Source: an uncultured Candidatus Saccharibacteria bacterium | Lineage (GTDB): Bacteria; Patescibacteriota; Minisyncoccia; Phycocordibacterales; PCTT01 | Reading direction: 5' to 3' | NCBI GenBank assembly: GCA_964566505.1 | Contig: CAZMIM010000001.1 | Coordinates: forward strand, 199,690 to 263,689 | DNA length: 64,000 nt | Part shown: positions 1-64,000 of the stretch, one piece after another | Position numbering within the stretch: the first letter of the stretch is position 1 | Layout of the letters: each line of letters begins with the position of its first letter | The notes under the pieces: generated by a model | What the model saw: the letters and a program-made list of their open reading frames with translations, nothing else | Databases searched by the model: none | Told to the model about the DNA's origin: nothing | Program-made: the position numbers and the translations under genes

Positions 1-87
1 ATTCTCGGTTTGTTAAGTTCAACCTGAATATATTATATCATAATACAATACACCTTGTCAATGTTTGGGAAGTCAGACTCTCTAAAA

Positions 88-129
88 CAAAAACCAACGG
101 CTCATTTTCAAAATGAGCCGTTGGTTTTT
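88..129. terminator. Rho-independent terminator hairpin (aaaaccaacggctcattttcaaaatgagccgttggtttt); member of a recurring ACGGCTCA..TGAGCCGT hairpin family
   Basis: Perfect 14-bp stem plus T/A runs on both sides; near-identical hairpins at 23243-23272 and 25226-25254. Confidence 0.6.
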
Positions 130-163
130 CTAACCCCTAACACCTAGTGACTAACAACTAGCA

Positions 164-409
164 CTACATCAAGTTTTTTAGTCTATCTTGATATTTTTGT
201 GCCACCTTCATGGTAGCGCTCATTTGATCAAGTCCCTGATCCATAAGCTCTTTTGTCTCCTTTGCGATAGTTTCAAAAAGCTCTGGGTCTTTCTCAAGCA
301 TAGAAAGCATTTGCTCTTGCTGTGCCTCAGGCACATCCTTGAGCTGAGACTTCATCATTTTCTTCATTAACATTTTCTTTAACATGACACGCATTGTAAC
401 ACCCCACAC
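164..409 (-). CDS. hypothetical small Met/Lys-rich protein
   Basis: 81-aa ORF followed by a terminator; no recognisable domain. Confidence 0.3.
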   Translation of the reverse strand: MWGVTMRVMLKKMLMKKMMKSQLKDVPEAQQEQMLSMLEKDPELFETIAKETKELMDQGLDQMSATMKVAQKYQDRLKNLM

Positions 410-494
410 AAAAGCAAGCTAGTACATACCCCAAATTATTGACTCAAGCCCAAAATCACGGTATATTGAGCCGCTTATTATTACAGAAATTTTT

Positions 495-2162
495 ATGTTT
501 AAACGACTATTTTCACGAATATATTCATACGCAAAAAGGCTCTATAACTACATCAAGAGTCTCTACAAACAATTCGGAATAATCGCGGTGCTTGTAACCG
601 TGCTTATGTTGGTAGGTCTTATTATTCTTATCGCAACTGCAGGTAATAGAGATGATGCTATTGAGCAAAACAACCAAAAGGTTGTTAAGACCGCATTTGT
701 TGCGGCACTTTCAAGTAATCAATCCCCTCTTTCTCTTATTGGGCAGATTGAATCTACAAATGAAGCAGACCTACGAGCAGAATCACAAGGAGAGATTACT
801 CGTGTGTATGCACAGCTAGGAGATTATGTGTACGCGGGCTCTGTTTTGGCAGAATTTGAAAACCAAGCAGCACGAGCACAAGTTACTCAAGCAGAGGGTG
901 CTCTAGAGGCAGCAGAGGCACAGCTACTAAAAATTCAATCGGGTTCTCGAGCAGAGGAGCAAGATATTCTTGTTCTTTCAGCTGAAGATGCACGGGTTGC
1001 ACTTGCGCAAGCACAAAATGCAGCTATCGCGGAGATTGAAAATGCATTCTCTTCAGTAGATGACGCACTTTACAACAAAGTGGATGTTCTATTTGATGGA
1101 CCACGAACATACCGACCAGAACTTTCATTTGTTGTTCCAGAAACACAAATAAAAATTGATGTTGAAAGCGGTCGTGTATCAGTAGGGCGAGTACTTTCTA
1201 TTTGGGAAGATGAGATTGACTCCCTTACCACTTCATCAGACCTACAAACTGCACTTGAAAATGCACAAGCATACACAGTACAAACACAAGACTTTCTTGA
1301 TGATGTTGCGCGTGCAGTAAACATACTTCGCCCAAATGCAGAGATTAGCGAGACCACAATCGCTACATGGAAAGCAAATGTCTCATCTGCACGGACAACT
1401 CTAAACGCAACTATTAATGCGCTCATTAGTGAAGTAAATGCTCTCAATGGAACAGAGACAGCTCTTGCTGTAGCAACAACAAACAAAGATATTGGATTCT
1501 CTGGTGGACGAAACGAGGATGTGCAAGCAGCACAGGCTCAAGTAAAACAAGCAAAAGGTGCACTCGCTGTCGCTCGTGCAAACTTTGAAAAGACAATTAT
1601 CCGCACACCAATAAGCGGAACACTTAACAGATTCGCAGTTAAACGAGGAGATTTCGTAACACTCTATGAACCTATTGCAGTAGTTTCAAACAACAACGCT
1701 CTTCTTATCAAAACATACATGACAGAGGAGGATCGTCGTGAGATAGCAGTGGGCGCAAATGTACTAGTGGAGGGTGTATACAACGGAACTGTAACTGCTA
1801 TTGCACCCGGAATTGACCCTATCACCAAAAAGATTGAAGCGACTGTTTCTATCCAAGAGGAAGATTCAACACTTCAAAATGGTGAGTCTGTGCGAATTGA
1901 TATTGTACGAAAAGATGTAACCGCATTTAATGCCAACGACCCAATCCGAGTACCAATTTCTGCACTCAAAATAGAGCCGACAAGAACAGTTGTATTTTCA
2001 CTCGATGAGAATAACGCGCTAGTAGCACACCCTGTTACAGTTGGTCTTATCGTGGGAGACAAAGTGATTATCGAGAAAGGAATCACTCCAGATATGTCTA
2101 TCGTGGTTGATGCGCGAGGACTCAAAGAAGGACAAGTGGTAGAAAAGCAAAATAACCAATAG
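495..2162 (+). CDS. efflux transporter periplasmic adaptor (HlyD/membrane-fusion family) with extended coiled-coil
   Basis: N-terminal TM; long Ala/Gln-rich coiled coil; biotinyl/lipoyl-like hairpin motif IRTPISGTLNRFAVKRGDFV; 3 bp upstream of the RND permease. Confidence 0.75.
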   Translation: MFKRLFSRIYSYAKRLYNYIKSLYKQFGIIAVLVTVLMLVGLIILIATAGNRDDAIEQNNQKVVKTAFVAALSSNQSPLSLIGQIESTNEADLRAESQGEITRVYAQLGDYVYAGSVLAEFENQAARAQVTQAEGALEAAEAQLLKIQSGSRAEEQDILVLSAEDARVALAQAQNAAIAEIENAFSSVDDALYNKVDVLFDGPRTYRPELSFVVPETQIKIDVESGRVSVGRVLSIWEDEIDSLTTSSDLQTALENAQAYTVQTQDFLDDVARAVNILRPNAEISETTIATWKANVSSARTTLNATINALISEVNALNGTETALAVATTNKDIGFSGGRNEDVQAAQAQVKQAKGALAVARANFEKTIIRTPISGTLNRFAVKRGDFVTLYEPIAVVSNNNALLIKTYMTEEDRREIAVGANVLVEGVYNGTVTAIAPGIDPITKKIEATVSIQEEDSTLQNGESVRIDIVRKDVTAFNANDPIRVPISALKIEPTRTVVFSLDENNALVAHPVTVGLIVGDKVIIEKGITPDMSIVVDARGLKEGQVVEKQNNQ

Positions 2163-2164
2163 CT

Positions 2165-5100
2165 ATGTTTTCATTTTGGTCATTTTTTCTTAAGAATAAA
2201 CGATTCAGCCAACTGATTCTCATAGCCCTTATCGGAGCAGGGCTTGTTTCTCTATTCTCTATCCCAAAAGAATCAAATCCTGAAGTAGAGGTTCCTATCG
2301 GAGTTGTGAGCACATTTCTACCTGGAGGTTCTGCAGAAGATGTAGAAACACTCATTACAAATGAGATTGAATCAGGTCTGCAAAATCTTGATGAGGTAAA
2401 GAAAATCACATCAACATCAGCATCGCGTATCTCAAGTATCGTGGTTGAATTTGATGCGAGCGCAAATATAGACAAGGCTATCCAAGACCTCAAAGACGCA
2501 GTGGACACGGTAGCACCAAACCTACCATCAGAAGCAGAAGACCCAGTAGTGGCACAAGTAGATTTCTCTGCTGAGCCAATAATGATTATCTCTGTAGCGA
2601 CCGACAGACCTGCACCAGAGGTAGTATCACTTGCACAAACAATAGAGCGAGAGCTCAAGCGTATTCCAGGTGTATCAGATGTAACTCCACAAGGACTTCG
2701 TGAGCGAGAGGTGCAAGTAATCGTAAACCAAGAGCGACTCCAAGCATTTGGACTTTCTACAGACACTGTTGTTAGAGCGCTTTCAGGAACAAACAGCTCT
2801 CTTCCAGTAGGGACAATCAAAACAAATGGAATCGTATACCCTGTTTCATTCAACGGAGACATAAAAGACCCAAATGAAATCCCTGATATTGCAATCGCAA
2901 ACAACAATGGATTCCCTATATACATTAGAGACATTGCCGATGTATCTATTGGAGTAGAGGAAGCGTCTACTATCTCTCGTATCAGTCTAGAAGTAAACCC
3001 TAGCGAGAACGCAATTTCTTTTTCAGTATTCAAACAAACAGGAGGAAATATTATAGAGACCACCCAGGCTGTAAGAGACAAACTTGAAGAGCTTCAAGAC
3101 GGAGGTGTGCTTTCTGACTCTGAAGTACTTGTTTCTTTTGATGTAGGAGAGTTCATAAAACAAGACCTTTCAAACCTTACATTCACAGCACTGCAAACAG
3201 TCCTTTTGGTAATGATTATTCTATTCTTGGCGGTTGGACTTAAAGAAGCGCTCCTTGCAGGGCTTGCTATCCCGCTTTCATTCTTGCTTTCGTTTATTGG
3301 TCTATCGGCATCTGGAAACACTGTAAACTTTGTGAGCCTTTTCTCACTTATTTTGGCGGTGGGTATTTTGGTGGACTCAGCTATTGTGATTGTTGAAGGA
3401 ATGCACGCAAATTCAATAAAGCGACAAAATGAGTCGATGAATGTTATTGCCTTTCAAACACTCAAAGAGTTCTACAAGCCACTGTTCTCAGGAACAATGA
3501 CAACCATTGCAGTGTTTTTCCCACTATTCTTTATCTCAGGTATTACTGGTGAGTTTATCGCAAGTATTCCATTTACTATGATTTTTGTGCTGACCGCATC
3601 TATTGTGGTAGCACTTGGATTCTTGCCACTTATTGCATCATCAGTCCTTAAATCACAAAGCAACAAAGAAGAAACTTCTCTTGAAGAAAAACGCGTTCGA
3701 TATTCAGACATTGTTGAGAAGTGGTACCAAAGAAAGCTGAATAAAATTCTTGGAAATAAAAAGCGGGAGAAAAAAGTAATAAAGTGGTCTGTGATTGCAT
3801 TCTTTATTGTATTTTCATTCCCTATTATCGGAATTGTTAATGTAGAATTCTTCCCACAAGAAGACTTGGATTTTGTATTTCTTGAAGTAGAAAAAGAGCG
3901 AGGAACAGTTATTGAGGATACTGATTTCGTAACACGACAAGTAGAAGAGATTTTGTATGAGAATGAAAATATTGAGTCATTTGTAACTACGGTTGGTACT
4001 GGTAGTGCGTTTGCAGGGACAGACTTTGGAGGAAGTTCTGACAATGGAAACATTGCAAATATGACCATAAACCTCAAAAAGAATCGAAAAGATTCAAGCT
4101 CAGAGGTGTCGCAACAGCTTCGCGAGGAACTCGCACTTATCAAAGAAGCAGATGTACGAGTAGTACAAACAAACAACGGACCGCCAACTGGTGCCCCTGT
4201 ACTGATTACATTTTTTGGTGACTCACTAGAAGAGCTTGAAACTCTTGCGTCACAGTCAGAAGATATACTCAAAAACATTGAAGGAACGCGTGATGTTTCT
4301 ACAAGCATTAGCGATAGCGGTACGGAGTTCCTGCTGTCTGTAGATCGCTCAAAGGCGACACAGCTTGGCCTATCTCCACTATCTATTGCACAAACACTAC
4401 GAACAGCAATCGTGGGAACGACCGCTACCACAATCAAAACTGATACTGACGATATTGATGTAGTGGTGAAGCTAAACCTTAATCCAAACTACCAAGGCCC
4501 ACATGATACAAACCGAACAACAATAGACAGCATCAGGCAGATAAGTGTGACAACACCTAGCGGTTCTGTGCTACTTGGCTCTGTACTCGATACATCACTT
4601 GATAGAAGTAGCTCAAGCATTCGACACGAGGATACAAAGCGTATCGCGAGTGTATCAAGCCAACTACAAGATGGGGCTGTCGTAGGAGCTATTGTAAGCG
4701 AGTTTCGCGCACAAATAGCAGATGGTGCACTGGTACTACCAGATACTGTTGAAATGCGTGTAGGAGGAGAAACAGAAGACGTAGACCAATCATTTAAAGA
4801 GATGGGGCTCGCATTTATTGCAGGACTTGTTTTGATGCTTGCAATACTCGTGCTTCAGTTTGATTCTATTCGATATGCCCTCTTTATACTTGCTATTATT
4901 CCATTCTCATTTATTGGAATCTTCATAGGACTCGCTCTCACAGGAAAAGCACTATCGTTCCCATCTCTTATGGGTGTGATTGCACTATCTGGAATTTTGG
5001 TAAACAACTCAATCATTCTTATTGATAAAATGAACTCTCTTCGCGAAGAGTATCCAATGCTTGCTATTCGAGATGTGGTGGTTGCGGCAAGCACATCACG

Positions 5101-5275
5101 GCTTCGACCTATCTTGCTTACAACTCTTACAACCGTGATTGGAATCTTTCCACTTACATACGCCGCAGAGCTATGGTCACCGCTCGCGTGGTCTATCATA
5201 TTTGGACTTACATTCTCTGTAGTACTAACGCTGGTACTCGTACCAATCCTTTACGATAGGTGGTGTAAGCGGTAA
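2165..5275 (+). CDS. RND family efflux transporter permease (AcrB/HAE1-like)
   Basis: 1036 aa; 12-TM architecture with two large periplasmic loops typical of AcrB; operon with the adaptor. Confidence 0.9.
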   Translation: MFSFWSFFLKNKRFSQLILIALIGAGLVSLFSIPKESNPEVEVPIGVVSTFLPGGSAEDVETLITNEIESGLQNLDEVKKITSTSASRISSIVVEFDASANIDKAIQDLKDAVDTVAPNLPSEAEDPVVAQVDFSAEPIMIISVATDRPAPEVVSLAQTIERELKRIPGVSDVTPQGLREREVQVIVNQERLQAFGLSTDTVVRALSGTNSSLPVGTIKTNGIVYPVSFNGDIKDPNEIPDIAIANNNGFPIYIRDIADVSIGVEEASTISRISLEVNPSENAISFSVFKQTGGNIIETTQAVRDKLEELQDGGVLSDSEVLVSFDVGEFIKQDLSNLTFTALQTVLLVMIILFLAVGLKEALLAGLAIPLSFLLSFIGLSASGNTVNFVSLFSLILAVGILVDSAIVIVEGMHANSIKRQNESMNVIAFQTLKEFYKPLFSGTMTTIAVFFPLFFISGITGEFIASIPFTMIFVLTASIVVALGFLPLIASSVLKSQSNKEETSLEEKRVRYSDIVEKWYQRKLNKILGNKKREKKVIKWSVIAFFIVFSFPIIGIVNVEFFPQEDLDFVFLEVEKERGTVIEDTDFVTRQVEEILYENENIESFVTTVGTGSAFAGTDFGGSSDNGNIANMTINLKKNRKDSSSEVSQQLREELALIKEADVRVVQTNNGPPTGAPVLITFFGDSLEELETLASQSEDILKNIEGTRDVSTSISDSGTEFLLSVDRSKATQLGLSPLSIAQTLRTAIVGTTATTIKTDTDDIDVVVKLNLNPNYQGPHDTNRTTIDSIRQISVTTPSGSVLLGSVLDTSLDRSSSSIRHEDTKRIASVSSQLQDGAVVGAIVSEFRAQIADGALVLPDTVEMRVGGETEDVDQSFKEMGLAFIAGLVLMLAILVLQFDSIRYALFILAIIPFSFIGIFIGLALTGKALSFPSLMGVIALSGILVNNSIILIDKMNSLREEYPMLAIRDVVVAASTSRLRPILLTTLTTVIGIFPLTYAAELWSPLAWSIIFGLTFSVVLTLVLVPILYDRWCKR

Positions 5276-5321
5276 TATTGAGATAGTTCGCCCGTTCTTT
5301 CCTACCAAACAAACAGTCCTC

Positions 5322-5483
5322 ATGGAACGTTTTATCAGGGTTCACCCCAAGTCTCGCGCTGGTGGTGGAAGCCGACCCAAAACCGAAGGAGGTTCTCCTT
5401 CTGAAAAAGAAGTGGGAGGAGGTCCTCTTTTCAAGTGTGGCGGTGGCAACGGACCACTCTACAAAGATGTCGGTGGTGCATAG
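5322..5483 (+). CDS. possible small Gly-rich protein (53 aa, MERFIRVHPKSRAGGGSRPKTEGGSP...), unannotated by the ORF track
   Basis: ATG..TAG ORF in a GC-rich intergenic block downstream of the RND operon, immediately before a strong bidirectional terminator. Confidence 0.2.
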   Translation: MERFIRVHPKSRAGGGSRPKTEGGSPSEKEVGGGPLFKCGGGNGPLYKDVGGA

Positions 5484-5493
5484 CATGCACCTA

Positions 5494-5530
5494 AAAACCC
5501 CAAATGCAAATGATTTGCATTTGGGGTTTT
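5494..5530. terminator. bidirectional terminator built on the 21-bp palindrome AAATGCAAATGATTTGCATTT extended by CCCC/GGGG
   Basis: Perfect hairpin aaaaccccaaatgcaaatgatttgcatttggggtttt between convergent genes. Confidence 0.65.
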
Positions 5531-5550
5531 GTGCTTGAAATAGGCCTTTT

Positions 5551-6663
5551 TTAACCAAAAGTAAATGTAAATGCTTCAAGACCAGGCTCTTCTGGGATAA
5601 GCTCGAGAACATGCTCTCCCCACGCTTCATCTTCAATAATCCGATACAACTGCTCCTCTCCTACTGTCATATAGCCCCCACTATCCACATCAGCTCCTGC
5701 TCTATCTCCTACTGGCTCTCCATCTACTAACACCTTTACTCGTACTGGCTCATCGCTTGATGCAACCATGAATACTTTTTGTGCCTGATATTTAAACACA
5801 ATAGATGCTCCCGCTTCTGTATTTTCTGCATACTCGCGTGTAACATTCCATAGACCATCAAAGTACAGAGTGCTTGTTTTTAGTGTTTTTGGAAGCTCAT
5901 AGTCACGCTCACCCTCTACTTTTTGTGTTCCATTTCCTAACCTCTCGTTTCGCCAAGCTCCAAAATAAATCTCTGGACTTCGCTTTTGGTTGCTTACAGA
6001 CTCTACATTTTCTGGATTTGAAATATCACCTGAAATCTCTGTATCGAGACCAAGACGCTCGGCTCGCTCAGCAAGTAGTCTTTGTATTACTTCTTCTGTT
6101 TCTTCATATGCGCCCTCTCCGATGTGGTCATACACCACAAAACCGTCTATATCGATAAGATACTTTCGTGGCCAGTAGCGGTTGTTATATGCATTCCATG
6201 TTCGATAATCATTATCTAGAACCACCGGATACTTTACATCAAACTGATCTACTGCTTGTTGTACATTATTGATGTCTTTTTCAAACTCAAACTCTGGAGT
6301 GTGCACCGCCACAATCTCAAGACCTTGGTCTTTATATTTCTCATACCACGCGTTTAGATACGGCAACGTTCGCTGACAGTTAATACAGCTATATGTCCAA
6401 ATATCCAGAAGCACAACCTTGTCTCCAATAAGCTCTGAGATGGTAATACCGTCCTCGTCAGTATTTATAAACCCATGTGTTTGATCTACCTCCTTTGCTC
6501 TAGGATATTTATTTAACTTTTCTTCTATGTCCATTCCCACGCTTGCCACCACATCACCTGTAGTTTGCCCACTTCCTCCTACCTTCATAGACTCAAGCCA
6601 GAATATAATCCCAACAATCGCTACAAGTGTAATTATCAATACTAATGTTTTCTGCTTTCCCAT
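5551..6663 (-). CDS. membrane-anchored thioredoxin-like thiol-disulfide oxidoreductase (TlpA/ResA-like, DipZ C-terminal-like)
   Basis: N-terminal TM; WTYSCINCQ CxxC motif in a redoxin fold; encoded downstream of ccdA. Confidence 0.7.
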   Translation of the reverse strand: MGKQKTLVLIITLVAIVGIIFWLESMKVGGSGQTTGDVVASVGMDIEEKLNKYPRAKEVDQTHGFINTDEDGITISELIGDKVVLLDIWTYSCINCQRTLPYLNAWYEKYKDQGLEIVAVHTPEFEFEKDINNVQQAVDQFDVKYPVVLDNDYRTWNAYNNRYWPRKYLIDIDGFVVYDHIGEGAYEETEEVIQRLLAERAERLGLDTEISGDISNPENVESVSNQKRSPEIYFGAWRNERLGNGTQKVEGERDYELPKTLKTSTLYFDGLWNVTREYAENTEAGASIVFKYQAQKVFMVASSDEPVRVKVLVDGEPVGDRAGADVDSGGYMTVGEEQLYRIIEDEAWGEHVLELIPEEPGLEAFTFTFG

Positions 6664-6794
6664 CCCGATAGTGATAGAAAGTGCATATTAGGCACTTTCG
6701 ATAATTAAATTATTAATTCTTATTCTCAACATATATATCATTTATTTTACATCCCATTCTTCTTTCGTAAATCAATCACTATCGGGACCCATAA

Positions 6795-7571
6795 TTACAA
6801 TACTAACTTGTTAATAAACTCAAAGTTTGCCACCAACGACAGACTCTCTGTAAATGCCAAAATACCAATCACTACCAAAAGTACTCCAAATACCATATTG
6901 AGATACTTAAGCTTTTCTTGATATCGTGAAATCCATCCACCAGCCTGTGTGGCAAATGCCCCTACGAATAGAAACGGTAACGCAAGACCAAGTGAATATG
7001 AGATAAGAAGTCCAAATGCGGCGCCAGGTGAAGATAGCGCAAGGCCAAGTATTGCACCTAGTATTGCACCTACACAAGGCGTCCAGCCAGCAGCAAAAGC
7101 TGCTCCAAACACAAACGAGGTCATGTATCGTGAGTTGAATTTATGTTTTACAGCAATTTGTCGATTCACCTCAAGAAATGGAATCTTTATAAGACCAGCC
7201 AAATACAAACCAAAAATAATCACCAAAGTTCCTCCAAGTCGTGCAAGCCAAGTCTGCACACTTCCGGCAATATCTACCAAAAATGAGTTGAGTATTACGC
7301 CCAACAGCGCAAACACGACGCTGAATCCAATAACAAAAAATATTGCATTAATAAAAGTACTCTTTCGAGATGATTCCCCCTCAACTGACACTCCGCCAAG
7401 ATATGCAAGATAGCCAGGAATTACGGGCAAAATACATGGGGACAGGAATGAAACTATTCCTGCTGTAAATGCCACAAAAAATGATATGTCGCTCATAGGA
7501 TTATTATACCCCAAAGGAGTTAAAGCAAACAAAAAACCGCCTAAGCGGTCTTTTGAATCGAGTGAGTGCAA
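6795..7571 (-). CDS. ccdA: cytochrome c-type biogenesis / disulfide electron transporter CcdA (DsbD family)
   Basis: Polytopic membrane protein with LSPCILPVIPGYL and GWTPCVGAILG motifs, the two conserved Cys of CcdA. Confidence 0.8.
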   Translation of the reverse strand: MHSLDSKDRLGGFLFALTPLGYNNPMSDISFFVAFTAGIVSFLSPCILPVIPGYLAYLGGVSVEGESSRKSTFINAIFFVIGFSVVFALLGVILNSFLVDIAGSVQTWLARLGGTLVIIFGLYLAGLIKIPFLEVNRQIAVKHKFNSRYMTSFVFGAAFAAGWTPCVGAILGAILGLALSSPGAAFGLLISYSLGLALPFLFVGAFATQAGGWISRYQEKLKYLNMVFGVLLVVIGILAFTESLSLVANFEFINKLVL

Positions 7572-7808
7572 TTACTGTGCGTCTTCTGCGTCAGCGTCAG
7601 CCTCCATTGCGTCATCTGAAGCTGCTTCATCATCTGAAGCTGCTGCAGCTGCTGCACTGTCGTCTGTCATTGCGTCTCCTTCCATTACTTCCTCAGTTGT
7701 ATCTCCTTCCACTGCTGCATCCTCGTCACCATTCTTTGTAAGAAGAAGTGCTACTACGATGATTGCAACGATCAGAAGTACGATCAACCATGCATTACCT
7801 TTGTTCAT
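7572..7808 (-). CDS. small membrane-anchored protein with acidic Ala/Asp/Glu-rich tail
   Basis: 78 aa; one TM helix then a low-complexity acidic region. Confidence 0.35.
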   Translation of the reverse strand: MNKGNAWLIVLLIVAIIVVALLLTKNGDEDAAVEGDTTEEVMEGDAMTDDSAAAAAASDDEAASDDAMEADADAEDAQ

Positions 7809-7929
7809 AATAAAACTAAAAGTTAACTTTTAACTTTAACCTCTCACGCACAGAGCGTGGTAGTTATTGCCATTTTAGCGCTTAAAATCGTTACTTTCAA
7901 GGACTTATCCACTTTGCCCATCAAGAGCG

Positions 7930-10002
7930 CTATACGTCAATATTGGCCATCTTGGCGTTGTTTTGGATAAACGCCTTTCGAGAGCTTACTTCTGTACCCA
8001 TAAGAATATCAAAGATTCTATCAGCTTCTTCTGCGTCCTCAACAGTTACTTGCTTGAGCACGCGATTACCTGGATCCATTGTTGTTTCCCATAGCTCTTC
8101 TGCGTTCATCTCTCCAAGACCCTTATATCGTTGTAGGTGAATCTTTCTAGATTTTGCTTTTTTCTCTTCGTCTTGCTCCTCTTCGTCAGAATCTTCTTCG
8201 GGTTCATCCTCTGTATCTTCATCGCCTACTTCTATTCCCTGTGCCTTTAGATATTCTGCTTTTTCATCTTCTGTATATACATACACGAGCTCCTTTCCTT
8301 TCTTTATCTTATATAGAGGTGGTTGTGCAATGTATAGATACCCTCCATCAATAAGCGCTCGGAAATATCGGTAAAACAGAGTCAAAAGAAGTGTTCTAAT
8401 GTGAGCACCATCGACATCGGCGTCGGTTGCGATAATAATTTTGTGATATCGAAGTTTTTCTAGATCAAATGTGTCTCCAATAGCAGTACCAAGCGCAATA
8501 ACAAGGTTTTTAATCTGCTCAGATGAAAGCATCCTGTCGAGTCGTGCTCGCTCCACATTGAGAATCTTTCCTCGAAGTGGGAGTATAGCTTGTGTCTTTC
8601 GGTCTCGCCCTGTTTTTGCTGTACCTCCAGCAGAGTCTCCCTCTACAATAAATAGCTCTGAGTTCTCTGCCTTTTTGCTTGAACAGTCTGCAAGCTTTCC
8701 TGGTAGTGTCATTCCATCAAGTGCACCCTTTCGAAGCACGCTGTCTTTGGCAGCTTTAGCAGCCTTTCGTGCGCGCATAGCAAGAATGCTCTTGTTTATC
8801 ATTTGCTTTGCATCATCTGGATTCTCTTCAAGAAATACAGAAAGAGCTTCTCCAAATACAGACTCTACAGCACCTCGTGCCTCCATAGAACCAAGCTTTG
8901 CCTTTGTTTGCCCCTCAAACTGAATCTCAGGAAGCTTCACAGACACAACGGCAGTTAGGCCCTCTAGGGCATCATCTCCTGCAAGGTTGCCGTCTTTGTC
9001 TTTAAGGATTTTATTGTCACGCGCATAGTTGTTGAGCGTTCGTGTTAGAGCCGTTTTAAATCCAGTGATATGTGTTCCTCCTTCTGGGTTATGGATATTG
9101 TTGGCAAATGGCAATATTCGTGAAGAAATATCATCTGCATATTGAAATGAAACCTCTACCATAACATCATCAATCTCTTTCTCTACATAGAAAATATTTT
9201 TGTGCACTGGCTTGAGTGGAGTGTTATAGAACTGAATAAGAGAAACGAGACCTCCTTCAAAATAAAATGACATTGAGGGCACATCTAGTCCAAGCTCTTT
9301 GAAATAAAAGGCATCTTTGAAATCAATTTTCCCTTCGTACTCTCGTGCGTCATAAACACTAATGCGAAGTCCTTTTACCAAATAAGCCTGCTGTCGCATG
9401 TGAGCGGTAATCTTTTTCCAGTTAAACTCGATTTCTTTGAAAATCTCTGGGTCAGGCTGGAATGTAATAGCTGTTCCTGTCTTTTTTGAAGCACTTACTT
9501 TCTTTACAGCGCCCTTTTTCTTTCCTTGGTTGTACTCTTGTGTGTAGTACCCACCATCACGGTGAACCTCTGCTTTTGTGTATGTTGAAAGAGCGTTTAC
9601 CACAGAAACACCCACTCCGTGAAGACCTCCTGATACCTTATACCCCTCACCACCAAACTTACCTCCGGCGTGGAGTGTAGTCATAATAGTTTCAAGTGCA
9701 GATACTTTTGTTTGTTTGTGCTTGTCTACTGGAATACCTCGTCCGTTGTCAGCTACACGCACCATATTGTCTGGTAGCAAAACGATTTCTACATCGTCAG
9801 CAAAGCCACCCATGGCCTCATCCCGAGAGTTATCAAACACCTCTGTAATAAGGTGATGTAGACCATCTGGACCAGTAGTACCAATATACATACCTGGTCG
9901 TTTTCGTACCGGATCAAGCCCTTCTAGAACAGTAATATCCGAAGCGCTATATGAGCTTTTTTTCTTTGGTTTTTCTTCTTTTTTTGTTTTTTCTTTTGCC
10001 AT
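7930..10002 (-). CDS. gyrB: DNA gyrase subunit B
   Basis: GHKL ATPase motifs (HHLITEVFDNSRDEA, GLHGVGVSVVNALS), Toprim EGDSAGG, C-terminal ...NNAKMANIDV. Confidence 0.93.
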   Translation of the reverse strand: MAKEKTKKEEKPKKKSSYSASDITVLEGLDPVRKRPGMYIGTTGPDGLHHLITEVFDNSRDEAMGGFADDVEIVLLPDNMVRVADNGRGIPVDKHKQTKVSALETIMTTLHAGGKFGGEGYKVSGGLHGVGVSVVNALSTYTKAEVHRDGGYYTQEYNQGKKKGAVKKVSASKKTGTAITFQPDPEIFKEIEFNWKKITAHMRQQAYLVKGLRISVYDAREYEGKIDFKDAFYFKELGLDVPSMSFYFEGGLVSLIQFYNTPLKPVHKNIFYVEKEIDDVMVEVSFQYADDISSRILPFANNIHNPEGGTHITGFKTALTRTLNNYARDNKILKDKDGNLAGDDALEGLTAVVSVKLPEIQFEGQTKAKLGSMEARGAVESVFGEALSVFLEENPDDAKQMINKSILAMRARKAAKAAKDSVLRKGALDGMTLPGKLADCSSKKAENSELFIVEGDSAGGTAKTGRDRKTQAILPLRGKILNVERARLDRMLSSEQIKNLVIALGTAIGDTFDLEKLRYHKIIIATDADVDGAHIRTLLLTLFYRYFRALIDGGYLYIAQPPLYKIKKGKELVYVYTEDEKAEYLKAQGIEVGDEDTEDEPEEDSDEEEQDEEKKAKSRKIHLQRYKGLGEMNAEELWETTMDPGNRVLKQVTVEDAEEADRIFDILMGTEVSSRKAFIQNNAKMANIDV

Positions 10003-10297
10003 AAATGTTTACTTGGTGAGCGAAGCGAGCTTAGAAAACATTTACCCGCCTCAGTTTTTGCTTTTGCAAAAAATGTGTGCGGGTAAGTCGAAAACCTACC
10101 AATCCGCCATATTTTCGCCCTGCGAAACTAAGGCGGATGTGTAAATTATAGTCATTTTCATTCCTTAATTTACTACAAAATGCACCAAAAGGCGCACCTT
10201 TTTAGATACTGTATTATAGCAAAAATATCGCTTTACCTCAATCTATTTACAGAAAAGAGAAAGTGGAAAAGTGGCTTAAAATAGAGTCTATTTTCGT

Positions 10298-12154
10298 TTA
10301 TCGAACCTCAAAACCGTCTTGCGAGTTGAGAGTGTTTGTAACCTTATCCATAACCTCATTTACCTCACTGTCTGTAAGGGTTTTATCCATTGATTGAAAC
10401 ACCATTCGCAAACCATATGACACCCGTCCATCTTTTTTAAACTCATCAAATGGATACATATTTACCAGAAGATTGCTAGCATTTTCTCTAATAATATTTT
10501 CAAGCTCTTCTTGCGCCACTGACTCAGGCACCCACACTGCAATGTCTCGAAGTACAAAAGGATACTGTGAAATCTCTTTGTATTCTTTTCCATCAAAAGA
10601 AAGTTCTTCTAGGTCATCATAATTCTCTGGATCTGGAAGTTTTTCAAACAGCTCACTTAGATTCACTATCATGTTTTCTACCACCAGATCTATACCAAGA
10701 GCTTCTTTGAGTATTTCTGAGACATCTTCTGAAGCAATGAGTTCTACCCTCTCATCATCTTTTGAAAATACTGTTCCTATTTCAAATATTCTTACATTAT
10801 CTGTACCCAAAAGTGGTGCATTGTGTCTTGCGTGCTCAAGCGCTTTTTCAAAACCAATAGAAAGTGTTGGGCGAAGAAACCCTTTGTCTTGAGCCATCGG
10901 CTTTTGAAGCTCTATCTCTCCCTCATCCACAAATGAATATGTTGAAACTTCTGAAAAGCCTTCCCGTACCAAAATATCTTTGATTTTGTTTATCCAATAA
11001 AACTCTTTATGAATCTCCACCGGACCATGTCCTTCGTATGCTTTTTCTTCTTCTATATTTTGATATCCATATACGCGCGCAATCTCCTCTATCACATCCT
11101 CCTCAATATTTATATCCAGCCTATAAAGCGGTCCAGATACATCAAATACACCTGATTCTTTTTCTTCATATGAAAAATCAAGTCTTTCAAATATGTTTTT
11201 AATCTCATCTATAGAAATATTTGTACCAAGTAATTTGTTTACACGCTCATGTCGTACACGAACTACTACTTTTTCTTGAGTATTAGGATATTCATCCAAA
11301 ACATCAGACAAAACCTCGCCACCAGCGAAATCTCTGATTAGCTTTGAAGCACGATTTGAAGCTTCGATGGCAAGCATGGGTGAAATACCTTTCTCAAACC
11401 GAGAAGATGCATCTGTACGAAGACCAAGAGTTTTTGATGTTTTTCGAATATTTTCTGCATCAAAGTTACAAACAGACAAAACAATAGTATGCGTATTCTC
11501 ATCAATACCAGAAACACTTCCTCCTTTTATGCCAGCGATATCAAGAGCCTTCTCATCGTCTGCAATCACCACCATGTCTTTAATAAGAGAAAATGTATTT
11601 CCATCAAGCGTCTCTATTTCTTCTCCATCTTTTGCCGTACGAATTGAAATATTTTTTACACCATCACCTGCAATTTTTTCATAATCAAATGCATGAACAG
11701 GCTGACCAAACTCATACATTACAAAGTTTGTAATATCTACAATGTTGTTAATGGAACGCTGTCCCATAGTCTCAAGACGCTCTACAAGCCATTCTGGTGA
11801 AGGCCCTACTTTTACATTTCGTATCACACGCTTTGTGGCACGTGGTACAAGAGTGCTGTCTTCTACAGAAAGTGCGAGCATGTCTTTTGACTGAAAGTCA
11901 GTAGTCTCTACCTCCGTATCAACCATCTTAAATGGCAAATTAAAAATAAGTGCTACTTCTCCTGCCATTCCTAAATAAGAAAGTGCATCATGCGCTCTGT
12001 TAGGAAGCACATCAATATCAATAATCGCATCTCCGTCTTTCTCCTCAAATCCTTCTACTTCAAATGAGTGAAGTCCTATTTGTTCCGCTATATCTTCTGT
12101 TTTTGGCATCTCACCATCTATGTATTGTGAGAGCCAGTCCTTTGAGAACAACAT
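10298..12154 (-). CDS. pheT: phenylalanine--tRNA ligase beta subunit (short form)
   Basis: B3/4 and B5 domain signatures; immediately downstream of pheS. Confidence 0.88.
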   Translation of the reverse strand: MLFSKDWLSQYIDGEMPKTEDIAEQIGLHSFEVEGFEEKDGDAIIDIDVLPNRAHDALSYLGMAGEVALIFNLPFKMVDTEVETTDFQSKDMLALSVEDSTLVPRATKRVIRNVKVGPSPEWLVERLETMGQRSINNIVDITNFVMYEFGQPVHAFDYEKIAGDGVKNISIRTAKDGEEIETLDGNTFSLIKDMVVIADDEKALDIAGIKGGSVSGIDENTHTIVLSVCNFDAENIRKTSKTLGLRTDASSRFEKGISPMLAIEASNRASKLIRDFAGGEVLSDVLDEYPNTQEKVVVRVRHERVNKLLGTNISIDEIKNIFERLDFSYEEKESGVFDVSGPLYRLDINIEEDVIEEIARVYGYQNIEEEKAYEGHGPVEIHKEFYWINKIKDILVREGFSEVSTYSFVDEGEIELQKPMAQDKGFLRPTLSIGFEKALEHARHNAPLLGTDNVRIFEIGTVFSKDDERVELIASEDVSEILKEALGIDLVVENMIVNLSELFEKLPDPENYDDLEELSFDGKEYKEISQYPFVLRDIAVWVPESVAQEELENIIRENASNLLVNMYPFDEFKKDGRVSYGLRMVFQSMDKTLTDSEVNEVMDKVTNTLNSQDGFEVR

Positions 12155-12156
12155 AT

Positions 12157-12882
12157 TTAAAATTGATTAGTTATACGCACATCTCCTTGGTAGAGAATAC
12201 GAACATCTGGAATACCTGTTTTAAGCATCACAAGCCTATCGATACCAACACCAAATGCAAACCCTTGGTATTTTTCTGAATCAATACCTACAGCCTCAAG
12301 TACTTTTGGATGTACCATTCCAGCTCCCATTATCTCAATCCAGGGATTGCCCTTACTTGAACCCTTTTGACCTTCTGGTCGTCTCATATCAAGCTCTACA
12401 CCCGGTTCTACAAACGGAAAGTATCCAGGACGCATACGTACGTCCATTTCTTCTCCATAAAACTCTGAGAGAAATTTCTTTAGTACTCCACGAAGTGTAG
12501 CAAGAGAAACATTCTCACCAATCATCAAACCTTCGAGCTGATTAAACTGTGCTTCATGTGTAGCGTCTGTTGCTTCATATCGAAAAACCTTTCCAGGAGC
12601 AATAATGGCAAATGGAGGTTTGTGATTTTCCATAAACCTAATTTGTACAGGAGATGTATGAGTACGAAGTAGTTGTCCAAGCTTATTTTCCTTAAGCCAA
12701 AATGTATCCCACATGTCACGCGCCGGGTGATTCTCAGGAATATTTAGAGCATCAAAATTATAATGTTCTGTCTCTATTTGTGGACCTGATGCGATATCAA
12801 ATCCCATATCAGAAAAGATTCTATTAATCTCTCGGATAGCAGTAGTAATAGGATGATGGTGTCCTTTAGGTTTTTCTTTCAT
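12157..12882 (-). CDS. pheS: phenylalanine--tRNA ligase alpha subunit (catalytic core only)
   Basis: Class II aaRS motifs FRYEATDATHEAQFNQLEG and GAGMVHPKVLEAVG. Confidence 0.9.
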   Translation of the reverse strand: MKEKPKGHHHPITTAIREINRIFSDMGFDIASGPQIETEHYNFDALNIPENHPARDMWDTFWLKENKLGQLLRTHTSPVQIRFMENHKPPFAIIAPGKVFRYEATDATHEAQFNQLEGLMIGENVSLATLRGVLKKFLSEFYGEEMDVRMRPGYFPFVEPGVELDMRRPEGQKGSSKGNPWIEIMGAGMVHPKVLEAVGIDSEKYQGFAFGVGIDRLVMLKTGIPDVRILYQGDVRITNQF

Positions 12883-12927
12883 ATATAGGGCTTATTCTAG
12901 CTGAAATGTAGCGTAAATACAAAAATA

Positions 12928-13227
12928 TCAACCAGCTAAAAAATGTAAGATCTTTGGAACAACTTCACCAAAAATAAAATTAAATCGTTGTCCCAAATAA
13001 GGAAAAACATTAGTATCCAAAAAAGAAAGTAATAAATCTCCTATATTGGTTTTGTATATAACCCAAAAAATAAATATAGAAACTATGGACAATCTATATT
13101 GTTGCAACCATAAAGGTTGTTTAAATATATATTTCCTAGAACCTATACTTATCACTCTTTCCTCACCAAAATTTTTTAACAACCATTTTTTTGAATTTTC
13201 ACCAAAAAGTCCATCTTTATTAAACAT
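12928..13227 (-). CDS. hypothetical protein
   Basis: 99-aa ORF in an AT-rich region; no domain recognised. Confidence 0.3.
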   Translation of the reverse strand: MFNKDGLFGENSKKWLLKNFGEERVISIGSRKYIFKQPLWLQQYRLSIVSIFIFWVIYKTNIGDLLLSFLDTNVFPYLGQRFNFIFGEVVPKILHFLAG

Positions 13228-13242
13228 TATAAATAAAGTATT

Positions 13243-13749
13243 TTAATTTATATATTTTTTACTTACAGAATAAAAAACAAATATACCTAATATGGTAAAT
13301 ATTGATTCTATAACCCAAAGTATTGTAGTGCCTGTTATTAGTATTCCCAAAAATCCAAACGCGATAGAGAAGAGCCCAAATACGGCCATAATTGATGTAG
13401 ATACTGTTACAACTTTTTTAGCATTAGAGATATAATATCTTCCCATAATCCACTTTGCTGAGTAGATTACTCCACCCCAAATTATCAGCACTCCAATAAT
13501 TCCCATGAAAATACTTGCAAATAATGAAGATTGATTGAATATTTCCAATAGATTGAATATGTACCCCAAAAAAATTCCTGCAATAATAGGAACAACAAAC
13601 CCAGAAGTTAAAAAATGGGTAATTCCTACATACCAGCCTCTTGCTTGTTTTAATTCTTTCATATTATAAACGTTTTTATTTTTATAAACTTTTACAAACT
13701 TAAGTATAACAAAAATATCCCCCCAACGGGGGATATTTTCTTGAGCCAC
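13243..13749 (-). CDS. hypothetical integral membrane protein
   Basis: 168 aa, about 4 TM helices. Confidence 0.4.
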   Translation of the reverse strand: MAQENIPRWGDIFVILKFVKVYKNKNVYNMKELKQARGWYVGITHFLTSGFVVPIIAGIFLGYIFNLLEIFNQSSLFASIFMGIIGVLIIWGGVIYSAKWIMGRYYISNAKKVVTVSTSIMAVFGLFSIAFGFLGILITGTTILWVIESIFTILGIFVFYSVSKKYIN

Positions 13750-13817
13750 CGGTCGGGTTCGAACCGACGACCTGCCGATTACAAGTCGGCTGCTCTAGCC
13801 AACTGAGCTACGGTGGC
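13744..13817 (-). tRNA. tRNA-Thr (anticodon UGU)
   Basis: Cloverleaf GCCACCG/CGGUGGC acceptor, D-arm GCUCAGUUGGCUAGAGC, anticodon loop CUUGUAA, T-arm GUCGGUUCGAACCCGAC; CCA not encoded. Confidence 0.85.
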
Positions 13818-13861
13818 ATTTAGGAGACCTTATTAAACTACAAAACGATATTTTTTACAAC

Positions 13862-14260
13862 CTATGCGTTCCAGTCAATCTCTCCTCCTTGTGTATCACG
13901 CTTGTGTTTCTCTATATCTTCAAGAAAGTCAGAGCGTTTATTTCCTCGTGCAAGTGTTCTTTCACCTTTGATAAAACGAGACATCTTGCTATCCCCATTA
14001 TTTATTTTTTGATATACACCTTGAGTTGTTCGTACCACAGAATCCTTGATAGCTTTTGTGGCTCGATGCATTTTTTGCGAGTCCATATCAGTCATATGCT
14101 CTCCAATGTGATTGCGCAAATATGTTGCAGAAGAGTCCATTGAGTCCATAAACCCCTTAGGATATACAGAAGCACCCGTTTTCATGTGACGCATCTTAAA
14201 AGCAAACACAAGAATGAGTCCTAGAAGCGCAATCGCGAAAAATATAATGAGTGAAATCAT
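13862..14260 (-). CDS. hypothetical protein with N-terminal TM helix
   Basis: 132-aa ORF, single TM, basic C-terminus. Confidence 0.4.
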   Translation of the reverse strand: MISLIIFFAIALLGLILVFAFKMRHMKTGASVYPKGFMDSMDSSATYLRNHIGEHMTDMDSQKMHRATKAIKDSVVRTTQGVYQKINNGDSKMSRFIKGERTLARGNKRSDFLEDIEKHKRDTQGGEIDWNA

Positions 14261-14266
14261 GATAGA

Positions 14267-14854
14267 TTATGCCCCCACAGCAAATCGTGAGTAGCGAACA
14301 ATTTGGGTGTTTTCTCCAAATTTTTGAACAGCTGCTTTTACAAGATCATCGATTGTCTTGTCGCCGTCTTTGATAAATGTCTGATTCAATAGAACTTTGT
14401 CTTTGAAGTATGAATCCATTTTACCTTGAAGAATCTGTTCTTGCATTTCAGCTGGCTTGTCTTCTACCTCTTTTTTAAATACCTCAAGAGCTGCTTCTTT
14501 ATCAGCATCTGTAATATCTTCTGAAGCCAGGAATTGTGGGTTCATTGCTGCTACATGCATTGCAATATCTCGAGCAAATGCCTGAAACTCTTCATTTTTT
14601 GATACAAAGTCTGTCTCACATGCAATCTCTACCATTGCTCCTACACTTCCTCCTGCGTGAATGTATGAAGCCACAGTACCAGCCTTTAGAGTTCGGTCGC
14701 TCTTCTTCTCTGCAGTTGCTCCACTTCGCTTTTGCAAAATCACAACAGCCTGCTTGAAATCTCCCCCAGCCTCTTCAAGCGCTTTTTTACACTGCATAAT
14801 AGAGATGCCTGTTTCATCTCTAAGTTTCTTTACGTCTTCTGTGGTGATAGTCAT
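14267..14854 (-). CDS. tsf: translation elongation factor Ts (short form)
   Basis: N-terminal UBA-like motif ITTEDVKKLRDETGISIMQCKKALEEAGGD; operon with rpsB. Confidence 0.9.
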   Translation of the reverse strand: MTITTEDVKKLRDETGISIMQCKKALEEAGGDFKQAVVILQKRSGATAEKKSDRTLKAGTVASYIHAGGSVGAMVEIACETDFVSKNEEFQAFARDIAMHVAAMNPQFLASEDITDADKEAALEVFKKEVEDKPAEMQEQILQGKMDSYFKDKVLLNQTFIKDGDKTIDDLVKAAVQKFGENTQIVRYSRFAVGA

Positions 14855-14936
14855 GATAATTAGTTTAGAAAATTACTAAAAAGTAATTACGTTTAATTTA
14901 CAATGTTATATTCTAGCAAAAAATAATACAGCTGTA

Positions 14937-15656
14937 TTATTTCTTTGCGTTTTTGTATGCGTCTACAATCTCCCCAAGGAAGAATGAAATACTTTGCTTT
15001 GTTGAGTCGTTTCCTGGAATCACAACATCTGCTTTTGAATAATCACAGTCGTTGTTAGAAAGTGCAATAACTGGAATACCAAGTCGCTTTGCTTCAGCTG
15101 CTGCGATTGACTCCTTGTTTACATCAACAATAAATAGAGCTGCTGGACGAGTCTTCATATCAACAATTCCTCCAAACTTCTCCTCGAGTGTCTGGATTTC
15201 ACGAGTAAGAAGTAGTTGCTCCTTTTTAGTATATTTATCAAGCTCTCCTCGCTCTTGCTTTTCTTTCAGATCAATAAGCTTCTCTGCTCGCTTTTTAATC
15301 ATTTCAAAGTTTGTAAGAGTTCCTCCAATCCAACGCCTGATTACATATGGTTGTGAGATTGACTCTGCTGAATCAACAATTGCTTTTTGTGCCTCGTTTT
15401 TACTTGAAACAAAAAGAATTTGCTTTCCACCAGCTGCAAGCTCTGACACAAACTTCTTTGCGTACAAAAGTGCTTGGCTTGTTTTTTCAAGATCAAAAAT
15501 CTGTGTATTGCTCTTGTTTCCAAAGATAAAAGCCTCTGACGACGGGTGTCGCTTTGACTTTGAGTATCCGTAGTGCGCACCAACCTCAAACATACGCTCA
15601 ATAAGCGCTTGTTGATCTTTTGAAACAGCTGGTGTCTGTGTATTACTATCTGTCAT
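14937..15656 (-). CDS. rpsB: 30S ribosomal protein S2
   Basis: FEVGAHYGYSKSKRHPS and IPVIALSNNDCD motifs. Confidence 0.93.
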   Translation of the reverse strand: MTDSNTQTPAVSKDQQALIERMFEVGAHYGYSKSKRHPSSEAFIFGNKSNTQIFDLEKTSQALLYAKKFVSELAAGGKQILFVSSKNEAQKAIVDSAESISQPYVIRRWIGGTLTNFEMIKKRAEKLIDLKEKQERGELDKYTKKEQLLLTREIQTLEEKFGGIVDMKTRPAALFIVDVNKESIAAAEAKRLGIPVIALSNNDCDYSKADVVIPGNDSTKQSISFFLGEIVDAYKNAKK

Positions 15657-15797
15657 TTCAATAAATTATTGTGAGTAATTAAATCATCACTCTGTGTGAT
15701 ATTTATACGCTAATACTGTCCGTATCGGCTGATACGGAAATAGAGTCCGTATGCCGAAGTAGAGTACCAAAAAACCCCATTTTTGGCAAGATTTACC

Positions 15798-16805
15798 TTA
15801 TTCCTCCCTTGAGTCAGCCTCTTGAAGTGCTTCTATAATATCTTCAATGTTTCCAGCCAAAATACCCTCAAGATTGTGCCATGACTCTTTTATACGGTGG
15901 TCAGTAACGCGATCCTGCAAAACATTGTATGTTCGTATCTTTTCACTTCTATCTCCTGTACCTACTTGTGATGCGCGCCTTTCTGAATATTTCTTTGCCT
16001 CTTCCTCTTCCTTCATTGCTTGGAGTCGTGCAGCAATAATACTCTTTGCTTTTTCTCGGTTTTTAGCCTGTGAGCGCTCTGCGGTAACCCGAACAGACAT
16101 ACCAGTAGGTTTATGTGTCATGCGTACTGCTGTTTCTACCTTGTTTACGTTTTGTCCTCCTTTTCCTCCTGAGCGTGAAAATTCAACTTCCAAATCGGCG
16201 TCATTTAGCTCTACATTTACCTTTTTGCGCATTGGCAAAATTGCAACTGAAGCAGTAGATGTATGAATACGTCCTGATTTTTCTGTTGCGGGCACACGCT
16301 GAACACGGTGAACACCTGTTTCAAATCGCAGGTTCTTGTATGCGTCTTGTCCTTTTATTTCAAAGCTTGCTTCTTTATATCCACCAAACGAGCTTGATGA
16401 ATCATCGTTTGGCGTAAAGCTCCACCCCATCTTCTGTGCATATTTCTCATACATCAAAGCCAGATCTTGTGCAAAAATAGCAGCCTCTTCACCACCTGCG
16501 CCAGCGCGTACTTCTAGAATAATGTGGTTTGGAGATTGCTCCTCCTCTTCTTCTACCTTTTGTATTTCTTCTATTTGAGTGAGTATTGCGTCAAACTGTG
16601 TTTGTATTGTTTTTCTCTCTTCTTGAGCAAGAGCCTCCATTGAAGGATCTTTTTCTATCATTGCCTCAAGCTCTTCTTTCTCAGCAGAAAGTCGCTCAAG
16701 CTCTGTCGCTAGAAAGCTTGTTTTTGGATTTTCTTTTAGCTCTTGTAGATTAAGGTCTTCCATAGAATTTATAGTATCACGATTAGCACAAAGACCAGCA
16801 CACAT
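15798..16805 (-). CDS. prfA: peptide chain release factor 1
   Basis: GGQ motif (SGGKGGQNVNKVETAVRMTHKPTG) and RF1-type PxT tripeptide (PAT). The true start is probably the internal Met (MEDLNLQEL) near 16761. Confidence 0.88.
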   Translation of the reverse strand: MCAGLCANRDTINSMEDLNLQELKENPKTSFLATELERLSAEKEELEAMIEKDPSMEALAQEERKTIQTQFDAILTQIEEIQKVEEEEEQSPNHIILEVRAGAGGEEAAIFAQDLALMYEKYAQKMGWSFTPNDDSSSSFGGYKEASFEIKGQDAYKNLRFETGVHRVQRVPATEKSGRIHTSTASVAILPMRKKVNVELNDADLEVEFSRSGGKGGQNVNKVETAVRMTHKPTGMSVRVTAERSQAKNREKAKSIIAARLQAMKEEEEAKKYSERRASQVGTGDRSEKIRTYNVLQDRVTDHRIKESWHNLEGILAGNIEDIIEALQEADSREE

Positions 16806-16835
16806 ATGGTGCTGGTCTCTTGTATATGTCTGTAG

Positions 16836-17096
16836 TTATTTTCCAGACCCTGCCTTTTTTGCTCGTGCTTTGAACTTCTCCACACGACCTGCTGTGTCAA
16901 CAATAGTCTCTTTTCCTGTGTAAAACGGGTGAGATGCGCTTGAGATTTCTACTGTATATAGAGGATATTCTTTTCCATCTTTATATTTTGCAGTTTTCTC
17001 TGTCTCTACTGTTGAATATACCAAAAAGTCCTCGCCACTAGTGTTGTCGCGAAAGATTACTTGTCTGTGATTTTCTGGATGAATATCTTTTTTCAT
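16836..17096 (-). CDS. rpmE: 50S ribosomal protein L31
   Basis: [17 protein letters not shown]...HPFYTGK signature. Confidence 0.88.
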
Positions 17097-17184
17097 GAGG
17101 GGTAGAGTACCATTTTATTTTCCATAAAACAAGAGAAAACCTCTAATACATAGTATTAGAGGTTTTACTGAGGGTTTTCTCGAT

Positions 17185-17496
17185 TCATGGAATCAAGCCT
17201 ATTTGAACGCCAGCTTGGGTTTTTTTGTGCTCGACACACATAACAAGCTTTTCATTAGGCTCAATCAAACAAGCTCCGTGTTTCTCTTTCAAAAATCCAG
17301 CTATAAGCTCGTAAGATCTATCTACCCCTACATAATTGACTCCTTCTTTTGAGTTCTTCCTCAGAAGCTTATTGAGTCCATCACCAACTCGTTTAAGCTG
17401 AGGTTTTGTAAGAGGTCTTGGAAATTTCACTAAAAGTTTCCTGACATTTCCGTCAGAAACTCTTCGAAGTTCTATTTCTATTATTTTTATGTTCAT
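17185..17496 (-). CDS. hypothetical protein
   Basis: 103 aa, basic; no domain recognised. Confidence 0.35.
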   Translation of the reverse strand: MNIKIIEIELRRVSDGNVRKLLVKFPRPLTKPQLKRVGDGLNKLLRKNSKEGVNYVGVDRSYELIAGFLKEKHGACLIEPNEKLVMCVEHKKTQAGVQIGLIP

Positions 17497-17560
17497 AATA
17501 CACCTCCGTGTGTATTTCTTATTCCAAAGGCATACTACTTGGACAAAACTGAGTCGTCAA

Positions 17561-18910
17561 CTAACTTCTATTTAGAATATCAATAAGTCCTTGGTATTTT
17601 GCTGCGAGCTCCATCACGCCATCACCATAGAATGCATATGCAGGCTTGTTGGCATTTCCCCATCCAGCAAAGTATCGTAGCGCTGCTAGTCGCTCTGAAG
17701 CCCAAGTACCTTTGTCTGCTCCGTTATCTGCAAGTAGGTTTGCTGATGCCATAAATGCAGTTTGTGGATCCCAAGGATTTGAAGGGGCGTTGTTTCCAAG
17801 AAGCTTTCTAATGTAGTCTTTGTTTTGTTTATACACCCATTCTCCATTTGAGTTCTTTTCATATCCGCCATAATGAACCCATGTTGAAGGAATAAACTGA
17901 GCAGGACCCATAGCACCACCCCATCCATACCATGGCTTTTTAGATACTGGCAACTGATCTGGATCAAGACCAAGTGTTCGTGCAATCACCTCAAATACAG
18001 GCCTGTCGCGTGTTGGGTGCATATCAGTACGCCAGTTTCCTGTTCCTACATTTGCACCAAGGTTAGACTCTTGTGCAATCACTCCAAGAATAAATGCTGG
18101 CCGTACACCTGTTTGTTTTGATGCAAAGTTTGCATACTCAAGCGCCTTTTCAAAAGGAATTGCACTTGAACCACGCAAAGAGAAGAGTTCTGAGCGAATC
18201 TGTGCTGCGCTCTTTTCTTTTTCATTTAAAATCTGTTGATACACTGCCTCTACTCCCTTAGTGATCTCAAGCAGTTGTTGTTTTTCATCTTCTCTCTCTT
18301 CTATTTTTCGTTTCTCGAGAATCTGAATAGAACGAAGCTCTTGCTCCTCTTCTCTTTTGTTTTCAAGTGAAAGTTTTTGAGTTTGTGTATTCTCTTTTGC
18401 AACCTCAATTTCTTCAAAGGAATCCTGAAGACCCTCTTCTATAGCAGAAAATGAATCAAAGTCTTCAAAGAAATCAGATAGATTTTTGTTGCCCAAAACC
18501 ATCTCTACAAGTGAGAGTGAGTCGGTTTCGTATCTCTTACGTAAAAGCTGTGCAAGCGATCTCTTTTCACGCTCAAGCTCTGCGGAAAGGGATTCTATTG
18601 TTCCTTGTTTGCCTACAATATCGTTTGTGAGATTTCTGATTGTTAGGTCACGTGCCTGAATAGCAAGCTGTGACTTTCTAATCTGTGCAGTCAAAATAGC
18701 AACATCACGCTCAAGAGATTGTGTTTCTTCTCGTTTACCATTGAGAATTGCTTCTTGTTGTGCAATTTCTTCTTCAAGAACATCAAGCTCTCTTTGAAGC
18801 TCTGCTCGCCTTGCATCCACTTGAGAGCTTGCTTGTGCATGCACGTCATAAACCCCCAAACAAAATGCGGTGAGAAAAAAATATCCGAGCAATAATACTC
18901 GCGTCTTCAT
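17561..18910 (-). CDS. secreted coiled-coil protein with C-terminal lysozyme-like (lytic transglycosylase / SLT-like) domain
   Basis: Signal peptide; about 250 aa of heptad-rich coiled coil; C-terminal GVIAQESNLG ... GAMGPAQFIPSTW resembling the SLT catalytic motif. Confidence 0.55.
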   Translation of the reverse strand: MKTRVLLLGYFFLTAFCLGVYDVHAQASSQVDARRAELQRELDVLEEEIAQQEAILNGKREETQSLERDVAILTAQIRKSQLAIQARDLTIRNLTNDIVGKQGTIESLSAELEREKRSLAQLLRKRYETDSLSLVEMVLGNKNLSDFFEDFDSFSAIEEGLQDSFEEIEVAKENTQTQKLSLENKREEEQELRSIQILEKRKIEEREDEKQQLLEITKGVEAVYQQILNEKEKSAAQIRSELFSLRGSSAIPFEKALEYANFASKQTGVRPAFILGVIAQESNLGANVGTGNWRTDMHPTRDRPVFEVIARTLGLDPDQLPVSKKPWYGWGGAMGPAQFIPSTWVHYGGYEKNSNGEWVYKQNKDYIRKLLGNNAPSNPWDPQTAFMASANLLADNGADKGTWASERLAALRYFAGWGNANKPAYAFYGDGVMELAAKYQGLIDILNRS

Positions 18911-18960
18911 ATCTGTATTATACCAAAAATAAAAAATGCGACCGAGAGGGTCGCATTCGA

Positions 18961-19623
18961 TTATTCTTCTTTGGGAGCTTCCTCTTTTGGAGCCTCGTCT
19001 GAAGCACTTTCCTCCTTTCCTTTTTCTTCAACTTCGATTGAATCAAAGTCTACTTCTTCTGGTTCCTCTGGCTCTTCAATCTCTTTTGCCTCTGTTGCTA
19101 GAACAATCACATCTTCTGGATCAGCTGTTGGCTCAACTTCATCGCCAAATGAAATATCTGAGATAGTGATTTTATCATCAATTTTTTCAAGAGATGAAAC
19201 ATCTACCACGATTTCATGTGGGAGCTTTGTTGCAGGGGCCTCAACTTCAATTTCATGAAGTACTTTAACCAAAACTGCTCCTTCTTTTTCTGCCGGTGCT
19301 TCTCCAGTAAATTCTACTGGGATTGTAACTGTTACCTTTTGACCCTTCTCAAGTGCGTAGAAATCTACATGAACTGGCTCATCTGAGACTGGGTGAATAT
19401 CTACACGGTGAATAAGCACTTCGTGATCTTCTTTTCCATCATTGAGTGAAATCACTGTAGACTCTCCAGCTTCTTTGTATACCTTCTTAAAATCTGAGAT
19501 TTGTACTGAAATAGGAGTTGATTCAGTCTTTTTTCCATAAACAACAGCGGGAAGAACGCCTTCTCCTCGAAGATTCTCTGTGTTGTCTTTAGTATTTCGC
19601 TGTGTTGCATTAAGCGTAATCAT
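18961..19623 (-). CDS. rplY: 50S ribosomal protein L25 / general stress protein Ctc, with acidic tail
   Basis: L25/Ctc N-terminal beta-barrel signature (RGEGVLPAVVYGK) and acidic C-terminal extension. Confidence 0.82.
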   Translation of the reverse strand: MITLNATQRNTKDNTENLRGEGVLPAVVYGKKTESTPISVQISDFKKVYKEAGESTVISLNDGKEDHEVLIHRVDIHPVSDEPVHVDFYALEKGQKVTVTIPVEFTGEAPAEKEGAVLVKVLHEIEVEAPATKLPHEIVVDVSSLEKIDDKITISDISFGDEVEPTADPEDVIVLATEAKEIEEPEEPEEVDFDSIEVEEKGKEESASDEAPKEEAPKEE

Positions 19624-19664
19624 GAAGGTCGATTATACAGACTTGAACACAAATTACAAGGGTA

Positions 19665-20534
19665 TTAAGCCTTTTTTGTACTAAATAGCTCTATTCTACG
19701 TTTTGAAACTTGTTCAAAGCCTGAAATTGCTTTTTGTGTGTATTTATATGGAGCAACCTCATCTGGTTTTTCATTTAATTCAGCCCGAAGTCCATCAGTA
19801 TATGCCTTTCTTAGCTCTGTGCTTATGTGGACCATGTGCATTCCTCCCTCTATAGCAGACACAAAATCTTCATCAGATAAGCCTGAGCCACCGTGAAGAA
19901 CAAGCGGAACATTTGTTTCTTGTGCTATTTCTCTTATTCTGTCTATATTCAAATTTGGATTCTGACCCCCCTTCAACATTCCATGGAGATTACCGACTGC
20001 AGGAGCAAACAAATCTACACCTGTTTCTTGTACAAACCTCACGGCGTCATTAACTGTAGTTAGTGAGTCATCAGTAATCTGAGCTCCTTCTGGTATTTCA
20101 TCAAGTAGTTTTGATGATGAGCCAATGTAGCCCATTTCTCCTTCTACCAAAATATCTCTTTTCTGTGCCCTCGCATACGAAACACACTCCTTTGCTATGC
20201 GAATATTGTCTTCAAGTGATTCTTTTGCTCCGTCATACACAACCATGTCATATCCTGCATCAATCGCTTCTACAACTCGCTCATATGAGTATGTGTGGTC
20301 AGCGTTTGAAAAAACAGAAACACCCTTTGATTGTGCATTTCTGATAATAGAAATGAAATTATCTACACATATATAGTCACGCTCACCTTCTGATGTTCCA
20401 ATCACAATGGGTGTTTTCATTTCTTGGGATAGACGCACCAATGCATTAACCATTTCAATATTTGAAACATTAAAATGAGCAAGTGCAATACCATTATTTC
20501 GTGCCTCACTAATATGTTCTCGCAGAGTTTTCAT
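19665..20534 (-). CDS. fba: class II fructose-bisphosphate aldolase
   Basis: ALAHFNVSNIEMVNA..., LVLHGGSG, GVDLFAPAVGNLHG motifs of class II aldolases; the ORF extends to 20576 but the start is probably MKTLREH. Confidence 0.88.
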   Translation of the reverse strand: MKTLREHISEARNNGIALAHFNVSNIEMVNALVRLSQEMKTPIVIGTSEGERDYICVDNFISIIRNAQSKGVSVFSNADHTYSYERVVEAIDAGYDMVVYDGAKESLEDNIRIAKECVSYARAQKRDILVEGEMGYIGSSSKLLDEIPEGAQITDDSLTTVNDAVRFVQETGVDLFAPAVGNLHGMLKGGQNPNLNIDRIREIAQETNVPLVLHGGSGLSDEDFVSAIEGGMHMVHISTELRKAYTDGLRAELNEKPDEVAPYKYTQKAISGFEQVSKRRIELFSTKKA

Positions 20535-20586
20535 ACACAATATTATATCATTTGTAAAAAATGTTTCGTGATACAATTTAATGTAT

Positions 20587-20737
20587 GAATCCCGTAGTAT
20601 AAATTAGTTCGTTGAAGTAGTGTTAACTACTTCAACAGAGATTAATTAGATATACTTACGGGAAATGAGAGATAGACTTGGTTGTGTCGAAACCAACTTG
20701 TCTAATTAATCAAACTAATTTTTTACTACGGGATGAA
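20587..20737 (+). mobile_element. MITE-like repeat copy A (~151 bp, about 24-bp terminal inverted repeats ATCCCGTAGTA[T/A]AAATTAGTT)
   Basis: Near-identical to 22795-22946 (inverted) and 32463-32613. Internal hairpins gttgaagtagtgttaactacttcaac and ttggtttcgacacaaccaa. The terminus ...tactacgggATGAA supplies or abuts the pfkB-family start codon. Confidence 0.7.
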
Positions 20738-21728
20738 ATTCGACTTTGTATCAATCGGAGATATTGTTACAGACGCATTTATTGGTCTGCGCACAGACAA
20801 CACACAGGTCACATGTGATATCGATGGACGTCCATGCCAACTTTCAATAAATTTTGGTGACAAGCTTGAGTACAACACTCTTGATGTGATTCCAGCTGTG
20901 GGAAATAGCCCAAATGCATCGGTATCAGCACACCGACTTGGACTTTCATCTGCTCTCGTAACAAACATAGGAGATGATCGTTTTGGAAAAGAAGATTTAG
21001 AAGCACTCAAAAAAGAAGGTGTTTCCACAGATTTTGTAAAAGTTCATAAAGGACGACAGTCAAACTACCATTTCGTACTCCGGGTTGAGGCAGAAAGAAC
21101 CATTTTGGTAAAACACGAAGAATATACATATGAAATACCAAATTTTGATGAAGCACCTTCATGGATATATTTCTCATCAGTAGGAGAAAACTCAATTCCC
21201 TTTCATCACGAAATTGCTAAATACGTAACAGAAAATAATGTAAAGCTAGCGTTCCAACCTGGAACATTTCAAATAAAGCTTGGGTACGAAAAACTTAAAG
21301 ATGTTTATGGGGCTTCAGAACTATTTTTCTGTAACAAAGAAGAGGCTAAAAGAATCCTCAAAACAGACACAGATGACATGAAAGAAATACTAAAGGAAAT
21401 GCATGCACTAGGGCCATCTATAGCAATCATTACTGATGGTCCAAAGGGCGCATATGCATATGACGGAAAAGAGGGGTGGCACATGCCGATGTACCCAGAC
21501 CCAGCACCTCCTGTAGACAGAACTGGTGCCGGTGACTCTTTCTCATCTACTTTTACCTCAGCTTTGGCGCTTGGGCACGACATACCAACAGCTCTTTCAT
21601 GGGGGCCTATCAACTCTATGAGTGTAGTTCAACATGTTGGTGCACAAAAAGGACTTCTATCGCTTGAAGAGCTTAAAAAACACCTTGAAAACGCACCAGA
21701 AGATTACAAACCTGAGAAAATCATATGA
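20733..21728 (+). CDS. PfkB-family carbohydrate/nucleoside kinase (ribokinase-like)
   Basis: C-terminal DRTGAGDSFSSTF signature and N-terminal GG-like motif. Confidence 0.8.
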   Translation: MKFDFVSIGDIVTDAFIGLRTDNTQVTCDIDGRPCQLSINFGDKLEYNTLDVIPAVGNSPNASVSAHRLGLSSALVTNIGDDRFGKEDLEALKKEGVSTDFVKVHKGRQSNYHFVLRVEAERTILVKHEEYTYEIPNFDEAPSWIYFSSVGENSIPFHHEIAKYVTENNVKLAFQPGTFQIKLGYEKLKDVYGASELFFCNKEEAKRILKTDTDDMKEILKEMHALGPSIAIITDGPKGAYAYDGKEGWHMPMYPDPAPPVDRTGAGDSFSSTFTSALALGHDIPTALSWGPINSMSVVQHVGAQKGLLSLEELKKHLENAPEDYKPEKII

Positions 21729-22237
21729 TGAAAAAAGCAGAAAAACTCAGAAACCAAATATGTGAGACAGGGTTTACAAGTGTTCCAGAAAAAGAATACG
21801 GGCCACTATACAAAGAGCACCTATTGCGACAATATGATATTTATATAAAAACGCTCAATCACACCAGTGATGTAAAGCAAAAAGTAAATTCTTTCTTCCT
21901 TACACTCCACACTCTTCTCATCACTGCAATGGGTATTTCGTTTACCCAAGAAAATCCTTTTATTTCCAATGGTGGCCAGTTTGCACTTCCGTTAGTAGGA
22001 ATAATTATTTGTATTATTTGGTGGGCAATTGTGTACTCATACAAACAGAGAAGTATAGTTAAGACAACGGTTGTACAGTGTGTGGAAGATTATCTTCCAC
22101 TATCTCTCTACCAAGTGGAGTGGAAAATGCTAAAAAGCAGACATGGAGGATTTCGGTATCATTTCTTTAAAATAAGTCTCCTTATTCCTTGGGTGTTTAT
22201 TATTCTCTACGCCTTCATCCTTATCTTTTCAGTTTAA
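21725..22237 (+). CDS. hypothetical membrane protein (cytoplasmic N-domain plus 3-4 TM helices)
   Basis: 170-aa ORF overlapping the pfkB stop by 4 bp. Confidence 0.4.
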   Translation: MMKKAEKLRNQICETGFTSVPEKEYGPLYKEHLLRQYDIYIKTLNHTSDVKQKVNSFFLTLHTLLITAMGISFTQENPFISNGGQFALPLVGIIICIIWWAIVYSYKQRSIVKTTVVQCVEDYLPLSLYQVEWKMLKSRHGGFRYHFFKISLLIPWVFIILYAFILIFSV

Positions 22238-22799
22238 TAACCTCTTTATATCGAAAGCAGTCAACTGTGTGATCATTCACGAGCCCTGCCGCCTGCATGA
22301 ATGCGTATATAGTAGTAGAGCCCACAAACTTCATTCCTCTCTTCTTTAAATCTTTTGATAGAGCATCAGACTCTTTTGATGTAGTGGGTATATCTTTTTG
22401 TGTTTTACATTTGTTTATTTTTGGCGCACCTCCTACAAAACCCCAAATATAATCAGAAAAGCTTCCAAACTCTTTTTGTATTTCCTGAAACACTCGAGCG
22501 TTTGTAATTGCTCCTTCTATTTTTAATCTATTTCTAATAATTCCTGCATCTTTTAGAAGTTCTGTTTTCTTTTTCGCGTCATATTTTGCGATTTTTTTAT
22601 AGTTAAAATTATCAAACACTTTTTTAAAATTTGCTCGTTTGTGTAAAATTGTTCTCCACGAAAGACCAGCTTGGAATGTATCCAAGAGCATATATTCGAA
22701 TAGCTTCTTGTCGTCATAGCATGGCACACCCCACTCTGTATCGTGGTAGGCAATCATAAGCCCATCACTTTCCTGTGGCCAGATACATCTATTTTTCAT
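22221..22799 (-). CDS. tag: DNA-3-methyladenine glycosylase I
   Basis: YHDTEWGVP, LDTFQAGLSWRTIL and zinc-binding Cys/His pattern of Tag. Confidence 0.88.
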   Translation of the reverse strand: MKNRCIWPQESDGLMIAYHDTEWGVPCYDDKKLFEYMLLDTFQAGLSWRTILHKRANFKKVFDNFNYKKIAKYDAKKKTELLKDAGIIRNRLKIEGAITNARVFQEIQKEFGSFSDYIWGFVGGAPKINKCKTQKDIPTTSKESDALSKDLKKRGMKFVGSTTIYAFMQAAGLVNDHTVDCFRYKEVIKLKR

Positions 22800-22946
22800 C
22801 CCGTAGTAAAAAATTAGTTTGATTAATTAGACAAGTTGGTTTCGACACAACCAAGTCTATCTCTCATTTCCCGTAAGTATATCTAATTAATCTCTGTTGA
22901 AGTAGTTAACACTACTTCAACGAACTAATTTATACTACGGGATTCA
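22795..22946 (-). mobile_element. MITE-like repeat copy B (inverted relative to copy A)
   Basis: Reverse complement of copy A with a few substitutions; the terminus again abuts the tag start codon (tactacgggATGAAAAAT on the minus strand). Confidence 0.7.
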
Positions 22947-23020
22947 TAGGAATAATAATATCATCACTTTTATGATATATTGATTTTAGTTCGCACCTCT
23001 AACACAAAAAGGTATATTCA

Positions 23021-23224
23021 ATGAACACGCCAACATATCTGCTTGTTACAAAAGCGCTGAAGATGACAGGGCTCAGTATTGCACTTTTTATCTTATGGGT
23101 CATTCTCATAGGATCAATTTTTGGAGAAACCTTTTCTCAAATGCCCCTATACGCTGGAATTGCTCTCAACTTTGGCGGCGCTGGTATTGGCACCTGGCAA
23201 ACAATCAAAATGCTGGGTACATAA
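23021..23224 (+). CDS. hypothetical small membrane protein
   Basis: 67 aa, two hydrophobic helices; followed by a terminator. Confidence 0.3.
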   Translation: MNTPTYLLVTKALKMTGLSIALFILWVILIGSIFGETFSQMPLYAGIALNFGGAGIGTWQTIKMLGT

Positions 23225-23242
23225 ACATGTGCCCAAAAACAC

Positions 23243-23272
23243 AACGGCTCAACTTTTTTAAGTTGAGCCGTT
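23243..23272. terminator. Rho-independent terminator (aacggctcaacttttttaagttgagccgtt)
   Basis: 12-bp perfect stem; same ACGGCTCA/TGAGCCGT stem family as 88-129 and 25226-25254. Confidence 0.6.
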
Positions 23273-23277
23273 TATCT

Positions 23278-24300
23278 TTATAACCCTTCTACTCGCCCGA
23301 GTTTGAAGCTTTCTGCGTGCGTAATGATTCTATTCATAAAAGAAACTGCCTCTACTGGATATTTACCAGATGCAGTTTCGTCAGATAGCATAACAGCACT
23401 TGAGCCGTCATATACTGCATTTGCAACATCTGAAACTTCTGCTCGTGTTGGTTCTGGGCTATTCACCATAGAAAGCATCATTTGTGTTGCCGTGATGGCG
23501 GGTGTGTCATGCCAGCGTCCATTTCTAATCATGTGCTTCTGAGTAAACGGAAGTTCCTCTACAGGTATTTCAACTCCCAAATCACCACGTGCAATCATGA
23601 TTGCGTCTGATCCTTGAATAATTCCATCCATATTATCCACAGAAAGCCTTGTCTCCATTTTTGCAATAACTTTTGCTTTACCTCCAATCATTTCTTTGAG
23701 CTCAAGAACATCTCCTTCATCTTGAACAAACGATATAGCAACAAAATCTACACCTTGAGATAACCCAAATAATACATCTTTTTTATCTTTTTCTGTTAGG
23801 CCAGATAGAGACAGTCGTGTGTCGGGTACGTTAACAGATTTACGTGAATACAAAACTCCGGCTTGAGTAACTCGAGCATAAATACGACTATCATCAACCT
23901 CTGTTACAACCAGCTTTATTGCTCCATTTGCAAGATATAGAGGTTGTTCAATCTTAATATCGCTCACCAGACTTTTGCTGTCTATAAATATTGCTTCTGT
24001 GTCATCTTGATTTATAGAAAATATAACATCCTGTCCATATGAAAGATGTACTCCTTCGTCAGATACTTTTCCCACACGAATACGGGGCCCTTGGAGATCC
24101 TGAAGAATCTTCACATTTAAGTTGTGTTTTTTGTTTATGTCTTCTATTTTTTCTTTACGAGCTAAAAACTCTTCTTCTGTACAATGTGAAAAGTTCATTC
24201 TTGCTATGTCCATCCCAGCAAGTGCAAGCTTTTCTAATGTTTCATATGATTCTGATGTTGGTCCAATAGTTGCTATTATCTTCGTTTTTCGTTTATGCAT
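23278..24300 (-). CDS. pyk: pyruvate kinase (catalytic domains only, no C-terminal regulatory domain)
   Basis: KTKIIATIGPTSES, MDIARMNFSH, MIARGDLGVEIP motifs; the ORF continues to 24426 but the start is probably MHKRK. Confidence 0.85.
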   Translation of the reverse strand: MHKRKTKIIATIGPTSESYETLEKLALAGMDIARMNFSHCTEEEFLARKEKIEDINKKHNLNVKILQDLQGPRIRVGKVSDEGVHLSYGQDVIFSINQDDTEAIFIDSKSLVSDIKIEQPLYLANGAIKLVVTEVDDSRIYARVTQAGVLYSRKSVNVPDTRLSLSGLTEKDKKDVLFGLSQGVDFVAISFVQDEGDVLELKEMIGGKAKVIAKMETRLSVDNMDGIIQGSDAIMIARGDLGVEIPVEELPFTQKHMIRNGRWHDTPAITATQMMLSMVNSPEPTRAEVSDVANAVYDGSSAVMLSDETASGKYPVEAVSFMNRIITHAESFKLGRVEGL

Positions 24301-24462
24301 TTTAAAAAAATAAATAGTAAAGAGAAGTCCCATCATAATACGGAACTCCTCTTTTACATAATTGTGGAAAAATACATCAAAATTAGCATTTTTGTAATAA
24401 GTATTTTTGACAAAAGCAATAAACATTTATATGTTAGACAAGACGCACATTCAAAATAAAAG

Positions 24463-24795
24463 GTGGACAACATGACTATCGAGAGATTTGTTAGCCCAAT
24501 TAAAGAAATGGGAAGAAAACTTGGGTATATTATGTTCTGGTCATTCTATTGTGGACTCCTGAGCGCTACGCGTATGACAATGGGTGTAATGATTTTTTCT
24601 TTAATAGCAACGTTAGTGATGACGCTGTCTAATTGGTTATTTTTTTCAACACCCTGGACACAATTTACAGTAGCTTTTGTTTTCATTCTACTGGGAATTT
24701 ATCCATCAATTAAAATACACAAACTGTACAAGAAACAGGTTGAGTATTTTATACAGACAGCCGTCCCAAAAGAATTTCACAACCTTCTTTACTGA
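24463..24795 (+). CDS. hypothetical membrane protein
   Basis: 110 aa, 3 TM helices; terminator at 24811-24842. Confidence 0.35.
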   Translation: MDNMTIERFVSPIKEMGRKLGYIMFWSFYCGLLSATRMTMGVMIFSLIATLVMTLSNWLFFSTPWTQFTVAFVFILLGIYPSIKIHKLYKKQVEYFIQTAVPKEFHNLLY

Positions 24796-24810
24796 GGGTT
24801 GCTGTAAATA

Positions 24811-24842
24811 AAAAGCGAACCTGCCTCGGTTCGCTTTTTTTA
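24811..24842 (+). terminator. Rho-independent terminator (aaagcgaacctgcctcggttcgcttttttt)
   Basis: 10-bp stem followed by a T-run. Confidence 0.6.
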
Positions 24843-24916
24843 TTCACTTATATATTCAAATCGTGGTTTTTATGATACTTTAAAAAAGAAAAAACTCTCA
24901 ACAAAACAGAGTAATA

Positions 24917-25219
24917 ATGATGTTCCCAATAGATGTTAGTTCCTTCTCTCTTACTAAACGTTTTATTTGCCAAGCAATATCAACCATTTACTATTTTGTT
25001 GTATTTGCTTTTTTCTGGATTACTGAGGCATATTTATTTTTAACTTTCTTTAATGTAGATACAGTCGCAACTATTGTTGCAGAAAATGCTACGGCTCTAT
25101 ACATTATTAATGCAATAGGCACTTTCGCATTTTGTATACATTTTCCAATCTTTACCGGCTTTCGTGGCAAGTTAAGAAAAAGAATTGAAGAATATAACAA
25201 TAAACACTATCGCTCTTAA
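24917..25219 (+). CDS. hypothetical membrane protein
   Basis: 100 aa, 3 TM helices. Confidence 0.35.
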   Translation: MMFPIDVSSFSLTKRFICQAISTIYYFVVFAFFWITEAYLFLTFFNVDTVATIVAENATALYIINAIGTFAFCIHFPIFTGFRGKLRKRIEEYNNKHYRS

Positions 25220-25225
25220 ATAAAC

Positions 25226-25258
25226 AAACGGCTCATTTTGAAAATGAGCCGTTTATCT
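25226..25258. terminator. Rho-independent terminator (aaacggctcattttgaaaatgagccgttt), near-identical to the hairpin at 88-129
   Basis: Perfect 12-bp stem; one-base loop difference (c/g) from the first copy. Confidence 0.6.
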
Positions 25259-25473
25259 TATTCACCTATATATTCAAATCTCTTTGTTTGCTTTCCGTCT
25301 ATTTCTACCAACTCTTCAAACATCGCAATTGGTCGAACCCACAACTTAGACATATCATTGTCATATTGCGCTTCGTATACCACCAGGTCTTCAAGTGTTT
25401 CTGAGTGCTTTGCTACGCCCAACACTTTATACATCCTCCCTGATTTTGAGTGTTTATATAGTCCTGTTTTCAT
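25258..25473 (-). CDS. DUF1653 domain protein
   Basis: YKHSKSGRMYKVLGVAKHSETLEDLVVYEAQYDN...LWVRPIAMFEE matches the conserved DUF1653 pattern. Confidence 0.65.
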   Translation of the reverse strand: MKTGLYKHSKSGRMYKVLGVAKHSETLEDLVVYEAQYDNDMSKLWVRPIAMFEELVEIDGKQTKRFEYIGE

Positions 25474-25518
25474 ACTTTTTGCAATTATTAATTAATATGT
25501 TTTGTTTATTAAAACATA

Positions 25519-26246
25519 TTATTTTTTACCATCAATGATATTTAGAATATCTTCTGCAGAAGATTTACCGAGTGTAGATTCAAATAGTTTTAATGTGTCT
25601 AACTCATACAGCAACACGAGAACTTGGACTACTAATGTTCCAAAAATTGCTTTCATTATAGAATCAACTAACATTTCATAACTTGGAACAAAAAGAAGTG
25701 ATACTAGTAGCAAAATTGCCAAAAAATTCACCAACATCCACTCTTGAGAAGGCATTCTTTCTACTTGCAACGAAACCATTCTCTTACGGGCGAGTTGCAG
25801 TGAATCAAGACTTGCGATCATATTACTAATCGTTTCATTTTTTACAGACGGAAGATTTTCATCACCACCAGTATCTGAAAGTAAGTTTCCCAAAAGAAGT
25901 AATGGTGTTTGATTTATTTACAAAATGATAATCCCACTGACCCGTGCTTAAAATCTTGCTGTAGTGCTTCTTGATGATTTCACCAGCCTTTTTTTTGAGA
26001 AGACTTACTAAGTGTTTCAAAACTTCTATATAGAGCTGATATATTGCCGTCAAACTCAGATATTGTTGATCTAATGTTGTTATATCTATTGTTTTGTCTC
26101 GAAACAAAAAATCCTGTCAAAATCGCAAATATAAAAGTTGAAATTGTCATAAATGTCGATACAGACTCAGATCCAATCTGAATCGGTACAAAGAAATATA
26201 TTATGGCCAAAACTATAAATATAAGACCCGAATGATAATTATTCAT
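25519..26246 (-). pseudogene. three overlapping minus-strand ORFs in three frames (25980-26246, 25862-26107, 25519-25893): possible frameshifted membrane protein gene or separate small genes
   Basis: Contiguous coding-like ORFs with TM segments in shifting frames; no recognised domain. Confidence 0.2.
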
Positions 26247-26275
26247 GTAATATTAATTAAAATAATCTAATAATT

Positions 26276-27256
26276 TTATTTTCGTTTTAATACTCTATTT
26301 ATAGCTTTTTCTATATCACTCTCTTCCATACCATAGTGAGCAATGAGTTCTTCTGGCTTACCTGACTGTCCAAATACATCATCTACACCAACAAACTCAA
26401 TCGGCACAGGGTTTTCACGAGCAAGTACCTCAGCAACAGCGCTCCCCATACCGCCTGCTTTTTGATGCTCTTCTACAGTTACTACTGCTCCTGCTTTTTT
26501 AGCAATAGCAATAACCGCTTTTTCATCAAGAGGTTTTATTGTTGAGAGATTAAGAACACTTATAGCAACCTCATCTTTTAGTGATTCTGCAACACGAAGA
26601 GCTTTGTACACCAGTGCACCAGTTGCAACCACTGCAACTTCTGGCTTTTTTGATTCCCAAAATAGCTCTGCCTTTCCTATCTTAAATGGAGTTTTCTCTG
26701 TTGTAATAATTGGAGTTTTCTCTCGTGCAAGACGAAGATATGTAGGGGAGACAGTTTTAGCACACGCTATTGTTGCTTTTTTTGCTTCAATTGCATCACA
26801 TGGTGAAATCACAACCATTCTTGGAATTACTCGCATAATGGCAATATCCTCTACTGCTTGGTGCGTTCCTCCATCAGGACCCACAGAGACGCCTGCGTGT
26901 GAGCCAGCAATTTTTACTGGCACATTGTTATAGCAAATAGTGGTGCGAATCTGTTCCCAGTTCCTACCTGGTGAAAACATTGCATAACTTGTGATAAATG
27001 GAATCTTGCCCATTGCTGCCATTCCAGACGCCACAGACGCCAGATTTTGCTCAGCAACACCTATTTGGATATATCGCTCAGGAAATGACTTTGCAAATTC
27101 TGTCATACGAGTAGAGTCGGTTAAATCTGCGCAAAGCCCCACTACTTTTTCATCCTTTTTACCCGCTTCAAAAAGCCCTTCTCCAAATCCATTTCGAATA
27201 GGAGTCATGTCTGTCTCATCTGTAAATATTTTTTTATTTAGAGTTTTATTTATCAT
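26276..27256 (-). CDS. tktB: transketolase, C-terminal subunit (pyrimidine-binding plus C-terminal domains)
   Basis: GFGEGLFEAGKKDEKVVGLCADL, YIQIGVAEQNLASVASGMA motifs. Confidence 0.88.
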   Translation of the reverse strand: MINKTLNKKIFTDETDMTPIRNGFGEGLFEAGKKDEKVVGLCADLTDSTRMTEFAKSFPERYIQIGVAEQNLASVASGMAAMGKIPFITSYAMFSPGRNWEQIRTTICYNNVPVKIAGSHAGVSVGPDGGTHQAVEDIAIMRVIPRMVVISPCDAIEAKKATIACAKTVSPTYLRLAREKTPIITTEKTPFKIGKAELFWESKKPEVAVVATGALVYKALRVAESLKDEVAISVLNLSTIKPLDEKAVIAIAKKAGAVVTVEEHQKAGGMGSAVAEVLARENPVPIEFVGVDDVFGQSGKPEELIAHYGMEESDIEKAINRVLKRK

Positions 27257-27648
27257 TAATTATCAGATAATTTCTCAATTCTATGTTTTTTCTTTATTTG
27301 CCAATATGCCTTATCCCTTCCAGATCCACTATCTCCGATTTTCATTAATTCAGCAGGATATTTTTTCTTCGCTTTTTCTAACTTCTCTCTAATCATCTTT
27401 TCTGAATCTAAACCAAGAAGAACAGATAATTCTAAGCAATAAATAATTACATCTGGTATTTCGTCTCTTAATTCTTTCATTTTTTCGGAATTATTTTTTA
27501 CTTCTTCTATAGATGCGCTTTCCCATTGAAAAATCTCTAAAAGCTCAGCAGCTTCAATGCTAATAGATTTAACCAAATCAGAAGGGTTTAAATTATCCCA
27601 ACCTCTTTCTTTCAAATATTCTAAAATATCTTTTTCTAAATCTTTCAT
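27256..27648 (-). CDS. MazG-like nucleotide pyrophosphohydrolase (all-alpha NTP-PPase)
   Basis: IEAAELLEIFQW ... EIPDVIIYCLEL motifs of MazG-type NTP-PPases; inserted between the two transketolase halves. Confidence 0.65.
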   Translation of the reverse strand: MKDLEKDILEYLKERGWDNLNPSDLVKSISIEAAELLEIFQWESASIEEVKNNSEKMKELRDEIPDVIIYCLELSVLLGLDSEKMIREKLEKAKKKYPAELMKIGDSGSGRDKAYWQIKKKHRIEKLSDN

Positions 27649-27653
27649 ACAAT

Positions 27654-28559
27654 TTAATCAAGGTGGCTTGCTTCGATTGTTCCTCGAAGTGTTCGTAGTT
27701 CATTTATGGCCATTTTTCCCTCACTATCACTTGGTGGTTTGCCGTGCCATTCTGCTTTTCGCATAAACTCTTTCACACCTTTGCCTGGAATGGTATGTGC
27801 AATAATCACTGATGGTTTTTCAAATACTGCATGCGCTTGCCCAAATGCAGAATGAATCTCTTCAAAATTATTACCATCTATTTCTATTACATGCCATCCA
27901 AATGATTCCCATTTTGCATCAAGTGGCTCAAGAGGCATTACATCTTCTGTATTTCCGTCAATCTGAATATTATTTCTATCAATCACCACAACAAGGTTAT
28001 GAAGTTCTTCTTTACCTGCAAGCATCGCCGCCTCCCAGCTCTGCCCACAATCAAGCTCTCCGTCACTCATGAGGCAGTAAAAATGCTTATCGCTTGTTTT
28101 TCCGTTGTCAATTCTCTCAGCAAGCGCCATTCCAACTGCTTGTGAAAGTCCTGAGCCAAGCGGACCAGATGATGTTTCAATTCCTGGCAAATACTCTTTG
28201 TGGGGGTGCCCTTGGAGTCGTGATTTAAATTTTCGCAAAGTAGACAACTCTTTTACTGGAAAATATCCAGAGTGCGCCATGGTCGCATACAAAACAGGGC
28301 AAATGTGTCCGTTTGAAAGAATTACTCTGTCTCTATCAGTCCATAGTGGATCTTTTGGTTTATGATTTAATCTTTCAAAATATAGATATGTAAAAATATC
28401 TGCCATACCAAGAGGGCCTGCGGTATGTCCTGAGCCAGCCTCTACAAGCATCTCTATAATAGATGTACGTATATCATTTGCTTTTAGCTCTAGTTCTTTT
28501 ATTCGTTCGTCGCTTAGATGCATATTATAGTGAAGAGAAATATTCAATCGTTCCGGCAA
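27654..28559 (-). CDS. tktA: transketolase, N-terminal subunit (thiamine-diphosphate binding)
   Basis: GSGHTAGPLGMADIF, GHPH, SDGELDCGQSWEA motifs. Confidence 0.88.
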   Translation of the reverse strand: MPERLNISLHYNMHLSDERIKELELKANDIRTSIIEMLVEAGSGHTAGPLGMADIFTYLYFERLNHKPKDPLWTDRDRVILSNGHICPVLYATMAHSGYFPVKELSTLRKFKSRLQGHPHKEYLPGIETSSGPLGSGLSQAVGMALAERIDNGKTSDKHFYCLMSDGELDCGQSWEAAMLAGKEELHNLVVVIDRNNIQIDGNTEDVMPLEPLDAKWESFGWHVIEIDGNNFEEIHSAFGQAHAVFEKPSVIIAHTIPGKGVKEFMRKAEWHGKPPSDSEGKMAINELRTLRGTIEASHLD

Positions 28560-29226
28560 TATCGCCAGAGTTAAAAATAGCAGAGCCAGAAACCAATTTA
28601 TCGACTCCCGCCTCTACAAGCTTTGGAGCAGTTTCTTTATTTACTCCAATATCAACAGCAATTGTACCACGGTAGATACTTCGTAAATCTTTTACTCGTG
28701 TGTATACCCGCTCATCAAGCTCTACTCCATGAAATCCAATCTTGTCACTGCCCATCATTTGTACTGAATCTGCATATTCAAGATAGGGAAGAAGAAGCTT
28801 GATATCAGTAGAAGGACGAATCGCAATACACACTCGCACACCCCTATCATGTGCCCTTTTAATAATGCCTTCCATGCTTTGTGTGCTTTCTATGTGAACA
28901 ACAAGAAGTTTTGCTCCAACATCTATAAAGTGATCTAGAAAATATTGTGGATCTTGCACCATCAAATCAAGCTCAAAATCAATCTCTGTCATTGCTTTCT
29001 TATTTTCATGCATGTCTTGGAACTCTGCCCTACTTTCCTGATTTAGAAATGGCCAGCTAGGCTTTGGAGTGTATAACCCATCCATAACATCAATCTGCAC
29101 ACGCTCAACACCACTGACTTTTGAAACATGTTCAGTAATGTCAGGAAAAGATTCCGGAATAATAGCCGGAACCACAGAAACTTTGCGCCCCATACTATTC
29201 ATCAATTGCTTGAATTCGTCGAGCAT
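28525..29226 (-). CDS. rpe: ribulose-phosphate 3-epimerase family protein
   Basis: QIDVMDGLYTPKPSWPF and VHIES/IAVDIGVN TIM-barrel motifs. Confidence 0.75.
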   Translation of the reverse strand: MLDEFKQLMNSMGRKVSVVPAIIPESFPDITEHVSKVSGVERVQIDVMDGLYTPKPSWPFLNQESRAEFQDMHENKKAMTEIDFELDLMVQDPQYFLDHFIDVGAKLLVVHIESTQSMEGIIKRAHDRGVRVCIAIRPSTDIKLLLPYLEYADSVQMMGSDKIGFHGVELDERVYTRVKDLRSIYRGTIAVDIGVNKETAPKLVEAGVDKLVSGSAIFNSGDIAGTIEYFSSL

Positions 29227-29638
29227 ATCGCTCTTTGTTAGAAAATTCTGTAGAAAGCCAAATCTCTATAGCGCGTATTGCCTCTTGTGAAGTAAGAAAT
29301 CTTGCCCCAAGAGAAAGAATATTCGCATCATTGTGCTCACGAGTAAGTTTTACTATCTCCTCACTTCCTCCATAATACACACCTGCATATATCCCCTTAT
29401 ATCTATTACACACAATCGCCTCACCTTGTCCTGAACCACCAAGAACAATTCCTTTTCTGTGCTCTGGGTCTTCAGAAACAGCCTCAGCAACAGGCCTTAC
29501 AAAATCTACAAAATCATCATCTTCATCTGGCCCAAACGCCCCTTTGTCTACCACCTCATATTCTTTTTCTATAAGCCACGCGATTATGTCTTCTTTTAGG
29601 TCAAAACCTGCGTGGTCTGCTCCAATATATATTTTCAT
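29195..29638 (-). CDS. rpiB: ribose-5-phosphate isomerase B
   Basis: MKIYIGADHAGFDLKE ... GIVLGGSGQGEAIVCNRYKGIYA. Confidence 0.9.
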   Translation of the reverse strand: MKIYIGADHAGFDLKEDIIAWLIEKEYEVVDKGAFGPDEDDDFVDFVRPVAEAVSEDPEHRKGIVLGGSGQGEAIVCNRYKGIYAGVYYGGSEEIVKLTREHNDANILSLGARFLTSQEAIRAIEIWLSTEFSNKERYARRIQAIDE

Positions 29639-29640
29639 AA

Positions 29641-30675
29641 CTATAAACTTTTAGCTGTTTCTATAACATGCCGAACCAAAGTATTGGTATATCCCATTTC
29701 ATTGTCATACCATGCAAGTACTTTCACCATATTTCCACCAACAACCTTTGTCATTGATAAATCTACAATAGACGCATGTGTGTCTCCCACAATGTCTGAT
29801 GAAACCAATGGTTCTTCTGAGGCAGAAAGAATACCCTGCCATCGCTCTTCTTTTGCTGCTTTTCTAAATATCTCATTTACTTCCTCTACAGTGGTTTCTT
29901 TGTTGGTAATAAATGTAATATCAACAAGTGAACCTACCAAAATAGGAACCCTCACAGAAACTCCATCAAAGAAATCAATTCCTTCTACCGCTTTTGTTGT
30001 GGCAGCCGCAGCTCCTGTTGTAGTAGGAATAATATTTGTAATAGCTGCACGCCCACGACGAGGGTCTTTGTGATGTGGTGAATCTACAAGACGCTGACTT
30101 GATGTAACGCCGTGTATTGTATTGAGAACCGCTTTATCTATATCAAGAGACTCCTCCATCACAGACACCACAGGAGAGGCTGCATTTGTAGTACATGAAG
30201 CATTTGCAGATATTTTGCATGTCTTTAACTTATCGTGGTTTACGCCCATCAACACTGTTGCCCCGGGCACGTCTGATTGTGGCTCACCTTTTATTGGGGA
30301 AGAGACAACAACCTTTTTCGCACCAGCATCAATATGAGCACGAGCTCCTTCATAGCTTGCAAAAAATCCAGTCGACTCTACCACAACATCAATATCCATA
30401 TCTTTCCATGGAAGCTCTTTTGGATCTTTTACAGATAGAAAGGGGATTTCTCTTTTATTCACAATAAGCGCGGGATCATCGCCTGTACGCGCCTCAAGAG
30501 AATTAGCATATTTACCATACGCTGAGTCATACCTTAGTAGATACTCAAGGTTTTCAATGTCAGCCAAGTCATTGATGGCAACTACTTCTATCTCAGGATA
30601 ATTTTCAGAGAGACGAAAAAAAGCACGCCCAATTCTCCCAAAACCATTGATTGCTACTCTCACCTTTTTATTCAT
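29641..30675 (-). CDS. gap: type I glyceraldehyde-3-phosphate dehydrogenase
   Basis: VAINGFGRIGR Rossmann motif and ASCTTN catalytic-Cys motif. Confidence 0.93.
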   Translation of the reverse strand: MNKKVRVAINGFGRIGRAFFRLSENYPEIEVVAINDLADIENLEYLLRYDSAYGKYANSLEARTGDDPALIVNKREIPFLSVKDPKELPWKDMDIDVVVESTGFFASYEGARAHIDAGAKKVVVSSPIKGEPQSDVPGATVLMGVNHDKLKTCKISANASCTTNAASPVVSVMEESLDIDKAVLNTIHGVTSSQRLVDSPHHKDPRRGRAAITNIIPTTTGAAAATTKAVEGIDFFDGVSVRVPILVGSLVDITFITNKETTVEEVNEIFRKAAKEERWQGILSASEEPLVSSDIVGDTHASIVDLSMTKVVGGNMVKVLAWYDNEMGYTNTLVRHVIETAKSL

Positions 30676-30705
30676 AAATATAGTTTATTATTTATTAATA
30701 ATACC

Positions 30706-31398
30706 TTATTTGCGTCTTGCACGCTTTGAGCTTTTCCCTGCAGTAAACACAGTTTCTTTCATATAAATAATCGCATCTCCCCATTTGCGCATAATCCTAT
30801 CGTGCATAAACTTTGCATACAAAAATAGAATTATAAGAAATGCACCAAGAACAAGTCCTGTAGTATTTATCAAAAATCGCGCGTCCTGCACGGCACCTCC
30901 AAGGTAATACCCAAGACCCACAAAAATACCACTCCATATTATCTGACTAAAAAACGAAGCGATATAGTGTCTTTTAAATGCCACTCCAAGCATTCCACCT
31001 ATTACCGCCAAAATATCAGTCAAAGCGACCGTTGGAGAAACCTTAAGAAAGAAAAAGAGTTTTCCATAGTGGTCTTTGACCACATTTACCCAGCTTGTAC
31101 CTGGAGTGTGTTCTGCTTCTTCAATACGAGCAATAATTCTTCGAGATTTAGGAAATCGCTTTAGAAAACCTTGCCCTCTTCTCCCAAGCCAGAAAAGTGA
31201 TGCATCTGTAGTGGTAGTAGTAACAAACCAAATCAAAAAGAAAGTGAAGGGGTTAAGTGAGCTGATTGATGCAAAAAACCCACCAGCAAAACCAGCAACG
31301 GGGCCAAGTGCTATAACAAGCAGGGGGTAAATATAGTATCCGTATTCAGAAAGCCATTGAAACAGAGATTGTCCGAAAAACAGTTCTTGTCCTGTCAT
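30706..31398 (-). CDS. DedA/VTT-domain family membrane protein
   Basis: 230 aa with DedA-like topology and conserved G/F-rich re-entrant region. Confidence 0.6.
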   Translation of the reverse strand: MTGQELFFGQSLFQWLSEYGYYIYPLLVIALGPVAGFAGGFFASISSLNPFTFFLIWFVTTTTTDASLFWLGRRGQGFLKRFPKSRRIIARIEEAEHTPGTSWVNVVKDHYGKLFFFLKVSPTVALTDILAVIGGMLGVAFKRHYIASFFSQIIWSGIFVGLGYYLGGAVQDARFLINTTGLVLGAFLIILFLYAKFMHDRIMRKWGDAIIYMKETVFTAGKSSKRARRK

Positions 31399-31650
31399 AT
31401 AGAGTCAGTATACCAGCTTATAATAATTGAAAAAGACAAGCCCCAACAGCACATTGCTGATGGGGCTTCGAGCGTCGTCGGCTTGGGAGTCTGTCACACA
31501 ACCAACTACCTGGTACTCTTTCGGACCTCTGGCGGTCCTTGACTGGTCTCATTGGCTGCAACAAGACTTACTTTCATTATACACCCACAAAGAAGTAATA
31601 CCTCTGTGTACAACATTTGCTTTTTCCAAAACCTCAAGTAATCTCTAGAT

Positions 31651-32379
31651 ATGGAATATCCAATACGAATAAATAGATATCTTTATCTCAACAATATCTG
31701 CAGTCGACGACAAGCAGACCGTTTTATTGAACAAAAACTCGTATATATAAACGGTAAGCCCGCTGTACTAGGGCAACAAGTAGAAGAGGGTGACACTGTA
31801 GAGCTAAAAGGTAGGGCTCAAAAGCATGTATCAAACTATCAATATATTATTTACCACAAACCTCGTGGAGTTGTCAGCCACAACCCACAACGTGGAGAAA
31901 AAGCAGTGACAGACCTTGTAAAAAGTAAGCAAAAAGTAGACCCCATTGGGCGTCTAGACAAAGACTCTACAGGCCTGATGCTTCTCTCAAACGATGGACG
32001 ACTTGTAAACAAAATGCTTCACCCAGATTTTTCACATGAAAAAGAATATGTTGTGAGTGTAAACAAAGAGCTAAAACCAAGCTTCAAGAAAAAAATGGAA
32101 GGTGGGGTAAACATAGAAGGATATGTTACAAAGCCTGCACGCATTAAAATCACAGGAGATAAAACATTTAAAATAATTCTCACAGAAGGTAAAAAACACC
32201 AAATCCGAAGAATGTGCATGGCTCTTGGCTATACAGTAGTTACACTAAAACGCGTACGAATGATGGATATAAAACTTTCTAAACTAAAAGAAGGCGCACA
32301 GCGCCCACTTACAGAAAAAGAAAAGAGTATTCTATTTTCACAGCTTGGAATTACTGAGCAGCCAACACTGCAAAGTTAA
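31651..32379 (+). CDS. rsuA: rRNA pseudouridine synthase, RsuA/RluB family
   Basis: N-terminal S4 domain (RINRYLYLNNICSRRQADRFI), catalytic RLDKDSTGLMLLSNDG. Confidence 0.85.
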   Translation: MEYPIRINRYLYLNNICSRRQADRFIEQKLVYINGKPAVLGQQVEEGDTVELKGRAQKHVSNYQYIIYHKPRGVVSHNPQRGEKAVTDLVKSKQKVDPIGRLDKDSTGLMLLSNDGRLVNKMLHPDFSHEKEYVVSVNKELKPSFKKKMEGGVNIEGYVTKPARIKITGDKTFKIILTEGKKHQIRRMCMALGYTVVTLKRVRMMDIKLSKLKEGAQRPLTEKEKSILFSQLGITEQPTLQS

Positions 32380-32462
32380 GTAGTGTAATCACCATACTGA
32401 AAAATCCAGTAATAAAGGCGATTCTTGTTGCACGGTCCTTTAGCCATGTGTCCATAAAATTC

Positions 32463-32613
32463 TTCATCCTGTAGTAAAAAATTAGTTTGATTAATTAGAC
32501 AAGTTGGTTTCGACACAACCAAGTCTATGTATATCATTTCCCGTATGTCTAATTAATCTCTGTTGAAGTAGTTAGTACTACTTCAACGAACTAATTTATA
32601 CTACGGGATTCAT
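32463..32613 (-). mobile_element. MITE-like repeat copy C
   Basis: About 93% identical to copy B including both TIRs; overlaps the rsuA 3' end region; a 38-codon ORF (MKNFMDTWLK...) starts exactly at its terminus. Confidence 0.65.
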
Positions 32614-32660
32614 ATTTTAATTATACAATGTTCCAATCACCACAACCTATGTATTCCACA

Positions 32661-33980
32661 CTAAATCTCAGACAGATCCCTATCTGTAAATAGGTTAAGT
32701 GTCCACTCAAGTGCTGTTCGAGCCTTGGCACGAGCACCAAATATCTTAGAGAGATATGCTGTTCTGTATATCCACCATGCAATAAATCCAGAAAATCTCA
32801 TACCAAATAGCCTAGCGAGCGCTCCACCCTTACCAAGAGACACGATAAATCCCTTATCTTCGGCATGAAATGGAGCTCTATCTGAATTTCCTTCTACCAT
32901 ATTAAAAATATTACGAGCAGCAACAACTCCTTGCTTTACCGCAAATTGCGCTCGTGTTGGATATGCTTTTGTGTCGTCATCTCTATGTGGCACCCATCCA
33001 ATATCTCCAATAGCAAAAACATGTTCATGTGAGGGGAGAGAGAGCGCACGATTTGTCTTTACTCTACCACTACGCTCATCGAGTGAAATTTCTTTTGAAG
33101 ATTTATACATTGTATTGTTTGCTGTAACGCCAGCAGTCCATATAACAGTCCCACCACTTATGTGTGTGTCTCCTACCCACACCCCACTCTCATCAACTTT
33201 TGAAACCCGTGAGTTTAGTAATACACGTACCTTTCCTTTTGCCTCCAAAATCTCCTGCGTCTTTTTTGCAAACCATTCTTCTTCTACTGAAATAAGCTGT
33301 GCACCACCTTGAACTACATGGATAGAAGAAAGAGGGTAAAGCTCTGGATAAATTTTCCTGAGCTCCCCATTTAAAATATCCCCCATTTCACCAGCAAGCT
33401 CAACACCAGAAGGACCACCTCCAACAATAATAAATGTTAGAAGTTGTTTCTTTTTATCTTCTTCTGAAACAAGCTGTGCCTCTTCAAAGCGGTTCAGAAT
33501 ATGATTTTTGATTTTGCGTGCATCCTCCAGGTCATTCATGGTCATACAGTATTTCTCTGCTCCTTCTACACCAAAAAAGTTTGTTTTTGAGCCTGTTGCA
33601 AGAACCAAATAATCATAAGAAACTAGCCCGCCTTTTATATGATCACTATGTTCATCTGAAACACTTTGATTTAGATAAGTAATTTGCTTTCTATCAAAAT
33701 CAATCTCTGTAACCTCTCCTTCTACAAAATCATCCAAACAACACTCTGGAAGTGAGCGAATTGACTGTGTGATACTACCTGGCAAAAGGTTACCAATGGC
33801 AACCTCGTGAATCATTGGTTTGAATACAAAATAATCGTTTTTGTTGATTATTGTGATAAATACATCATCTCTATTATGAAAAAGTTCGTGCAATCCAAGA
33901 TATGTATATAGACCAGCAAAGCCAGCCCCAACGATAACTATTCGTTTTTTACCTCCACCTCGCTCTTGAATACTTGCCAT
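32661..33980 (-). CDS. ndh: type II NADH dehydrogenase (NDH-2) / FAD-dependent pyridine nucleotide-disulfide oxidoreductase
   Basis: KKRIVIVGAGFAGL and TIIVGGGPSGVE dinucleotide-binding motifs; C-terminal membrane-anchoring region. Confidence 0.82.
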   Translation of the reverse strand: MASIQERGGGKKRIVIVGAGFAGLYTYLGLHELFHNRDDVFITIINKNDYFVFKPMIHEVAIGNLLPGSITQSIRSLPECCLDDFVEGEVTEIDFDRKQITYLNQSVSDEHSDHIKGGLVSYDYLVLATGSKTNFFGVEGAEKYCMTMNDLEDARKIKNHILNRFEEAQLVSEEDKKKQLLTFIIVGGGPSGVELAGEMGDILNGELRKIYPELYPLSSIHVVQGGAQLISVEEEWFAKKTQEILEAKGKVRVLLNSRVSKVDESGVWVGDTHISGGTVIWTAGVTANNTMYKSSKEISLDERSGRVKTNRALSLPSHEHVFAIGDIGWVPHRDDDTKAYPTRAQFAVKQGVVAARNIFNMVEGNSDRAPFHAEDKGFIVSLGKGGALARLFGMRFSGFIAWWIYRTAYLSKIFGARAKARTALEWTLNLFTDRDLSEI

Positions 33981-34013
33981 ATAAACGCATTATATCAGAG
34001 AAATAAAAAAAAC

Positions 34014-34460
34014 CGTCCTATCGGCCAGCGCAACGAGGTGTTTTGGTGTAGCCCACCGTGATGGGCGACGTGCGATTCGAGCCACCCATAGGGTACTTTC
34101 TTTATCGCAACACTTCTCGTGCGCTGGCCGATCAAGGATCGGCTCAGGTGCTGTCTTCTAGCTCCTTTTATACATCCACACCAGGTGGCGCAAAAAGGGG
34201 ACGGAAGACAGACTTGTTTGTTCTGACGAAACATCGTTTTTGGATACGAGTCAGCAGCTTGTTGAACCGTGGAATACGATACAGATTAGATTCTTCGTTG
34301 ATCGAGGTACGAAGATACAGACAGTATTTTGCCCGTGCGCCCTTCGCATCGGGATGGAGATGACCATCGCGAGATCGAGTTGAATCATTTCGTCTGTTAA
34401 TTCGAAAGAACAGTGTCCTTGTCTAAGGGACTTGTGTGGAGAATGCCGGGACATTCAGTA
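34014..34460 (-). ncRNA. candidate structured non-coding RNA (unclassified), GC-rich about 450-nt intergenic block
   Basis: No credible ORF. Local GC is about 55-60% against a ~38% background. Nested helices, e.g. 34022-34037 pairs with 34116-34130 (15 bp), ATGGG/CCCAT and GTCTGTCTTC/GAAGACAG stems. Bounded by the nth terminator (about 34470-34520) and a T9 tract at 34005-34013 on the minus strand. Confidence 0.3.
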
Positions 34461-34533
34461 CAGACGTATTGAGTACGTATACGAAAAAACACATTTCTGT
34501 GTACTAGACAAAAATGTGTTTGTATACTCCTCT

Positions 34534-35208
34534 TTATTTTGATTTTGGCCACCTATTTGCCGCCTCTGGATATATTTTTGTAAGAAAATGCTCCTCACAA
34601 TCATGTTCTCTGGCAGTACACACTTCGCGTCCATATGTAATAAATCTATAGGTTAGGTCAAACCACTCATCGCGGGGTAATAACCCCATTAAATCTCTCT
34701 CAATAATGTCAGGATTCTTTGAATCCGTAAGGTCAAATTTTTGCGCAAACCTTCGCACATGTGTGTCCACCGCAATACCTTCCACCACATCATATGCATT
34801 ACCAAGAACTACATTTGCGGTCTTTCGTCCCACACCTGGAAGCTCACGCATTTCCTCCATAGTACGAGGAACTACCCCACCATATTTCTCAACAAGCGCT
34901 TTTGCCATGCCTATAATATTTTTTGCTTTGTTTTTATAAAAACCAGTAGAGTAAATATCTTTTTGAAACTCTTCTAAGTCTGCATTCGCATAATCCTCTG
35001 CAGTTTTGTACTTTTGAAACAAATCTTTTGTCACCATATTCACCCGCTCATCAGTACATTGCGCAGATAAAATAACAGCCACAAGCATCTCTAGTGGGTT
35101 TGAATATTCAAGAACTGTTTTTATCTTTCCTGGATAAGCTTCTTTGAGTGCTTTTGAGATTTTTTGTGCACGTTCTTTTCGCTCTTTATGTTTTTCCTTA
35201 TCAGACAT
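34534..35208 (-). CDS. nth: endonuclease III-like HhH-GPD DNA glycosylase
   Basis: HhH motif LPGVGRKTANVVL; HhH-GPD fold. Only two C-terminal Cys, so possibly lacks a complete FeS cluster. Confidence 0.75.
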   Translation of the reverse strand: MSDKEKHKERKERAQKISKALKEAYPGKIKTVLEYSNPLEMLVAVILSAQCTDERVNMVTKDLFQKYKTAEDYANADLEEFQKDIYSTGFYKNKAKNIIGMAKALVEKYGGVVPRTMEEMRELPGVGRKTANVVLGNAYDVVEGIAVDTHVRRFAQKFDLTDSKNPDIIERDLMGLLPRDEWFDLTYRFITYGREVCTAREHDCEEHFLTKIYPEAANRWPKSK

Positions 35209-35636
35209 TAGATTTCTATTTTCTTACACACATATGCACCCAGAATAAAAAGAAGAAGAGATAGAGTTGCCGATATCATACAATACTGACAAATAGCATT
35301 TAAAACAAAGAGCTGTAGATAAACAAGATATAGACTTACGCCCAATCCAATCAACGGAAGTACTAGGAGCTTTTTAGCAAACGCCATATTTTTTGACCCA
35401 AGCACATAAAGACCCCCAAAGAAAAGTGATAGGTAGAAAAGAAGCCCGAACCCAGCAAGGGGAACACCAAACACTTCTGAATATATACTTGAAAGCACAA
35501 CATCACATCCTTCTACAATAGAGCAAATTACTTCTGTGTTTGAAAGATGAGAAATAGTTAAATACCCAGAATCAAGGATTCCTACAAATGATAGTAAAAC
35601 AATTATCCAAAATGTTGCTTGAACTTTTTCTGACAT
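35208..35636 (-). CDS. vitamin K epoxide reductase (VKOR) family membrane oxidoreductase
   Basis: Loop Cys pair (CSIVEGC) and TM CxxC (CQYC) in a 4-TM scaffold. Confidence 0.65.
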   Translation of the reverse strand: MSEKVQATFWIIVLLSFVGILDSGYLTISHLSNTEVICSIVEGCDVVLSSIYSEVFGVPLAGFGLLFYLSLFFGGLYVLGSKNMAFAKKLLVLPLIGLGVSLYLVYLQLFVLNAICQYCMISATLSLLLFILGAYVCKKIEI

Positions 35637-35641
35637 AGTCT

Positions 35642-36070
35642 CTATTTAGATGAACACCGATCACATGTGCCGAACATTTCAAAAGAGTGGTCTGTGATTT
35701 TGTTAAACTTCTCAGACTGCTCTAGTACTTGCCTAGAAAGAGAATCTGACTCACATATATAAAACTTTTCTATATAACCACAATCAGTACATACGATATG
35801 GTGGTGATGATCATCTCCATTAAATTCATAAAACATACTATCACGACGCATATCGACTTCTCGAAGTATTCCTTTATCTTTAAATAGTTTTAGATTTCGA
35901 TAAATCGTAACAAAGTGCACACCGCTATCTGCAAGAACATCAATAACATCGTCTGCACTAAATGGCCCCGAAAAAGCCATCACGATTGAGATTAGTTTGA
36001 TTCGCAAAGATGTAGATTTGATACCAGCAGAAGATAAAATTGATTTTGCTGAAGAGTTGTTTGAATGCAT
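35642..36070 (-). CDS. Fur-family metalloregulator (Zur-like by context)
   Basis: Winged-helix HFVTIYRNLKLF...; His-rich HHHH..CTDCG and C-terminal CDRC metal sites; divergent from the ZIP transporter. Confidence 0.85.
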   Translation of the reverse strand: MHSNNSSAKSILSSAGIKSTSLRIKLISIVMAFSGPFSADDVIDVLADSGVHFVTIYRNLKLFKDKGILREVDMRRDSMFYEFNGDDHHHHIVCTDCGYIEKFYICESDSLSRQVLEQSEKFNKITDHSFEMFGTCDRCSSK

Positions 36071-36124
36071 AGTAAAATATTACGTTGACATCAATATAGG
36101 GCTATATTACACTGTCTCTGGACT

Positions 36125-36145
36125 AAATGCAAATGATTTGCATTT
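36125..36145. promoter_or_regulatory. perfect 10-1-10 palindrome AAATGCAAATgATTTGCATTT in the fur/ZIP divergent promoter; candidate Fur/Zur operator
   Basis: Lies 38 bp upstream of the ZIP ATG and 55 bp upstream of the fur start; the same 21-mer recurs at 5502-5522 and 61204-61224. Confidence 0.4.
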
Positions 36146-36182
36146 GAAATAGGAGAGAGAAAACCTCAAAAAACACGAAAAA

Positions 36183-36947
36183 ATGAGCGTAGTCACATAC
36201 ACACTACTCGCTGCATCTTCAATAATGCTTATTTCACTCGTGGGAGTATTGTTTACATGGACTACCTTCAAAGTATTCATGGAACGAAACCTCCCCTACC
36301 TCGGCGCATTGTCTGCCGGAGTGTTTGGGATTGTAGCATTGCACTTAATTATGGAAGCGGCGCACATACTCGAAAATACTGCGATGATTGTATTGTATGC
36401 AGTCGTTGGAGTGTTTGCTCTCTGGAAGATTGGTACATGGTTTCCAGAGTCACACCACCACGAATCAGCCGAGTGCACAGACACTCATTCAAAGCGTGGC
36501 GCAAAGCACATGCTTATAGGAGACTCTCTTTGTAATATTGCCGATGGAGCCATTATCGCTCCTGCGTTTATGATAAGCGTACCACTTGGTATAAGCGCAA
36601 CAATCGGCATACTCACGCACGAAATCGTGCAAGAGATTGGAGAGTTCTTTCTATACAAAAAAGCAGGATACAGTACCAGAAAAGCCCTTGCGCTAAACTT
36701 CCTGTCTGCATCTACGATTTTCATCGGGGCTGGAGCAGGACTTGTTTTATCTCAACAACAGGATTTTCTTGGACCACTTCTTGCTATGGCTGGTGGAGGC
36801 TTCATCTATATGGTGATAGTCGACATGATGCCAAGCTCGTACAAAACAATGAAAGCTTCAGGAAAATACAGACAACACGGCCTTTCCTTTGTTGCTGGCG
36901 TTGTTTTGATGACAACTGTTTTGCTTTTTGGGCACATGGGACATTAA
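36183..36947 (+). CDS. zupT: ZIP-family divalent metal (zinc) transporter
   Basis: HEIVQEIGEF and His-rich loop HHHESAECTDTH; 8-TM ZIP architecture. Confidence 0.85.
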   Translation: MSVVTYTLLAASSIMLISLVGVLFTWTTFKVFMERNLPYLGALSAGVFGIVALHLIMEAAHILENTAMIVLYAVVGVFALWKIGTWFPESHHHESAECTDTHSKRGAKHMLIGDSLCNIADGAIIAPAFMISVPLGISATIGILTHEIVQEIGEFFLYKKAGYSTRKALALNFLSASTIFIGAGAGLVLSQQQDFLGPLLAMAGGGFIYMVIVDMMPSSYKTMKASGKYRQHGLSFVAGVVLMTTVLLFGHMGH

Positions 36948-37476
36948 AACGTGTCTCTCCCCTTTCAAAGCCCTCGCATCTTATGATGCGGGGGCTTTCT
37001 TGCATAAACACAAAATATGTTGTATTGTGTTTACAGAAACTGAACACTCACAAACCGAGGATATTTCCATGACCAGCGAGCCAGTGCTTGTCTTCATGTG
37101 TCTGTTAGTAGCCACTTTGTGCCTTTGGTACTACACAAGGCTAAGGTTTTTGAACGGAAATGAAGTCAACAAAATCCACGTTGTGTCAGCTATCGTGGTG
37201 TGTGTATCTGGAGTGATAATGTCATTCCATGGATGGTTTCAAATACAGGAGCTCCAAACGGTTTGGAGCGTCATTGAAACACTCTCAAGCGTTACATTAG
37301 CTGGAGTTATGCTTATGTGTAGCTTCCAGACATACTTCATGTTCAAAAAACGAAGAGAGACATACAATAGAAGGAGGTATGAATCAAACATCATTCCACT
37401 TCTAGATTTGCACATACCCACAATACTTTTGGCGTTAATTGTTACATCAACAATCGCTTCGACTTTCACCGGATAA
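36928..37476 (+). CDS. hypothetical membrane protein
   Basis: 4 TM helices; the start is probably the internal Met near 37069. Confidence 0.35.
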   Translation: MGTWDIKTCLSPFKALASYDAGAFLHKHKICCIVFTETEHSQTEDISMTSEPVLVFMCLLVATLCLWYYTRLRFLNGNEVNKIHVVSAIVVCVSGVIMSFHGWFQIQELQTVWSVIETLSSVTLAGVMLMCSFQTYFMFKKRRETYNRRRYESNIIPLLDLHIPTILLALIVTSTIASTFTG

Positions 37477-37516
37477 AATTCGAAAACCAAAAACCCCACA
37501 CTCTGTGTGGGGTTTT

Positions 37517-38050
37517 CTACATCTCTCTTGAGTCGTATGCCCAATGTATAAGCGATTGTCTTTGTTTTGTTCTGCATGCCCAGTCACCTTTTCTACAATT
37601 TTTAGTAAGTTGTGCCATGTGGCGCCTGTATGCCTTCCACCTCTTTATTTGTCTCTCATCTTCTTCAGGGATCCTTCTGCCTGAATAATACCGGCAATAC
37701 CACTCAAACCACCCTCGTGGGTCGTGCTTTTCATTTATCCATCCCTTCTTTCTCCATACAGAAAGTGGCTGACTTGCATGCACTCCAAAAAAATTGAGCG
37801 AATCGTCATGCTCCTCTGGAGAAAGTTTTGCCTTCTTAAACCAATCCTTAGGGTACTCGTCTTTTGTGTCTGTCATATATTTGCCTCCAAATACTCCTAG
37901 CTCTAGCATTTCTTTTGGTGAAAGGTCTGGTTTGAATTCTGGGTCAAAGTTTTTACCCATTGGTTCTACACGCTCGTATCGATAACCTTTCTGCATCTTG
38001 TTATTAACAACAACTTCTTTAGCCATATATAAAAACAAGATAATACACAA
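37517..38050 (-). CDS. conserved hypothetical protein (Trp/Arg-rich, DUF-like)
   Basis: MLELGVFGGKY ... GWFEWYCRYYSGRR ... RQIKRW pattern looks like a conserved domain of unknown function. Confidence 0.45.
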   Translation of the reverse strand: MCIILFLYMAKEVVVNNKMQKGYRYERVEPMGKNFDPEFKPDLSPKEMLELGVFGGKYMTDTKDEYPKDWFKKAKLSPEEHDDSLNFFGVHASQPLSVWRKKGWINEKHDPRGWFEWYCRYYSGRRIPEEDERQIKRWKAYRRHMAQLTKNCRKGDWACRTKQRQSLIHWAYDSREM

Positions 38051-38480
38051 GAAGCGCCAAACTTCCCCACCAACCCAGAATAGATACTAAAAATGATGCA
38101 GTAATTTTTCTTTGCATTTGTTTTGGAAGCAGTTTCTCTGAAAGCCCATTTCTCTCTTGTTTCAAAAGATAAGGACTTACTACAAATGTAAGGAATAGAC
38201 CATTAAGCACCAGAAGCACCGCAAGTATGGTGTGCACATACGATGTCCATACTCGCTCTACAGATGAGTAAAATAGCACACCACCAAAAATTGCCAGAAG
38301 TGTCCCAATCCATATAAGTGGTTTTGTTACTTTATGAGCCGTTGTTGTTGCTCTTGTCCAGTAACCTGAGTTACGGCCGAGAAACCCATGTAGATCGATC
38401 ACCGTTACGGCACCAAGACCTATTACGAATCCTGAGATAAATATAAACAGCCCTAAGAATTCTTGAGTTAATATTTCCAT
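38019..38480 (-). CDS. hypothetical integral membrane protein
   Basis: 153 aa, 4 TM helices. Confidence 0.45.
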   Translation of the reverse strand: MEILTQEFLGLFIFISGFVIGLGAVTVIDLHGFLGRNSGYWTRATTTAHKVTKPLIWIGTLLAIFGGVLFYSSVERVWTSYVHTILAVLLVLNGLFLTFVVSPYLLKQERNGLSEKLLPKQMQRKITASFLVSILGWWGSLALLVYYLVFIYG

Positions 38481-38536
38481 ACATACTAATCATACCAAAA
38501 TAAAAAACACCCCGCGTGCGAGGTGTTTTTTATTAA

Positions 38537-38737
38537 TTACCAGTCTTCTTCTTCGTCATCGTCGAATGAAGGCATATCATCGTCTTCATCCTCTTCTTCG
38601 TCCTCATCAGAATCATCATCTTCCATTTCTTCGTCTTCCATTTCTTCATCCTCGAGGTCGAAGTCGTTTTCAAATTCTTCCATCATCATTTTGTTTGTGA
38701 TGTTAGTTCTTTTTGTTAATAGAACTGGCCCGTACAA
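38537..38737 (-). CDS. small, extremely acidic protein (Asp/Glu-rich tail ending in Trp)
   Basis: About 50-66 aa with about 60% D/E in the C-terminal 45 residues; the start is probably an internal Met. Confidence 0.4.
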   Translation of the reverse strand: MYGPVLLTKRTNITNKMMMEEFENDFDLEDEEMEDEEMEDDDSDEDEEEDEDDDMPSFDDDEEEDW

Positions 38738-38835
38738 TTACTTTGGTGGGCCAAACCGACCATACGCGCGTTGCGTCCCCCACATTGTATTTCTATTTCC
38801 AAAAAAGGCAATACTTTTTTATAGAAAAATAACCC

Positions 38836-39174
38836 CTATACAGAGGGGTCATTTACTTTATCCACATCTTGAATATTTTCTTGCCCTTTAATGCCCCACT
38901 GCCACTTTGGTTTTTCTCCCCTTTTATATGCAATACGTAAAAATGCAGATGTAAGAATTGCTACAGGTAAGAAAAAAGTAAATACCATTTCTTTTCCTGA
39001 GCTTGACTCATCAATAGTAAGTGCAAATAAGATCACAGCACCTAAAAATACAAGAGTAACTAGCCAACCTTGCCATGTTGCAGGTGTCCATCCCCAGCCA
39101 AAAATCTTTCGCTTAAACCAATACCCCTCTTGATTGTCTTTTAGATATGCGATATATCGGCTGAATATATTCAT
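38836..39174 (-). CDS. hypothetical membrane protein
   Basis: 112 aa, 2-3 TM helices. Confidence 0.4.
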   Translation of the reverse strand: MNIFSRYIAYLKDNQEGYWFKRKIFGWGWTPATWQGWLVTLVFLGAVILFALTIDESSSGKEMVFTFFLPVAILTSAFLRIAYKRGEKPKWQWGIKGQENIQDVDKVNDPSV

Positions 39175-39175
39175 A

Positions 39176-39595
39176 TTATTTAAATATTACTTGTATCTCG
39201 AGTGCGTCGTCATGTTCTGGTAAGCCAGATGCGTTTGCTTTTTGAAGTATTAGTGTCCCCCGCTCCCCATACTCAGGTCTTTCAAAATCTATTGTCGCTG
39301 TAAATGGCACAAAATCTGTGGTCATCCATTCATCTTGTGCGGTTGCATAACCTTCTGCGATTATGAGGCCATCCCAGTTAGTAAGAACAATTGGAAAGTT
39401 TGCTTCAAAAAACCATTGTCCGCGTGCTTCACCTGTAATCTCAAGTGGTGACGATATTGTTTCTCCATCTGAAATATTTGAAGAAATTAGGTCATTATAA
39501 ACCGTTGGCGCATGCGCTTCTTCAAATGAAAGTAAGTAATATCCTAAAAATACCACCGCGAGTAATATAATTGCTGAGATAAGATTTCTTTTCAT
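39176..39595 (-). CDS. secreted Gmad2 immunoglobulin-like domain protein
   Basis: Signal peptide; EITGEARGQWFFEANFPIVL ... EWMTTDFVPF ... matches the Gmad2 (PF10648) pattern. Confidence 0.6.
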   Translation of the reverse strand: MKRNLISAIILLAVVFLGYYLLSFEEAHAPTVYNDLISSNISDGETISSPLEITGEARGQWFFEANFPIVLTNWDGLIIAEGYATAQDEWMTTDFVPFTATIDFERPEYGERGTLILQKANASGLPEHDDALEIQVIFK

Positions 39596-39749
39596 GAGTT
39601 TATTATAACACCAGTTTTATAACTGGAGACTAGGTCACTCTCGTGGATATTTCGCTTGTTGGCCGACTCGGGCTAGAACCGTGTTCGGTCAAGCCCTGTT
39701 TGACGGAATAGCTCTATTTTACACCCATTAAACGACGCGTCTCGAGCGC

Positions 39750-40055
39750 TTAAGAAATAGTTTGTTTAGCCGATTCCTCGATCTCTTTTTCTAGGACTGA
39801 GATCTCCTGCTTTAAATCTCCATCCGACACTTCAATATCCCAACTCTTATTGGTGTTTGCATACCAAATACCTTTTCCGGAAAGTCTTGAGATGTGAATT
39901 CGCACCAAGCTCAATAGCTCTTTTGTTTCCTTTTCGAGTCTATCCATCAGACCGGGCATCTGAGCAAACGCACCTGTTATGTAGTGCCAGTTCTCAGCTT
40001 CAAGAACACGACCCCCGATCATAATATCTTCAAACCTGGTGAGAGTGTAATTCAT
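39750..40055 (-). CDS. hypothetical protein
   Basis: 101-aa ORF. Confidence 0.35.
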   Translation of the reverse strand: MNYTLTRFEDIMIGGRVLEAENWHYITGAFAQMPGLMDRLEKETKELLSLVRIHISRLSGKGIWYANTNKSWDIEVSDGDLKQEISVLEKEIEESAKQTIS

Positions 40056-40075
40056 GGATTGCGAATCTACATTGA

Positions 40076-40463
40076 TTAGGAGAAATATTGGTTAATAACA
40101 CTGAGGCTTCCCAGATCAATACTCAGTTCCTTTCTCACAGGAAGCTCTATAAGTCGGTTATGTGTTAGCTTGTGCGTTTCCAAGATCCTTTGGGTTTTCA
40201 AAGCATTTGTCCTGTTCAAACCTATAGTATCGATATGCTCATTTAACAACCTTTCTAAGATTACTAGCGCGTCACGATGCTTAATAAAACGCTCGTAGCG
40301 CTTTATGATGCGGTAACTCACGATACCAAAGAGAAAAGCAAAGAATGCTCCATAAACTTTTATGAATATTTGGCACCGCGAATAGAACCCAAATAAAAAA
40401 TACTGCGGTCCAGATAACAACTGCAAGTTCACGATTATTGAAAATACCAAGAATATCAAACAT
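40076..40463 (-). CDS. small 2-TM membrane protein downstream of and co-oriented with the STAND gene (two overlapping frames; possible frameshift)
   Basis: ORFs 40281-40463 and 40076-40459 overlap in different frames; both have TM segments. Confidence 0.3.
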
Positions 40464-40473
40464 GGTACTTCTA

Positions 40474-43400
40474 TTAACTTCGTCGACTTGTTACTTTCTT
40501 GGAGGATTTCTTTTTCGCTATTTTCTTTGTCGTCTTTTTGGCAACCTTCTTTTTAGGTGTAACAAACTTTGTACAGTCAATAGAAACAGGAGTGACTCCC
40601 TTTATCTTGCTAAATTCTTCTTTTATACGAGGAAGTGTCCGTATACTGCTATTAACAATAATGAGAAAGATGCCGTAATCTGCACCATACCCTCGCATGT
40701 ATTGACTCAAGCTCTTGTATGACTTTGAGGAGCTGACGCTTGTTGAACGAATGTCGCTATTTGATGTAAGTTTAACTTCCAAAATAACAGGACCTACAAA
40801 TCCGTATCGAATTATCAAATCGACTCGTTTGTCATCTAGCAAATCAGGCTCTCGCAAAAGATCAACGTGAAAACCTCGTTTAAGCATCACGTTTTCAATC
40901 TGTGATTTTAATGTCTTCTGAATCAATTTCTCGTACTCCTGTTTCTTCGTTTCGTAAATCTTACCTGTGAGAATAAGTTCATATGCTCCCTCTCCCTCAA
41001 TCCATCGACGTAAATCGGTATCAATCGCGTCATGTAAATGACGAGCCAGGTCTGCAGAAGTAATGATCCGCTTATCATCGTACTCCCGTGCTGAATTATA
41101 TTTTCGAACAGCTTCGGCAAACTGTGACGGTTTACCAATGGTATTGAGGTATGAACGGCGTAAGCTAACCATGCGAGCTGCAAGCCAATTCGCCCCCTCT
41201 TTTTTATTACCAACTAAAGCAATCTTTTCTTCAAGTAAACGCAAAGGCTTGTAGTCCCCATACTCTTTTAAGTTTTCGAAGTACGCATAAACTATTTCCC
41301 ATAAATATTGAGCATAAGGATGGTAACCGTCGCCGAGTGCCCAAACCTCGAGAGCCTTATCTATAAGATCTAAAAATTTTTCTTCGAATCCATAACTTTT
41401 TAATTCCATGAGTGGTTTTGCAAACTCTTTCCCAAAATGAAGTTCATCCTCAAAAGGCGTTACATCTTGAACAACACCAGATCTTGGTCTTATAGCACTT
41501 GCTGCAACTCTTGCCTGCACCTGTTCTAAGCGCCAATGTACTGCTTCTGGCTTAGCATACTTAGTAATGAGCAAACCATTAGCCTTTGTAGCAATAGCTT
41601 TCTCGTCATTAGACCCTTCTATGTATTCCGAAAAGATTTCCTTGAGGAAACCCTCATCCGGCTGAAGTAGTTCAGCCACAGACAAAGATTGCTCTCGATC
41701 ATACCTTCGGAATTGTGTCTCTCGCACAAAATCACGAAGGATCTGTCCAGCTGCAGTTAAATTATATTGCTCTGCTGCTTCGATAAGTGAGTCTGGTTGC
41801 CACCTCCACAAATCGCTATCTCGGTCGTTATAAATCCTTATCACAGAGTTTAGTTCTTCCGCAGAAAAATCGGGTACTAATTCAAACACGGTCTTTAAAT
41901 TTTCACTGTGCGCGAATGGTATAAAGCGAGCTATATTTGATCGATACGGTGTTATATCTATACCTCGATGTTTTGCTGCAGCAAGAGCATCTCCAAAAAC
42001 TATTGCTGCTCCGCTTGTAGTGTAGTTTCTGCTCGAACCTCCATCAGTCTCCGAATTTATTGTTAATCCGCGCTCTGCAGGATCGTGCCTAAGTACCTCC
42101 TGACGAATAAGCGTATCGAATCGCTCCCGATCAGCATCGCTCATTAATTTTTCGAGTTTCTCGACATTTGAATTGTAATCATGGAAAACTCGTGTCATGT
42201 ATTGTTGTGGAGCTGGTTCAAGTGCATTACGAAACTCCGAAAGAATTCTTTCATCGTACACATGCTCATGATCTGACGGTGGTTGTCTGCGTGCCTCCTC
42301 ATATTCTCTATAAGAATCAGGTAATTTTTCACGCCCTGCCTCATAAATAGCATCTGAGTCTTCGTCTCCTCGCAACTTAATACGAATTAAAGTATTCATT
42401 AAATGCATTTTGTGTAAGCCAGCTTCTAGCATCATATCTATATATTGACCAACATCAGACGGTGTGAGTATCTCTGCAAATAAATCTTGTGCAAAATATA
42501 AACCATTCTCTCCATCATCACTGTTCTGGATTTGACGAATGAGATTAGGAATAAAATCAGGATTCTCTTCACGCAAAAAATGCATTAATCCAATTACAAA
42601 CTGCGATTCTCCGCGTGTGTGTGCAACGGAGTAGTGTAAAGATTTTACAATTACCTCTAAGACAATTTCTCGCATCTCTTCGTCTGCAACAGCGCGAATA
42701 TGATCAACTAGCACATGGTCTTTGTCTTTGAAAATCGAGGAATCGTCCAGAAATTCCCTACGAAGTTGTTCATCTTCGTTATATTTTCGCAAGAAACGCT
42801 TCAGAGCACCGAGTCCCGTAACCTCGAAGAGTCCATATCTTCCGTGCAAATCATTGCTCCTTATGAGTTTTATGAATGCATCGACACTTTCATCTTTGTT
42901 AGGGTCAAGTTCACTACACAAAGAAACAAACTCCCTCATGACGAGTTCATCAGGAGCATTGGTCAAATCTGGTAATTCATCGATAACTGTCGGATCTCCA
43001 AGTTTTGCTAATGCCAATAATGCATGGCGCGGCAAGACTCCATTGTCAGATTGTCCAGATGCATAACTTATGAGCCGCCCACGCCAATAAGTGATATCAA
43101 TCTCCAATCCAGCACGTAATAAATAAGAAATTACATAAGATATGTTTCCTAAAGGAACATAGTACTTTGTTTCATTCGAGGTGAATGCCTCAGCCTCTTC
43201 AGTTTGTGCCTTTAAAAAAGATTCTAGGCTTGATGAATAGAACCCAGGAAGAGACGAGGTGAGCTGCCCAGGAATCCATTGTAATTTTGTATTGTGATAA
43301 GAAACAGAATCGATAAACAAACGCTCTTTGGTGGTGTCGGGAATAAATTTTGGATTAACTCTACTTAGGAAGTTGAAGAAGGCCTCGTCGACAACCTTAA

Positions 43401-44568
43401 ATGCCTGTCCATGAATTCCAGAGAAATCCAAAAGCTGACCGAGTATATCTCGATCCATATCAACAAAAAAACTAAGAGTGTTATACCAAGATGGATAAAA
43501 TTCATTTATCGTTTCGTCAGCAGCAAAACTAAAAGTTGCCCGTCTTGGTTCTGGGAATCGTGTCAATTCTTTTGCTGCAAGATATTCTTGAAATTCAGCA
43601 TTCTCAAATTCAATACTGTTCGTGTCCTCTTTTGAAATTTGCAATAATGAATTTTTCAAAAGGATATCGATACCTACTTGGGCAAGTACCATTAACTTGA
43701 TATCGGACCTTACATCGTCAAAAAAAGTTACTAACTCATCGCGAGTAATTGAATTCGCTTGATAAATCTCCATTGTCAAAGCCAACTTCTCCAACAGTCG
43801 CTTTAACACTTGCTCCATTTCACGAATATCTTGATTATTCTGAGCTTCAATTCTTAATTTTGAATAGATAAAATGTTCAAAAAGTTCATTTCTTGATATC
43901 TCCTGTACATCAGTAACTGACTTATCAGTCATAAACTGCTCAAAGAGAAAAAGATAGCGTGGAATTTGGATAATAATCCTTCCATGAAATTGCATTGCTC
44001 GCTGCATTAACACATCAATGTCAGCAGAGCTACGGCTTCCACTAGAGAGATATTCCCTGAGCTGATTCGAGGTAAATGGTTTTATGGAAATAAAACGATA
44101 TTTAGAAAAGACATTTGCATATCTTTCCATAAATACCCAACGACTTGATATATAAATAATTAGATTTGGGTACTGACGGGATATATTCTGGACCTCCTGA
44201 AGAATGTCAGAAAAATGTGATGAGGGAACCTCATCTAAAGCATCAAGTAATAATGCTTTTGGTTTCTTTGTTCCTTTCTTCACAAAGTTACTTATTTCCT
44301 CGAAAGAATTTGGAGATCGAAGAGGAATAAACTTAGTTGTAAATCCTTTGCTCTGAAATTCCACATCAATTCTCTTCATTAACTCTGTTTTGCCAATACC
44401 AGGCTCTCCAACCACTATCGTATTTTTATCTTGGGTAAGATCAGAGATAGTAGTTGGACTAGCATCGTCAAAAACAAAACCATGACCATATTTCCCATAC
44501 TCTTCTTTTGCCTCCTTAAAAGTAGAGGATACTTCTGTTACTGGGAATATATATCGAGAATCATCCAT
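40474..44568 (-). CDS. NACHT/STAND-family P-loop NTPase (1364 aa) with long alpha-helical middle region, C-terminal PD-(D/E)xK-like nuclease motif and Lys-rich tail
   Basis: Walker A GEPGIGKT and NACHT-type Walker B ALLLDALDE near the N-terminus; about 900 aa helical repeats; C-terminal RVDLIIRYGFVGPVILEVKL (D...E.K) then KKKVAKKTTKKIAKKKSSKK tail. Confidence 0.8.
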   Translation of the reverse strand: MDDSRYIFPVTEVSSTFKEAKEEYGKYGHGFVFDDASPTTISDLTQDKNTIVVGEPGIGKTELMKRIDVEFQSKGFTTKFIPLRSPNSFEEISNFVKKGTKKPKALLLDALDEVPSSHFSDILQEVQNISRQYPNLIIYISSRWVFMERYANVFSKYRFISIKPFTSNQLREYLSSGSRSSADIDVLMQRAMQFHGRIIIQIPRYLFLFEQFMTDKSVTDVQEISRNELFEHFIYSKLRIEAQNNQDIREMEQVLKRLLEKLALTMEIYQANSITRDELVTFFDDVRSDIKLMVLAQVGIDILLKNSLLQISKEDTNSIEFENAEFQEYLAAKELTRFPEPRRATFSFAADETINEFYPSWYNTLSFFVDMDRDILGQLLDFSGIHGQAFKVVDEAFFNFLSRVNPKFIPDTTKERLFIDSVSYHNTKLQWIPGQLTSSLPGFYSSSLESFLKAQTEEAEAFTSNETKYYVPLGNISYVISYLLRAGLEIDITYWRGRLISYASGQSDNGVLPRHALLALAKLGDPTVIDELPDLTNAPDELVMREFVSLCSELDPNKDESVDAFIKLIRSNDLHGRYGLFEVTGLGALKRFLRKYNEDEQLRREFLDDSSIFKDKDHVLVDHIRAVADEEMREIVLEVIVKSLHYSVAHTRGESQFVIGLMHFLREENPDFIPNLIRQIQNSDDGENGLYFAQDLFAEILTPSDVGQYIDMMLEAGLHKMHLMNTLIRIKLRGDEDSDAIYEAGREKLPDSYREYEEARRQPPSDHEHVYDERILSEFRNALEPAPQQYMTRVFHDYNSNVEKLEKLMSDADRERFDTLIRQEVLRHDPAERGLTINSETDGGSSRNYTTSGAAIVFGDALAAAKHRGIDITPYRSNIARFIPFAHSENLKTVFELVPDFSAEELNSVIRIYNDRDSDLWRWQPDSLIEAAEQYNLTAAGQILRDFVRETQFRRYDREQSLSVAELLQPDEGFLKEIFSEYIEGSNDEKAIATKANGLLITKYAKPEAVHWRLEQVQARVAASAIRPRSGVVQDVTPFEDELHFGKEFAKPLMELKSYGFEEKFLDLIDKALEVWALGDGYHPYAQYLWEIVYAYFENLKEYGDYKPLRLLEEKIALVGNKKEGANWLAARMVSLRRSYLNTIGKPSQFAEAVRKYNSAREYDDKRIITSADLARHLHDAIDTDLRRWIEGEGAYELILTGKIYETKKQEYEKLIQKTLKSQIENVMLKRGFHVDLLREPDLLDDKRVDLIIRYGFVGPVILEVKLTSNSDIRSTSVSSSKSYKSLSQYMRGYGADYGIFLIIVNSSIRTLPRIKEEFSKIKGVTPVSIDCTKFVTPKKKVAKKTTKKIAKKKSSKKVTSRRS

Positions 44569-44587
44569 AACAACAAATTATTACAAC

Positions 44588-44899
44588 CTACTTATGCCTA
44601 GCAGCACGAAGAAGTTTACGTGCCAAGGCCTCAAGCTCAGCGTCAGATCCTGCAGTTTTCTTCCTTACAGATTTTGAAGGTCGACCGAGAAAGTATTCGT
44701 AATCCTTCATAAACAAATCTGCGAGTATCACTAGATCTCTAATTTTCAAACTTCGCTCTCCTCTTTCAATAAGAGAAATAGCGGTTGGAGAATCAAATTC
44801 CAGTATTTGAGCAAGGTTTGTTTGTGAATATCCAGCTTCAAGTCGACATTCACGTATCTTCTCACCTAATTGTTTATCGAATTCATGGTCAGTCGCCAT
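44588..44899 (-). CDS. XRE-family helix-turn-helix transcriptional regulator
   Basis: HTH_XRE motif LGEKIRECRLEAGYSQTNLAQIL; 19 bp upstream of and co-oriented with the STAND gene. Confidence 0.75.
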   Translation of the reverse strand: MATDHEFDKQLGEKIRECRLEAGYSQTNLAQILEFDSPTAISLIERGERSLKIRDLVILADLFMKDYEYFLGRPSKSVRKKTAGSDAELEALARKLLRAARHK

Positions 44900-45020
44900 A
44901 ACTACTGCATTATATTATCCACAATTTGATTTGAAAAGATTAATCAAAATGATAAACTTGTTTATATAAGGAGTAGTGGTAGCAATCAAGCAATTAGAAG
45001 AATCATTATGAAAACAGCAT

Positions 45021-46289
45021 ATGAAAAAACTTGCTTGGTCTACAACCCAACAAAAGGTTAACGATCTGCTCCCCCAGGAGGTTAATCCCCGCACTATTTC
45101 CGACAAGCAAATGTCGGATCTTAAAAGAAGCCTCAAGAAATACAATCTTGTGGAGATTCCCGCTATTGATGTAGATGGGACGATATTAGCTGGTCATCAG
45201 CGTATTAAGGCACTGCAACTCCTTGGGCGCGGTGAGGATATGATTGATGTCCGTGTACCCAACCGAAAACTCACCAAGGAAGAATCTAAAACATATCTCA
45301 TAGCGTCCAACAAGCTTGGCGGTGACTGGGATTTTGATCTTCTGAAGTCTTTTGATTTCGATACCTTGGAGTTCGCAGGGTTTGATCCCATCGAAGTCGG
45401 GGAACTCTTCGACAGAGATAACGAAGTTGCCGAAGAAGACTTTGATGTTGAGAAAGAACTAAAAAAGATTAAGAAGCCAAAAACAAAGCTTGGCGACATC
45501 GTTGTTCTTGGTAATCACCGTATTCTATGTGGCGACTCCACTAAGAAAGAGAACCTGAAGAGACTCTTCGGGAACAAAAAGGCATCGATGATATACAGCG
45601 ACCCTGTATACAACATTGATATCGACTATGACGGTGGTATTGGCGGAAAGAAAGAATACGGCGGAGATGTAAACGATACACGTTCGTTCGATGAGTACCG
45701 CACATTCCTCAACGACAGCATGGAAGCAGCACTTGCCGTTTCCAAAGAAGACCTACATATCTTCTATTGGTGCGATCAGATATACATCGGCGTTGTACAA
45801 AACCTGTACCGGTGGCTTGGTATTGCTAATAAGCGTGTGTGTTTGTGGCTCAAGAATAATCAGAACCCTGTTCCCTCGGTTGCGTTCAATAAAGCGTATG
45901 AACCTGCGGTATACGGCGTACGAGGCAAACCATACCTCGCCAACATACATAACCTCAACGAGGTAATGAATAAGGAACTCGGTACTGGCAATTCCCTGCT
46001 CGACGACATCTGGACAGCAAAACGTCTGACCGCCAAAGAGTACGAGCACGCCACATCAAAACCGCCACAGCTTCACGAGAAAGCGATTAAACGCTGCACC
46101 AAACCAAACGACATTATTCTCGACAGTTTCCTTGGTTCTGGCAGCACCCTTATTGCCGCAGAATCACTTGGTCGAAGAGTATATGGGTGTGAACTTGAAC
46201 CTGCGTTCTGCGATCTCATCGTTCGGAGATGGGAAAAGCTAACAGGCAAGAAAGTGTCCTATGAAAAAGACAAAGGTACTGGTAAATAA
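45021..46289 (+). CDS. ParB-like nuclease domain fused to a DNA methyltransferase (N6-A/N4-C class)
   Basis: N-terminal ParB/Srx fold (EIPAIDVDGTILAGHQRIKA); MTase motif IV-like SDPVYN and motif I LDSFLGSGSTLIAAE. Confidence 0.75.
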   Translation: MKKLAWSTTQQKVNDLLPQEVNPRTISDKQMSDLKRSLKKYNLVEIPAIDVDGTILAGHQRIKALQLLGRGEDMIDVRVPNRKLTKEESKTYLIASNKLGGDWDFDLLKSFDFDTLEFAGFDPIEVGELFDRDNEVAEEDFDVEKELKKIKKPKTKLGDIVVLGNHRILCGDSTKKENLKRLFGNKKASMIYSDPVYNIDIDYDGGIGGKKEYGGDVNDTRSFDEYRTFLNDSMEAALAVSKEDLHIFYWCDQIYIGVVQNLYRWLGIANKRVCLWLKNNQNPVPSVAFNKAYEPAVYGVRGKPYLANIHNLNEVMNKELGTGNSLLDDIWTAKRLTAKEYEHATSKPPQLHEKAIKRCTKPNDIILDSFLGSGSTLIAAESLGRRVYGCELEPAFCDLIVRRWEKLTGKKVSYEKDKGTGK

Positions 46290-46830
46290 ACTGCTTGCGG
46301 AAATTGAGAAAGCTCCTGTTATACAAGTGGCGTGCGATAAGGTAGGTATCTCAAGAAACACCTTCTACCGTTGGATCAAAGAGGACTCTGAGCTTATGGA
46401 GCGCATGAGTGAAGCCATGTCTCTTGGCACTGGGTTGGCAAATGATGTTGCGATAAGTAACGTTTTAGAGGGTGTAAAAAGAAAAGATCCGATGTACACA
46501 AAGTACTGGCTGAGCCACAAACATCCTGACTTCAGGAGACCCTTCGTCCATAAGGTTGACTCTGATGATCTACTCACTCATTTCCGGTCTGTTATGGAAG
46601 GTATACGGAAACGTGAAATTGCTCAAGAAATTGCAGATGAAGCAACCAGAATTGAAGGCGTAAGATTAGAGAAGGCACGAGAAGAAGTACAGGGATTCAT
46701 GGACAAGTGGAAAAATGTAATAAGCGAATCTCAACACAAAGAAGCCAGGAAACTATTCGAAGAATGGAAAGAAGACTTCCTCAGTGAAAAAGCTAGCCAA
46801 GCACAGCGCCTTAAAAAGCCAAAGAAATAA
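46261..46830 (+). CDS. HTH-domain protein resembling phage terminase small subunit / DNA-packaging HTH proteins
   Basis: N-terminal HTH VACDKVGISRNTFYRWIKED; overlaps the MTase gene end by 29 bp. Confidence 0.45.
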   Translation: MKKTKVLVNKLLAEIEKAPVIQVACDKVGISRNTFYRWIKEDSELMERMSEAMSLGTGLANDVAISNVLEGVKRKDPMYTKYWLSHKHPDFRRPFVHKVDSDDLLTHFRSVMEGIRKREIAQEIADEATRIEGVRLEKAREEVQGFMDKWKNVISESQHKEARKLFEEWKEDFLSEKASQAQRLKKPKK

Positions 46831-47173
46831 ATCCCCAAATAGTTATTACAACGAACACAGCAATAATGATCCAATACTTCTTGTTCCTTCTTGTGGTTTC
46901 TTGTTTTTCTTCCGCAATAACTTCTTCAATATCTTTTTCAGAATCCATTTCTTGAAGAATCTTCTTTGCTCTTGGCGAGTCTAAAGGAATCATGTCTGTA
47001 CTCTGACATTTTGCACATGCCGGGTGATACGAACTAGATCGCCATACTGAATAAATAAGACCAGGAACAAGAAAGCAGAGCCATAGTACGATTTCAACAC
47101 CAAGACTTCCTTTTGCTAATCTTTTCGGTTTACCAACGTGACCGCACTGGGTACAAATTAATGTTTTTGCCAT
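46811..47173 (-). CDS. zinc-ribbon plus TM small protein
   Basis: CTQCGH...CAKCQS Cys4 ribbon followed by two TM helices. Confidence 0.4.
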   Translation of the reverse strand: MAKTLICTQCGHVGKPKRLAKGSLGVEIVLWLCFLVPGLIYSVWRSSSYHPACAKCQSTDMIPLDSPRAKKILQEMDSEKDIEEVIAEEKQETTRRNKKYWIIIAVFVVITIWGFISLAF

Positions 47174-47503
47174 AGATTTTTTAATGACGAATAAATCTTA
47201 TGGCGGGTAACAAAAAGCCCGCCACCAAGTAGAGCCGAAGCTCATATCCCAAGTTTCCCTGGAATAGCTCAAGGAGAGACCCTTGATGACGGGTTCTTTA
47301 TTCTCCTTGAGACTTTTATATTCGGACCATACCGCCACAAACGTGTCGGGTTAGGTCGCTATATTGTGATGTCGAGCTCTTCGCTCAACATATACATAAT
47401 ATCGCTAAATAAAGGTGGTGTTAAGCAAGAAGCGAGTATGCGACGAATCACTGGTTCTGCATAGCTTAGCAAGACTAGTTTTCTCTGGCATTAATGGTTC
47501 CCT

Positions 47504-48883
47504 ATGGAACTAGCGAATATTACTCAATCAGCGTCTCAGCAAGCTGTCCAAATTGAGAAAGTAAAATATGTACTTTATGCTCGTAAATCGACCGAGCAAG
47601 ATGAGAAACAAGCACTCTCAATTGAGTCTCAAGTTAAAGAAATGCTTGCAATAGCTGAGCGAGAGAATCTAGAGATTGTTGATATTAGACGTGAGTCCCA
47701 CTCAGCAAAAAACTCGGGACAACGACCAGTCTTTAAAGAAATTCTTGAGGATATACGAAGAGAACGGTTCAACGGAATTCTCGTTTGGCATCCAGATAGA
47801 CTCAGCAGAAACGCTGGAGACTTAGGATCAGTTGTTGACCTTATGGACGAGAAATTACTTGTCCAAATAAGAACATACAGCCAAATATTCACCAACAACC
47901 CAAATGAGAAATTCCTCCTTATGATTCTTTGTTCTCAAGCGAAACTTGAGAACGACAACAAAAGCATCAACGTAAAGCGTGGTTTGAGGACAAGAGTTGA
48001 AATGGGACTTTGGCCAGCCCCTGCTCCAACTGGATATTTGAAAGAAAAACGAATGGATCGTAAATGCGAAACCATCATTGATCCAGAACGAGCGCCGGTT
48101 ATTAAACAAATGTTTGAGAAAGTCGCCTATGAAAAGTGGTCGGGGCGCAAACTCTATAACTGGCTCAAATTTGATCTCAATTTCAAAACTGTTGGAGGAA
48201 ACAAGAATCTCACGCTAGGAAATATCTATGTCATCCTCCAAAATCACTTTTACTACGGCACATTTGAATATCCAAAGAAGAGCGGTAATTGGTATCAAGG
48301 AAAACACAAACCAATCATCACTAAAGAGCTTTTTGATCAGGCACAGATGCAGCTTAAAGGAAACGAGCTAAAGACTCGAAAAGAAAAAGAGTTTGCGTTC
48401 ACAAGGCTAATGATCTGCGGACTCTGTGGATCTGGAATTACCGCTGATGAAAAATACAAAAAATTGAAAGACGGCACTGTAAACACTCACATATACTATG
48501 GCTGCACTAAAGTACGAGATAGAAACTGTAAGTGTGGCTACATTAACGAAGCTGATTTGATAGCTCAGTTTGAGAAGCTAATTGATGAGATTAATTTGGA
48601 TGAAATTGGTATTAAAGAAAAGATTAAACAGGAAGTGGTTCGTTTCAAGAAATTTCAGCAAATGCTAGTAGGTAATATCCAGAAAATTGAAGTGGTAGAT
48701 ATAGATATACGAAATTATACGATATATCTTCTTAGAGAAGGTTCGATAGCAGAAAAACGAGAGCTGTTGGGTAATTTAAAAAGCAAAATTTTCCTTGCGA
48801 ATAAAGAAATTAGGCTTTCTCAAGATCTAACCTCTTTAGAGTCATTGCATTCACAACGACAATCACCGTTGAGAGGCTCATGA
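47504..48883 (+). CDS. large serine recombinase (resolvase/invertase catalytic domain, recombinase domain and zinc-ribbon)
   Basis: Catalytic YARKSTEQDE...SIESQ; C-terminal CGLCGS...YYGCTK...CKCG zinc ribbon; coiled-coil tail. Confidence 0.85.
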   Translation: MELANITQSASQQAVQIEKVKYVLYARKSTEQDEKQALSIESQVKEMLAIAERENLEIVDIRRESHSAKNSGQRPVFKEILEDIRRERFNGILVWHPDRLSRNAGDLGSVVDLMDEKLLVQIRTYSQIFTNNPNEKFLLMILCSQAKLENDNKSINVKRGLRTRVEMGLWPAPAPTGYLKEKRMDRKCETIIDPERAPVIKQMFEKVAYEKWSGRKLYNWLKFDLNFKTVGGNKNLTLGNIYVILQNHFYYGTFEYPKKSGNWYQGKHKPIITKELFDQAQMQLKGNELKTRKEKEFAFTRLMICGLCGSGITADEKYKKLKDGTVNTHIYYGCTKVRDRNCKCGYINEADLIAQFEKLIDEINLDEIGIKEKIKQEVVRFKKFQQMLVGNIQKIEVVDIDIRNYTIYLLREGSIAEKRELLGNLKSKIFLANKEIRLSQDLTSLESLHSQRQSPLRGS

Positions 48884-50795
48884 CAAGCGCACCTATTTCA
48901 GGGCGCAAAAAGAAACCCCACACAGCAAATACTCCGGCTGCTGCGGGAATGGCAACGATATTGTACCCAAGTGCCCAGACGAGGTTCTGAATCATCTTTG
49001 CGTATACCTTCTTTGAGAGCGTTATGAGGCGCACGATATCTTGAGGGTCATTGTCGGTAAGCACCACATCGCCAGATTCAACCGCGACATCGGTGCCTGC
49101 GCCAATGGCGACTCCTGCGTCGGCTTGTGTGAGTGCAGGAGCATCGTTCACTCCATCACCGACCATAAGCACTACACTGCCATCCTCCTGAAGCTTCTTG
49201 ATGTGAGTGTATTTATCTTCCGGCAAGACATTTGCAAAATAGGTATCAATGCCAAGTTCTTCTGATACCGACTGTGCGACCTGTTCGTTGTCGCCGGTAA
49301 GCATAGCGACTTTCACACCCATGCCGTGTAGCTTTTGGACCGCCTCCTTTGAAGATTCTTTTATCGCATCGGAGAGAACCAGATATCCGAGCACCGCTTC
49401 CTTACTTGCTACAAAGACGAGCGTGCCATTTAGATTAGTGGGAGCGTCAAGATGTAAGTTTAAACTTCGAACCAGACGTTCGTTTCCTGCAAAGTATTCC
49501 GTGCCCTCAATTTCTGCTTTCACACCCTGTCCTGCAACATTTTGAAAATTATCAATATCGGAAATAGATACCTTTTGCTCTCGTGCATATTTGAGTATTG
49601 ACTGTCCGATGATATGTGAAGAATGCTGTTCGAGAGACGCTGCGATGGAGAGAATGTTGTTTGTATCTTGCTCTGCCAGAGGAATAACATCGGTCACGCC
49701 GAATTCTCCCTTAGTGAGCGTTCCTGTCTTATCAAACACTACATAGTCAGCTTTTCGTATTGTCTCTATCTTCGAAAGGTCTTTGATGAAAAATCCGTTC
49801 TTCACGGCAAGTGACGTGGTGATGGTTGTCACTGTAGGAATCGCAAGACCAAGCGCATGCGGACATGCAATAACGAGCACCGTAATAGCGAGCGTCACAG
49901 CGAACACAAACGGCTGACCGATCACTAGTGTCCACACGAGAAGCGTACCGAGTGCCGTGATGCCAGCAACAAAGGTGAGTACGGCAGATGCTTTATCCGC
50001 AATTCTCTGTGAACGTGGCTTTGTTTGACCGGCTTGTGCTATGAGCTTTTGTATTTGCCCGACTGTTGAATGCTCTCCAACACGGGAGAGCTTGATGGTA
50101 AGCGATCCATCAAGACAAATTGATCCCGCGACCACTTGAGCATCCACTTCTTTCTTCACCGGCTTTGACTCACCGCTTATAAGCGACTCATCTACATTTG
50201 CGAATCCTTTGGTAATAACACCATCCGCTGGAATCTTTTCACCCGGCTTCACTATGACAATATCGCCCTCCTGAAGCTCGGCGATATCGACATCAACTTC
50301 CGTGCCATTCTCAAGCTTATGCGCTTTCTTCGGCAAGAGCTTTGCGACTTCGGAGAGCGCATCTCCTGCAGCAGAGCTTGATTTGGCCTCGAGGTAATGT
50401 CCGAAAAGAAGTACCCACACGAGGGTGGAGATTTCAAGATAAAACTCAGCATGAAGTGAGGTAATAAACGTTGAGGCAACGGAAAAAAGATACCCGCTAC
50501 CCACCGCAAGCGACACGAGTGTCATCATGCCGTATTTGCGAGATTTTATTTCATGCCACGCGTGCTGGAAGAATACGAGCGCAAACCCAAAGATAATTGT
50601 TGCAATCCCAAACTGTATCCACTTGTTAAGTCCGAAGGAGATGCCAAGTATCTCTGATACTTTCGGATGTACGAGTACGAGTGGAATGAGGAGAAATGTG
50701 ACAATCCAGAATCGTCTTAAGTACTGCGCGGCAGATCCGTGACTCATTCCATGTGCTCCATGACTTGCGTGATTGTGATGGTGCTCATGTGCCAT
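48810..50795 (-). CDS. copA: copper-translocating P1B-type ATPase (no N-terminal HMA domain; His-rich N-terminus)
   Basis: CPH motif (IACPHALGLAIP), DKTGTLT, GDGVNDAPAL; N-terminal MAHEHHHNHASHGAHGMSH. GC is noticeably higher than the surrounding genes. Confidence 0.88.
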   Translation of the reverse strand: MAHEHHHNHASHGAHGMSHGSAAQYLRRFWIVTFLLIPLVLVHPKVSEILGISFGLNKWIQFGIATIIFGFALVFFQHAWHEIKSRKYGMMTLVSLAVGSGYLFSVASTFITSLHAEFYLEISTLVWVLLFGHYLEAKSSSAAGDALSEVAKLLPKKAHKLENGTEVDVDIAELQEGDIVIVKPGEKIPADGVITKGFANVDESLISGESKPVKKEVDAQVVAGSICLDGSLTIKLSRVGEHSTVGQIQKLIAQAGQTKPRSQRIADKASAVLTFVAGITALGTLLVWTLVIGQPFVFAVTLAITVLVIACPHALGLAIPTVTTITTSLAVKNGFFIKDLSKIETIRKADYVVFDKTGTLTKGEFGVTDVIPLAEQDTNNILSIAASLEQHSSHIIGQSILKYAREQKVSISDIDNFQNVAGQGVKAEIEGTEYFAGNERLVRSLNLHLDAPTNLNGTLVFVASKEAVLGYLVLSDAIKESSKEAVQKLHGMGVKVAMLTGDNEQVAQSVSEELGIDTYFANVLPEDKYTHIKKLQEDGSVVLMVGDGVNDAPALTQADAGVAIGAGTDVAVESGDVVLTDNDPQDIVRLITLSKKVYAKMIQNLVWALGYNIVAIPAAAGVFAVWGFFLRPEIGALVMSLSTVIVVVNAMTLKRLDLEKA

Positions 50796-50797
50796 AG

Positions 50798-51295
50798 TTA
50801 GATCGTCATAAATACTTCACCCTTTGCGCCATCGTGGGTGATCTCATAGATAACAAAATCAGACGTTTTTGGTCCGGGCATTCCTGGAGAGCCAGAGGGC
50901 ATACCTGCCATGCCGATACCTTTGATGTCGGGACGTTCAGCAAGTAATTTCTGAACCGCTTCCTCCGGTACGTGCCCCTCAACAACATAGCCGTCAATTT
51001 CCATTGTGTGACAACTCTCAAGCTCGTATGGCACATCGAATTGCTCTTTGATCGACTGCATGTCTGCTATGCCCTCAATATCAACACCGTATCCTTTCTT
51101 CTCTAAGTACGCTGCGTATTGTCCGCAACATCCGCAACTTGGTGATTTATAAATTGTCGCCAGGAGCCCGTTCGCAGGAGCTTCAGAGATTGTGTCTCCT
51201 TTTGGGAGTGTTTGCATCGCCATGACACCGATAACACCGATGACTGCAACAACGAGTATGCCGATAATAAGGTTGCTCTTCATACTAGTTTTCAT
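50798..51295 (-). CDS. DUF411 domain metal-binding protein (copper-resistance associated)
   Basis: SPSCGCCGQY and ESCHTMEIDGYVVEGHVP motifs of DUF411; signal/TM N-terminus. Confidence 0.65.
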   Translation of the reverse strand: MKTSMKSNLIIGILVVAVIGVIGVMAMQTLPKGDTISEAPANGLLATIYKSPSCGCCGQYAAYLEKKGYGVDIEGIADMQSIKEQFDVPYELESCHTMEIDGYVVEGHVPEEAVQKLLAERPDIKGIGMAGMPSGSPGMPGPKTSDFVIYEITHDGAKGEVFMTI

Positions 51296-51758
51296 TGAAC
51301 CATGTTTGTAGCCAACCTTTCATTTGCTCAACTTCAGCTGACTGACTTGCAATGATGTTGTTTGCAAGTTCAATAAGCTCTGGGCGATCTGTCTGCTCTA
51401 GTAGGTTCTCTGACATTCTGATCGCACCAAGATGATGTACAATCATGCCGCGAAGCCATGCCTCCTCGTATGCATCACCAGTTTGTCCGCGACCAATAAG
51501 CATCATTTCATCCATCATGTGCATCAATTCGCCATCACCGTTCACGATTTCATCTTCGTAAGAACCTCCCATGTGTTCTTCCATTTCCTCGTACATGGAT
51601 TCATTTGAGAAGAAACCGCGATGCGGCATATTGTTGGCACCAAAGAAGTAGCCGAGAAGCAGGCCGACGATAAGGGCGAGAAGACCAATAATGATTGTTT
51701 GATTTTTGTTTTCCATACTATTTTTTCTTAGCTTTATTAAATATACTGATAATCTCAC
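51285..51758 (-). CDS. DUF305 domain protein (copper-resistance associated)
   Basis: GMIVHHLGAIRMSE matches the DUF305 HH..M core; N-terminal TM. Confidence 0.65.
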   Translation of the reverse strand: MRLSVYLIKLRKNSMENKNQTIIIGLLALIVGLLLGYFFGANNMPHRGFFSNESMYEEMEEHMGGSYEDEIVNGDGELMHMMDEMMLIGRGQTGDAYEEAWLRGMIVHHLGAIRMSENLLEQTDRPELIELANNIIASQSAEVEQMKGWLQTWFNEN

Positions 51759-51996
51759 TGATCGCTTTTTTCTCCTGCCCCTGTTTCATCTGATGAATGA
51801 CGTGCTCGGAGAGGTGATTCTCAAGCATCAGATCCTCAACGGCCGAGAGTGCGCTGCGTACTGCGGATGACTGCGTAATAATATCTACGCAGTACTGCTC
51901 CTCATCGACCATCTTTTGGAGTCCGCGTACCTGACCCTCAACGCGCCGGAGACGATTTTGCACCTGTTTTTTGGTAGCTGCTTTCATATGCAACAT
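51718..51996 (-). CDS. csoR: CsoR/RcnR-family metal-sensing transcriptional repressor
   Basis: LRRVEGQVRGLQKMVDEEQYCVDIITQSSAVRSAL with conserved Cys/His metal ligands; the start is probably the second ATG (51987). Confidence 0.85.
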   Translation of the reverse strand: MLHMKAATKKQVQNRLRRVEGQVRGLQKMVDEEQYCVDIITQSSAVRSALSAVEDLMLENHLSEHVIHQMKQGQEKKAISEIISIFNKAKKK

Positions 51997-51998
51997 AT

Positions 51999-52015
51999 TA
52001 TACCCCTAGGGGGTA
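51999..52015. promoter_or_regulatory. CsoR-type operator ATACCCCTAGGGGGTAT overlapping a TATAAT -10 box immediately upstream of csoR
   Basis: GC-rich interrupted palindrome of the ATACCCnnnGGGGTAT type used by CsoR family repressors; minus-strand reading GTATACCCCCTAGGGGTATAAT-ATG. Confidence 0.6.
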
Positions 52016-52183
52016 TACGTGTACAGGTGGTATCCACAACAAGAAAGTCACCCGTTCGGGGGTGACTTTCTTGTTTGATTACTGCACTCAGCAGGTATGC
52101 AATTTATCGGAATAGATAATCAATCGGCTTTTTGACGATTCTCGTGCGCTCGTGGAGCGTAGAGATCTCGTGCTAGCTCGATT

Positions 52184-52257
52184 TGGCTGCCGGACAGGGA
52201 CTCGAACCCCGATTTCTTGGACCAAAACCAAGCGTCCTGCCATTAGACGATCCGGCA
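52184..52257 (-). tRNA. tRNA-Gln (anticodon UUG), U1-A72 pair, G73, CCA encoded
   Basis: UGCCGGA/UCCGGCA acceptor, anticodon stem CUUGG/CCAAG with loop UUUUGGU, T-arm CGGGGUUCGAGUCCCUG. Confidence 0.85.
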
Positions 52258-52316
52258 ATGTATTTAATTTTTATATATCTGCCAAATTTCAAGGTCCAAC
52301 TTGGACCGCAATACAA

Positions 52317-52349
52317 AATCTTGCAAGCATCCTACCATTAGACGATCCG
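52317..52349 (-). repeat. 30-bp direct duplicate (1 mismatch) of the tRNA-Gln 5' end plus 4-nt upstream flank; head of a degenerate pseudo-tRNA (about 52262-52349)
   Basis: cct[g/a]ccattagacgatccggcaatgtatt occurs at 52232-52264 and 52317-52349; the downstream part has lost the anticodon and T-arm pairing. Confidence 0.6.
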
Positions 52350-52419
52350 GCAATGTATTACCTAAAAACTGGCAATATACAAAACAGATTACCGTAGTAA
52401 TCTGCTTTGTGCAACGAAT

Positions 52420-53349
52420 TTATACCTTGAGATGCTTTCTGATTGCAAGGAAACTTGATAGTGCTCCTAGTAGTATTCCTGCCACAAGTAGTATCAAGAA
52501 CATTTGTCCAAAGTGATCAACATAATAGTCGAACACATTTGTAGCTCCGAAGAAGCTTTCTGTAAACGGCCCTAGCCAAATAGTTACTGGGTAGAAAATT
52601 ATTAGCGCAAATACCGCAGACACTACCCCATACATCATTCCCTCAAGAATAAATGGCCACCGTATATATGAGTTGCTAGCACCCACAAGCTTCATCACCG
52701 CAATCTCCTCACGCGCAGTGTATATAGCAAGCCTAATAGTGTTGAATACAATAGCAATCGAGATGATCACAAACATCACTAGTATCGCAAATGAAAGTGT
52801 GTCGATAGAGTTTATAAGTCGTGAGAGTTTGTCGATTGCCTCTTTGTTTTGGAAATAGTTTACCTTCTCAATAATCTGCGTGTTGCCTGCCCCGAGCGCG
52901 TTGTCTGACTCTAGGAAATTGGCGATACTCTCATACTGAGATGTTTCTTGTGCACGAATATTTAGGTGTGCACCAAGCGGGTTCTCATCAAGCTCATCAA
53001 GTGCTTGGATAATAAGCTGATCATTCTCGTGTCGGCGTGTGAATTCTTCTAACGCCTGCTCTCGTGATATATATTCTACAGATGAAGTCTCTGGAAGTTG
53101 TTCCAAGTCACCTTTAAGCGCCAATATTTCTGGCTCTGTTGCATCAAGTGTGAAATACACATTCACATCCACCTTTGATTGAAGCTGTCCGAGAGAAGAC
53201 TCGAGCATTGCGTCAAGGAAAATAAGAGACCCGAGCACAAAAAGTGTTACAGTCGTTACCAAAATACTTGCAGCAGTAATAAATGCGTTACGCCAAAAGC
53301 TTACAAACCCCGCTTTTATTACTCGTTTTGTTGAAGTCCAAAGATCCAT
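52420..53349 (-). CDS. ftsX: cell-division ABC transporter permease FtsX
   Basis: N-terminal TM, large periplasmic domain, 3 C-terminal TMs; downstream of ftsE. Confidence 0.82.
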   Translation of the reverse strand: MDLWTSTKRVIKAGFVSFWRNAFITAASILVTTVTLFVLGSLIFLDAMLESSLGQLQSKVDVNVYFTLDATEPEILALKGDLEQLPETSSVEYISREQALEEFTRRHENDQLIIQALDELDENPLGAHLNIRAQETSQYESIANFLESDNALGAGNTQIIEKVNYFQNKEAIDKLSRLINSIDTLSFAILVMFVIISIAIVFNTIRLAIYTAREEIAVMKLVGASNSYIRWPFILEGMMYGVVSAVFALIIFYPVTIWLGPFTESFFGATNVFDYYVDHFGQMFLILLVAGILLGALSSFLAIRKHLKV

Positions 53350-53351
53350 AA

Positions 53352-54077
53352 TTATATTTTATATTTACCGTGTTCGTCGTCGCTCACTATTTTACCATTC
53401 TCCATAGTAATAACTCGCTTTTTAAGTGAATCGATTACACCTTTGTTGTGAGTGGTGAGAATAACCGTTGTGCCAAGATCATTAATTTTTTTGAGAATCT
53501 GCACAATATCGTGAGTGTTAATAGGGTCAAGGTTTCCTGTAGGCTCATCTGCAATCACCAAATCAGGTTGGTTCACAATCGCTCGCGCGATAGCAAGCCG
53601 TTGCTTTTCTCCACCTGAGAGCTCTCCAGGGAAATTCCAAATCTTGTCTCCTAGGTCTACAAGGTCAAGTACATGAGGTACATCAGACTCAATATCTTCA
53701 TCGCTTCGCCCCGCCGCTTCCATAGCAAAAGCAATATTTTCAAACGCTGTCTTGTGAGGAAGAAGTCTAAAGTCCTGAAACACCATACCAATTCGGCGCC
53801 TATACAAGTTGAGCTCTTTTTTATCTAGGTCGTGTACTCTTATTCTATCGAAAAACACATCTCCTGAAGTTGGTCGCTCCTCTGCAAGAATCATTTTCAA
53901 AAGCGTACTCTTTCCTGCTCCTGAGTGCCCCACAATAGAAACAAACTCTTTTGGATATACATCCAAAGACACGCCATCGAGCGCATTTACTCCTCCTATG
54001 TATTCCTTCTTTACTTTATTGAAATGTAAAAGTGGCTCTTTTTTCTTCGAGTCACCCTCGTCTGTGTGGTGTGTCAT
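53352..54077 (-). CDS. ftsE: cell-division ABC transporter ATP-binding protein FtsE
   Basis: Walker [10 protein letters not shown], signature [14 protein letters not shown], Walker [12 protein letters not shown]. Confidence 0.9.
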
Positions 54078-54089
54078 GTGTGATTATTA

Positions 54090-54965
54090 TTACAATTCGC
54101 GTTCTGCTTCTATAAACGCTTCTATATCCCCATCTAGAACCGAGTCTACCGAGCGCACCTCTACATCAGTACGATGGTCTTTGACCATCTGATACGGATG
54201 AAAGACATACGAACGAATCTGTGACCCCCATTCATTTGCAGTATTTGCAGATACTGAGAGCCCTTTCTCTACCTTCTTTCTATCTTCTTCTCTCTTATGA
54301 TACAACTTACCCGAAAGTATTGAAAGTGCCTTTACACGATTTGCTTCCTGTGTTCTCTCGCTATCCGACTGAGCAGAAATTCCTGTTGGCGTATGCACAA
54401 TACGCACTGCTGTTTCGCGCTTGTTTACATTTTGCCCACCTGGACCACTAGATTTTGAAAATTCTATTTCTAGCTCGCTCTCATCGATTTCCACACTCTT
54501 CACATCTGGCAAACTTGGTACTACCTCCACCATTGCAAATGATGTATGCCTCTTTTTGTTTGAATCAAATGGAGAAATACGCACAAGCCGGTGTACACCC
54601 GACTCATTTTTAAGTGTTCCATATGAGCGTGAGCCAATCACTTCAAATGTAATATTTCTATATCCACCATGGTCTGTAGAATGCTCGTGAACCGTCATTT
54701 GTGTCCAACCTTTTGAAGAAATATATCCTGAATACATGTTGTACAAAATACGCACAAAATCTTCTGAATCTTGTCCGCCTGCGCCAGCAAAAATTGTTAT
54801 TACAGCATCTCCTTTGTCATATTTTCCAAGTCCTTCTTTTTCGTCTTTGAGCTCTTGGTACCTATTTATTACCTCCTGCGCAAAGCGTTTATCTTCCCAA
54901 AAATCAGGTGCAGACATTTGCCCCTCTATCTCCTGTATTTCTTTTTCGATTTGCTCTTTATCCAT
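54090..54965 (-). CDS. prfB: peptide chain release factor 2 (contiguous frame, no programmed +1 frameshift)
   Basis: SPF tripeptide (RISPFDSNKKRHTS) and GGQ (SGPGGQNVNK). The start is probably MDKEQ at 54965; the ORF extends to 55004 through a tandem-repeat leader. Confidence 0.85.
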   Translation of the reverse strand: MDKEQIEKEIQEIEGQMSAPDFWEDKRFAQEVINRYQELKDEKEGLGKYDKGDAVITIFAGAGGQDSEDFVRILYNMYSGYISSKGWTQMTVHEHSTDHGGYRNITFEVIGSRSYGTLKNESGVHRLVRISPFDSNKKRHTSFAMVEVVPSLPDVKSVEIDESELEIEFSKSSGPGGQNVNKRETAVRIVHTPTGISAQSDSERTQEANRVKALSILSGKLYHKREEDRKKVEKGLSVSANTANEWGSQIRSYVFHPYQMVKDHRTDVEVRSVDSVLDGDIEAFIEAEREL

Positions 54966-54968
54966 ATT

Positions 54969-55002
54969 GTTACGTAGCGTGTTACGTAGCATGCTACGTA
55001 AC
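54969..55002 (-). repeat. three tandem 12-nt repeats each containing the TACGTA palindrome, immediately upstream of (or translated into) the prfB N-terminus
   Basis: gttacgtagcgt / gttacgtagcat / gctacgtaacaa with 12-nt periodicity, 3 nt from the prfB ATG. Confidence 0.5.
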
Positions 55003-55021
55003 AAAACATCTGAGCCAATGG

Positions 55022-55095
55022 GCGGAATTGAACCGCCGGCCTCGCCCTTACCATGGGCGCGCTCTGACCGACTGAGCTACATTGGCTAGTGAACA
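55022..55095 (-). tRNA. tRNA-Thr (anticodon GGU)
   Basis: GCCAAUG/CAUUGGC acceptor, D-arm GCUCAGUCGGUCAGAGC, anticodon stem CGCCC/GGGCG with loop AUGGUAA, T-arm GGCGGUUCAAUUCCGCC. Confidence 0.85.
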
Positions 55096-55175
55096 AATCC
55101 TATTATACATTGATTGGGTTTTCAATATTATGCTACAATCCTTCAGGGTAAAATTGTTCATAAACCAAAAAATAA

Positions 55176-55385
55176 ATGAACCGTTCAGACATTCGGCCAA
55201 ACCAAGTACTTCTGTTTTTGGATGAAAATGGAGAACCCACAGGAGAGCGCGGACAAGCAATTCCTAAAGACTCAAGATATGAACTTGAAAAAGCATATTC
55301 TGAGTTTGTGGTAAATGTGCTTCTTCTTCCTGAGAAGACCACCCGCGACACATGGCCTGTAAATAGAGTCAAGGGGGCCATTTAA
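55176..55385 (+). CDS. hypothetical small protein
   Basis: 69-aa ORF between tRNAs; no domain recognised. Confidence 0.25.
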   Translation: MNRSDIRPNQVLLFLDENGEPTGERGQAIPKDSRYELEKAYSEFVVNVLLLPEKTTRDTWPVNRVKGAI

Positions 55386-55475
55386 TAGCCCTGACTATCC
55401 CAAACCCCAGCACAATCGTGCTGGGGTTTCCAATACAAAATACCGCACCTTACGGCACGGTATTTTGTATGATTG

Positions 55476-55546
55476 TTGCGGGGCCGGGAATTGCACCCGG
55501 GTCTGGAGGTTATGAGCCTCCCGAGATACTACTTCTCCACCCCGCT
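55476..55546 (-). tRNA. tRNA-Met (anticodon CAU), initiator-like (1:72 mismatch, short variable loop)
   Basis: AGCGGGG acceptor with A1 opposite A72 (mismatch as in bacterial initiators), D-stem GAGA/UCUC, anticodon stem GGAGG/CCUCC with loop CUCAUAA, T-stem CCGGG/CCCGG with unusual T-loop UGCAAUU. Confidence 0.7.
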
Positions 55547-55827
55547 ATAATTAGCTTAGAAGAATAAGCGTGTAGAGAGCATAATACTATATTTTTTATA
55601 TTCTGACAAACAAAAAACTCGCCTCCCCCAGCCCGACACACCCACTGGGAGTCGATAGGGAGACGAGTTTTGGCCATAGAGACACCTGTATCCAATTGCG
55701 TACTCGCGATTGCTCATGTCGCGAACAAAAGGAACGTCACCACGGTCAAAGCCATTGTATATACACTAATATATTCGTCAATCTTTTATTGAAAAAAAGG
55801 CTTAAATATACTATGCTATCGAGTATT

Positions 55828-55901
55828 GTCGGGGTAGCTCAGTTGGTTAGAGCGTAGGACTCATAAACCTAAGGTCGGCGGTTCAATTCCGCCCCCCGGC
55901 A
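55828..55901 (+). tRNA. tRNA with CAU anticodon (elongator Met or lysidine-modified Ile2)
   Basis: GUCGGGG/CCCCGGC acceptor, D-arm GCUCAGUUGGUUAGAGC, anticodon loop CUCAUAA, T-arm GGCGGUUCAAUUCCGCC. Confidence 0.8.
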
Positions 55902-55946
55902 CTAGGCGTGATTTTTATTTACTTTTGTAATATAATCATCACGCAC

Positions 55947-55995
55947 ATGCAGCGGTAGCTCCAGAATATTAGATAGAGGTTAGAGCACAAGTGCT
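55947..55995 (+). pseudogene. truncated/disrupted duplicate of the tRNA-Asp 5' half
   Basis: cacatgcagcggtagctc (18 nt) and ggttagagcac repeated from the intact tRNA-Asp 90 bp downstream; the D-loop is interrupted and there is no anticodon or T-arm. Confidence 0.4.
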
Positions 55996-56036
55996 CCTAA
56001 AAAAACTATCTCATATTTTGGAGTTATCCTGCACAT

Positions 56037-56111
56037 GCAGCGGTAGCTCAATTTGGTTAGAGCACCCGCCTGTCACGCGGGAGGTTGCGGGTTCAAGTCC
56101 CGTCCGTTGCG
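56037..56111 (+). tRNA. tRNA-Asp (anticodon GUC)
   Basis: GCAGCGG/CCGUUGC acceptor, D-arm GCUCAAUUUGGUUAGAGC, anticodon stem CCCGC/GCGGG with loop CUGUCAC, T-arm GCGGGUUCAAGUCCCGU. Confidence 0.85.
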
Positions 56112-56120
56112 CATTAAACA

Positions 56121-56146
56121 AAAACCGGCATATGCCGGTTTTTGTT
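56121..56146. terminator. bidirectional terminator (aaaaccggcatatgccggttttt)
   Basis: Perfect 8-bp stem with flanking A/T runs between the tRNA cluster and rmuC. Confidence 0.6.
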
Positions 56147-57191
56147 ATTCCTCTGGTTTATTCAGTGTCTCAGTCTCTATTCCTGGTGACTCTCCTGTAA
56201 TCCGCATTACATCCTTATCAATCTTCCCTAGCTCTTTATACGCTCTGTTGTAGTGATTCACCGTTGTGCCAAGAGTGTTTCCGATCTTTCCCATATACTC
56301 TTCATATACTTTCATATGGCGCCCAAGTTCTCCTACCCTCTTTCGAATCTCTTTTGCCTGCTCCTCAATCTGCAAACTTCGCAAACCTTGTAGAACTGTT
56401 TGAAGATACGCCATGAAAGAAGTTGGAGAAACAATAATCACCTTCTTTTGCTGAAACGCGTACTCAATCAAATCCCGAGTGGATGTCTTTACTGCTCCAA
56501 CTTGGTTTATCAAAAGATCATAATAAATACCCTCTGATGGAATAAACATAAACGCAAAGTCCATTGTGTCTTCCTCTGGTCGAATATATTTTGAGGTTTC
56601 ATCAATTCTGTTTTTCAAATCCTGTTTAAACAGCTTCTCAAGTCGCTCACGCTCTGTCTTGTCGTTTGTCTCAAGAATACGGTTGTAGTTTTCAAGTGAA
56701 AACTTTGAGTCTACTGGAAGTATTTTGTTTTTATCCAAAAAGATTACCGCATCTACTATCTCACCATTTGAAAATCCATACTGCATTTGAAATCGCTCTG
56801 GTGGCAATACATTTTTAAGAACTGTCTCAAGATAATACTCACCCAGCACTCCGCGCTGTTTTGGGTTTTTCAAAATATCCTGAAGATTTTGAAGCTGGTC
56901 GGCAAATGACACCACCTGCTTGTTTGTCTCATCTAGTTTGGTGAGTCCCTCTGTTACGTCTTTGATAATTTTTGCTGATTCAGAAAACTGTGTGTGAATC
57001 GCTTTTTGCATTCGCTCTGTACTCTCCCCAAGCTTTTGATCTACTGTACGAGAAAGGTCATTGATTTGGTTTTGTATATAAAGCATTCCTTTATCATCGG
57101 TTTCATCTTTTTTGCGACCCACAAAAAACCACAAAACCCCTACGTTGAGGGCTATAAATACCAAACCAATAATAACAATAACCGTTGTCAT
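56145..57191 (-). CDS. rmuC: DNA recombination protein RmuC
   Basis: N-terminal TM, long coiled coil, conserved RmuC C-terminal domain (VIIVSPTSFMAYLQTVLQGL). Confidence 0.82.
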   Translation of the reverse strand: MTTVIVIIGLVFIALNVGVLWFFVGRKKDETDDKGMLYIQNQINDLSRTVDQKLGESTERMQKAIHTQFSESAKIIKDVTEGLTKLDETNKQVVSFADQLQNLQDILKNPKQRGVLGEYYLETVLKNVLPPERFQMQYGFSNGEIVDAVIFLDKNKILPVDSKFSLENYNRILETNDKTERERLEKLFKQDLKNRIDETSKYIRPEEDTMDFAFMFIPSEGIYYDLLINQVGAVKTSTRDLIEYAFQQKKVIIVSPTSFMAYLQTVLQGLRSLQIEEQAKEIRKRVGELGRHMKVYEEYMGKIGNTLGTTVNHYNRAYKELGKIDKDVMRITGESPGIETETLNKPEE

Positions 57192-57210
57192 ACCACTATC
57201 ATATCAGTGC

Positions 57211-59943
57211 TTATGACTTTTTCCAAAACATGAGTGAATCAAGCGTATATGCACTTTTAAATACGATATATTTTGAAACTTCAATGGTAGCAATATTAAG
57301 GAGTGCAACACCTACAAGAATCAAAACTTCGTAGAAATGAAGTGTTGTGAGCTGAAGCAATGCACGAAGTGGCGCGAGAGTAAGAGCCACAAAAAGTAGA
57401 GCCAAGCTAATTAAAGATGAAAGAATAAGGAATTTATTATTAAAGAGTTTTATTTTCCAAATAGGCTGTGAAAAACTTTTCAATGAAACAATAAAGAAGA
57501 GTGCATCGAGTGAGAGTGTAACAAACATCATTGTTCGAACTTCTTCAATCGGCACACCAAAGCGCAACAGCACAAGGAAAAGCAAAAGTGTTATCACTCC
57601 AGTGATTGCACCGATAAGAGCAATCAGAGTTCGTACACTTCCATCCAGCAAATGCGCAGATGCATTTTTCTGAGGCTTTCGCTTCATTACACTATCTTCT
57701 GCTGGCTCGAAAGCGAATGCAAAGTTTAAAAGACCTCCTTCGATAATATTCACCCACAAAATCTGTGCTGGCAAAATAGGAAGCGCGACACCAAATACAA
57801 GCGCCCCCATAACCAAAAATATCTCTCCAAAACTTGTAGATACCAAGTGGGTCACAATACGCTTTAGATTATCAATAATCCTTCTTCCCTCTTTTATAGC
57901 AGCCGTAATTACGCCAAAGCTATTTTCCAAAAGCACCAAATCAGATGCTTCTTTTGCTACATCTGTTCCAGAACCCACAGCCACGCCAATATCCGCATTG
58001 AAAAGTGCAGGAGCGTCATTGATACCATCACCCGTCATTGCCACAACCTCATCATGCGCACGCAATATATTTACCACTCTAAGTTTGTGAGACGGAAGCA
58101 TTCGAGCAAATACATCACGCTCCATCACAAGATCAAAAAGTTCTTTGTCAGTCAAAGATTCTGTTTCTGCACCAAGTACAGTACGAGCCCGAGAGCGTAC
58201 TATTCCTGCCTCACGTGCAATCGCTCGTGCAGTTTCAGGGTTATCGCCAGTAGCCATTACTACCCGAGCGCCAGCCTCTTGGGCTATCTTTATTTGAGAT
58301 GGCACATCCTCACGAATAGGGTCATTGAAAGAAAGATATCCTGCAAAAACAAGGTTTTTCAACACTTTCTCATCAAGCGCTCCGTGCTCGTTTTTAGGAA
58401 TTGAGTCATATGATACATCCATATATGCCACCGCAATCATTCGAGAACCTTTTTTACTCTCTTTCTTTTGCTCACTCAAAAATGCATTTTCAATATCTTT
58501 TGTTTTGTGAACCGTATCCTCACCACGATATACATCGCCTGAAAGCGTTAGTAGCTTCTCCGGCTCTCCTGAAAGATACAGGCGATATGCTCCGTTTTTT
58601 TGATGAAGTGATGCCGCAAAGCGATTTTCAGAGCTAAAAGCCAAAAAGTCTACACGAGGTTCTTTTTGGTGCACATCAACCTGTTCAGTAAAATGCTCAA
58701 GTCCATATGTCAAAATAGCTTTCTCTATAGGGCGCCCATGAACAACTTTATGCTCTCCCCCCTTCTCGTCATATTCATCTTCAATAAATGCATCTGATGC
58801 TGCAATAGCAATACGCAATATTTCTGTATTTAAAACTTCGCTATCACCATCTTGTATGTCAGAGAAGCTAATAAAACCATTAAGCACCATCTGTGCTTGT
58901 GTTAGTGTCCCTGTTTTGTCTGTCAAAATCACAGTCGTACTCCCAAGTGTCTCTGCTGCCAAAAGGTTCCGCACAAGACCTCCTGCTTTTAGTATTCGCT
59001 CCATACCAATAGCAAGCACCACAGTCACGGCGGCAGGAAGCCCCTCGGGCACCACCGACACCGCAATTGCAATAGCTACCAAAACCATTTCCACCAAATC
59101 ACCACCCCGCAAAAGACCCAGCCCAAAAATAAGTACCGTTCCTGCCACCACTACAATAGATAGAAATCGTGCAAGTGTTTTTATATTTTTCTGTATTGGT
59201 GTCTCTACACCATCTTTCTCTATTAACTGACTCGCGATTGCGCCGATTTGTGTATCTTCACCAATATCCACTACAACACCGCGTGCAGATCCAGATACCG
59301 CAAGCGTGCCCATCCATGCCATATTTGACTGCTCTGCCACAGCTCTGTCCTCTGCAATCAGTCGTGCGTCTTTTGAAACAGGCGCCCACTCACCTGTAAG
59401 CGCTGATTCATTTACCTCAAATTCTGTCTCTTCAAGAAGTCGAATATCTGCAGGTATAGATTGCCCCGCATCAAGCTCTACCACATCACCCACCACCAAC
59501 TCACTTGCTAATATCTTTTTCTTTTTTCCTTCTCTTATAACAGTTGCATATTTTTGAACAGATGCACTAAGTCTATCGAATGCCTTTGATGCGCGACCTT
59601 CTTGAAATACCCCAATCAAAACATTTATAAGTACCGCCAAGAAAATCACTGCAGTATCAACATTGTGCCCCAAGAGAAGTGTCGCAAACCCCGCAACCAC
59701 CAATATTAAAACAAGCGGACTTTTAAATTGTGAAATAATACGCGACCACAAACCACCTCCAGTATCTGAGTCGAATTCATTTCTACCGTATCGTTTTTGG
59801 AGAGCTTCTGCCCTTTTATATGTTATTCCATTTGAAAAATCGCTTGAGAGTCGTACCTCAAGCTGTGTTTTATCAATCTGATACCACCTAACACCAATAG
59901 CTGTATGTTGTGATGTATCAGTATCAACCTTATTCATGTTCAT
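57211..59943 (-). CDS. cation-transporting P-type ATPase (P2-type, Ca2+/Mg2+-like)
   Basis: DKTGTLTQ phosphorylation motif, TGDN, VAMTGDGINDAPAL; 10-TM topology. Confidence 0.88.
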   Translation of the reverse strand: MNMNKVDTDTSQHTAIGVRWYQIDKTQLEVRLSSDFSNGITYKRAEALQKRYGRNEFDSDTGGGLWSRIISQFKSPLVLILVVAGFATLLLGHNVDTAVIFLAVLINVLIGVFQEGRASKAFDRLSASVQKYATVIREGKKKKILASELVVGDVVELDAGQSIPADIRLLEETEFEVNESALTGEWAPVSKDARLIAEDRAVAEQSNMAWMGTLAVSGSARGVVVDIGEDTQIGAIASQLIEKDGVETPIQKNIKTLARFLSIVVVAGTVLIFGLGLLRGGDLVEMVLVAIAIAVSVVPEGLPAAVTVVLAIGMERILKAGGLVRNLLAAETLGSTTVILTDKTGTLTQAQMVLNGFISFSDIQDGDSEVLNTEILRIAIAASDAFIEDEYDEKGGEHKVVHGRPIEKAILTYGLEHFTEQVDVHQKEPRVDFLAFSSENRFAASLHQKNGAYRLYLSGEPEKLLTLSGDVYRGEDTVHKTKDIENAFLSEQKKESKKGSRMIAVAYMDVSYDSIPKNEHGALDEKVLKNLVFAGYLSFNDPIREDVPSQIKIAQEAGARVVMATGDNPETARAIAREAGIVRSRARTVLGAETESLTDKELFDLVMERDVFARMLPSHKLRVVNILRAHDEVVAMTGDGINDAPALFNADIGVAVGSGTDVAKEASDLVLLENSFGVITAAIKEGRRIIDNLKRIVTHLVSTSFGEIFLVMGALVFGVALPILPAQILWVNIIEGGLLNFAFAFEPAEDSVMKRKPQKNASAHLLDGSVRTLIALIGAITGVITLLLFLVLLRFGVPIEEVRTMMFVTLSLDALFFIVSLKSFSQPIWKIKLFNNKFLILSSLISLALLFVALTLAPLRALLQLTTLHFYEVLILVGVALLNIATIEVSKYIVFKSAYTLDSLMFWKKS

Positions 59944-60676
59944 CTATTGTACTCTTCTCAAGAGATGGATTGATAATAGGCTCCTCTTTTTTTACCTCTT
60001 TTTTCTCCTCCTCTATCTCCTCTTCTTGTATGTCTTGATCTCGTGAAAATCCAAACAATGAAAATATAACAATGCTTGAAAGCACAATACCCAAAAGGTT
60101 GATCACAAAAAGAAGCAATCCTCCTGCAAAAAGATCTCGTGAAAATAATGACACTGAAATACCTACTGCCGAGAGCGGTGGCAAAAGCGACACGGTAATG
60201 GCAACACCTGGCAAAATATTTGGTGCATTTTGTTTAACCCAAGAAAATGACGCAATACCTCCTGAGAAAAATGCTACGAGAAAGAATAGAAAGTTTGGCG
60301 TTGATGATAGAAGTAACTGTTCTGTTACTTCGCGCTCGTTCACCACAAATGCAGTTACAAAAGATACTCCAAACACAACAAGTATTGCTCTCCATAATAT
60401 TTTAAGAGAGCGCATTATTGCATCCCTACTTGATGTCACAATACCCATTCCAAATGAAAGTATTGGAAATAGAATCGGAGCAATAAGCATAGCTCCTACA
60501 ATAACTATAGGGTTATCTAGAAGTAGCCCCAATGCAGAGATAAAAGCAGAGAACGAAAGAAAGATGTAGAAGTTTGCATTTGCACGACTTTCTTCTGTGA
60601 GTGTTTCGATTGTTTTTCGTCTTTGAAAAAATGATGCCCACAATACTGGCTGTGACTCTTTCTTTGTTGGTTCCAT
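59930..60676 (-). CDS. DUF389-family membrane protein
   Basis: Multi-TM protein with conserved DUF389 (TIGR00341-like) N-terminal pattern and acidic C-terminal tail. Confidence 0.5.
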   Translation of the reverse strand: MEPTKKESQPVLWASFFQRRKTIETLTEESRANANFYIFLSFSAFISALGLLLDNPIVIVGAMLIAPILFPILSFGMGIVTSSRDAIMRSLKILWRAILVVFGVSFVTAFVVNEREVTEQLLLSSTPNFLFFLVAFFSGGIASFSWVKQNAPNILPGVAITVSLLPPLSAVGISVSLFSRDLFAGGLLLFVINLLGIVLSSIVIFSLFGFSRDQDIQEEEIEEEKKEVKKEEPIINPSLEKSTIDEHE

Positions 60677-60755
60677 ATATCTCTATTATAGCGAGGAGAC
60701 TCGCTTGGCTCAAGATAATTGCAAATCAACCACCCGAGTAGTAACATATCGATAT

Positions 60756-61205
60756 ATGCATGACAAAATACAACAACAAATGCAGGACGCTCTCAAAGCG
60801 CGAGACGAGCTAAGACTCTCTGTGCTTCGAGGAATGATTTCTGCATTTACAAATGAGCTTGTGGCAACAAAAAGAACACCGCAAGAAAAGCTAGCGGATG
60901 ACGAGGTTATTGCAGTTATTACTCGACTCGCAAAGCAAAGAAAAGAGTCTATTACACAGTTTAATGCTGGAAATCGACCTGATTTAGCAGAAAAAGAAGA
61001 AAAAGAGCTCTCTATTCTCCAAGAGTACCTCCCTGAAATGATAAGTATGGATGAAATAAAGAAGGTTGTGGAAGAGAAAAAATCTTCACTTGGTGTAGAA
61101 GACAAAAGCAAAATGGGAATGCTTATGGGAGCTGTTATGGGAGAATTGAAAGGAAAAGCAGAAGGAAATGACGTAAAACAAGCTGTAGAAGAAGCTCTTT
61201 CCTAA
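60756..61205 (+). CDS. yqeY: GatB/YqeY domain protein
   Basis: MQDALKARDELRLSVLRGMISAFTNE ... helical YqeY domain; the ORF extends upstream to 60705. Confidence 0.78.
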   Translation: MHDKIQQQMQDALKARDELRLSVLRGMISAFTNELVATKRTPQEKLADDEVIAVITRLAKQRKESITQFNAGNRPDLAEKEEKELSILQEYLPEMISMDEIKKVVEEKKSSLGVEDKSKMGMLMGAVMGELKGKAEGNDVKQAVEEALS

Positions 61206-61224
61206 ATGCAAATGATTTGCATTT
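61204..61224. repeat. third copy of the 21-bp palindrome AAATGCAAATGATTTGCATTT, overlapping the yqeY stop codon
   Basis: Identical 21-mer to 5502-5522 and 36125-36145; followed by a separate terminator at 61231-61256. Confidence 0.6.
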
Positions 61225-61230
61225 GGCTGT

Positions 61231-61256
61231 CAGACCGCTCAATAGAGCGGTTTTTG
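61231..61256 (+). terminator. Rho-independent terminator (accgctcaatagagcggttttt)
   Basis: 7-bp stem plus T5. Confidence 0.55.
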
Positions 61257-61544
61257 ATTTATATATACATATACATGTGTATAACCATGTTGATAACTTT
61301 CTAATATCTAAATAATAAGTCTCTGATAACCTTAGGATATCTTTACTCCAAAAACACAAAGTCCCCACAAATGTGGGGATTTTTATGTGGATAAAATGTT
61401 TATTGAGAGCTTATTACAGAAGCTTCCTGTATCTCCCCTCCCATTTTTAGCTCTACATACTGGCTCGCAAGCACTAAAAGTGCAGACAGTGCAATAATTC
61501 CCGCAAATCCAAGTAGAAATTTAAAATAACTTTTGTTGAACATA

Positions 61545-62195
61545 TTATTTTATTGAGCTTTTAAGTGATTGTAGTTCTAAATCTTGTGGAAGCTCCTTGA
61601 TTCCAAGGTTTACAAAATCGCGTGCTTTCTTTGTATCTTTTAATACATGTTGGAAAAACTCCACAGCCTTGAAATATGTTGGGAGATATTTAGGCGCAAT
61701 CTGTTGAGCTTTATTGTAATACTCTTCTGCCTTTGTATAATCTCGCAAGTCATATGCATAAAGATCCGCCAAGTTAGCCGCTACAATAGCATTGCCAGGC
61801 TCTATGGCAAGTACGTACAACCACACTTCCTCTGCATCAGAATATGCTCCTGCATTCTTCCAATATATACCAATGTCAATCCATGCATCTGTGTTATATA
61901 TGTTTTCTTTTGCCATATTTATAACAAATTGAAGAAAATCCTTTGACTGCTTTGAAAGCTTTGATATATCGATGTTTCTGTCTAACGATGGAGCTTCAAC
62001 GCCTGAATCAGTATCCACAATAGGCACAACCTCAATAGTTTCCTCTATGTTTAGAATACCGTCTGCTACATCTTCTGTATCTTCTGTTGGGCTTTTATCT
62101 ATATCACCATCTAATGTATTCATCTGATATACAGCCCCTGCAATAATAAGAGCAAGAATAACTGCCAATATAATTATTATGTATCTATATTTCAT
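61545..62195 (-). CDS. membrane-anchored tetratricopeptide-repeat protein
   Basis: N-terminal TM; TPR-like helical repeats (AEEYYNKAQQIAPKY...). Confidence 0.6.
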   Translation of the reverse strand: MKYRYIIIILAVILALIIAGAVYQMNTLDGDIDKSPTEDTEDVADGILNIEETIEVVPIVDTDSGVEAPSLDRNIDISKLSKQSKDFLQFVINMAKENIYNTDAWIDIGIYWKNAGAYSDAEEVWLYVLAIEPGNAIVAANLADLYAYDLRDYTKAEEYYNKAQQIAPKYLPTYFKAVEFFQHVLKDTKKARDFVNLGIKELPQDLELQSLKSSIK

Positions 62196-62420
62196 CCCGT
62201 TAGTAATTATTTATTATAATCTTTTTTTTCATTTGGCGTATCTTTCTAACAATACGTAATTCATTATATCCCGTTATTTTATTGAATTACTAACGGGACG
62301 AATGATACGGCCATTATATCAACATTTCCCTCTTTGATAAGCATCCTATCAGTTTGGGAGAGTCAGACTCTCCCAAACTTAAATAAACTCGGGTACACCC
62401 TGAATAAACTCGGGTACACA

Positions 62421-62450
62421 AAAACCCCGCCGAAGCGGGGTTTTTGTTAG
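62421..62450 (-). terminator. Rho-independent terminator (aaaaccccgccgaagcggggttttt)
   Basis: GC-rich 8-bp stem with flanking A/T runs, downstream of the surface-protein gene. Confidence 0.6.
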
Positions 62451-62478
62451 TTCGAGATTACTCGCAACTAATTAAGAA

Positions 62479-64000
62479 TTAGTGTGAGAATACTCGTACC
62501 GCGAAGTCCTGTCCAACTGATGGGTATCCAGGTACTCCATAACCGTTTGTCCAGTCAAGATTGCTGTTCATAGCAGCAGTTTGAGTTGGAGTGGTTGTTG
62601 AGAACGGAGTCCAAACAAAGTTGTCTACGCTACCTGCCTCAACAGTTGACACAGTTCCCATGTTCTCTGCAAGTGATGGATATGCGCTATCCGCTCGTAG
62701 ATTAACATTGAGTGTTTCTGTGTTTGCTGCTGAAAGTCCTGAGATTGATGATGCTCGAAGAGCAAATGTCTTAGAACCTCCTGCTGGAATTCGTCGATCT
62801 ACATTTGTGTTGTCAAATGCAATTGATACAACTTGTGAGCCAGTTACACCTGCAGCTTCAGCTGCTGATGAGTTAACTGCTCCTGATGGTCCAAATAGTT
62901 GGAATCCAGTTGTTGTCGCACCTGTTGTAGCAACATCGAATTGTAGTCTTCGAAGACCAATGTCTCGTCCTGTACCTGCTGTGATCTTGATCTTGTAAAG
63001 ATCTGAACCAGCTGCAAGTGTAGTTGAAGTTGTTACATCTTCAACTGTTGGAACGCTTCGGAACACACGTAGACCATTTGTATCAGTATCTGATGAAGAT
63101 GGGCTGATAGTTGTTCCTGACGCTACTCCTGTTCCGTAGTTACCGTTGAGACCGTTGTTGTCTCCATCGTAGTTTACTTCTAGGAATGCTCCGAATGCTC
63201 CTGATGCTGAGTTAGCATTTTGTCCTGCGAGATCACCCTTAATAGTGATTGTCTCGAATTCACCTGCCTCAACTGTCACTGGTGTTGATAGTGTTGTTGT
63301 AGCATTGTCGGCGTTTGTACCAACAAAGTTTGCTTCTCCAACCTTAACACCGTCGTGCCATAGAGTCACCTTCTGATCTACAAGATCTGTTGGTGAGTTT
63401 GAAGCTGTGTTTCCAAGTGCAAGTGCAAGTTGCTTAATCTGCACATCCTCTGCAGTTCCTGCCTCAAATCGAAGAGCAGCAAGTGTAACACCTGTTGTTC
63501 CCGCTTGTGCAATTGTGTAAAGGATTGATGTGTCTGCTGACACTGTGTAAGAACCTCCTGTTGCTGATGTCATAGCCTGTCCTGATGATGTTGACCATGT
63601 CTCAGTAATAGTTGTTCCTGAAGATACTCCTGAAGCTGCTGAGTATGATGACGCATTGTCATCATTTCCAAATGTGAAGCTTCCTGAAGTAGCTGATGTT
63701 GACACGTCACATGTAAGTGAAAGAGTCTTCGCTGTTCCCTTAGGAACTGTGATTCCTGTTCCATCAAATGTGAATGTGATGTCTTCTCCAGTTGAGTGAC
63801 TTGATGCAGGATTAACAATGTTTGATCCTGTTGTCACTGCTGTTGATCCGTCCCATAGCTGACATCCTGTTAGGTATGTCGCAACGTTTGTTGAGTATGA
63901 GAGTTTTGCTGGGAATGATGTTACCCGTAGATCTTCTCCTGAAGATGTTGCATCGAATACGTATCGAGCAAACTCAAAGTCTTGTGCTCCTGCGATCACA
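62479..64000 (-). CDS. large Thr/Ser/Gly/Ala/Val-rich secreted or cell-surface protein, C-terminal part (the gene continues past the window end)
   Basis: ORF open to the window edge; low-complexity beta-rich composition typical of S-layer/adhesin-like proteins. Confidence 0.5.
   Translation of the reverse strand, partial: VIAGAQDFEFARYVFDATSSGEDLRVTSFPAKLSYSTNVATYLTGCQLWDGSTAVTTGSNIVNPASSHSTGEDITFTFDGTGITVPKGTAKTLSLTCDVSTSATSGSFTFGNDDNASSYSAASGVSSGTTITETWSTSSGQAMTSATGGSYTVSADTSILYTIAQAGTTGVTLAALRFEAGTAEDVQIKQLALALGNTASNSPTDLVDQKVTLWHDGVKVGEANFVGTNADNATTTLSTPVTVEAGEFETITIKGDLAGQNANSASGAFGAFLEVNYDGDNNGLNGNYGTGVASGTTISPSSSDTDTNGLRVFRSVPTVEDVTTSTTLAAGSDLYKIKITAGTGRDIGLRRLQFDVATTGATTTGFQLFGPSGAVNSSAAEAAGVTGSQVVSIAFDNTNVDRRIPAGGSKTFALRASSISGLSAANTETLNVNLRADSAYPSLAENMGTVSTVEAGSVDNFVWTPFSTTTPTQTAAMNSNLDWTNGYGVPGYPSVGQDFAVRVFSH

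Follow-up and report, generated by a model that had tools for sequence, protein, structure and literature searches.

Analysis of a 64,000-nucleotide stretch of DNA from an uncultured Candidatus Saccharibacteria bacterium (the window) revealed three copies of a short repeat, which are probably non-autonomous, MITE-like copies of a mobile-element family of Patescibacteria that carries a GIY-YIG nuclease gene in its full-length form. More tentatively, these elements may constitute an undescribed Patescibacteria class of about 315 bp, with inverted ends, a three-way junction, a bare Slx1-like GIY-YIG nuclease, preferential integration at ATGNN and miniature copies. In the literature searched, neither GIY-YIG elements with inverted ends nor MITEs of Patescibacteria were described, and the GIY-YIG mobile-element family is apparently undescribed.

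All three copies lay within 12 kb of the window, at positions within 2-3 bases of those given in an initial annotation of this DNA, which had described an element of about 150 bp with more than 90% identity among its copies. Copy A (20590..20732, + strand, 143 bp) was delimited by repeat finding, alignment and folding, and its ends were common to the GIY-YIG elements described below. Copy B (22800..22942, - strand) had the same sequence in inverted orientation relative to A; the two were 100% identical across 154 bp (TATGAAT...GGGATGAA) and 2,055 bp apart. Copy C (32468..32608, - strand) was about 92% identical to A and B in the alignment, and its proximal end read CCTGTAGTA, not CCCGTAGTA. 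In each copy, the similarity broke off abruptly at the two bordering ATGAA motifs, and the sequences beyond were mutually unrelated. As the initial annotation had noticed, the ATG-proximal end adjoined an ATGAA that opens a reading frame in each case: the pfkB-family kinase gene for copy A (20733..20737, +), tag for copy B (22795..22799, -) and a 38-codon ORF for copy C (32463..32467, -). The distal ends also carried ATGAA, at 20585..20589 (+) for copy A, 22943..22947 (-) for copy B and 32609..32613 (-) for copy C, so that each element was bracketed by a 5-bp direct repeat. This repeat is a target-site duplication in which the start codon of the host gene and the next two bases are doubled. 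It is 5 bp long (4 bp, TGAA, when the outer T/A is counted with the ends) instead of the TA dinucleotide that had been considered possible. The 143-bp copy coded for nothing beyond a 5-codon read-in from the flanking ATG, and the distal ATGAA of copy A opened the mini-ORF ATG AAT CCC GTA GTA TAA. The assignment to a MITE-like class was upheld by an element that was short, non-coding and multi-copy, with inverted ends and a target-site duplication.

The three genes downstream of the copies were functionally unrelated. The pfkB-family kinase gene (20733-21728) gave a Pfam PfkB match, and its N-terminus, MKFDFVSIGD, aligned with homologues beginning M..KLDFVA(I/V)GD. The tag gene (3-methyladenine DNA glycosylase I, 22221-22799) matched Pfam Adenine_glyco with an E-value of 1e-79. 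Its N-terminus was MKNRCIWP, compared with MKKRCSWP in the relative L191, where tag begins ATGAAAAAGAGATGT without an element; the window gene reads ATGAAAAATAGATGT. The tag start in L191 showed that the ATG was the host's own start codon, copied on insertion, and was not supplied by the element as had been proposed. For the 38-codon ORF after copy C (32351-32467, MKNFMDTWLKDRATRIAFITGFFSMVITLLNFAVLAAQ), a profile search of 1.84 billion representative proteins returned nothing clearly homologous, and its one weak match (E 1.6e-6) was to a 323-aa protein. The initial annotation had looked to relatives for pfkB and tag loci without the insertion, and the loci of relatives, which share only about 71% protein identity, were indeed found without the element or a comparable leader. 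The gene order FBA(-) .. pfkB(+) .. tag(-) was the same in an element-free relative, so the stretch that lies between A and B is not the cargo of a composite transposon. A composite transposon or invertible cassette was rejected for this segment on the same ground, against the earlier idea that the flanking inverted copies could mobilise it. Inversion through recombination between the identical copies A and B is physically possible; the inversion idea was not supported.

The putative promoters of the host genes were located in front of the elements. A TATAAT-like box was present 5-9 nt before the ATG in 15 of the 53 window genes, and a Shine-Dalgarno-like 4-mer in only 2 of the 53; judged from the sequence, the mRNAs of the source genome are predicted to be mostly leaderless and Shine-Dalgarno-free. 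With leaderless mRNAs, the insertions would be situated at about +5 of the pfkB-family, tag and small-ORF transcripts. In all three copies, the distal ATGAA was preceded by a -10-like box at a distance of 6-7 nt. For copy A, this was TACAAT (20572..20577, +), 7 nt upstream, with a spacing that fits the window-wide pattern, and it is presumed to be the promoter of an originally leaderless pfkB-family gene. TATTAT (22955-22960, -), with a 7-nt spacer before the distal ATGAA of copy B, and TATAAT (32620-32625, -), with a 6-nt spacer before that of copy C, are putative promoters as well. Near the proximal end, the sole -10-like hexamer was TAATTT, 11 nt before the ATG, which was weak compared with the near-consensus TATAAT found elsewhere in the genome and did not support the suggestion that the element donates a promoter or UTR in the manner of Correia/NEMIS elements. 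In a consensus promoter scan, nothing promoter-like appeared inside copy A or, for copy B, in the proximal arm; the distal end of copy B was overlapped by one weak match (9/12) that faced outward.

The ends of the repeat, TCCyGTAGTr...yACTACrGG, were also present in other Patescibacteria genomes. Full-length elements with these ends measured about 308-318 bp, and their sole gene coded for a GIY-YIG nuclease of 85-92 aa. Three forms with the same ends were found in UBA12445 / GW2011_GWF2_38_76: an intact GIY-YIG ORF between the shared ends (L032), a decayed copy in which the GIY-YIG pseudogene had an internal stop (L160), and an ORF-less copy of 221 bp (L035). More intact elements occupied unrelated loci in other genomes (L176, L187, L192, L186, L194, L198 and L169). 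Most of the related elements were located at gene starts and oriented as the host gene. The flanking duplications were ATGAA (five sites), ATGGA (two sites), ATGAG, ATGA and TACG, and the duplicated 5-mer varied by site, matching the second codon of the local host gene. An orthologous empty site was identified for one of them, since L199 had a single ATGGA where L176 read ATGGA-element-ATGGA. These observations came from only about 13 independent insertion sites and included exceptions, namely L198 without a duplication, L186 with an offset ATG only and without an adjacent gene, and L169 with a 9-nt duplication within a prepilin leader.

A first pattern scan of genome contigs, with TCCCGTAGTAN{3,6}TTAGTT, matched at least 114 stretches; among the matches listed, most were single chance matches and only two loci, both of UBA12445, were relevant. 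A recurrent match in several Bacteroidota-type genomes, also among the matches listed, read like the coding motif YPVVGVSW and was rejected. A metagenome scan with a stricter pattern returned three true matches, all from a UBA12445-like genome, together with seven chance matches. In viral contigs, the end pattern gave chance matches alone and the GIY-YIG family one distant locus; the element is not phage-borne. Within the window copies, tblastn and short-word blastn detected no GIY-YIG remnants.

Compared with shuffled sequence, the fold of the element was far more stable, also when computed as DNA (z = -10). In copy A, the inverted ends of about 21 bp (5' 20590-20609 and 3' 20712-20732, +) paired over 11 bp, a 1x2 internal loop and 9 bp, in agreement with the terminal inverted repeats ATCCCGTAGTA[T/A]AAA(AA)TTAGTT described initially. 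The two internal hairpins of that description were both real, at 20611-20636 (H2, +) and 20678-20696. A third inverted repeat, absent from it, was formed by GATTAATTAGATA (20640-20652) with TGTCTAATTAATC (20699-20711), and these arms of H3 (+ strand) enclosed the hairpin at 20678-20696. The window copies and the full elements are both predicted to fold into a three-way junction of the end-to-end stem H1, the 5' hairpin H2 and the long-range stem H3. In the eight intact GIY-YIG elements, 95.8% of cells were paired versus 34-46% when the partners were slid, and 11 covarying pairs were counted versus 1-2 in the slid controls, a level reached in 0 of 500 shuffles. The three-helix fold predicted for these eight elements is thus covariation-supported. 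The helix order of the window copy was that of the full elements, with an unrelated interior sequence, and its junction linkers were 1, 3 and 1 nt, where the full elements had 1, 3 and 2 nt. Binding of both ends by a single protein would likewise be expected to produce covariation in H1, which is therefore no proof of pairing. G-U pairs and A-C mismatches were compared in the end stem, where the mismatched positions flipped between elements, so that pairing in RNA and in DNA was not separable by a strand test.

A profile of 14 family members, searched against the PDB, matched the UPF0213 proteins 1zg2 (E 6.9e-6) and 1ywl (E 2.2e-5), and SLX1 (7wme) with an E-value of 5e-3. The AlphaFold model of the nuclease had a pLDDT of 89.9, and Foldseek aligned it with 1zg2 and Slx1 at a TMq of 0.68-0.72 and with I-TevI at 0.51. 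The protein consisted of a single domain of 85-92 aa and had no invariant Asn after the RRE motif; close homologues numbered more than 764. Profile and model together place it closest to the Slx1/UPF0213 branch, as a minimal GIY-YIG nuclease. The initial annotation had expected an autonomous partner with a transposase; the likely partner is instead a gene for a minimal GIY-YIG nuclease, as carried by the elements of other Patescibacteria. Enzymes of the GIY-YIG type are known from homing endonucleases, UvrC, Slx1 and Penelope retroelements. To our knowledge, no GIY-YIG nuclease has been described in a bacterial element that has inverted ends and duplicates its target, and none is known to act as a transposase. 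The best matches in both sequence and structure were the stand-alone Slx1-like/UPF0213 proteins (BH0048, EF2693), which are likewise minimal domains without a conserved C-terminal Asn. The prokaryotic Slx1-like/UPF0213 family was treated as non-selfish in the 2006 survey of the superfamily, being vertically inherited and probably repair-related (PMC1564403). In contrast to the stand-alone genes, the element gene was enclosed in a bounded, duplicated unit with presence/absence variation.

In the mechanism that we propose, insertion would make a 4-5 bp target-site duplication, and the element would preferentially enter a gene directly behind its first five bases (ATGNN), with the same orientation as the gene. 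The host promoter and the first ATG would end up before the element, and the second ATGNN at the far end would restore the reading frame. The folded element, as single-stranded DNA or as a cruciform, may be recognised by the structure-specific Slx1-like nuclease, which could mobilise full and miniature copies in trans. The host genes would remain expressed, either by translation of the 5-codon mini-ORF (MNPVV*), which might open the 5' arm of H1 and free the host AUG, or by processing of the stem at the RNA level. Such processing, in which the end stem is cut out or opened in the RNA, for example by RNase III, to give a translatable host mRNA, would be an addition to the mobile-element explanation and not exclusive of it, and we regard it as possible but rather doubtful. 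The stem of about 21 bp that closes the element in the sense RNA is consistent with it. A parallel is offered by insertions in the rRNA genes of CPR bacteria, some of which are reported to carry GIY-YIG ORFs without belonging to the group I or group II introns; many short non-intron insertions at the known 23S sites 23IS2 and 23IS4 are, as the same paper suggests, probably intervening sequences cleaved by RNase III (PMC11270868). These insertions resemble the elements in being found in the same bacterial group and tolerated in essential transcripts, and their long closing stem serves as an RNase III substrate (PMC11270868), whereas the window copies were in the leaders of protein genes, not in rRNA. 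However, cuts by RNase III within the stem would leave no 5'-terminal AUG.

The origin of the repeats from a conventional DDE-type insertion sequence was also considered, in which case they would be ordinary MITEs and the likeness of their ends to those of the GIY-YIG elements would be coincidental or convergent. Inverted ends with a 4-5 bp duplication, both present here, are classic signatures of a transposase. The window copies and the GIY-YIG elements were similar only over about 25-33 nt per end, at about 85-88% identity, with unrelated interiors; no GIY-YIG gene was found within the 64-kb window. Nevertheless, such an origin is unlikely, since the copies matched the GIY-YIG elements in several independent respects, namely in their end sequence, in the duplication of ATGAA, in being placed on a start codon, in co-orientation and in the three-helix topology with its linkers, and since intact, decayed and ORF-less forms with the same ends were present in one other genome. 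In addition, no transposase gene was seen adjoining any element examined.

A role chiefly as a cis-acting RNA (a regulatory RNA, an sRNA gene or a structured 5' leader), in place of a mobile insertion, is very improbable. The fold of the + strand as RNA was very stable relative to shuffled sequence (z = -7.7), the element always had a promoter-like box on one side and a start codon on the other and shared the orientation of the gene, and the A and U of the host AUG were paired at the base of the end stem. However, the - strand folded equally well (z = -7.5), and Rfam 15 gave no match at the gathering score and only chance-level matches (E 1.7-9.5) at permissive thresholds of E up to 10. The lack of a common function among the three downstream genes, the flanking direct repeat and the homology of the ends to those that bound a protein-coding element also argue against a regulatory RNA, as does the 92-100% identity of copies whose orthologous pfkB and tag loci in relatives had no element. 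A local segmental duplication or gene conversion of the intergenic region without transposition, which would fit the confinement of all copies to 12 kb and the identity of A and B (2 kb apart, where gene conversion between inverted repeats could maintain it), is the least probable reading and is largely refuted by the end of similarity at ATGAA between unrelated flanks and by same-end elements at unrelated loci in other genomes, one of them with an orthologous empty site.

Read as mobile elements of the GIY-YIG family, the repeats share features with several known systems. Correia/NEMIS elements of Neisseria are short and make a TA duplication; the comparison with them was one of general features. 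Like the window copies, they are about 100-300 bp long, non-coding and multi-copy, have inverted ends and a target-site duplication, and are often situated near gene starts with hairpins in transcripts. Unlike them, the window copies had a duplication of ATGAA instead of TA and were inserted on the start codon itself, co-oriented with the gene, and their likely parent encodes a GIY-YIG nuclease, not a transposase. IS200/IS605 elements and their miniature PATE derivatives are similar in that hairpins fold in single-stranded DNA and the miniatures keep the folds while losing the gene. IS200/IS605 elements, however, move by an HUH tyrosine transposase without duplicating their target, and they lack inverted ends, whereas both inverted ends and a duplication of 4-5 bp were found in the window and GIY-YIG elements and a tnpA gene was not seen. 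The free-standing GIY-YIG homing endonuclease genes (phage T4 seg, I-TevI-type) are, like the full elements, small selfish units with a nuclease as the sole gene, which have inserted between host genes or at their margins and are co-transcribed with them. They differ in that the element protein was a bare catalytic domain of 85-92 aa without a DNA-binding domain, closer to Slx1/UPF0213, and in that the elements occurred at many unrelated loci, with inverted ends and with site-specific duplications on their flanks. These features are lacking in homing endonuclease genes, which have been contrasted with transposases in this respect (PMC1564403).

If the window copies are indeed linked to the GIY-YIG elements, a transposon-like element would be driven by a minimal GIY-YIG nuclease, and its engine would be a structure-specific enzyme of a branch so far regarded as non-selfish. 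This would explain the abundance of small GIY-YIG genes in candidate-phyla-radiation genomes, and how a selfish element could persist in a tiny, gene-dense genome, since duplication of the start codon of a leaderless gene would let it use the host promoter while the gene stays whole. In annotation, mis-calling is a risk both for gene starts beside such repeats and for GIY-YIG ORFs whose reading frame runs on through the ends. For expression biology, the loci would be natural test cases in which a 150-nt hairpin separates the 5' end of a leaderless mRNA from the real start codon.

Any autonomous GIY-YIG partner in the source genome would be expected to be bounded by the end sequences TCCCGTAGTA...TACTACGGG. 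A possible divergent relative of 104 bp was located at 62196..62299 (- strand), whose membership in the family is uncertain. No flanking duplication was visible there, and no significant similarity to copy A was detected beyond the end motif. Its inverted ends read CCCGTTAGTAATT...AATTACTAACGGG, and the proximal end adjoined the ATGAA start of the gene at 61545-62195.

Repeat finding and alignment revealed that the three repeats of the initial annotation were all present in the window, with refined boundaries at 20590-20732 (+ strand, copy A), 22800-22942 (- strand, copy B), and 32468-32608 (- strand, copy C). Copies A and B were identical over 154 bp, including the five flanking bases on each side, and copy C was about 92% identical to both. 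The proximal end of each copy, on the side of the host gene, adjoined an ATGAA start, namely that of a pfkB-family kinase gene (20733-21728, +) for copy A, tag (22221-22799, -) for copy B, and a 38-codon ORF (32351-32467, -) for copy C. Pfam matches and the alignment of N-termini with those of homologues backed the first two starts; the 38-codon ORF gave one weak match and no clear homologue in a profile search. ATGAA, overlooked at this position in the initial annotation, also preceded the distal (promoter-side) end of all three copies, giving the layout ATGAA-T-CCCGTAGTA...TACTACGGG-ATGAA. Putative -10 boxes were located 6-7 nt upstream of the distal ATGAA: TACAAT for copy A (20572-20577, +), TATTAT for copy B (22955-22960, -), and TATAAT for copy C (32620-32625, -). 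Only 2 of the 53 window ORFs had a Shine-Dalgarno-like 4-mer, and 15 carried a TATAAT box close to consensus at 5-9 nt upstream of the ATG; translation in this genome therefore seems to be leaderless and Shine-Dalgarno-free, with leaderless transcripts as the rule for the first genes of operons. Most simply, each copy would have been inserted directly after base +5 of a leaderless gene, duplicating ATGAA.

Copies A and B form inverted repeats 2 kb apart and are 100% identical, with C 8% diverged from them. This pattern points to a very recent insertion or to gene conversion that acted on A and B. Recombination between A and B would place the pfkB-family gene and tag each under the promoter of the other. 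An internal ATACTTACGGGAAATG (20654-20669 in A, with equivalents in B and C) resembled a degenerate extra 3' end (TACTACGGG-ATG), and two smaller units may have been fused or nested to give the 143-bp unit. A 104-bp region at 62196-62299, with inverted bounds CCCGTTAGTAATT...AATTACTAACGGG, adjoined the ATGAA start of another gene (61545-62195). Its end motif resembled the CCCGTAGTAA of the repeats with one more T, and it contained a CCCGTTA/TAACGGG hairpin (62270-62297) and two TATAAT boxes, without a flanking duplication.

Pattern scans showed that UBA12445 / GW2011_GWF2_38_76 (Patescibacteria) carries the same ends at three loci (L032, L035, and L160), with L162 and L167 as metagenome duplicates. 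The intact element at L032 (317 bp) read ATGAG-TCCTGTAGTG..GATT-ATG, an 85-aa GIY-YIG ORF, its stop, and AAACTAAAATTCTACTACGGG-ATGAG, followed by engB. Between the same ends, L160 held a decayed GIY-YIG pseudogene (50% identity, internal stop), and L035 was 221 bp long and ORF-less. The GIY-YIG protein had more than 764 close homologues of 85-104 aa (67-82% identical), the few named ones being from Patescibacteria. Flanks were also read for seven further intact genes, located in other genomes at unrelated loci. The ends were canonical at L176 and L187, both flanked on each side by ATGGA; the element at L192, at the start of ftsE, lay between two copies of ATGA, and that at L194 between two copies of TACG, five codons before the stop of an RNase Y gene; three family members (L186, L198, and L169) had related ends with irregular flanks. 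All intact elements shared the orientation of the next gene, and 9 of about 13 independent sites lay exactly at a gene start with the ATG within the duplication. Where present, the duplication equalled the local host sequence and was therefore made on insertion rather than being part of the element.

At L194 (9965-10000 and 10268-10300; also L195-L197), the element with the TACG duplication near the RNase Y gene stop ended in GCC CGG TAG, re-encoding the Ala-Arg-stop of the displaced original GCA AGA TAA. A diverged element with ends CCCAGTAGT lay inside a prepilin leader (L169, 2940-3320; also L170-L175), where 9 nt were duplicated (TGGGTTTAC). Its GIY-YIG ORF contained, within the 3' end, a new start codon that gave a replacement leader, MRAEKFKNQKFTT|GFTLVEV, resembling the displaced MKNKHEQKFTK. 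Some database GIY-YIG gene calls (P0118, P0082, and P0012) ran through the inverted ends (for example, N-terminal ..CPVVKIQMI, C-terminal ..NSTTG), so automated start and stop calls beside these elements are unreliable.

An empty site was found for the glycerate-kinase/PEP-synthase junction. In L176 the junction was occupied, ...TAAaagaatATGGA-T[318-bp element]ATGGAcaac, whereas the orthologous junction of an 83%-identical relative (L199) read ...TAAtattATGGAtaaagc, with a single ATGGA and no element. For the window pfkB and tag loci, where the comparison was with distant relatives only, L191 had the gene order of the window, FBA(-) .. pfkB(+) .. tag(-), without the element. A TAAAAT box lay 7 nt upstream of the ATG of its pfkB gene, and its tag start was ATGAAAAAGAGATGT, compared with ATGAAAAATAGATGT in the window. 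Since the element-free tag has its own ATG, the ATG belongs to the host gene. The initial annotation regarded the segment between A and B as possible mobilised cargo, but this was not borne out because L191 keeps the same order; judging from this comparison, the segment is ancestral gene order and not transposon cargo.

RNAalifold analysis of eight intact elements revealed three helices. H1 paired the two ends (19 pairs), H2 paired GATTATGTTCTA, which holds the GIY-YIG start codon, with TAGAACATAATC in the EHNQ codons, and H3 paired TTAAATCTTTC in the LNLST codons with GAAAGATTTAA at the ORF end. Paired cells reached 95.8%, against 34-46% with the partners slid, and 11 pairs had changed on both sides, against 1-2 in the slid controls; none of 500 shuffles matched the observed values. 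Most of the covariation was in H1, where 8 of the 19 pairs covaried and both arms of one element shared its own inner-segment variant (for example TTTTAG, TTTCAG, TTTTAT, or AATTCAAAT), a pattern that would also follow from one protein binding both ends. Neither strand was consistently favoured by G-U versus A-C mismatches, which therefore do not separate DNA from RNA as the relevant form. On one strand of copy A, the ends paired as a closing stem (11 bp, an internal loop, and 9 bp) around an 11-bp hairpin (20611-20636) and a second long-range stem (20640-20652 with 20699-20711), which enclosed a 6-bp hairpin (20678-20696). Its stability was far above that of shuffled sequence (RNA z = -7.7 sense and -7.5 antisense; DNA z = -10), and the 143-bp element had no match in Rfam. 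The helix order was that of the full elements, with unrelated interior sequence and linkers of 1, 3, and 1 nt (1, 3, and 2 nt in full elements). Apart from the shared ends, this parallel between predicted folds argues most strongly for the family membership of the window copies and for a functional fold.

A profile of 14 family members matched UPF0213 BH0048 (1zg2, E 6.9e-6), UPF0213 EF2693 (1ywl), and SLX1 (7wme) in the PDB. The AlphaFold model of the GIY-YIG protein (pLDDT 89.9) was closest to 1zg2 and Slx1 structures in Foldseek (TMq 0.68-0.72, 25-28% identity), and the I-TevI catalytic domain was more distant (TMq 0.51, 15% identity). No DNA-binding domain or conserved C-terminal Asn was found in the protein. 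In a 2006 superfamily survey, prokaryotic Slx1-like proteins were described as vertically inherited and non-selfish, and selfish GIY-YIG enzymes were traced to the UvrC branch (PMC1564403).

The window element has the form of a MITE and is set apart from the Correia type by its duplication, start-codon position, fixed orientation, and likely parent. This presumed parent, a GIY-YIG element, has inverted ends and a duplication, unlike IS200/IS605 and homing endonuclease genes, and lacks the DNA-binding domain of the latter. Full-text literature searches found neither an element of this kind nor any MITE described from Patescibacteria. GIY-YIG ORFs have been noted in non-intron insertions of CPR rRNA genes (PMC11270868), and these may be related. 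The family behind the window element could represent a new class of mobile element, a tentative assignment to which we give slightly less than even weight.

Across the family we observed insertions that are bounded and flanked by a duplication, stages of decay leading from copies with the gene to miniature ones, an empty site, and a conserved fold. The Slx1-like nuclease may recognise a folded junction or cruciform and so mobilise full-length as well as miniature copies. That insertions favour ATGNN at gene starts could be due to targeting, or to selection in a genome very densely packed with genes, and the element would acquire the host promoter while the host gene survives. The distal ATGAA opened a mini-ORF (ATG AAT CCC GTA GTA TAA) spanning the 5' arm of H1, and the A and U of the real host AUG were paired in the predicted H1 stem; a ribosome on the mini-ORF would putatively melt H1 and release the host AUG. 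The corresponding read-in ORF of most full elements terminated inside the 5' end or a short way past it, in some cases with its stop a few nucleotides before the GIY-YIG ATG, and the GIY-YIG stop lay 14-30 nt before the host ATG. Alternatively, the host gene might be expressed through RNA processing of the stem or from TAATTT, a weak candidate promoter located in the 3' end, 11 nt upstream of the ATG.

The window also contained a LOOT RNA (RF03000; 47231-47357, -; 51.8 bits, gathering score 46.4), a motif typical of the OD1, OP11, and TM7 lineages, in agreement with the origin of the window from a Patescibacteria (CPR) genome. The nearest relatives of the pfkB-family protein, including Campbellbacteria- and Paceibacteria-type MAGs, were about 71% identical or less. 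Terminator-like hairpins of one family (AAACGGCTCA..TGAGCCGTTT, then T-rich) were repeated at 91-135, 23241-23285, and 25222-25266, and at least the copy at 23243-23272, between convergent genes, scored as a terminator both ways. An inverted-repeat pair (13740-13811 and 55834-55905) proved to be merely two similar tRNA genes. Five tRNA genes were clustered within 4 kb at 52187-56111 (52187-52257, 55013-55086, 55476-55546, 55828-55901, and 56037-56111).

Follow-up and report, generated by a model that had tools for sequence, protein, structure and literature searches.

A GC-enriched gap between nth and ndh in a patescibacterial contig: a putative small, lineage-specific RNA/terminator module and not a large non-coding RNA

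Does the long intergenic gap between nth and ndh in the 64-kb stretch of DNA analysed here (hereafter the window) encode a large non-coding RNA? A first-pass annotation had proposed so, describing a GC-rich, highly structured block of about 450 nt whose framing would fit an independent transcript. The gap itself is real: according to the list of open reading frames and Pfam it spans 553 bp (33981–34533), and both bounding genes lie on the minus strand. nth is the final gene of the fur-VKOR-nth operon, within the zip / fur-VKOR-nth cluster. The nearest relatives of Ndh and Nth are metagenomic proteins with identities of at most 61% and 67%, respectively, and the relatives that carry names come from Candidatus Ryanbacteria, Harrisonbacteria, Paceibacterota and Minisyncoccia, which points to a genome of the CPR/Parcubacteria type; searches of genome contigs for relatives returned NDH-2 at 30–38% identity only. 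GC content of the gap is 46% as compared to 40.2% in the window. The local GC of about 60% noted earlier holds for about 100 nt around 34021–34120, not for the gap overall: the peak is 62% in one 60-nt segment (34021–34080), and values per 100 nt do not exceed 59%. More specifically, the domain at 34010–34145 is the GC-richest non-coding stretch in the window (99.9th percentile among 100–150-nt windows). The plus strand is G-rich across 34200–34500.

The gap is non-coding. Pfam has no match in its three ORFs (67–101 aa) or in the other long stop-to-stop frames, blastp of frame translations across lineages reveals no peptide common to the syntenic gaps of relatives, and tblastn of all window ORFs and the fetched proteins, including a protease found at this locus in one relative (L005; L-numbers denote relatives), gives noise only. 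The earlier view that no plausible ORF is present is therefore upheld, and the same is true of the failure to recognise RNase P, tmRNA, SRP or 6S RNA. On both strands of the gap Rfam 15 has no match at gathering score. Lowering the threshold to E ≤ 10 yields six chance matches (E ≥ 1.6; 14–19 bits against gathering scores of 40–100), three of them miRNA families placed on the terminator hairpin. Note that the library included RNase P, tmRNA, SRP, 6S, ROOL, GOLLD, HEARO, raiA, OLE, group I and II introns and riboswitches; of the families that had been named for checking, up to ROOL, GOLLD, HEARO and raiA, none is found at E ≤ 10. Relatives give the same picture, with nothing at E ≤ 10 in the L009 locus and the L001 gap and nothing at E ≤ 1 in the L005 locus. 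ARAGORN detects no tRNA-like or tmRNA gene in the gap at default or 80% thresholds and makes implausible calls only at 60%.

Several specific candidates were considered and rejected. A CRISPR/TIGR-type array is not supported, as TRF finds no tandem repeats (score threshold 30) and there is no direct-repeat family. Class C group II introns insert after terminators and measure about 400 nt when they lack an ORF. A remnant of such an intron was rejected: there is no domain V-like hairpin, the candidate GAGCCGAUC-CUU-GAUCGGC amounts to just 7 bp with a triloop, and Rfam has no match. The gap lacks the 19-bp fur-zip palindrome, which speaks against a Fur/Zur-controlled small RNA, and a replication origin was dismissed in view of the lack of a skew switch. 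Regarding repeats, no second copy of any part of the block was found in the 64-kb window, and blastn against phage and plasmid collections shows no similarity. In JGI metagenome contigs, a search for exact matches to the 13-bp core of the closing stem (described below) gave two unrelated sequences, one in a TPR-like gene and one in an assembly fold-back. Terminal inverted repeats are present (34010–34042 is complementary to 34109–34145); there is no target-site duplication at the ends of the element, whose flanks are AAAAAAAA and CTCAGGTG.

How much of the block is structured? As a whole it folds far above shuffled sequences (z −7.1 and −6.5 for minus and plus, respectively), in agreement with the claim of a highly structured block, but this does not extend to its middle. 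The central 256 nt (34217–34472) show no significant folding (z −1.01 on minus, −1.24 on plus): 33 of 200 shuffles on the minus strand and 20 of 200 on the plus strand fold at least as well, and a 120-nt scan agrees. Significant folding is limited to the nth terminator, hairpin E and the 3' domain (Table 1), and the last ~210 bases are unusually stable. The 3' domain (34008–34147, minus strand) reaches −70.5 kcal/mol with z −7.16, and hairpin E reaches −25.2 kcal/mol with z −3.81, none of 200 shuffles being as good. Of the helices proposed earlier, the 15-bp stem pairing 34022–34037 with 34116–34130 exists and is longer than thought (P1 in Table 1), and the helix placed around 34155–34215 was found as the inverted repeat CTGTCTTC/GAAGACAG of hairpin E at 34151–34158/34204–34211. 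The inner helices GTAGCCC/GGGTAC and ATGGG/CCCAT are not preferred; forcing them costs about 20–25 kcal/mol. Framing of the block on the minus strand by the nth terminator and a T run was seen correctly, with the terminator at 34487–34521 followed by T6 and a T8 run at 34013–34006. The signature of an intrinsic terminator, a GC-rich stem followed by a U-run, is present twice on this strand, at 34487–34521 (U6) and at 34010–34145 (U8).

Table 1. Coordinates of the elements of the nth–ndh gap and of the bounding genes in the window.
Feature	Position	Strand	Description
nth (endonuclease III)	34534–35208	minus	224-aa ORF; Pfam HhH-GPD (4.9e-28) and HHH; upstream bound of the gap
nth intrinsic terminator	34477–34527	minus	14-bp hairpin 34521–34508/34500–34487, extended by GUAUAC/GUAUAC 34527–34522/34482–34477, then U6; from terminator scan, inverted repeat and helix list
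Central spacer	34217–34472	minus	256 nt, 46% GC; two small hairpins only (34456–34441, loop CCCG; 34431–34415)
Hairpin E	34146–34218	minus	Long, irregular; helices 34211–34204/34158–34151, 34198–34193/34169–34164, 34192–34189/34174–34171, 34188–34185/34179–34176
3' three-way-junction ('Y') domain	34010–34145	minus	136 nt; predicted P1, P2 and P3; 3' junction strand A-rich
P1 of the three-way junction	34145–34109 with 34042–34010	minus	~27 bp; core of 13 perfect pairs (34020–34032/34120–34132)
P2 of the three-way junction	34108–34104/34076–34072	minus	Inner hairpin 34095–34091/34087–34083
P3 of the three-way junction	34066–34061/34056–34051	minus	Loop CACG
U8 tract, 3' end of P1	34006–34013	minus	Overlaps the outermost G-U/A-U pairs of P1 (34010–34015); terminator-like site called at 34026–34011
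Extended −10 element of ndh, TGATATAAT	33989–33997	minus	Pattern scan; 8 nt before the ATG at 33980
ndh (NDH-2-type NADH dehydrogenase)	32661–33980	minus	439-aa ORF; Pfam Pyr_redox_2 (2e-34), weak NDH2_C match; downstream bound of the gap

It is important to note that most intergenic regions of the window have z-scores between −3 and −9. These low values are partly due to repeated terminator hairpins and to a palindromic repeat of 165–170 nt, of which there are three intergenic copies, one immediately past ndh. With most intergenic regions hairpin-rich and some holding mobile repeats, a negative folding z-score together with a GC bump is not enough to call a large non-coding RNA in this genome.

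Strand preference of the structured part points mainly to the strand of the genes. For the three-way-junction domain, minus gives the more stable fold (−70.5 vs −63.8 kcal/mol on plus), its interior taken alone reaches significance on minus only (z −2.14 vs −0.29 on plus), and the terminator-like sites in the window gap and in the gaps of relatives are all on the gene strand. Hairpin E folds slightly better on the plus strand, so the fold evidence on strand is not unanimous. Promoter and pattern scans found no sigma-70-type promoter in the gap on either strand; the same pattern scan shows canonical TTGAAA/TATAAT promoters at the tRNA genes of the window. The proposal of an independent transcript thus stands in part: the 3' domain is RNA-like on the minus strand and carries a U8 tail, but a promoter of this type is missing from the gap. 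A TAnnnT hexamer 6–8 nt before the ATG of ndh is also present in L001, L005, L009 and L006. Judged from sequence, the ndh mRNA would be leaderless or nearly so and would start downstream of the structured element. With the putative ndh promoter located there, the block would not be the leader of ndh. A cis-regulatory leader or riboswitch of ndh was rejected on the same ground, the only promoter-like element, TGATATAAT, lying downstream of the block and the start site being deduced from sequence.

Relatives show how unusual the gap is. The zip-fur-VKOR-nth-ndh-rluB cluster is conserved among them, and in most nth and ndh nearly touch, with gaps of 18–146 bp (18 bp in L097, 24 bp in L010, 32 bp in L006, 35 bp in L096, 78 bp in L101 and 146 bp in L091, the last containing a terminator only). 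Large gaps of 548–728 bp are found in five lineages of the same clade: the window (553 bp, fold z −7.1), L001 (548 bp, z −6.9), L005 (584 bp, located after an inserted trypsin-like protease gene, z −4.7), L009 (641 bp, z −6.8) and L100 (728 bp, with a whole-gap GC of 46% vs 36%). The gap cores are 6–18 GC points above the host locus in the window, L001, L005 and L009. At the end of each large gap, directly ahead of the ndh promoter, the gene strand carries a long stem and a U-run, and the gap of L001 starts with a promoter matching at 11 of 12 positions (TTGACA-17-TATACT). At the level of sequence the gaps have little in common. The relatives' gaps contain no alignable copy of the window gap (blastn with word size 7, E ≥ 0.056), global and local alignments of the gaps, apart from one pair treated below, reach z ≤ 1.9 against block-preserving shuffles, and GAGCCG is the only k-mer shared among the syntenic gaps. 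A single-sequence covariance model of the window 3' domain scores 6.5–8.8 bits on the 3' domains of relatives, which is no better than random hairpins. The first-pass annotation had named a lack of conservation or covariation in relatives as counting against its proposal, and for the window sequence this is largely what is seen: no relative has an alignable copy, and nth and ndh almost touch in most of them. Alignable homologs with covariation in favour of the helices, the general mark of a conserved structured RNA, are missing for the window's own sequence. In the Ndh tree the gap-bearing lineages are not monophyletic, and one gain plus one loss is as parsimonious as two independent gains.

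Two of the large gaps, those of L009 and L100, can be aligned with each other. The Ndh proteins of this pair are 89% identical, and the gaps align over 691 nt with 70% identity as compared to 48% at 4-fold degenerate ndh sites. Conservation is a mosaic: the first ~300 columns are 62–87% identical and columns 551–700 are 79–89% identical, while columns 351–550 have about 50% identity, i.e. the neutral level. In the 3' domain of the pair, a three-way junction is closed by a stem of 19 bp with U6 behind it; across its 36 pairs, 97% of cells are paired. There are four double (compensatory) changes, three in P1 and one in P3, and five one-sided wobble-compatible changes; the two broken cells are both in P2. 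Slid controls give 0–1 double changes. Identity in arm P2 is about 90%, whereas neutral sites have reached saturation. The pair also has a 28-pair 5' hairpin with the apical loop CCUCC(A)AA, which is duplicated in L100 and shows one compensatory and four wobble-compatible changes and no broken pairs. Only when read as RNA of the gene strand are the wobble changes neutral. When the complete minimum-free-energy structure of L009 is projected onto L100, no part of it beyond the 3' domain is supported, and as the covariation comes from two sequences of another lineage, its power is low. Conserved paired ends and a neutral middle indicate that the gap of L009 and L100 encodes selected RNA structures separated by a neutral spacer. 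As regards the proposed large RNA, half of the block in the window is unstructured and the corresponding middle is neutral in L009/L100, which argues against it.

Can these findings be carried over to the window? The 3'-domain model built from L009 and L100 weakly matches 34017–34130 on the minus strand with the full three-way junction aligned (18.6 bits, E 0.017). Two plain terminators of the window score 24 and 21 bits with the same model, with the stem only. As the match does not exceed the scores of plain terminators, it is compatible with homology but does not prove it. The window 3' domain is a putative homolog of the L009/L100 domain. Local alignment of the 3' part of the window block with L100 is marginal (p ~0.06), and the 5'-hairpin model has no match in the window, L001 or L005.

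The most economical reading confines the functional part of the window gap to its last ~210 nt, read on the minus strand, and regards the central 250 nt as spacer-like, as in L009/L100. The element resembles a small RNA/terminator module specific to one lineage more than a large RNA of 450 bases. We tentatively favour, at not quite even chances, a clade-specific non-coding insertion between ancestrally adjacent genes, the 3' module of which is a minus-strand RNA structure that ends transcription before the leaderless ndh promoter. The order on the minus strand would be the nth terminator, an unstructured spacer of about 250 nt, a 70-nt hairpin, the 136-nt three-way-junction domain and U8. A non-coding RNA with hairpin E and the three-way-junction domain as its stable 3' end would arise from read-through of the nth terminator or from initiation at an unrecognised promoter. 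This transcript would then stop at the long closing stem and U8, about 10 nt short of the extended −10 element of ndh. If this is true, a transcript end before the ndh promoter means that the element would also uncouple ndh from the fur-VKOR-nth operon. Transcription of the element and termination at U8 are predicted from these signals, and a trans-acting function is putative. It is probable that the interior arms of the junction form a protein- or RNA-binding surface and are not mere filling of a terminator, because the corresponding arm P2 retains about 90% identity between L009 and L100, the only alignable relatives, despite saturation at neutral sites.

The main rivals to an RNA module are inert or mobile palindromic DNA and a purely cis-acting insulator. 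It is possible, if rather improbable, that the nth–ndh junction is simply permissive and that the block is a pile-up of foreign or mobile DNA, inert or selfish, including a 136-bp MITE-like palindrome with terminal inverted repeats of ~27 bp, so that terminator activity would be incidental. The gaps of different lineages are mutually unalignable (except L009/L100), L005 has a protease gene inserted at the very junction, gapless nth–ndh junctions are common, three intergenic regions of the genome carry the 165–170-nt palindromic repeat, the block lacks structure in its centre, and a GC above the host level fits a foreign origin. Palindromic miniature mobile elements include the MITE, REP and Correia types. 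The window element resembles them in its imperfect ~27-bp inverted repeat flanking ~80 nt and in its intergenic site that varies between relatives; it differs in being single-copy in 64 kb, in having no target-site duplication and in an interior with a fold on one strand alone. At ~56% GC it also contrasts with the palindromic repeat found in the window, which is AT-rich. Neither the 64 kb nor the phage or plasmid collections hold a second copy, the JGI scan for the 13-bp core gave unrelated sequences, the ends bear no target-site duplication, and good folding of the palindrome's interior is limited to one strand. Moreover, the L009/L100 counterpart is under purifying selection, with wobble changes that are neutral only if the sequence acts as a gene-strand RNA. 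Another reading, which we consider unlikely, retains the structure and removes the RNA: the element would be a purely cis-acting second terminator or insulator with an upstream hairpin, shielding the leaderless ndh promoter from fur-VKOR-nth read-through, with no independent RNA or trans function. It agrees with a stem and U8 ending ~10 nt before the extended −10 of ndh, with the lack of a promoter for the element and with the presence of a gene-strand long stem and U-run just before the ndh promoter in every gap-bearing lineage. However, nth already has a good terminator 470 nt upstream, and the gap of L001 opens with a near-consensus promoter. Conservation of a three-way junction would be superfluous for a terminator, yet P2 is ~90% identical in L009/L100, and these two lineages also keep the 5' hairpin with the CCUCCAA loop.

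The remaining alternatives have little to recommend them. An RNA of the plus strand covering the three-way junction and hairpin E, and ending at the U-rich stretch after 34211 or at a bidirectional nth terminator, is very improbable. The whole block and hairpin E were counted in its favour as folding slightly better on plus (for the block the z-scores are −6.5 on plus vs −7.1 on minus), as were the G-rich plus strand over 34200–34500 and UUGUUUGUU, which follows hairpin E on that strand. On the other hand, no plus-strand promoter was found, the three-way-junction domain and its interior fold better on minus, the terminator-like sites here and in relatives are all on the gene strand, and the wobble pattern of L009/L100 fits the gene strand. 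Least probable of all is a divergent member of a known family missed by the models (RNase P, tmRNA, 6S, SRP, a group II intron remnant or a riboswitch), or a decayed protein gene. RNAs of CPR bacteria are often divergent and the size lies in the RNase P/tmRNA range. Against this, Rfam finds nothing in the window gap, the L009 locus and the L001 gap (E ≤ 10) or in the L005 locus (E ≤ 1), ARAGORN finds nothing even at 80% thresholds, and there are no tandem repeats. A universal RNA would be neither missing at the locus in sister lineages nor unalignable. A decayed gene is opposed by the lack of a Pfam or tblastn trace in any frame.

Having weighed these, we return to the favoured module of RNA structure and terminator and compare it with known systems. 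With intrinsic terminators and with the terminator-containing 3' domains of bacterial small RNAs it shares a GC-rich stem with a U-run directly behind it, placed where a non-coding stretch ends just ahead of the next promoter. A simple terminator hairpin has a stem of ~5–14 bp and a loop of 3–8 nt; the nth terminator fits this description, while the 136-nt 3' element, with a closing stem of ~27 bp and a three-way junction, does not. A further difference is that the junction arms are conserved in sequence in L009/L100. Orphan GC-rich RNA motifs of AT-rich genomes have been discovered by plotting intergenic length against GC content. The window element is similar to them in its long intergenic region, GC above that of the genome, strong predicted folding and absence of a coding signal, but those motifs have many covarying homologs, whereas the window element has no alignable homolog and is structured over ~40% of its length. 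C-rich hairpin loops resembling an anti-Shine–Dalgarno sequence are the basis of the UCCC-loop mechanism of certain small RNAs. A covariation-supported hairpin with the apical loop CCUCC(A)AA in the L009/L100 counterpart is a similar feature; the window element lacks such a hairpin and shows only a 4-nt loop containing UCCC at 34450–34447, which is not significant. The Rsa RNAs of Staphylococcus, to which this comparison refers, are an example of small RNAs (PMC2790875).

A wider reading, which we regard as doubtful, is that a small Parcubacteria-like clade carries a fast-evolving family of nth–ndh non-coding RNAs. The members would share only the long-stemmed three-way-junction 3' domain, doubling as a terminator, and the 5' parts would be lineage-specific effector modules, such as the anti-Shine–Dalgarno-like hairpin with the CCUCCAA loop in L009/L100. 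The window element would then be a divergent member of a new, unnamed family, in bacteria for which hardly any regulatory RNAs are known. As it stands, the element is an orphan and not a new ornate RNA. A literature search on structured RNAs of CPR bacteria found nothing; should the 3' module prove to be an RNA, it would join a very short list of candidates for regulatory or structural RNAs in CPR/Patescibacteria outside the universal set. A first, small foothold in covariation comes from L009 and L100, with the three-way-junction terminator and the hairpin with the CCUCCAA loop. As a separate observation, Rfam identifies LOOT RNA (RF03000), a curated RNA motif of unknown function, at 47231–47357 of the same window.

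Strong predicted folding is found elsewhere in the window besides the structured nth–ndh gap. Intergenic region 62196-62478, which holds two long inverted repeats, has a fold z of -8.7/-7.1, as low as or below that of the gap, and region 22800-23277 (z -7.7/-5.6) is in its range or below it. For 22800-23277 the low value is explained in part by a dispersed repeat and a recurring terminator. The repeat, 165-170 nt long, has copies in three intergenic regions that are 94-98% identical to each other, and its ends are the terminal inverted repeats CATCCCGTAGTA...TACTACGGGAT. By appearance it looks like a MITE-type mobile element. The terminator-like hairpin, AAACGGCTCATTTT(C/G)AAAATGAGCCGTT, occurs in three intergenic regions. 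In addition, a 330-bp intergenic region contains a match to LOOT RNA (RF03000) at 47231-47357 (-), scoring 51.8 bits against a gathering score of 46.4.

At tRNA-Gln (minus strand, 52184-52257), a 36-nt stretch (52229-52264) overlapping the tRNA in its 5' portion recurs 95 nt away at 52324-52359 with 94% identity. This repeat is a partial tRNA duplication, of the sort that integrating elements leave behind.

Regarding the nth–ndh junction in relatives (loci L001, L005, L006, L009 and L100), an insertion in L005, a trypsin-like protease gene (L005:2144-3055), separates nth from the large gap, and thus the junction tolerates insertions. L009 and L100 share a covariation-supported hairpin (L009:465-541, L100:4262-4376), the top of which is duplicated in L100. 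Its apical loop, CCUCC(A)AA, is complementary to the Shine-Dalgarno sequence, and the hairpin is followed by a conserved single-stranded stretch, AAAACCCGACCCUGGCAAA. At the ndh start, a -10 hexamer (TATAAT, TATACT or TAAAAT) lies 6-8 nt upstream of the ATG in every lineage examined, and no Shine-Dalgarno sequence precedes ndh in the window, L001, L005, L006 or L009. The ndh mRNA appears to be leaderless.

We also noticed a perfect 19-bp palindrome, AATGCAAATGATTTGCATT, occurring three times in the window versus 0.11 expected. One of the three copies is within the divergent fur–zip intergenic region. It is likely that the palindrome is the operator of the adjacently encoded Fur/Zur-type regulator.

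Coordinates of recurring features in the window and of ndh start regions in the window and relatives' loci
Feature	Coordinates	Remarks
Repeat copy	20569-20738	intergenic
Repeat copy	22794-22963	opposite orientation; intergenic
Repeat copy	32459-32620	intergenic, immediately downstream of ndh
Possible further repeat copy	62175-62318	
Recurring terminator-like hairpin	91-135; 23241-23285; 25222-25266	intergenic
ndh -10/start region	window 33978-33997 (-)	
ndh -10/start region	L001 ~5985-6003	
ndh -10/start region	L009 ~1010-1029	
ndh -10/start region	L005 ~3625-3642	
ndh -10/start region	L006 ~2683-2700	
19-bp palindrome	5503-5521; 36126-36144; 61205-61223

Follow-up and report, generated by a model that had tools for sequence, protein, structure and literature searches.

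A perfect 21-bp palindrome between a Fur-family regulator gene and a ZIP transporter gene of a Patescibacterium, a putative Zur-type operator with two further copies at convergent gene ends

Binding sites that resemble the element described here are known from Clostridium thermocellum, Magnetospirillum gryphiswaldense and Bacillus subtilis. DAP-seq of the regulator Fur_1691 of C. thermocellum yielded the motif TGCAAATcATTTGCA at a site that precedes a zinc ABC transporter (PMC8457756), and Fur of M. gryphiswaldense was co-crystallised with TTAATTGCAAATCATTTGCAATTGC (PMC4506495). For Zur of B. subtilis a 9-1-9 inverted repeat was found to be minimal for tight binding; ChIP-chip further revealed that Zur binds functional consensus-like boxes outside promoters in vivo, without a clear regulatory output, and many of these non-promoter boxes are near genes of the thiol or disulfide-stress response (PMC4324032). 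In a number of Bacillota, Zur controls its own expression (PMC6103462). A literature search found no paper on a Zur regulator in Patescibacteria.

We analysed a 64-kb stretch of Patescibacteria DNA, which is called the window in the following. The 21-mer AAATGCAAATGATTTGCATTT, a perfect 10-1-10 palindrome, is present in the window in three exact copies at 5502-5522 (copy 1), 36125-36145 (copy 2) and 61204-61224 (copy 3). An earlier note on this DNA had described a 21-bp palindrome of 10-1-10 architecture in a divergent fur-ZIP promoter and two more identical 21-mers in the window; the sequence at 36125-36145 indeed reads as described, and both other sites were recovered by the pattern search. 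The three copies compare with an expectation of 0.05, and none of 100 dinucleotide-preserving shuffles of the window reached three. All three have the centre AAATgATTT, making an AT-rich inverted repeat with the central G on the plus strand. When both strands of the window were searched with up to three mismatches, no degenerate copies (one to three mismatches) were found, and half-sites were not enriched in the window (19 found, 15.6 expected), showing that there is no cloud of degenerate copies of the 21-mer around the perfect ones. The nearest approach to the 15-nt core elsewhere in the window was a single intragenic site at 30205 with two mismatches. An assembly artefact is ruled out, because the three sites were reproduced in short contigs (L115-L118) of independent assemblies from two sequencing runs. 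A search of the three sites and of the structured spacer 5276-5500 against Rfam gave no match, only chance ones below the threshold.

Copy 2 is located between two divergent genes, and the features of this region are as follows.

35208 to 35636, minus strand: VKOR-family gene (Pfam VKOR, E = 4e-27).
35642 to 36070, minus strand: Fur-family metalloregulator gene, 142 aa (Pfam FUR, E = 3e-20).
36085 to 36113, plus strand: predicted sigma-70-type promoter of the ZIP gene (TTGACA, 17-nt spacer, TACACT; 10 of 12 matches in the consensus scan).
36125 to 36145, no strand assigned: copy 2, a perfect palindrome and putative Fur-family (Zur-type) operator common to the two divergent genes.
36183 to 36947, plus strand: ZIP-family metal transporter gene (Pfam Zip, E = 9e-21).

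The box is 37 nt away from the ATG of the ZIP gene (36183) and 54 nt away from the ATG of the Fur-family gene (36070, complement strand), so that the distances of 38 and 55 bp given earlier agree within the counting convention. It starts 11 nt behind the end of the predicted ZIP promoter (36113) and would, reckoned from this promoter, span the ZIP transcript from approximately +5 to +25. Read on the opposite strand, the half-site of the box is TTTGCA, a weak -35-like hexamer 18 nt upstream of TAATAT; the pair scored under the threshold of the scanner, and from our reading of the sequence it could be a candidate promoter of the Fur-family gene. The VKOR gene follows the Fur-family gene on the same strand at a distance of 5 nt (ORF list), and the two probably form one transcription unit. 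The Fur-family protein has a HHHH run and CxxC pairs; it is presumed to bind the box and to be autoregulated, and the ZIP gene is the presumed regulated target. No T run follows copy 2. In sum, copy 2 combines a palindrome with an AATnATT centre, a position behind the predicted promoter of a metal-uptake gene, a FUR gene only 54 nt away and recurrence in other genomes. The position at the promoter of an uptake gene was found for copy 2 only; copies 1 and 3 are located between the ends of convergent genes.

The recurrence was determined by a scan of 596 Gb, with one genome per species, for the exact 21-mer with the central base left free. At least 114 loci with at least 115 sites were found in unrelated bacteria, compared to approximately 2-3 expected by chance, by our own estimate for 596 Gb at 30-40% G+C. 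The matches listed are mostly from Bacillota (Clostridia, Lachnospiraceae, Butyrivibrio, Erysipelotrichaceae, Mollicutes), 13 of the listed loci are from Patescibacteria, and scattered ones among them are from Bacteroidota, Spirochaetota, Campylobacterota, Verrucomicrobiota, Myxococcota and Proteobacteria. Among the listed sites the central base was G or C in 85 of 115. The central G shared by the three copies in the window is weak evidence at best, because the central base has no general orientation bias relative to the regulated gene: the ZnuA-neighboured boxes of the listed loci have G 21 times and C 20 times.

ORFs starting beside each site, on either side, were scanned against Pfam. Among the matches listed, the flanking ORFs belonged to ZnuA (52), ArsP_2 (19), FUR (15), ABC_tran (7), Zip (4) and cobW (3), and a neighbour of the metal-homeostasis type was present at 90 of the 112 sites that were listed after clustering. 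Counted as such were ZnuA-type binding proteins, ArsP_2 permeases, FUR, ZIP, ABC ATPases, CobW and a MinD/CbiA-like P-loop NTPase, the last of which was found in three Patescibacteria. The ZnuA-type neighbours had their top scores against the zinc-type models AdcA and AztC. By a crude gene model, genes were arranged in tandem or divergently at the box in 79 of the 114 loci listed and convergently in only one of them, and among these matches the box often follows a -10-like hexamer and precedes the ribosome-binding site. The layout of the window, i.e. fur, box and ZIP, is present in three Patescibacteria loci (L026, L027 and L078), and in a fourth one (L071) the box is directly upstream of ZIP. 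Among the proteins tested, the Fur-family protein of the window was closest to the box-adjacent Fur-family proteins of L078 (38% identity) and L077 (33%), with E-values of approximately 1e-30, and its ZIP protein was 39% and 33% identical to the box-adjacent ZIP proteins of L026 and L078, respectively. The relatives of the proteins of the window come from MAGs of Patescibacteria/Parcubacteria; the nearest genome on record, GCA_041601015.1, had 66-77% identity in the three proteins compared.

The inner 15 nt of the box, TGCAAATsATTTGCA (7-1-7), are identical to the motif of the zinc regulator of C. thermocellum. The identical core is also the Fur operator upstream of feoAB1 in M. gryphiswaldense (PMC4506495). 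Since the core is bound in these published data, it is a proven recognition sequence of Fur-family proteins, while the metal is not fixed by the core alone. The view of the earlier note that the promoter copy is a Zur/Fur box has thereby gained strong support, both from the gene context in other genomes and from the published binding to the identical core (PMC8457756, PMC4506495). We consider it likely that the 21-mer is a high-affinity operator of the adjacent Fur-family regulator and that this regulator is most probably a zinc sensor (Zur). One box at 36125 would then serve two divergent promoters: it is located just downstream of the predicted ZIP promoter (approximately +5 to +25) and overlaps the weak -35-like TTTGCA of the Fur-family gene. 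A metal-loaded repressor dimer on the box would therefore shut off the ZIP importer as well as its own operon with the Fur-family gene and VKOR, and under metal shortage the repressor would release both. We infer the promoter, the logic of repression and the signal, which from the neighbour genes in other genomes would be zinc rather than iron or manganese. In mechanism the promoter copy would be an ordinary Zur/Fur operator, which to our knowledge is undescribed for Patescibacteria.

The same operator could be under the control of a Fur-family protein that responds to iron or manganese (Fur/Mur-type) instead of zinc. Typing of the regulator as Zur, Fur or PerR by NCBIfam gave no assignment, with every model below the cut-off. 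Its top matches among solved structures were Fur, PerR and Zur proteins, with Fur proteins as the best, and the protein scores higher on Fur and PerR models and structures than on Zur. Besides, the operator with the identical core in the alphaproteobacterium Magnetospirillum belongs to Fur and is upstream of feoAB1 (PMC4506495), ZIP and ZnuA-family (PF01297) proteins include manganese and iron carriers, and a few of the matches listed are in Alphaproteobacteria (L003, L063 and L097). Against iron or manganese, the box neighbours in Bacillota fit AdcA/AztC-type, i.e. zinc, models best, CobW/COG0523 GTPases are present, and siderophore, Feo and haem genes are absent from the common neighbours among the matches listed. 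Altogether, iron or manganese as the signal appears unlikely to us, and zinc is kept as the probable signal in the following.

Next to the promoter copy, the two other copies have to be explained. Having the same sequence as the operator, copies 1 and 3 should be bound by the same protein, but they are not classical operators, because both are located between convergent gene ends. Of the earlier proposal that a regulator site is re-used at several loci, the threefold occurrence of one sequence stands; a re-use in promoters does not, since both copies have the convergent arrangement that was seen in only one of the 114 loci listed. That they are operators of an unannotated gene or a small RNA was considered and rejected: the consensus scan found no promoter-like site beside copy 1 or beside copy 3, and the small ORFs nearby look spurious.

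The first of these copies is part of a larger structure.

5494 to 5530, no strand assigned: hairpin of the bidirectional terminator type with perfect 18-nt arms, flanked on each side by A and T runs; copy 1 (5502-5522) is its apex.

It lies where the end of a HlyD-AcrB-type RND pump operon (plus strand) meets the end of a thioredoxin-like gene (minus strand). Here, the 21-mer is extended by AAAACCCC/GGGGTTTT to the arms 5494-5511 and 5513-5530 (AAAACCCCAAATGCAAAT / ATTTGCATTTGGGGTTTT), the hairpin folds with approximately -24 kcal/mol on either strand, and the stem is followed by TTTTGTG on the plus and by TTTTT on the minus strand. This feature of intrinsic terminators was found at copy 1 only, and the extension of the 5502 palindrome into a bidirectional terminator, which had been noted before, was thus confirmed by perfect arms, stability on both strands and T runs. 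The TM4-region motif of the pump, VDSAIVIVEG, presumably resembles the AcrB type more than the Czc type; a heavy-metal (Czc-type) exporter was considered for the pump and rejected on this likeness, and a link to zinc is not claimed.

The nearest relative (L158) has the same gene order, with 66% identity in the thioredoxin-like protein and 69% in AcrB, and its spacer downstream of AcrB reads CCACCTCT-TGCAAATGATTTGCA-AGAGGTGG. It contains the 15-nt core of copy 1 with the central G in the same orientation, and the outer stem is different yet complementary. In 221.5 kb of Patescibacteria loci that had been fetched for other reasons, this was the only match to the core with up to two mismatches. 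On the AcrB-sense strand, the hairpin of L158 gains further pairs, G.U among them, and comes to -40.7 kcal/mol, a value attained by none of 1000 flank shuffles; on the opposite strand it showed no excess stability compared to flank shuffles. The extension by G.U pairs on one strand only points to selection on the RNA structure and not on a DNA site. The hairpin of L158 has no T run and is located beyond a separate terminator. Two more distant relatives (AcrB 65% and 63%) have ordinary terminators at that spot and no core. Since the core is kept in sequence and the stem is kept by compensatory change, copy 1 is a conserved element with two signatures. The compensatory change would have acted at least partly at the RNA level, and in our view copy 1 probably acts as a hairpin that either terminates transcripts or stabilises their 3' ends. 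A bound repressor may add a roadblock atop this terminator, which is speculative.

Copy 3 and its surroundings differ from this.

61204 to 61224, no strand assigned: copy 3, an orphan box that overlaps the yqeY stop codon, between convergent genes.
61232 to 61253, plus strand: a separate intrinsic-terminator-like hairpin directly after copy 3 (consensus scan and fold).

The overlap with the yqeY stop codon that had been reported for the 61204 copy was confirmed and amounts to the last two bases of the TAA (61203-61205). The hairpin of copy 3 itself has no T run. In 39 distantly related yqeY loci from metagenomes (41-63% identity), neither the box nor anything similar was seen behind the gene, and it is also absent after yqeY in the syntenic relatives L167 (77%) and L168 (69%), which have the same order of ATPase, DUF389, yqeY and TPR genes. 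Its absence in the relatives makes copy 3 a gain specific to the lineage of the window, and by this comparison probably a recent one. Copies 2 and 3 share six of nine left-flank bases and the G of the right flank (family D7), a likeness that may hint at copying, as weak evidence. A cluster of DnaA-box-like sequences was observed beside copy 3, and the GC skew around 61 kb gave no clear call for this cluster as a replication origin.

The 21-mer could also belong to a family of palindromic repeats that are REP-like or miniature mobile elements, and its promoter position at 36125 would then be incidental. In favour of this, it is present in three identical copies in 64 kb, and two of these are extragenic and located between convergent genes, as REP elements typically are; the shared flank bases of copies 2 and 3 and other short repeated hairpin families in the window point the same way. 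The earlier note had raised this as an alternative, a REP-like repeat that merely sits in a promoter, and it is not supported by the comparison with other genomes. The same 21-mer is found beside metal-uptake genes across many phyla, where a lineage-specific repeat would not be expected and where it is best read as a pan-bacterial operator; the fur-box-ZIP module is kept in other Patescibacteria; degenerate copies are absent from the window, and neither target duplications nor a GTAG-type head were found in the sequence. We regard such a repeat family as highly improbable.

An explanation that concerns copies 1 and 3 only is that they serve purely as hairpins, in RNA or DNA, for termination, 3'-end stabilisation or processing, with an identity to the operator that has no regulatory meaning and with no role for the repressor. 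Both are indeed at 3' ends between convergent genes, copy 1 folds into a hairpin of -24 kcal/mol between flanking A and T runs, and in L158 the outer stem has changed and stayed complementary, with the G.U extension to -40.7 kcal/mol (0 of 1000 shuffles) on the pump-sense strand only. Furthermore, there are other repeated terminator palindromes in the window, so that recurrence of short palindromes at gene ends is a feature of the source genome. This explanation does not account for the identity of the 15 nt at the apex to a protein operator, nor for the preservation of the core in two genomes whose orthologues share only 66-77% identity and whose spacers have otherwise diverged. Termination is not an obvious job for the hairpin of L158, which lacks a T run and is located beyond a separate terminator, and a site of perfect consensus would be expected to be occupied by the repressor whatever else its role. 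Hairpins without any regulatory meaning are possible rather than probable in our judgement. A combination of both roles can be pictured, in which, in two or more genera of Patescibacteria, the operator core has become part of a conserved, strand-specific 3' hairpin behind an RND pump operon, with dual use as DNA for the zinc repressor and as RNA terminator or stabiliser; the metal status would gate read-through or collision of the convergent operons, and in the lineage of the window such hairpins with an operator core would be reaching other gene ends as well. We consider this combination a doubtful, speculative proposal.

A confident assignment of regulator, operator and target is useful for the annotation of Patescibacteria (CPR), since these bacteria have very few recognisable regulators and are hard to grow. 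With one exact 21-mer operator that is common to many phyla, metagenomes could also be searched conveniently for zinc regulons. On a small scale, the orphan copies offer a concrete case for the role of perfect operators outside promoters, a question that the ChIP work on B. subtilis did not settle (PMC4324032).

Compared to known systems, the promoter copy is most readily set beside the Fur_1691 site of C. thermocellum, which is likewise located in the promoter of a zinc importer with the gene of the Fur-family regulator adjoining the target. Unlike there, the target in the window is a ZIP permease and not an ABC transporter, the host is a Patescibacterium, and there are two extra copies outside promoters. 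The feoAB1 operator of M. gryphiswaldense has the same core, TGCAAATCATTTGCA, on which one Fur-family dimer was bound in the crystal, but its flanks are AATTGCAAAT compared to AAATGCAAAT in the window, its regulator senses iron or manganese and its regulon differs. The Zur box of B. subtilis has the consensus AAATCGTAATNATTACGATTT and shares with the box of the window the 10-1-10 architecture, the outer AAAT/ATTT, the inner AATnATT and the overlap with a sigma-A-type promoter. The half-sites of the window differ from it at three positions each (GCA versus CGT), and it is these three half-site positions that set the Zur, Fur and PerR boxes of B. subtilis apart. The REP/BIME elements of Enterobacteria are, like the copies in the window, palindromic, extragenic, often located between convergent genes and able to form 3' hairpins; the 21-mer differs from them in being a cross-phylum operator of tiny copy number (3 in 64 kb), without a GTAG head and without imperfect copies. 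The orphan copies are similar to the Zur boxes found outside promoters in B. subtilis: copy 1 abuts a thioredoxin-like gene, and the operon of the Fur-family gene includes VKOR. The B. subtilis boxes are intragenic and imperfect, whereas the copies in the window are perfect and located between convergent genes, one of them inside a strong hairpin.

Among the matches listed, the perfect box was found embedded in a longer perfect palindrome far more often than expected by chance across genomes: at 16 of the 118 sites each arm of the palindrome was longer by 4 nt or more, where approximately one such site was expected by our own estimate. Longer palindromes around the box were found, among others, in the following loci from other genomes:

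L112, 1153-1213: box extended by 20 nt, giving a perfect palindrome of 61 bp
L069, 2797-2841: box extended by 12 nt and accompanied by runs of A and T
L074, 4252-4290: longer palindrome around the box

Extra contacts of the regulator, a role as terminator or growth of the palindrome by template switching are possible origins of the extension. Besides, two further boxes in Patescibacteria among the matches listed are located at gene junctions which are not clear promoters, one (L005, 3267-3287) with the stop codon of a gene for a UvrD-like helicase on one side and the ksgA start on the other, and the second (L060, 1966-1986) overlapping the end of a reverse-transcriptase ORF.

In the window, a locally G+C-rich spacer of 225 nt (5276-5500) follows the stop codon for AcrB and leads up to copy 1; this spacer folded better than shuffled sequence (z = -3.4; none of 200 shuffles was as stable). 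It contains an ORF for 53 amino acids, rich in glycine (5322-5483), for which a ribosome-binding site was not visible. A search of the spacer against Rfam and Pfam gave no match, and an alignment with the spacer of L158, the syntenic relative for this region, was not possible. Adjoining copy 3, a small cluster of DnaA-box-like 9-mers was found in the spacer between yqeY and the TPR gene:

61276-61394, all on the minus strand: TTATACACA, TTATCAACA and a perfect TTATCCACA

The cluster is adjoined by an AT-rich stretch, and by eye several motifs similar to TGTGGATAA/TTATCCACA were also seen in the syntenic spacers of two relatives (L167, approximately 3405-3650, and L168, approximately 3490-3600). 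The spacer may hold the replication origin or a DnaA-box cluster.

The window contains further repeats. Palindromes of a second family are located at 97-121, 25228-25252 and 23243-23272; ACGGCTCATTTTsAAAATGAGCCGT occurs twice exactly, accompanied by the variant AACGGCTCAACTT/AAGTTGAGCCGTT. The palindromes at 23243 and 25228 lie directly 3' of ORF ends and, since A and T runs are present at all copies, the family looks like bidirectional terminators; no copy was found in the 157 other loci compared. Two intergenic repeats of ~160 nt (22791-22948 and 32459-32614) are 96-97% identical and both include the hairpin GTTGAAGTAGT-nnnn-ACTACTTCAAC, of which a third, inverted copy is present together with its flanks at 20603-20644 (hairpin at 20611-20636). 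Either a mobile element of small size or an RNA motif present in several copies may be represented by these repeats. Two RNA features were also located:

47231-47357, minus strand: LOOT RNA motif (RF03000), matched in Rfam with 51.8 bits (gathering score 46.4)
52184-52257, minus strand: tRNA-Gln gene

The tRNA-Gln gene is overlapped by a 36-nt segment (52229-52264), of which a copy with 94% identity lies 95 nt away (52324-52359); a partial tRNA duplication like this is often the mark of an old integration site.

In three Patescibacteria among the matches listed, a gene for a MinD/CbiA-like P-loop NTPase starts directly at the box:

L048, 980-1828
L077, 1528-2541, divergent to a fur-family gene
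L080, 4788-5750

The encoded protein is a candidate zinc-regulated NTPase and perhaps takes the role held elsewhere by COG0523/CobW GTPases.

In many loci among the matches listed, the perfect box is accompanied by another, slightly imperfect box at a constant spacing, most commonly with an offset of ~57 nt (L064, L088, L104 and L110) and with 37-45 nt in L026, L027 and L077. The fixed offset suggests that binding at some promoters is cooperative or looped. The fur-ZIP promoter of the window has a single box only.

Follow-up and report, generated by a model that had tools for sequence, protein, structure and literature searches.

What does the giant gene that follows a small regulator gene in an uncultured Candidatus Saccharibacteria bacterium encode, and does its product act alone or together with its neighbors? 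The 64,000-nt stretch of DNA analyzed here (GCA_964566505.1 CAZMIM010000001.1:199690-263689; the window) carries a run of co-oriented ORFs that a sequence-only reading had interpreted as a three-gene immune module of an HTH regulator, a STAND nuclease, and a two-transmembrane (TM) protein. We consider it probable, if far from assured, that the giant protein is instead a self-contained NLR-like immune protein, i.e., a single-gene antiviral sensor-nuclease on an integrating element. Directly supported by computation are the NACHT NTPase module, the helical solenoid, the C-terminal REase-fold domain with its intact E/D/ExK residue set, and the polybasic tail of the giant protein. The same holds for its genetic setting: the giant gene is cargo of an ~8.5-kb serine-recombinase element that entered a resident membrane-protein gene at its 5' end, and in the sub-lineage of the window it shares an operon with a small XRE repressor-type gene lying ahead of it.

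The giant protein, its family, and its domains

The giant gene (40474..44568, minus strand), as delimited by the ORF call, its homologs, and their alignment, specifies a 1,364-aa protein consisting of a NACHT module, a solenoid, and a restriction endonuclease (REase)-like domain. A search of 5.8 billion cluster representatives returned 286 homologs at E ≤ 1e-3, and nearly all of the best 120 of these are ~1300-1450 aa long with identities of 41-70%. Mean column identity across an alignment of 70 homologs is 52%; D109, D112, E113, E1213, E1240, D1250, E1264, and K1266 are invariant, and K60 is nearly so. The many homologs and the motif residues kept in this alignment argue that the features of the gene are not the product of chance. 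Conservation of the presumed sensor comes close to that of the catalytic domains, and family members hardly vary in length. Members occur sporadically in Patescibacteria, Dormibacterota, Nitrospirota, Gammaproteobacteria, Bacteroidota, and on Arcobacter plasmids, a range that does not support the earlier suggestion that the system may be lineage specific. Among the homologs are proteins of two cultured organisms, Chitinophaga arvensicola DSM 3695 (on NZ_FOJG01000003.1) and Arcobacter (WPD04429.1). No giant gene was found in phage records, and the protein has no match in PHROG. Because no neighbor gene is conserved throughout the family among the loci examined, we infer single-gene autonomy, and the 1,364-aa gene appears to be a conserved, self-contained unit.

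The NACHT module (NBD-HD1-WHD, residues ~41-345; 43534..44448, minus strand) was delimited by invariant columns, the predicted model, and Foldseek matches. Both nucleotide-binding motifs named in the sequence-only reading are in place, with the Walker A motif GEPGIGKT at residues 54-61 and the Walker B motif ALLLDALDE at residues 105-113. The former fits the pattern GxxxxGK[ST], and at least 90% of the 70 homologs share its residues G54, E55, P56, G57, G59, and K60. Within the latter, D109-A-L-D112-E113 fits the D[GAS]hDE signature of NACHT Walker B motifs (Kibby et al., bioRxiv 10.1101/2022.07.19.500537), with A or G at position 110 in the sequences read. The N-terminal half of the protein was modeled with a pLDDT of 86.8. 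Foldseek matched this model best to NLRC4, NLRP14, NOD2, NLRP3, and NAIP5/NLRC4 (E values of 8e-9 to 1e-6), EfAvs5 (E value of 7e-6) and SAMD9 ranking lower; nearly all of the best 40 PDB matches are NLR NACHT proteins (8e-9 to 4e-6). The winged-helix extension and the NACHT-like overall fold are apparent at the level of predicted structure only. The Pfam gathering threshold was reached by neither NACHT (PF05729; 18.1 versus 26.7 bits) nor nSTAND3 (PF20720; 25.1 versus 27.2 bits), and precomputed NACHT matches among the homologs are marked "faint" wherever their strength is reported; the NCBIfam model EruA (NF058535) matches the NBD with an E value of 4e-10. As modeled, the NTPase resembles NACHT proteins more closely than it does those of the Avs type. 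In NLRs, the His of the WHD motif FxHxxFQE(F/Y)LAA contacts ADP. The corresponding motif of the giant protein, EFENAEFQEYLAAKE, has Asn323 at this position, and the Asn is invariant in the 70-sequence alignment. Nucleotide control may therefore differ from that of NLRs.

A HEAT/ARM-like α-helical solenoid of ~820 aa (residues ~346-1165; 41074..43533, minus strand) forms the presumed sensor arm, and two predicted models (mean pLDDT of ~87) bear out the ~900 aa of helical repeats described earlier. Beyond it lies a predicted REase-like (PD-(D/E)xK) domain (residues ~1166-1335; 40564..41073, minus strand) with the motif RVDLIIRYGFVGPVILEVKL at residues 1248-1267, in which the sequence-only reading had recognized the spacing of this nuclease core. 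The assignment draws on predicted structure and residue conservation. The model has the canonical αβββαβ core and resembles solved PD-(D/E)xK members, with D1250 placed directly before β2 (1251-55) and E1264 and K1266 on β3 (1258-67). Together with E1213, these are the putative catalytic residues, and the C-terminal residue set is invariant in 23 sequences, down to ~25-28% identity. Curated PD-(D/E)xK sequence models gave only sub-threshold matches among these 23 members (SfsA, 2; PDDEXK_3, 2; Mrr_cat, 1; PDDEXK_4, 1; PDDEXK_9, 1), with best E values of 0.015-0.1. Sequence-profile PDB searches returned P-loop and alphaRep/HEAT matches only, and no nuclease, for the whole family and likewise no nuclease for the C-terminal domain. 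A profile search with this domain gave 382 matches in 1.84 billion representatives; the best 150 of them all belong to the same family or are fragments, with no other architecture among them, which suggests that the domain is private to the giant-protein family. The protein ends in a disordered polybasic tail (40477..40563, minus strand; 15 K/R in 34 residues from D1331), marked by low C-terminal pLDDT. It includes the basic stretch noticed at the outset, KKKVAKKTTKKIAKKK, at residues 1339-1354, and its composition is conserved (median of 28.5 residues, 12 K/R, and 1 D/E in 70 homologs).

The regulator gene, the mobile element, and the insertion site

The 103-aa HTH protein (44588..44899, minus strand) is of the XRE family (Pfam HTH_31, 2e-8; HTH_3, 2e-7; both above cut-offs); in PADLOC it is matched weakly by HTH_VI, CapH, and control proteins of R-M systems. 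Its gene is indeed co-oriented with the giant ORF and ends 19 nt before the giant ATG. In L042 (family loci are numbered here with the prefix L), an ortholog of 66% identity precedes the giant gene by 15 nt, and a near-identical copy is found in L040, which is of the window lineage; no such gene was found upstream of the other family members examined. With most loci devoid of it, the HTH protein is not a general partner of the giant gene and is a probable repressor of the operon in the sub-lineage of the window only. A sigma-70-like promoter match, TTTTCA-17-TATAAT (44909..44937, minus strand), lies 10 nt upstream of the HTH start, inside the 121-bp gap between the divergent HTH and methylase genes. 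This is a pattern match only (consensus scan, 10/12 positions), in a region whose shuffled versions hold more such sites.

Divergent from the HTH-NACHT operon is the gene of a ParB-domain N6/N4 DNA methyltransferase (45021..46289, plus strand; Pfam N6_N4_Mtase, 1e-31; PADLOC MTase_II, 1e-65), which matches DNA methyltransferase (4e-90) and ParB-like families of PHROG. L034, L036, L041, and L042 have the same neighbor. In the window and in all four of these loci, the methylase gene sits beside a small-terminase-like gene, followed by a large terminase gene (TerL; phrog_38, 1e-76 to 1e-81) in L034, L036, and L041. The small-terminase-like HTH protein of the window (189 aa; 46261..46830, plus strand; PHROG terminase small subunit, 2e-9) has sub-threshold matches to Pfam Sf6_terminase and HTH_Tnp_1 and homologs in L034 and L036. 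Between its gene and the recombinase gene lies a LOOT RNA (Rfam RF03000; 47231..47357, minus strand), scoring 51.8 bits (E value of 7e-7) against a Rfam gathering score of 46.4; in L041 and L042, which are related elements, LOOT scores 77 bits. Literature searches found no published description of LOOT. The large serine recombinase (459 aa; 47504..48883, plus strand; Pfam Resolvase, Recombinase, and Zn_ribbon_recom) has homologs adjoining the giant gene in L001, L011, and L034, and its Pfam domains are also those of the serine recombinase of L042. The window enzyme is the integrase and marks the far end of the ~8.5-kb element, to which the ParB-methylase also belongs. No convincing att-type repeats were found at the element ends, as expected because the recombinase is of the serine type. 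The tRNA that had been counted as island context is off the junction, the nearest one (tRNA-Gln at 52184) being 3.3 kb past the recombinase.

The other end of the element meets a resident single-TM gene (39750..40459, minus strand), identified through its homologs and an alignment to L039 as a member of a family of ~236-245 aa and not part of the system. The sequence-only reading had drawn here a two-TM, possibly frameshifted ORF at 40076-40463. ORFs of 60 aa and 127 aa do exist, and the gene is disrupted in this strain by a 19-bp deletion; it really extends to 39750, however, and its intact homologs have a single TM helix. In the near-identical strain L039, 19 extra bases fuse the 127-aa ORF and a 101-aa ORF into a 229-aa product; the two DNAs are 99% identical with a single 19-bp gap, which places the deletion at about 40076-40078. 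Among 30 homologs, the intact ones are 236-245 aa long. They resemble the window ORF from about codon ~37 of the 127-aa frame onward (near window position 40351), and their N termini are unrelated to its first ~36 codons. The first hydrophobic segment is for this reason foreign and island derived, and element insertion replaced the 5' end of the resident gene, with a junction near 40351. A +1 frameshift joining the 60-aa ATG ORF to the 127-aa ORF was considered and dropped, since the N terminus of the intact homologs is different and non-membrane.

Known systems and genomic neighborhoods

As the sequence-only reading anticipated, no named system captures the giant protein. PADLOC gave P-loop-level matches only, to PDC-S73 (19 bits) and mad8 (18 bits) and to no Avs model. 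EruA (NF058535, a 1318-position model) is the best curated sequence match and similar in size, but its score of 38.6 bits is far below the cut-off of 1000, and only model positions 17-213 align, to NBD residues 40-245, with nothing past the NBD; no paper describing this "NACHT domain-containing antiphage protein" was found in literature searches. For the giant protein, the curated sequence models all stayed below threshold.

Like bNACHT proteins, the giant protein unites effector, NACHT module, and sensor in one polypeptide, with a D[GAS]hDE Walker B motif and a sensor of helical repeats. Its supposedly unprecedented inverted order, with the effector at the C terminus, has already been described as the less frequent bNACHT arrangement (Kibby et al., bioRxiv 10.1101/2022.07.19.500537). 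It differs in its sub-threshold Pfam NACHT score, in having no tested bNACHT protein as a demonstrated sequence relative, and in the private REase-like domain, polybasic tail, and near-fixed length of ~1350 aa of its family. Avs3 and Avs4 of Gao et al. in 2022 are reportedly STAND proteins with nuclease effectors. The likeness to Avs proteins lies in a STAND NTPase, a large α-helical sensor, and a PD-(D/E)xK nuclease in a single polypeptide and in the proposed logic of ligand-induced oligomerization activating DNA cleavage; EfAvs5 is also among the fold matches. According to a 2026 survey (PMC13581612), Avs effectors are N-terminal, whereas the NTPase of the giant protein starts at residue ~41, leaving no room for such an effector, and its nuclease is C-terminal. 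With neither an HMM match nor an N-terminal effector, the protein falls outside Avs families 1-5. Animal NLRs (NLRC4, NOD2, NLRP3, and NAIP5) are the proteins that the NBD-HD1-WHD-HD2 region matches best in fold, and they share with the giant protein a WHD motif of the FQE(Y/F)LAA type. They differ in their LRR sensor, as opposed to a HEAT/ARM solenoid, in their N-terminal CARD/PYD adaptor effector, as opposed to a C-terminal enzyme, and in the WHD His that is Asn in the giant protein. From the type II restriction endonucleases BamHI and BstYI, the REase-like domain is set apart by 11% identity with no significant sequence-profile match, by fusion to a 1165-aa regulatory body, and by the lack of a conserved cognate methylase.

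The neighborhoods of other family members are varied. L001 is accompanied by a C5-methylase/MutH pair and by an OLD-family ATPase (AAA_15/OLD-like TOPRIM) and UvrD-helicase pair, the latter being the Gabija gene combination. TIR, Mrr, and Cas1 genes neighbor L004, and a type I R-M system and a helicase neighbor L037; the giant gene sits between HsdS and HsdM in L007 and between a type IIG R-M enzyme and AbiLi in L027. L011 adjoins PDC-S06/AAA_13, L025 adjoins a KAP NTPase, and L002 and L033 have housekeeping neighbors only. No methylase lies near the giant gene in L002, L004, L033, L043, and the Arcobacter plasmid locus, and the ParB-methylase is adjacent in the window and the four loci named above, i.e., the linkage to a cognate methyltransferase typical of R-M does not hold. 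The defense role proposed from the sequence remains the best reading of these neighborhoods. Matches to DUF8371 (PF28130), a newer Pfam family, are mostly marked "faint" or "weak" where strength is reported, and literature searches found no published description of it.

Proposed mechanism and alternative explanations

By analogy with Avs and bNACHT proteins, the giant protein would be a closed monomer in the uninfected cell. A phage or phage-altered host protein binding to the solenoid would release the NACHT module, which would take up ATP and oligomerize, bringing the C-terminal nuclease domains together. BamHI-type enzymes act as dimers. Kept on DNA by the polybasic tails, the nuclease domains might cut it without sequence or self/non-self discrimination and stop phage replication, probably at the expense of the cell. 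The HTH protein would hold the toxic giant gene at a low level. Counting against an immune function are the two loci with housekeeping neighbors only and the sub-threshold curated sequence models. The even conservation of the sensor is also unlike that of fast-evolving arms-race sensors and may reflect a conserved host ligand (a guard arrangement) or a non-immune role.

The original three-gene proposal, in which a 2-TM membrane effector would work with the HTH regulator and the STAND nuclease, is now extremely unlikely. The three ORFs of the window are co-oriented and tightly spaced, and L040 and L042 also have the HTH gene paired with the giant gene; however, the ORF downstream of the giant gene is that of an unrelated resident, truncated by the insertion and further broken by the 19-bp deletion. 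Joint occurrence of HTH, STAND, and TM genes in relatives, a prediction of that proposal, is not seen either: a TM-gene homolog lies beside the giant gene in 0/26 other loci, the listed sizes of contigs with TM-gene homologs and with giant-gene homologs do not coincide, and the HTH gene is missing from most loci. The recurrent ParB-N6/N4 methylase gene, divergent from the giant gene in five loci, would suit an R-M-like pair, with the methyltransferase protecting host DNA, the NACHT-REase restricting in an NTP-dependent manner, and the XRE protein timing its expression as a controller (C) protein, as would the weak HTH matches to R-M control proteins and the methylases adjoining the members in L001, L007, L027, and L037. 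We nevertheless judge it very unlikely, given the loci without a nearby methylase and the terminase-like gene beside the methylase in all five ParB-methylase loci; matches to phage methylase and ParB families are, moreover, what an orphan methylase from a phage or a satellite would be expected to show. STAND NTPases act as switches and do not translocate.

The giant gene could alternatively serve the small int-TerL-TerS-methylase element that carries it, and not general host defense, e.g., as an addiction module or by degrading the DNA of helper phages or competitors while a satellite is packaged. In five loci, with relatives at 47-68% identity, it is carried at one margin of a shared compact element, together with TerS and the ParB-methylase, the recombinase (window, L034, and L042), TerL (L034, L036, and L041), and, in three of the five, LOOT RNA. 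Most loci and phyla carry the giant gene without this element, though, and its absence from phage records and PHROG makes such a function quite unlikely. We also hold it unlikely that the NACHT-REase is the weapon of an undescribed compact satellite-like element of CPR/Patescibacteria, made up of a serine integrase, LOOT RNA, TerL and TerS, a ParB-methylase, and the NACHT nuclease, with no capsid or tail genes. If this were true, the conserved solenoid would recognize one conserved helper-phage or host protein, offering a tractable pattern-recognition receptor in a phylum of almost unknown phage biology, and the orphan LOOT RNA would gain a biological setting. High and even conservation, the fixed length, and the housekeeping contexts of L002 and L033 would further fit a STAND protein of non-immune signaling or regulation that uses its REase-like domain and its basic tail only to bind DNA, as STAND transcription regulators do, or one with another housekeeping role; non-defense STAND clades are interspersed among defense clades in the 2026 survey (PMC13581612). 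This is highly improbable in view of a full catalytic residue set that is invariant across phyla, the patchiness conveyed by so few matches in billions of representatives (286 in 5.8 billion for the protein and 382 in 1.84 billion for its C-terminal domain), and carriage by mobile elements and plasmids with defense-island neighbors. A housekeeping role was rejected on the patchy, multi-phylum, mobile-element-borne distribution.

The single-gene sensor-nuclease stands as the preferred reading, and the giant protein most likely represents one more family within a class of bacterial immune proteins that is already known. With 589 prokaryotic STAND clades, 198 of them defense associated, counted in the 2026 survey (PMC13581612), the family in itself is an incremental addition. 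If defense were confirmed, more than 300 sequence clusters with invariant catalytic residues and confident structure predictions would join the bacterial NLR-like repertoire, notable for their C-terminal effector, private restriction-enzyme-like domain, and polybasic, putatively DNA-binding tail. The unusually conserved sensor suggests a conserved trigger, which a screen of phage-gene libraries could find. In the ultra-small genomes of Patescibacteria, a 4.1-kb gene is a large investment.

Predicted architecture of the giant protein

The 1364-aa giant ORF (40474-44568, minus strand) starts 19 nt past a co-oriented 103-aa ORF of the XRE HTH type (44588-44899, minus strand; Pfam HTH_31 2e-8, HTH_3 2e-7). 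The sequence-only reading had already recognized this arrangement, and its motifs lie where it placed them in the protein: GEPGIGKT at residues 54-61, ALLLDALDE at 105-113, RVDLIIRYGFVGPVILEVKL at 1248-1267 and KKKVAKKTTKKIAKKK at 1339-1354. The composition, which it had described as matching the host, is the same as in the surroundings (39-40% G+C). Pattern matching predicts a sigma-70-like hexamer pair (TTTTCA-17-TATAAT) directly upstream of the HTH ORF, and two small minus-strand ORFs (40281-40463; 40076-40459, 127 aa) lie beyond the 3' end of the giant gene.

Curated models score the N-terminal region below threshold (nSTAND3, 25.1 bits against 27.2; NACHT, 18.1 bits against 26.7), the NCBIfam model "NACHT domain-containing antiphage protein EruA" reaches 38.6 bits over the NBD with a cut-off of 1000, and a PADLOC run on the giant protein returned P-loop-level matches and nothing further. 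Despite these scores, motifs and modeled fold identify the N-terminal module as NACHT, as first proposed. In a 70-sequence family alignment, Walker A is almost invariant, and Walker B (D109-A-L-D112-E113) is invariant at D109, D112 and E113. The latter matches D[GAS]hDE, the signature that separates NACHT from other STANDs (Kibby et al.). The structure predicted for residues 1-680 with the family alignment as input (pLDDT 86.8) has NLRC4, NLRP14, NOD2, NLRP3 and NAIP5/NLRC4 as its closest PDB folds (E 8e-9 to 1e-6), with EfAvs5 and SAMD9 placed lower. The winged-helix motif of NLRs is FxHxxFQE(F/Y)LAA; its counterpart in the giant protein, EFENAEFQEYLAAKE, resembles it, with the invariant Asn323 in place of the NLR histidine. 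The long helical-repeat region anticipated downstream is likewise seen, since residues ~346-1165 are all-alpha in both predicted models, with HEAT-like sequence matches at 503-600 and fold matches to the solenoids of AP-2, importin, Integrator and symplekin.

The structure predicted for residues 681-1364 (pLDDT 86.9) agrees with the suggested PD-(D/E)xK-like C terminus. Its elements run in the core order helix 1209-1230, b1 1236-1238, b2 1251-1255, b3 1258-1267, helix 1282-1293, b4 1298-1305, a further helix and b5 1325-1331, placing E1213 on the first helix, D1250 directly ahead of b2, and E1264 and K1266 on b3. All four are invariant in the family, as are E1240 and Y1290, and none of the six varies even in relatives from Bacteroidota and Nitrospirota at ~25-40% identity. 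As modeled, the domain has a restriction-endonuclease fold. Sequence evidence is weak, with seven sub-threshold matches to PD-(D/E)xK-named Pfam families among 23 family members, and a profile of the domain found no match in the PDB. Among 1.84 billion representative proteins, the same profile retrieved 382; the best 150 all have the giant architecture or are fragments thereof. From these sequence matches, the domain seems private to the family. The tail that follows is disordered in the model and basic throughout the family (median of 12 K/R and 1 D/E per 28.5 residues). In one homologue, P0024 (8001-12356 at loci L002/L003), an extra C-terminal domain of ~110 aa (residues ~1340-1451) stands in place of the polybasic tail and starts with RIIAFDFDGTIAKY, an HAD-phosphatase-like motif.

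A mobile element in a resident membrane-protein gene

Divergent from the HTH gene lies a ParB-domain N6/N4 methylase gene (45021-46289), followed by a small-terminase-like gene (46261-46830), an LOOT RNA of the sRNA family Rfam RF03000 (47231-47357, minus strand; 51.8 bits, gathering score 46.4) and, on the far side, a large serine recombinase gene (47504-48883). Together with the giant gene they make up an element of ~8.5 kb (~40351-48883), whose gene set recurs, over ~8.5-10 kb, beside giant relatives of 47-68% identity at four other loci: L034 (~900-10500), L036, L041 and L042. The recombinase is found in the window, L034 and L042. The terminase large subunit (phrog_38, E 1e-76 to 1e-81) is absent from the window copy but encoded at L034, L036 and L041. 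The LOOT RNA recurs in L041 (255-384) and L042 (3430-3560), at 77 bits each, and shares its strand with the NACHT gene in all three copies; it sits between the terminase-like gene and the recombinase in the window, adjoining the recombinase there and in L042 and the large terminase in L041. Neither capsid nor tail genes occur in any of these five elements, which thus resemble small satellite-like or remnant elements with the NACHT gene as cargo. The element looks like a Patescibacteria phage satellite, or else the stereotyped remnant of a prophage.

Its near end lies in a resident gene for a single-TM protein (39750-40459, minus strand; L039 361-1050), whose 5' end is truncated. Clustering groups the 101-aa ORF (39750-40055) with a protein of 229 aa equivalent to the 127-aa and 101-aa ORFs joined. 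Intact members of the family, of which 30 homologues were retrieved, span 236-245 aa, carry a single TM helix and have no Pfam match. The N terminus of these homologues is unrelated to the first ~36 codons of the window ORF, and similarity starts at GAFFAFLFG, near 40351. Sequence comparison thus places the insertion of the element in the 5' end of this gene, with the junction at ~40351-40356. The near-identical strain L039, which encodes the 229-aa protein, matches the window at 99% over 2 kb save for 19 bases, ACGAACGTTTTGTGCAAAG, absent from the window; with this deletion, the resident gene has decayed further after insertion in the window strain. The small ORF initially read as a possibly frameshifted 2-TM protein is therefore broken, as suspected, but belongs to a single-TM family and is not part of the system; the contigs listed for its homologues also differ in length from those listed for homologues of the giant gene.

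Within the element, directly downstream of the LOOT RNA and on its strand, a 120-aa ORF (46811-47173, minus strand) combines a CxxC...CxxC zinc-ribbon-like N terminus with two hydrophobic segments; the equivalent position holds a 113-aa ORF in L042 and a 206-aa OB-fold (tRNA_anti-like) ORF in L041. The 3' end of the recombinase gene overlaps by 74 bp (48810-48883) that of a convergent gene for a 661-aa P-type (copper-type) ATPase (48810-50795). In L042, too, the recombinase has metal genes on its flanks, one for a CsoR-like repressor and one for an HMA-domain protein, a pattern that could reflect a shared insertion neighborhood or extra cargo. Elsewhere in the window, a 66-aa ORF (38537-38737, minus strand) is extremely acidic over its C-terminal two-thirds (D/E runs) and lies opposite a serine-rich ORF.

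Neighborhoods, family range and proposed role

Comparison of 27 non-redundant loci carrying the giant gene revealed no gene conserved directly upstream or downstream. With the TM ORF explained as a truncated resident gene, the HTH-STAND-2TM immune module proposed from the gene order of the window becomes very improbable. The HTH gene is no general partner either: a co-oriented XRE orthologue occurs only in the near-identical strain L040 and in L042 (66% identity to the window for the HTH, 56% for the giant protein), and most loci lack any HTH gene. Unrelated ones occur at several loci, either divergent from the giant gene (Cro/C1 type in L025 and L026, HTH_17 in L037) or, in the homologue P0112, as an HTH_17 domain fused N-terminally. 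Transcriptional control thus recurs, though not as a fixed component. An R-M-like pairing of the giant protein with the methylase is considered unlikely.

A role specific to the element, which its repeated carriage as cargo might suggest, likewise has low probability, and other loci offer different company. At L001, a MutH-like nuclease accompanies a C5 methylase, and an ATPase of the OLD family (AAA_15 plus OLD-like TOPRIM) adjoins a UvrD helicase, the Gabija combination. L004 has genes for TIR, Mrr and Cas1 proteins as well as an IS110 transposase, and L037 has a large helicase next to type I R-M genes. An AAA_13/PDC-S06 ATPase is found at L011 and a QatA/PifA-type KAP NTPase at L025. At L027 the giant gene is preceded by a type IIG R-M enzyme and followed by AbiLi, and its neighbors at L026 are a WYL regulator and a coupling protein of the TraG/TraD type. 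In L007, a Nitrospirota MAG (241-6491), the giant gene lies between a half-size HsdS and HsdM, as if inserted into a type I R-M operon. Only housekeeping neighbors occur at L002 and L033; a non-immune STAND nevertheless seems a poor prospect. The evidence supports a single-gene NACHT-solenoid-REase protein that moves horizontally in the company of defense genes. If the protein works as Avs and bNACHT proteins do, a trigger would bind the solenoid, the NACHT module would then oligomerize in an ATP-dependent manner, and the nuclease domains so joined would cut DNA, the basic tail helping DNA binding.

Among 5.8 billion protein clusters searched, 286 relatives emerged, and the best 120 of them are nearly all ~1300-1450 aa long (query coverage 94-100%, identity 41-70%); where the source names an organism, hosts are mostly Patescibacteria, with Dormibacterota and others. 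In a scan of one genome per species, further relatives (25-46% identity) turned up in Saccharibacteria, Nitrospirota, one gammaproteobacterium and several members of the Bacteroidota, among them Chitinophaga arvensicola DSM 3695, which is in culture. A homologue annotated as hypothetical (24% identity) is present on two Arcobacter plasmids, and the Arcobacter plasmid locus has a dGTPase gene nearby; no homologue was found in phage records. This range does not support the suggestion of a lineage-specific system. Length is nearly constant in the 70-sequence alignment (mean column identity 52%), and conservation is fairly even along the protein (NACHT module 0.61-0.73, helical region 0.53-0.65, C-terminal domain 0.67). 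The main oddity is that the presumed sensor is conserved evenly with the rest, which may mean that the trigger is conserved or that a host protein is being guarded. Lee et al. (2026) count 589 clades of prokaryotic STANDs and associate 198 of them with defense. The records seen leave the family unannotated, calling its members "hypothetical protein" or giving them stray labels such as "DNA repair protein RadA" or "guanylate kinase." Captured by no curated model, the family is a putative addition, of moderate interest, to a known type of bacterial immune protein.
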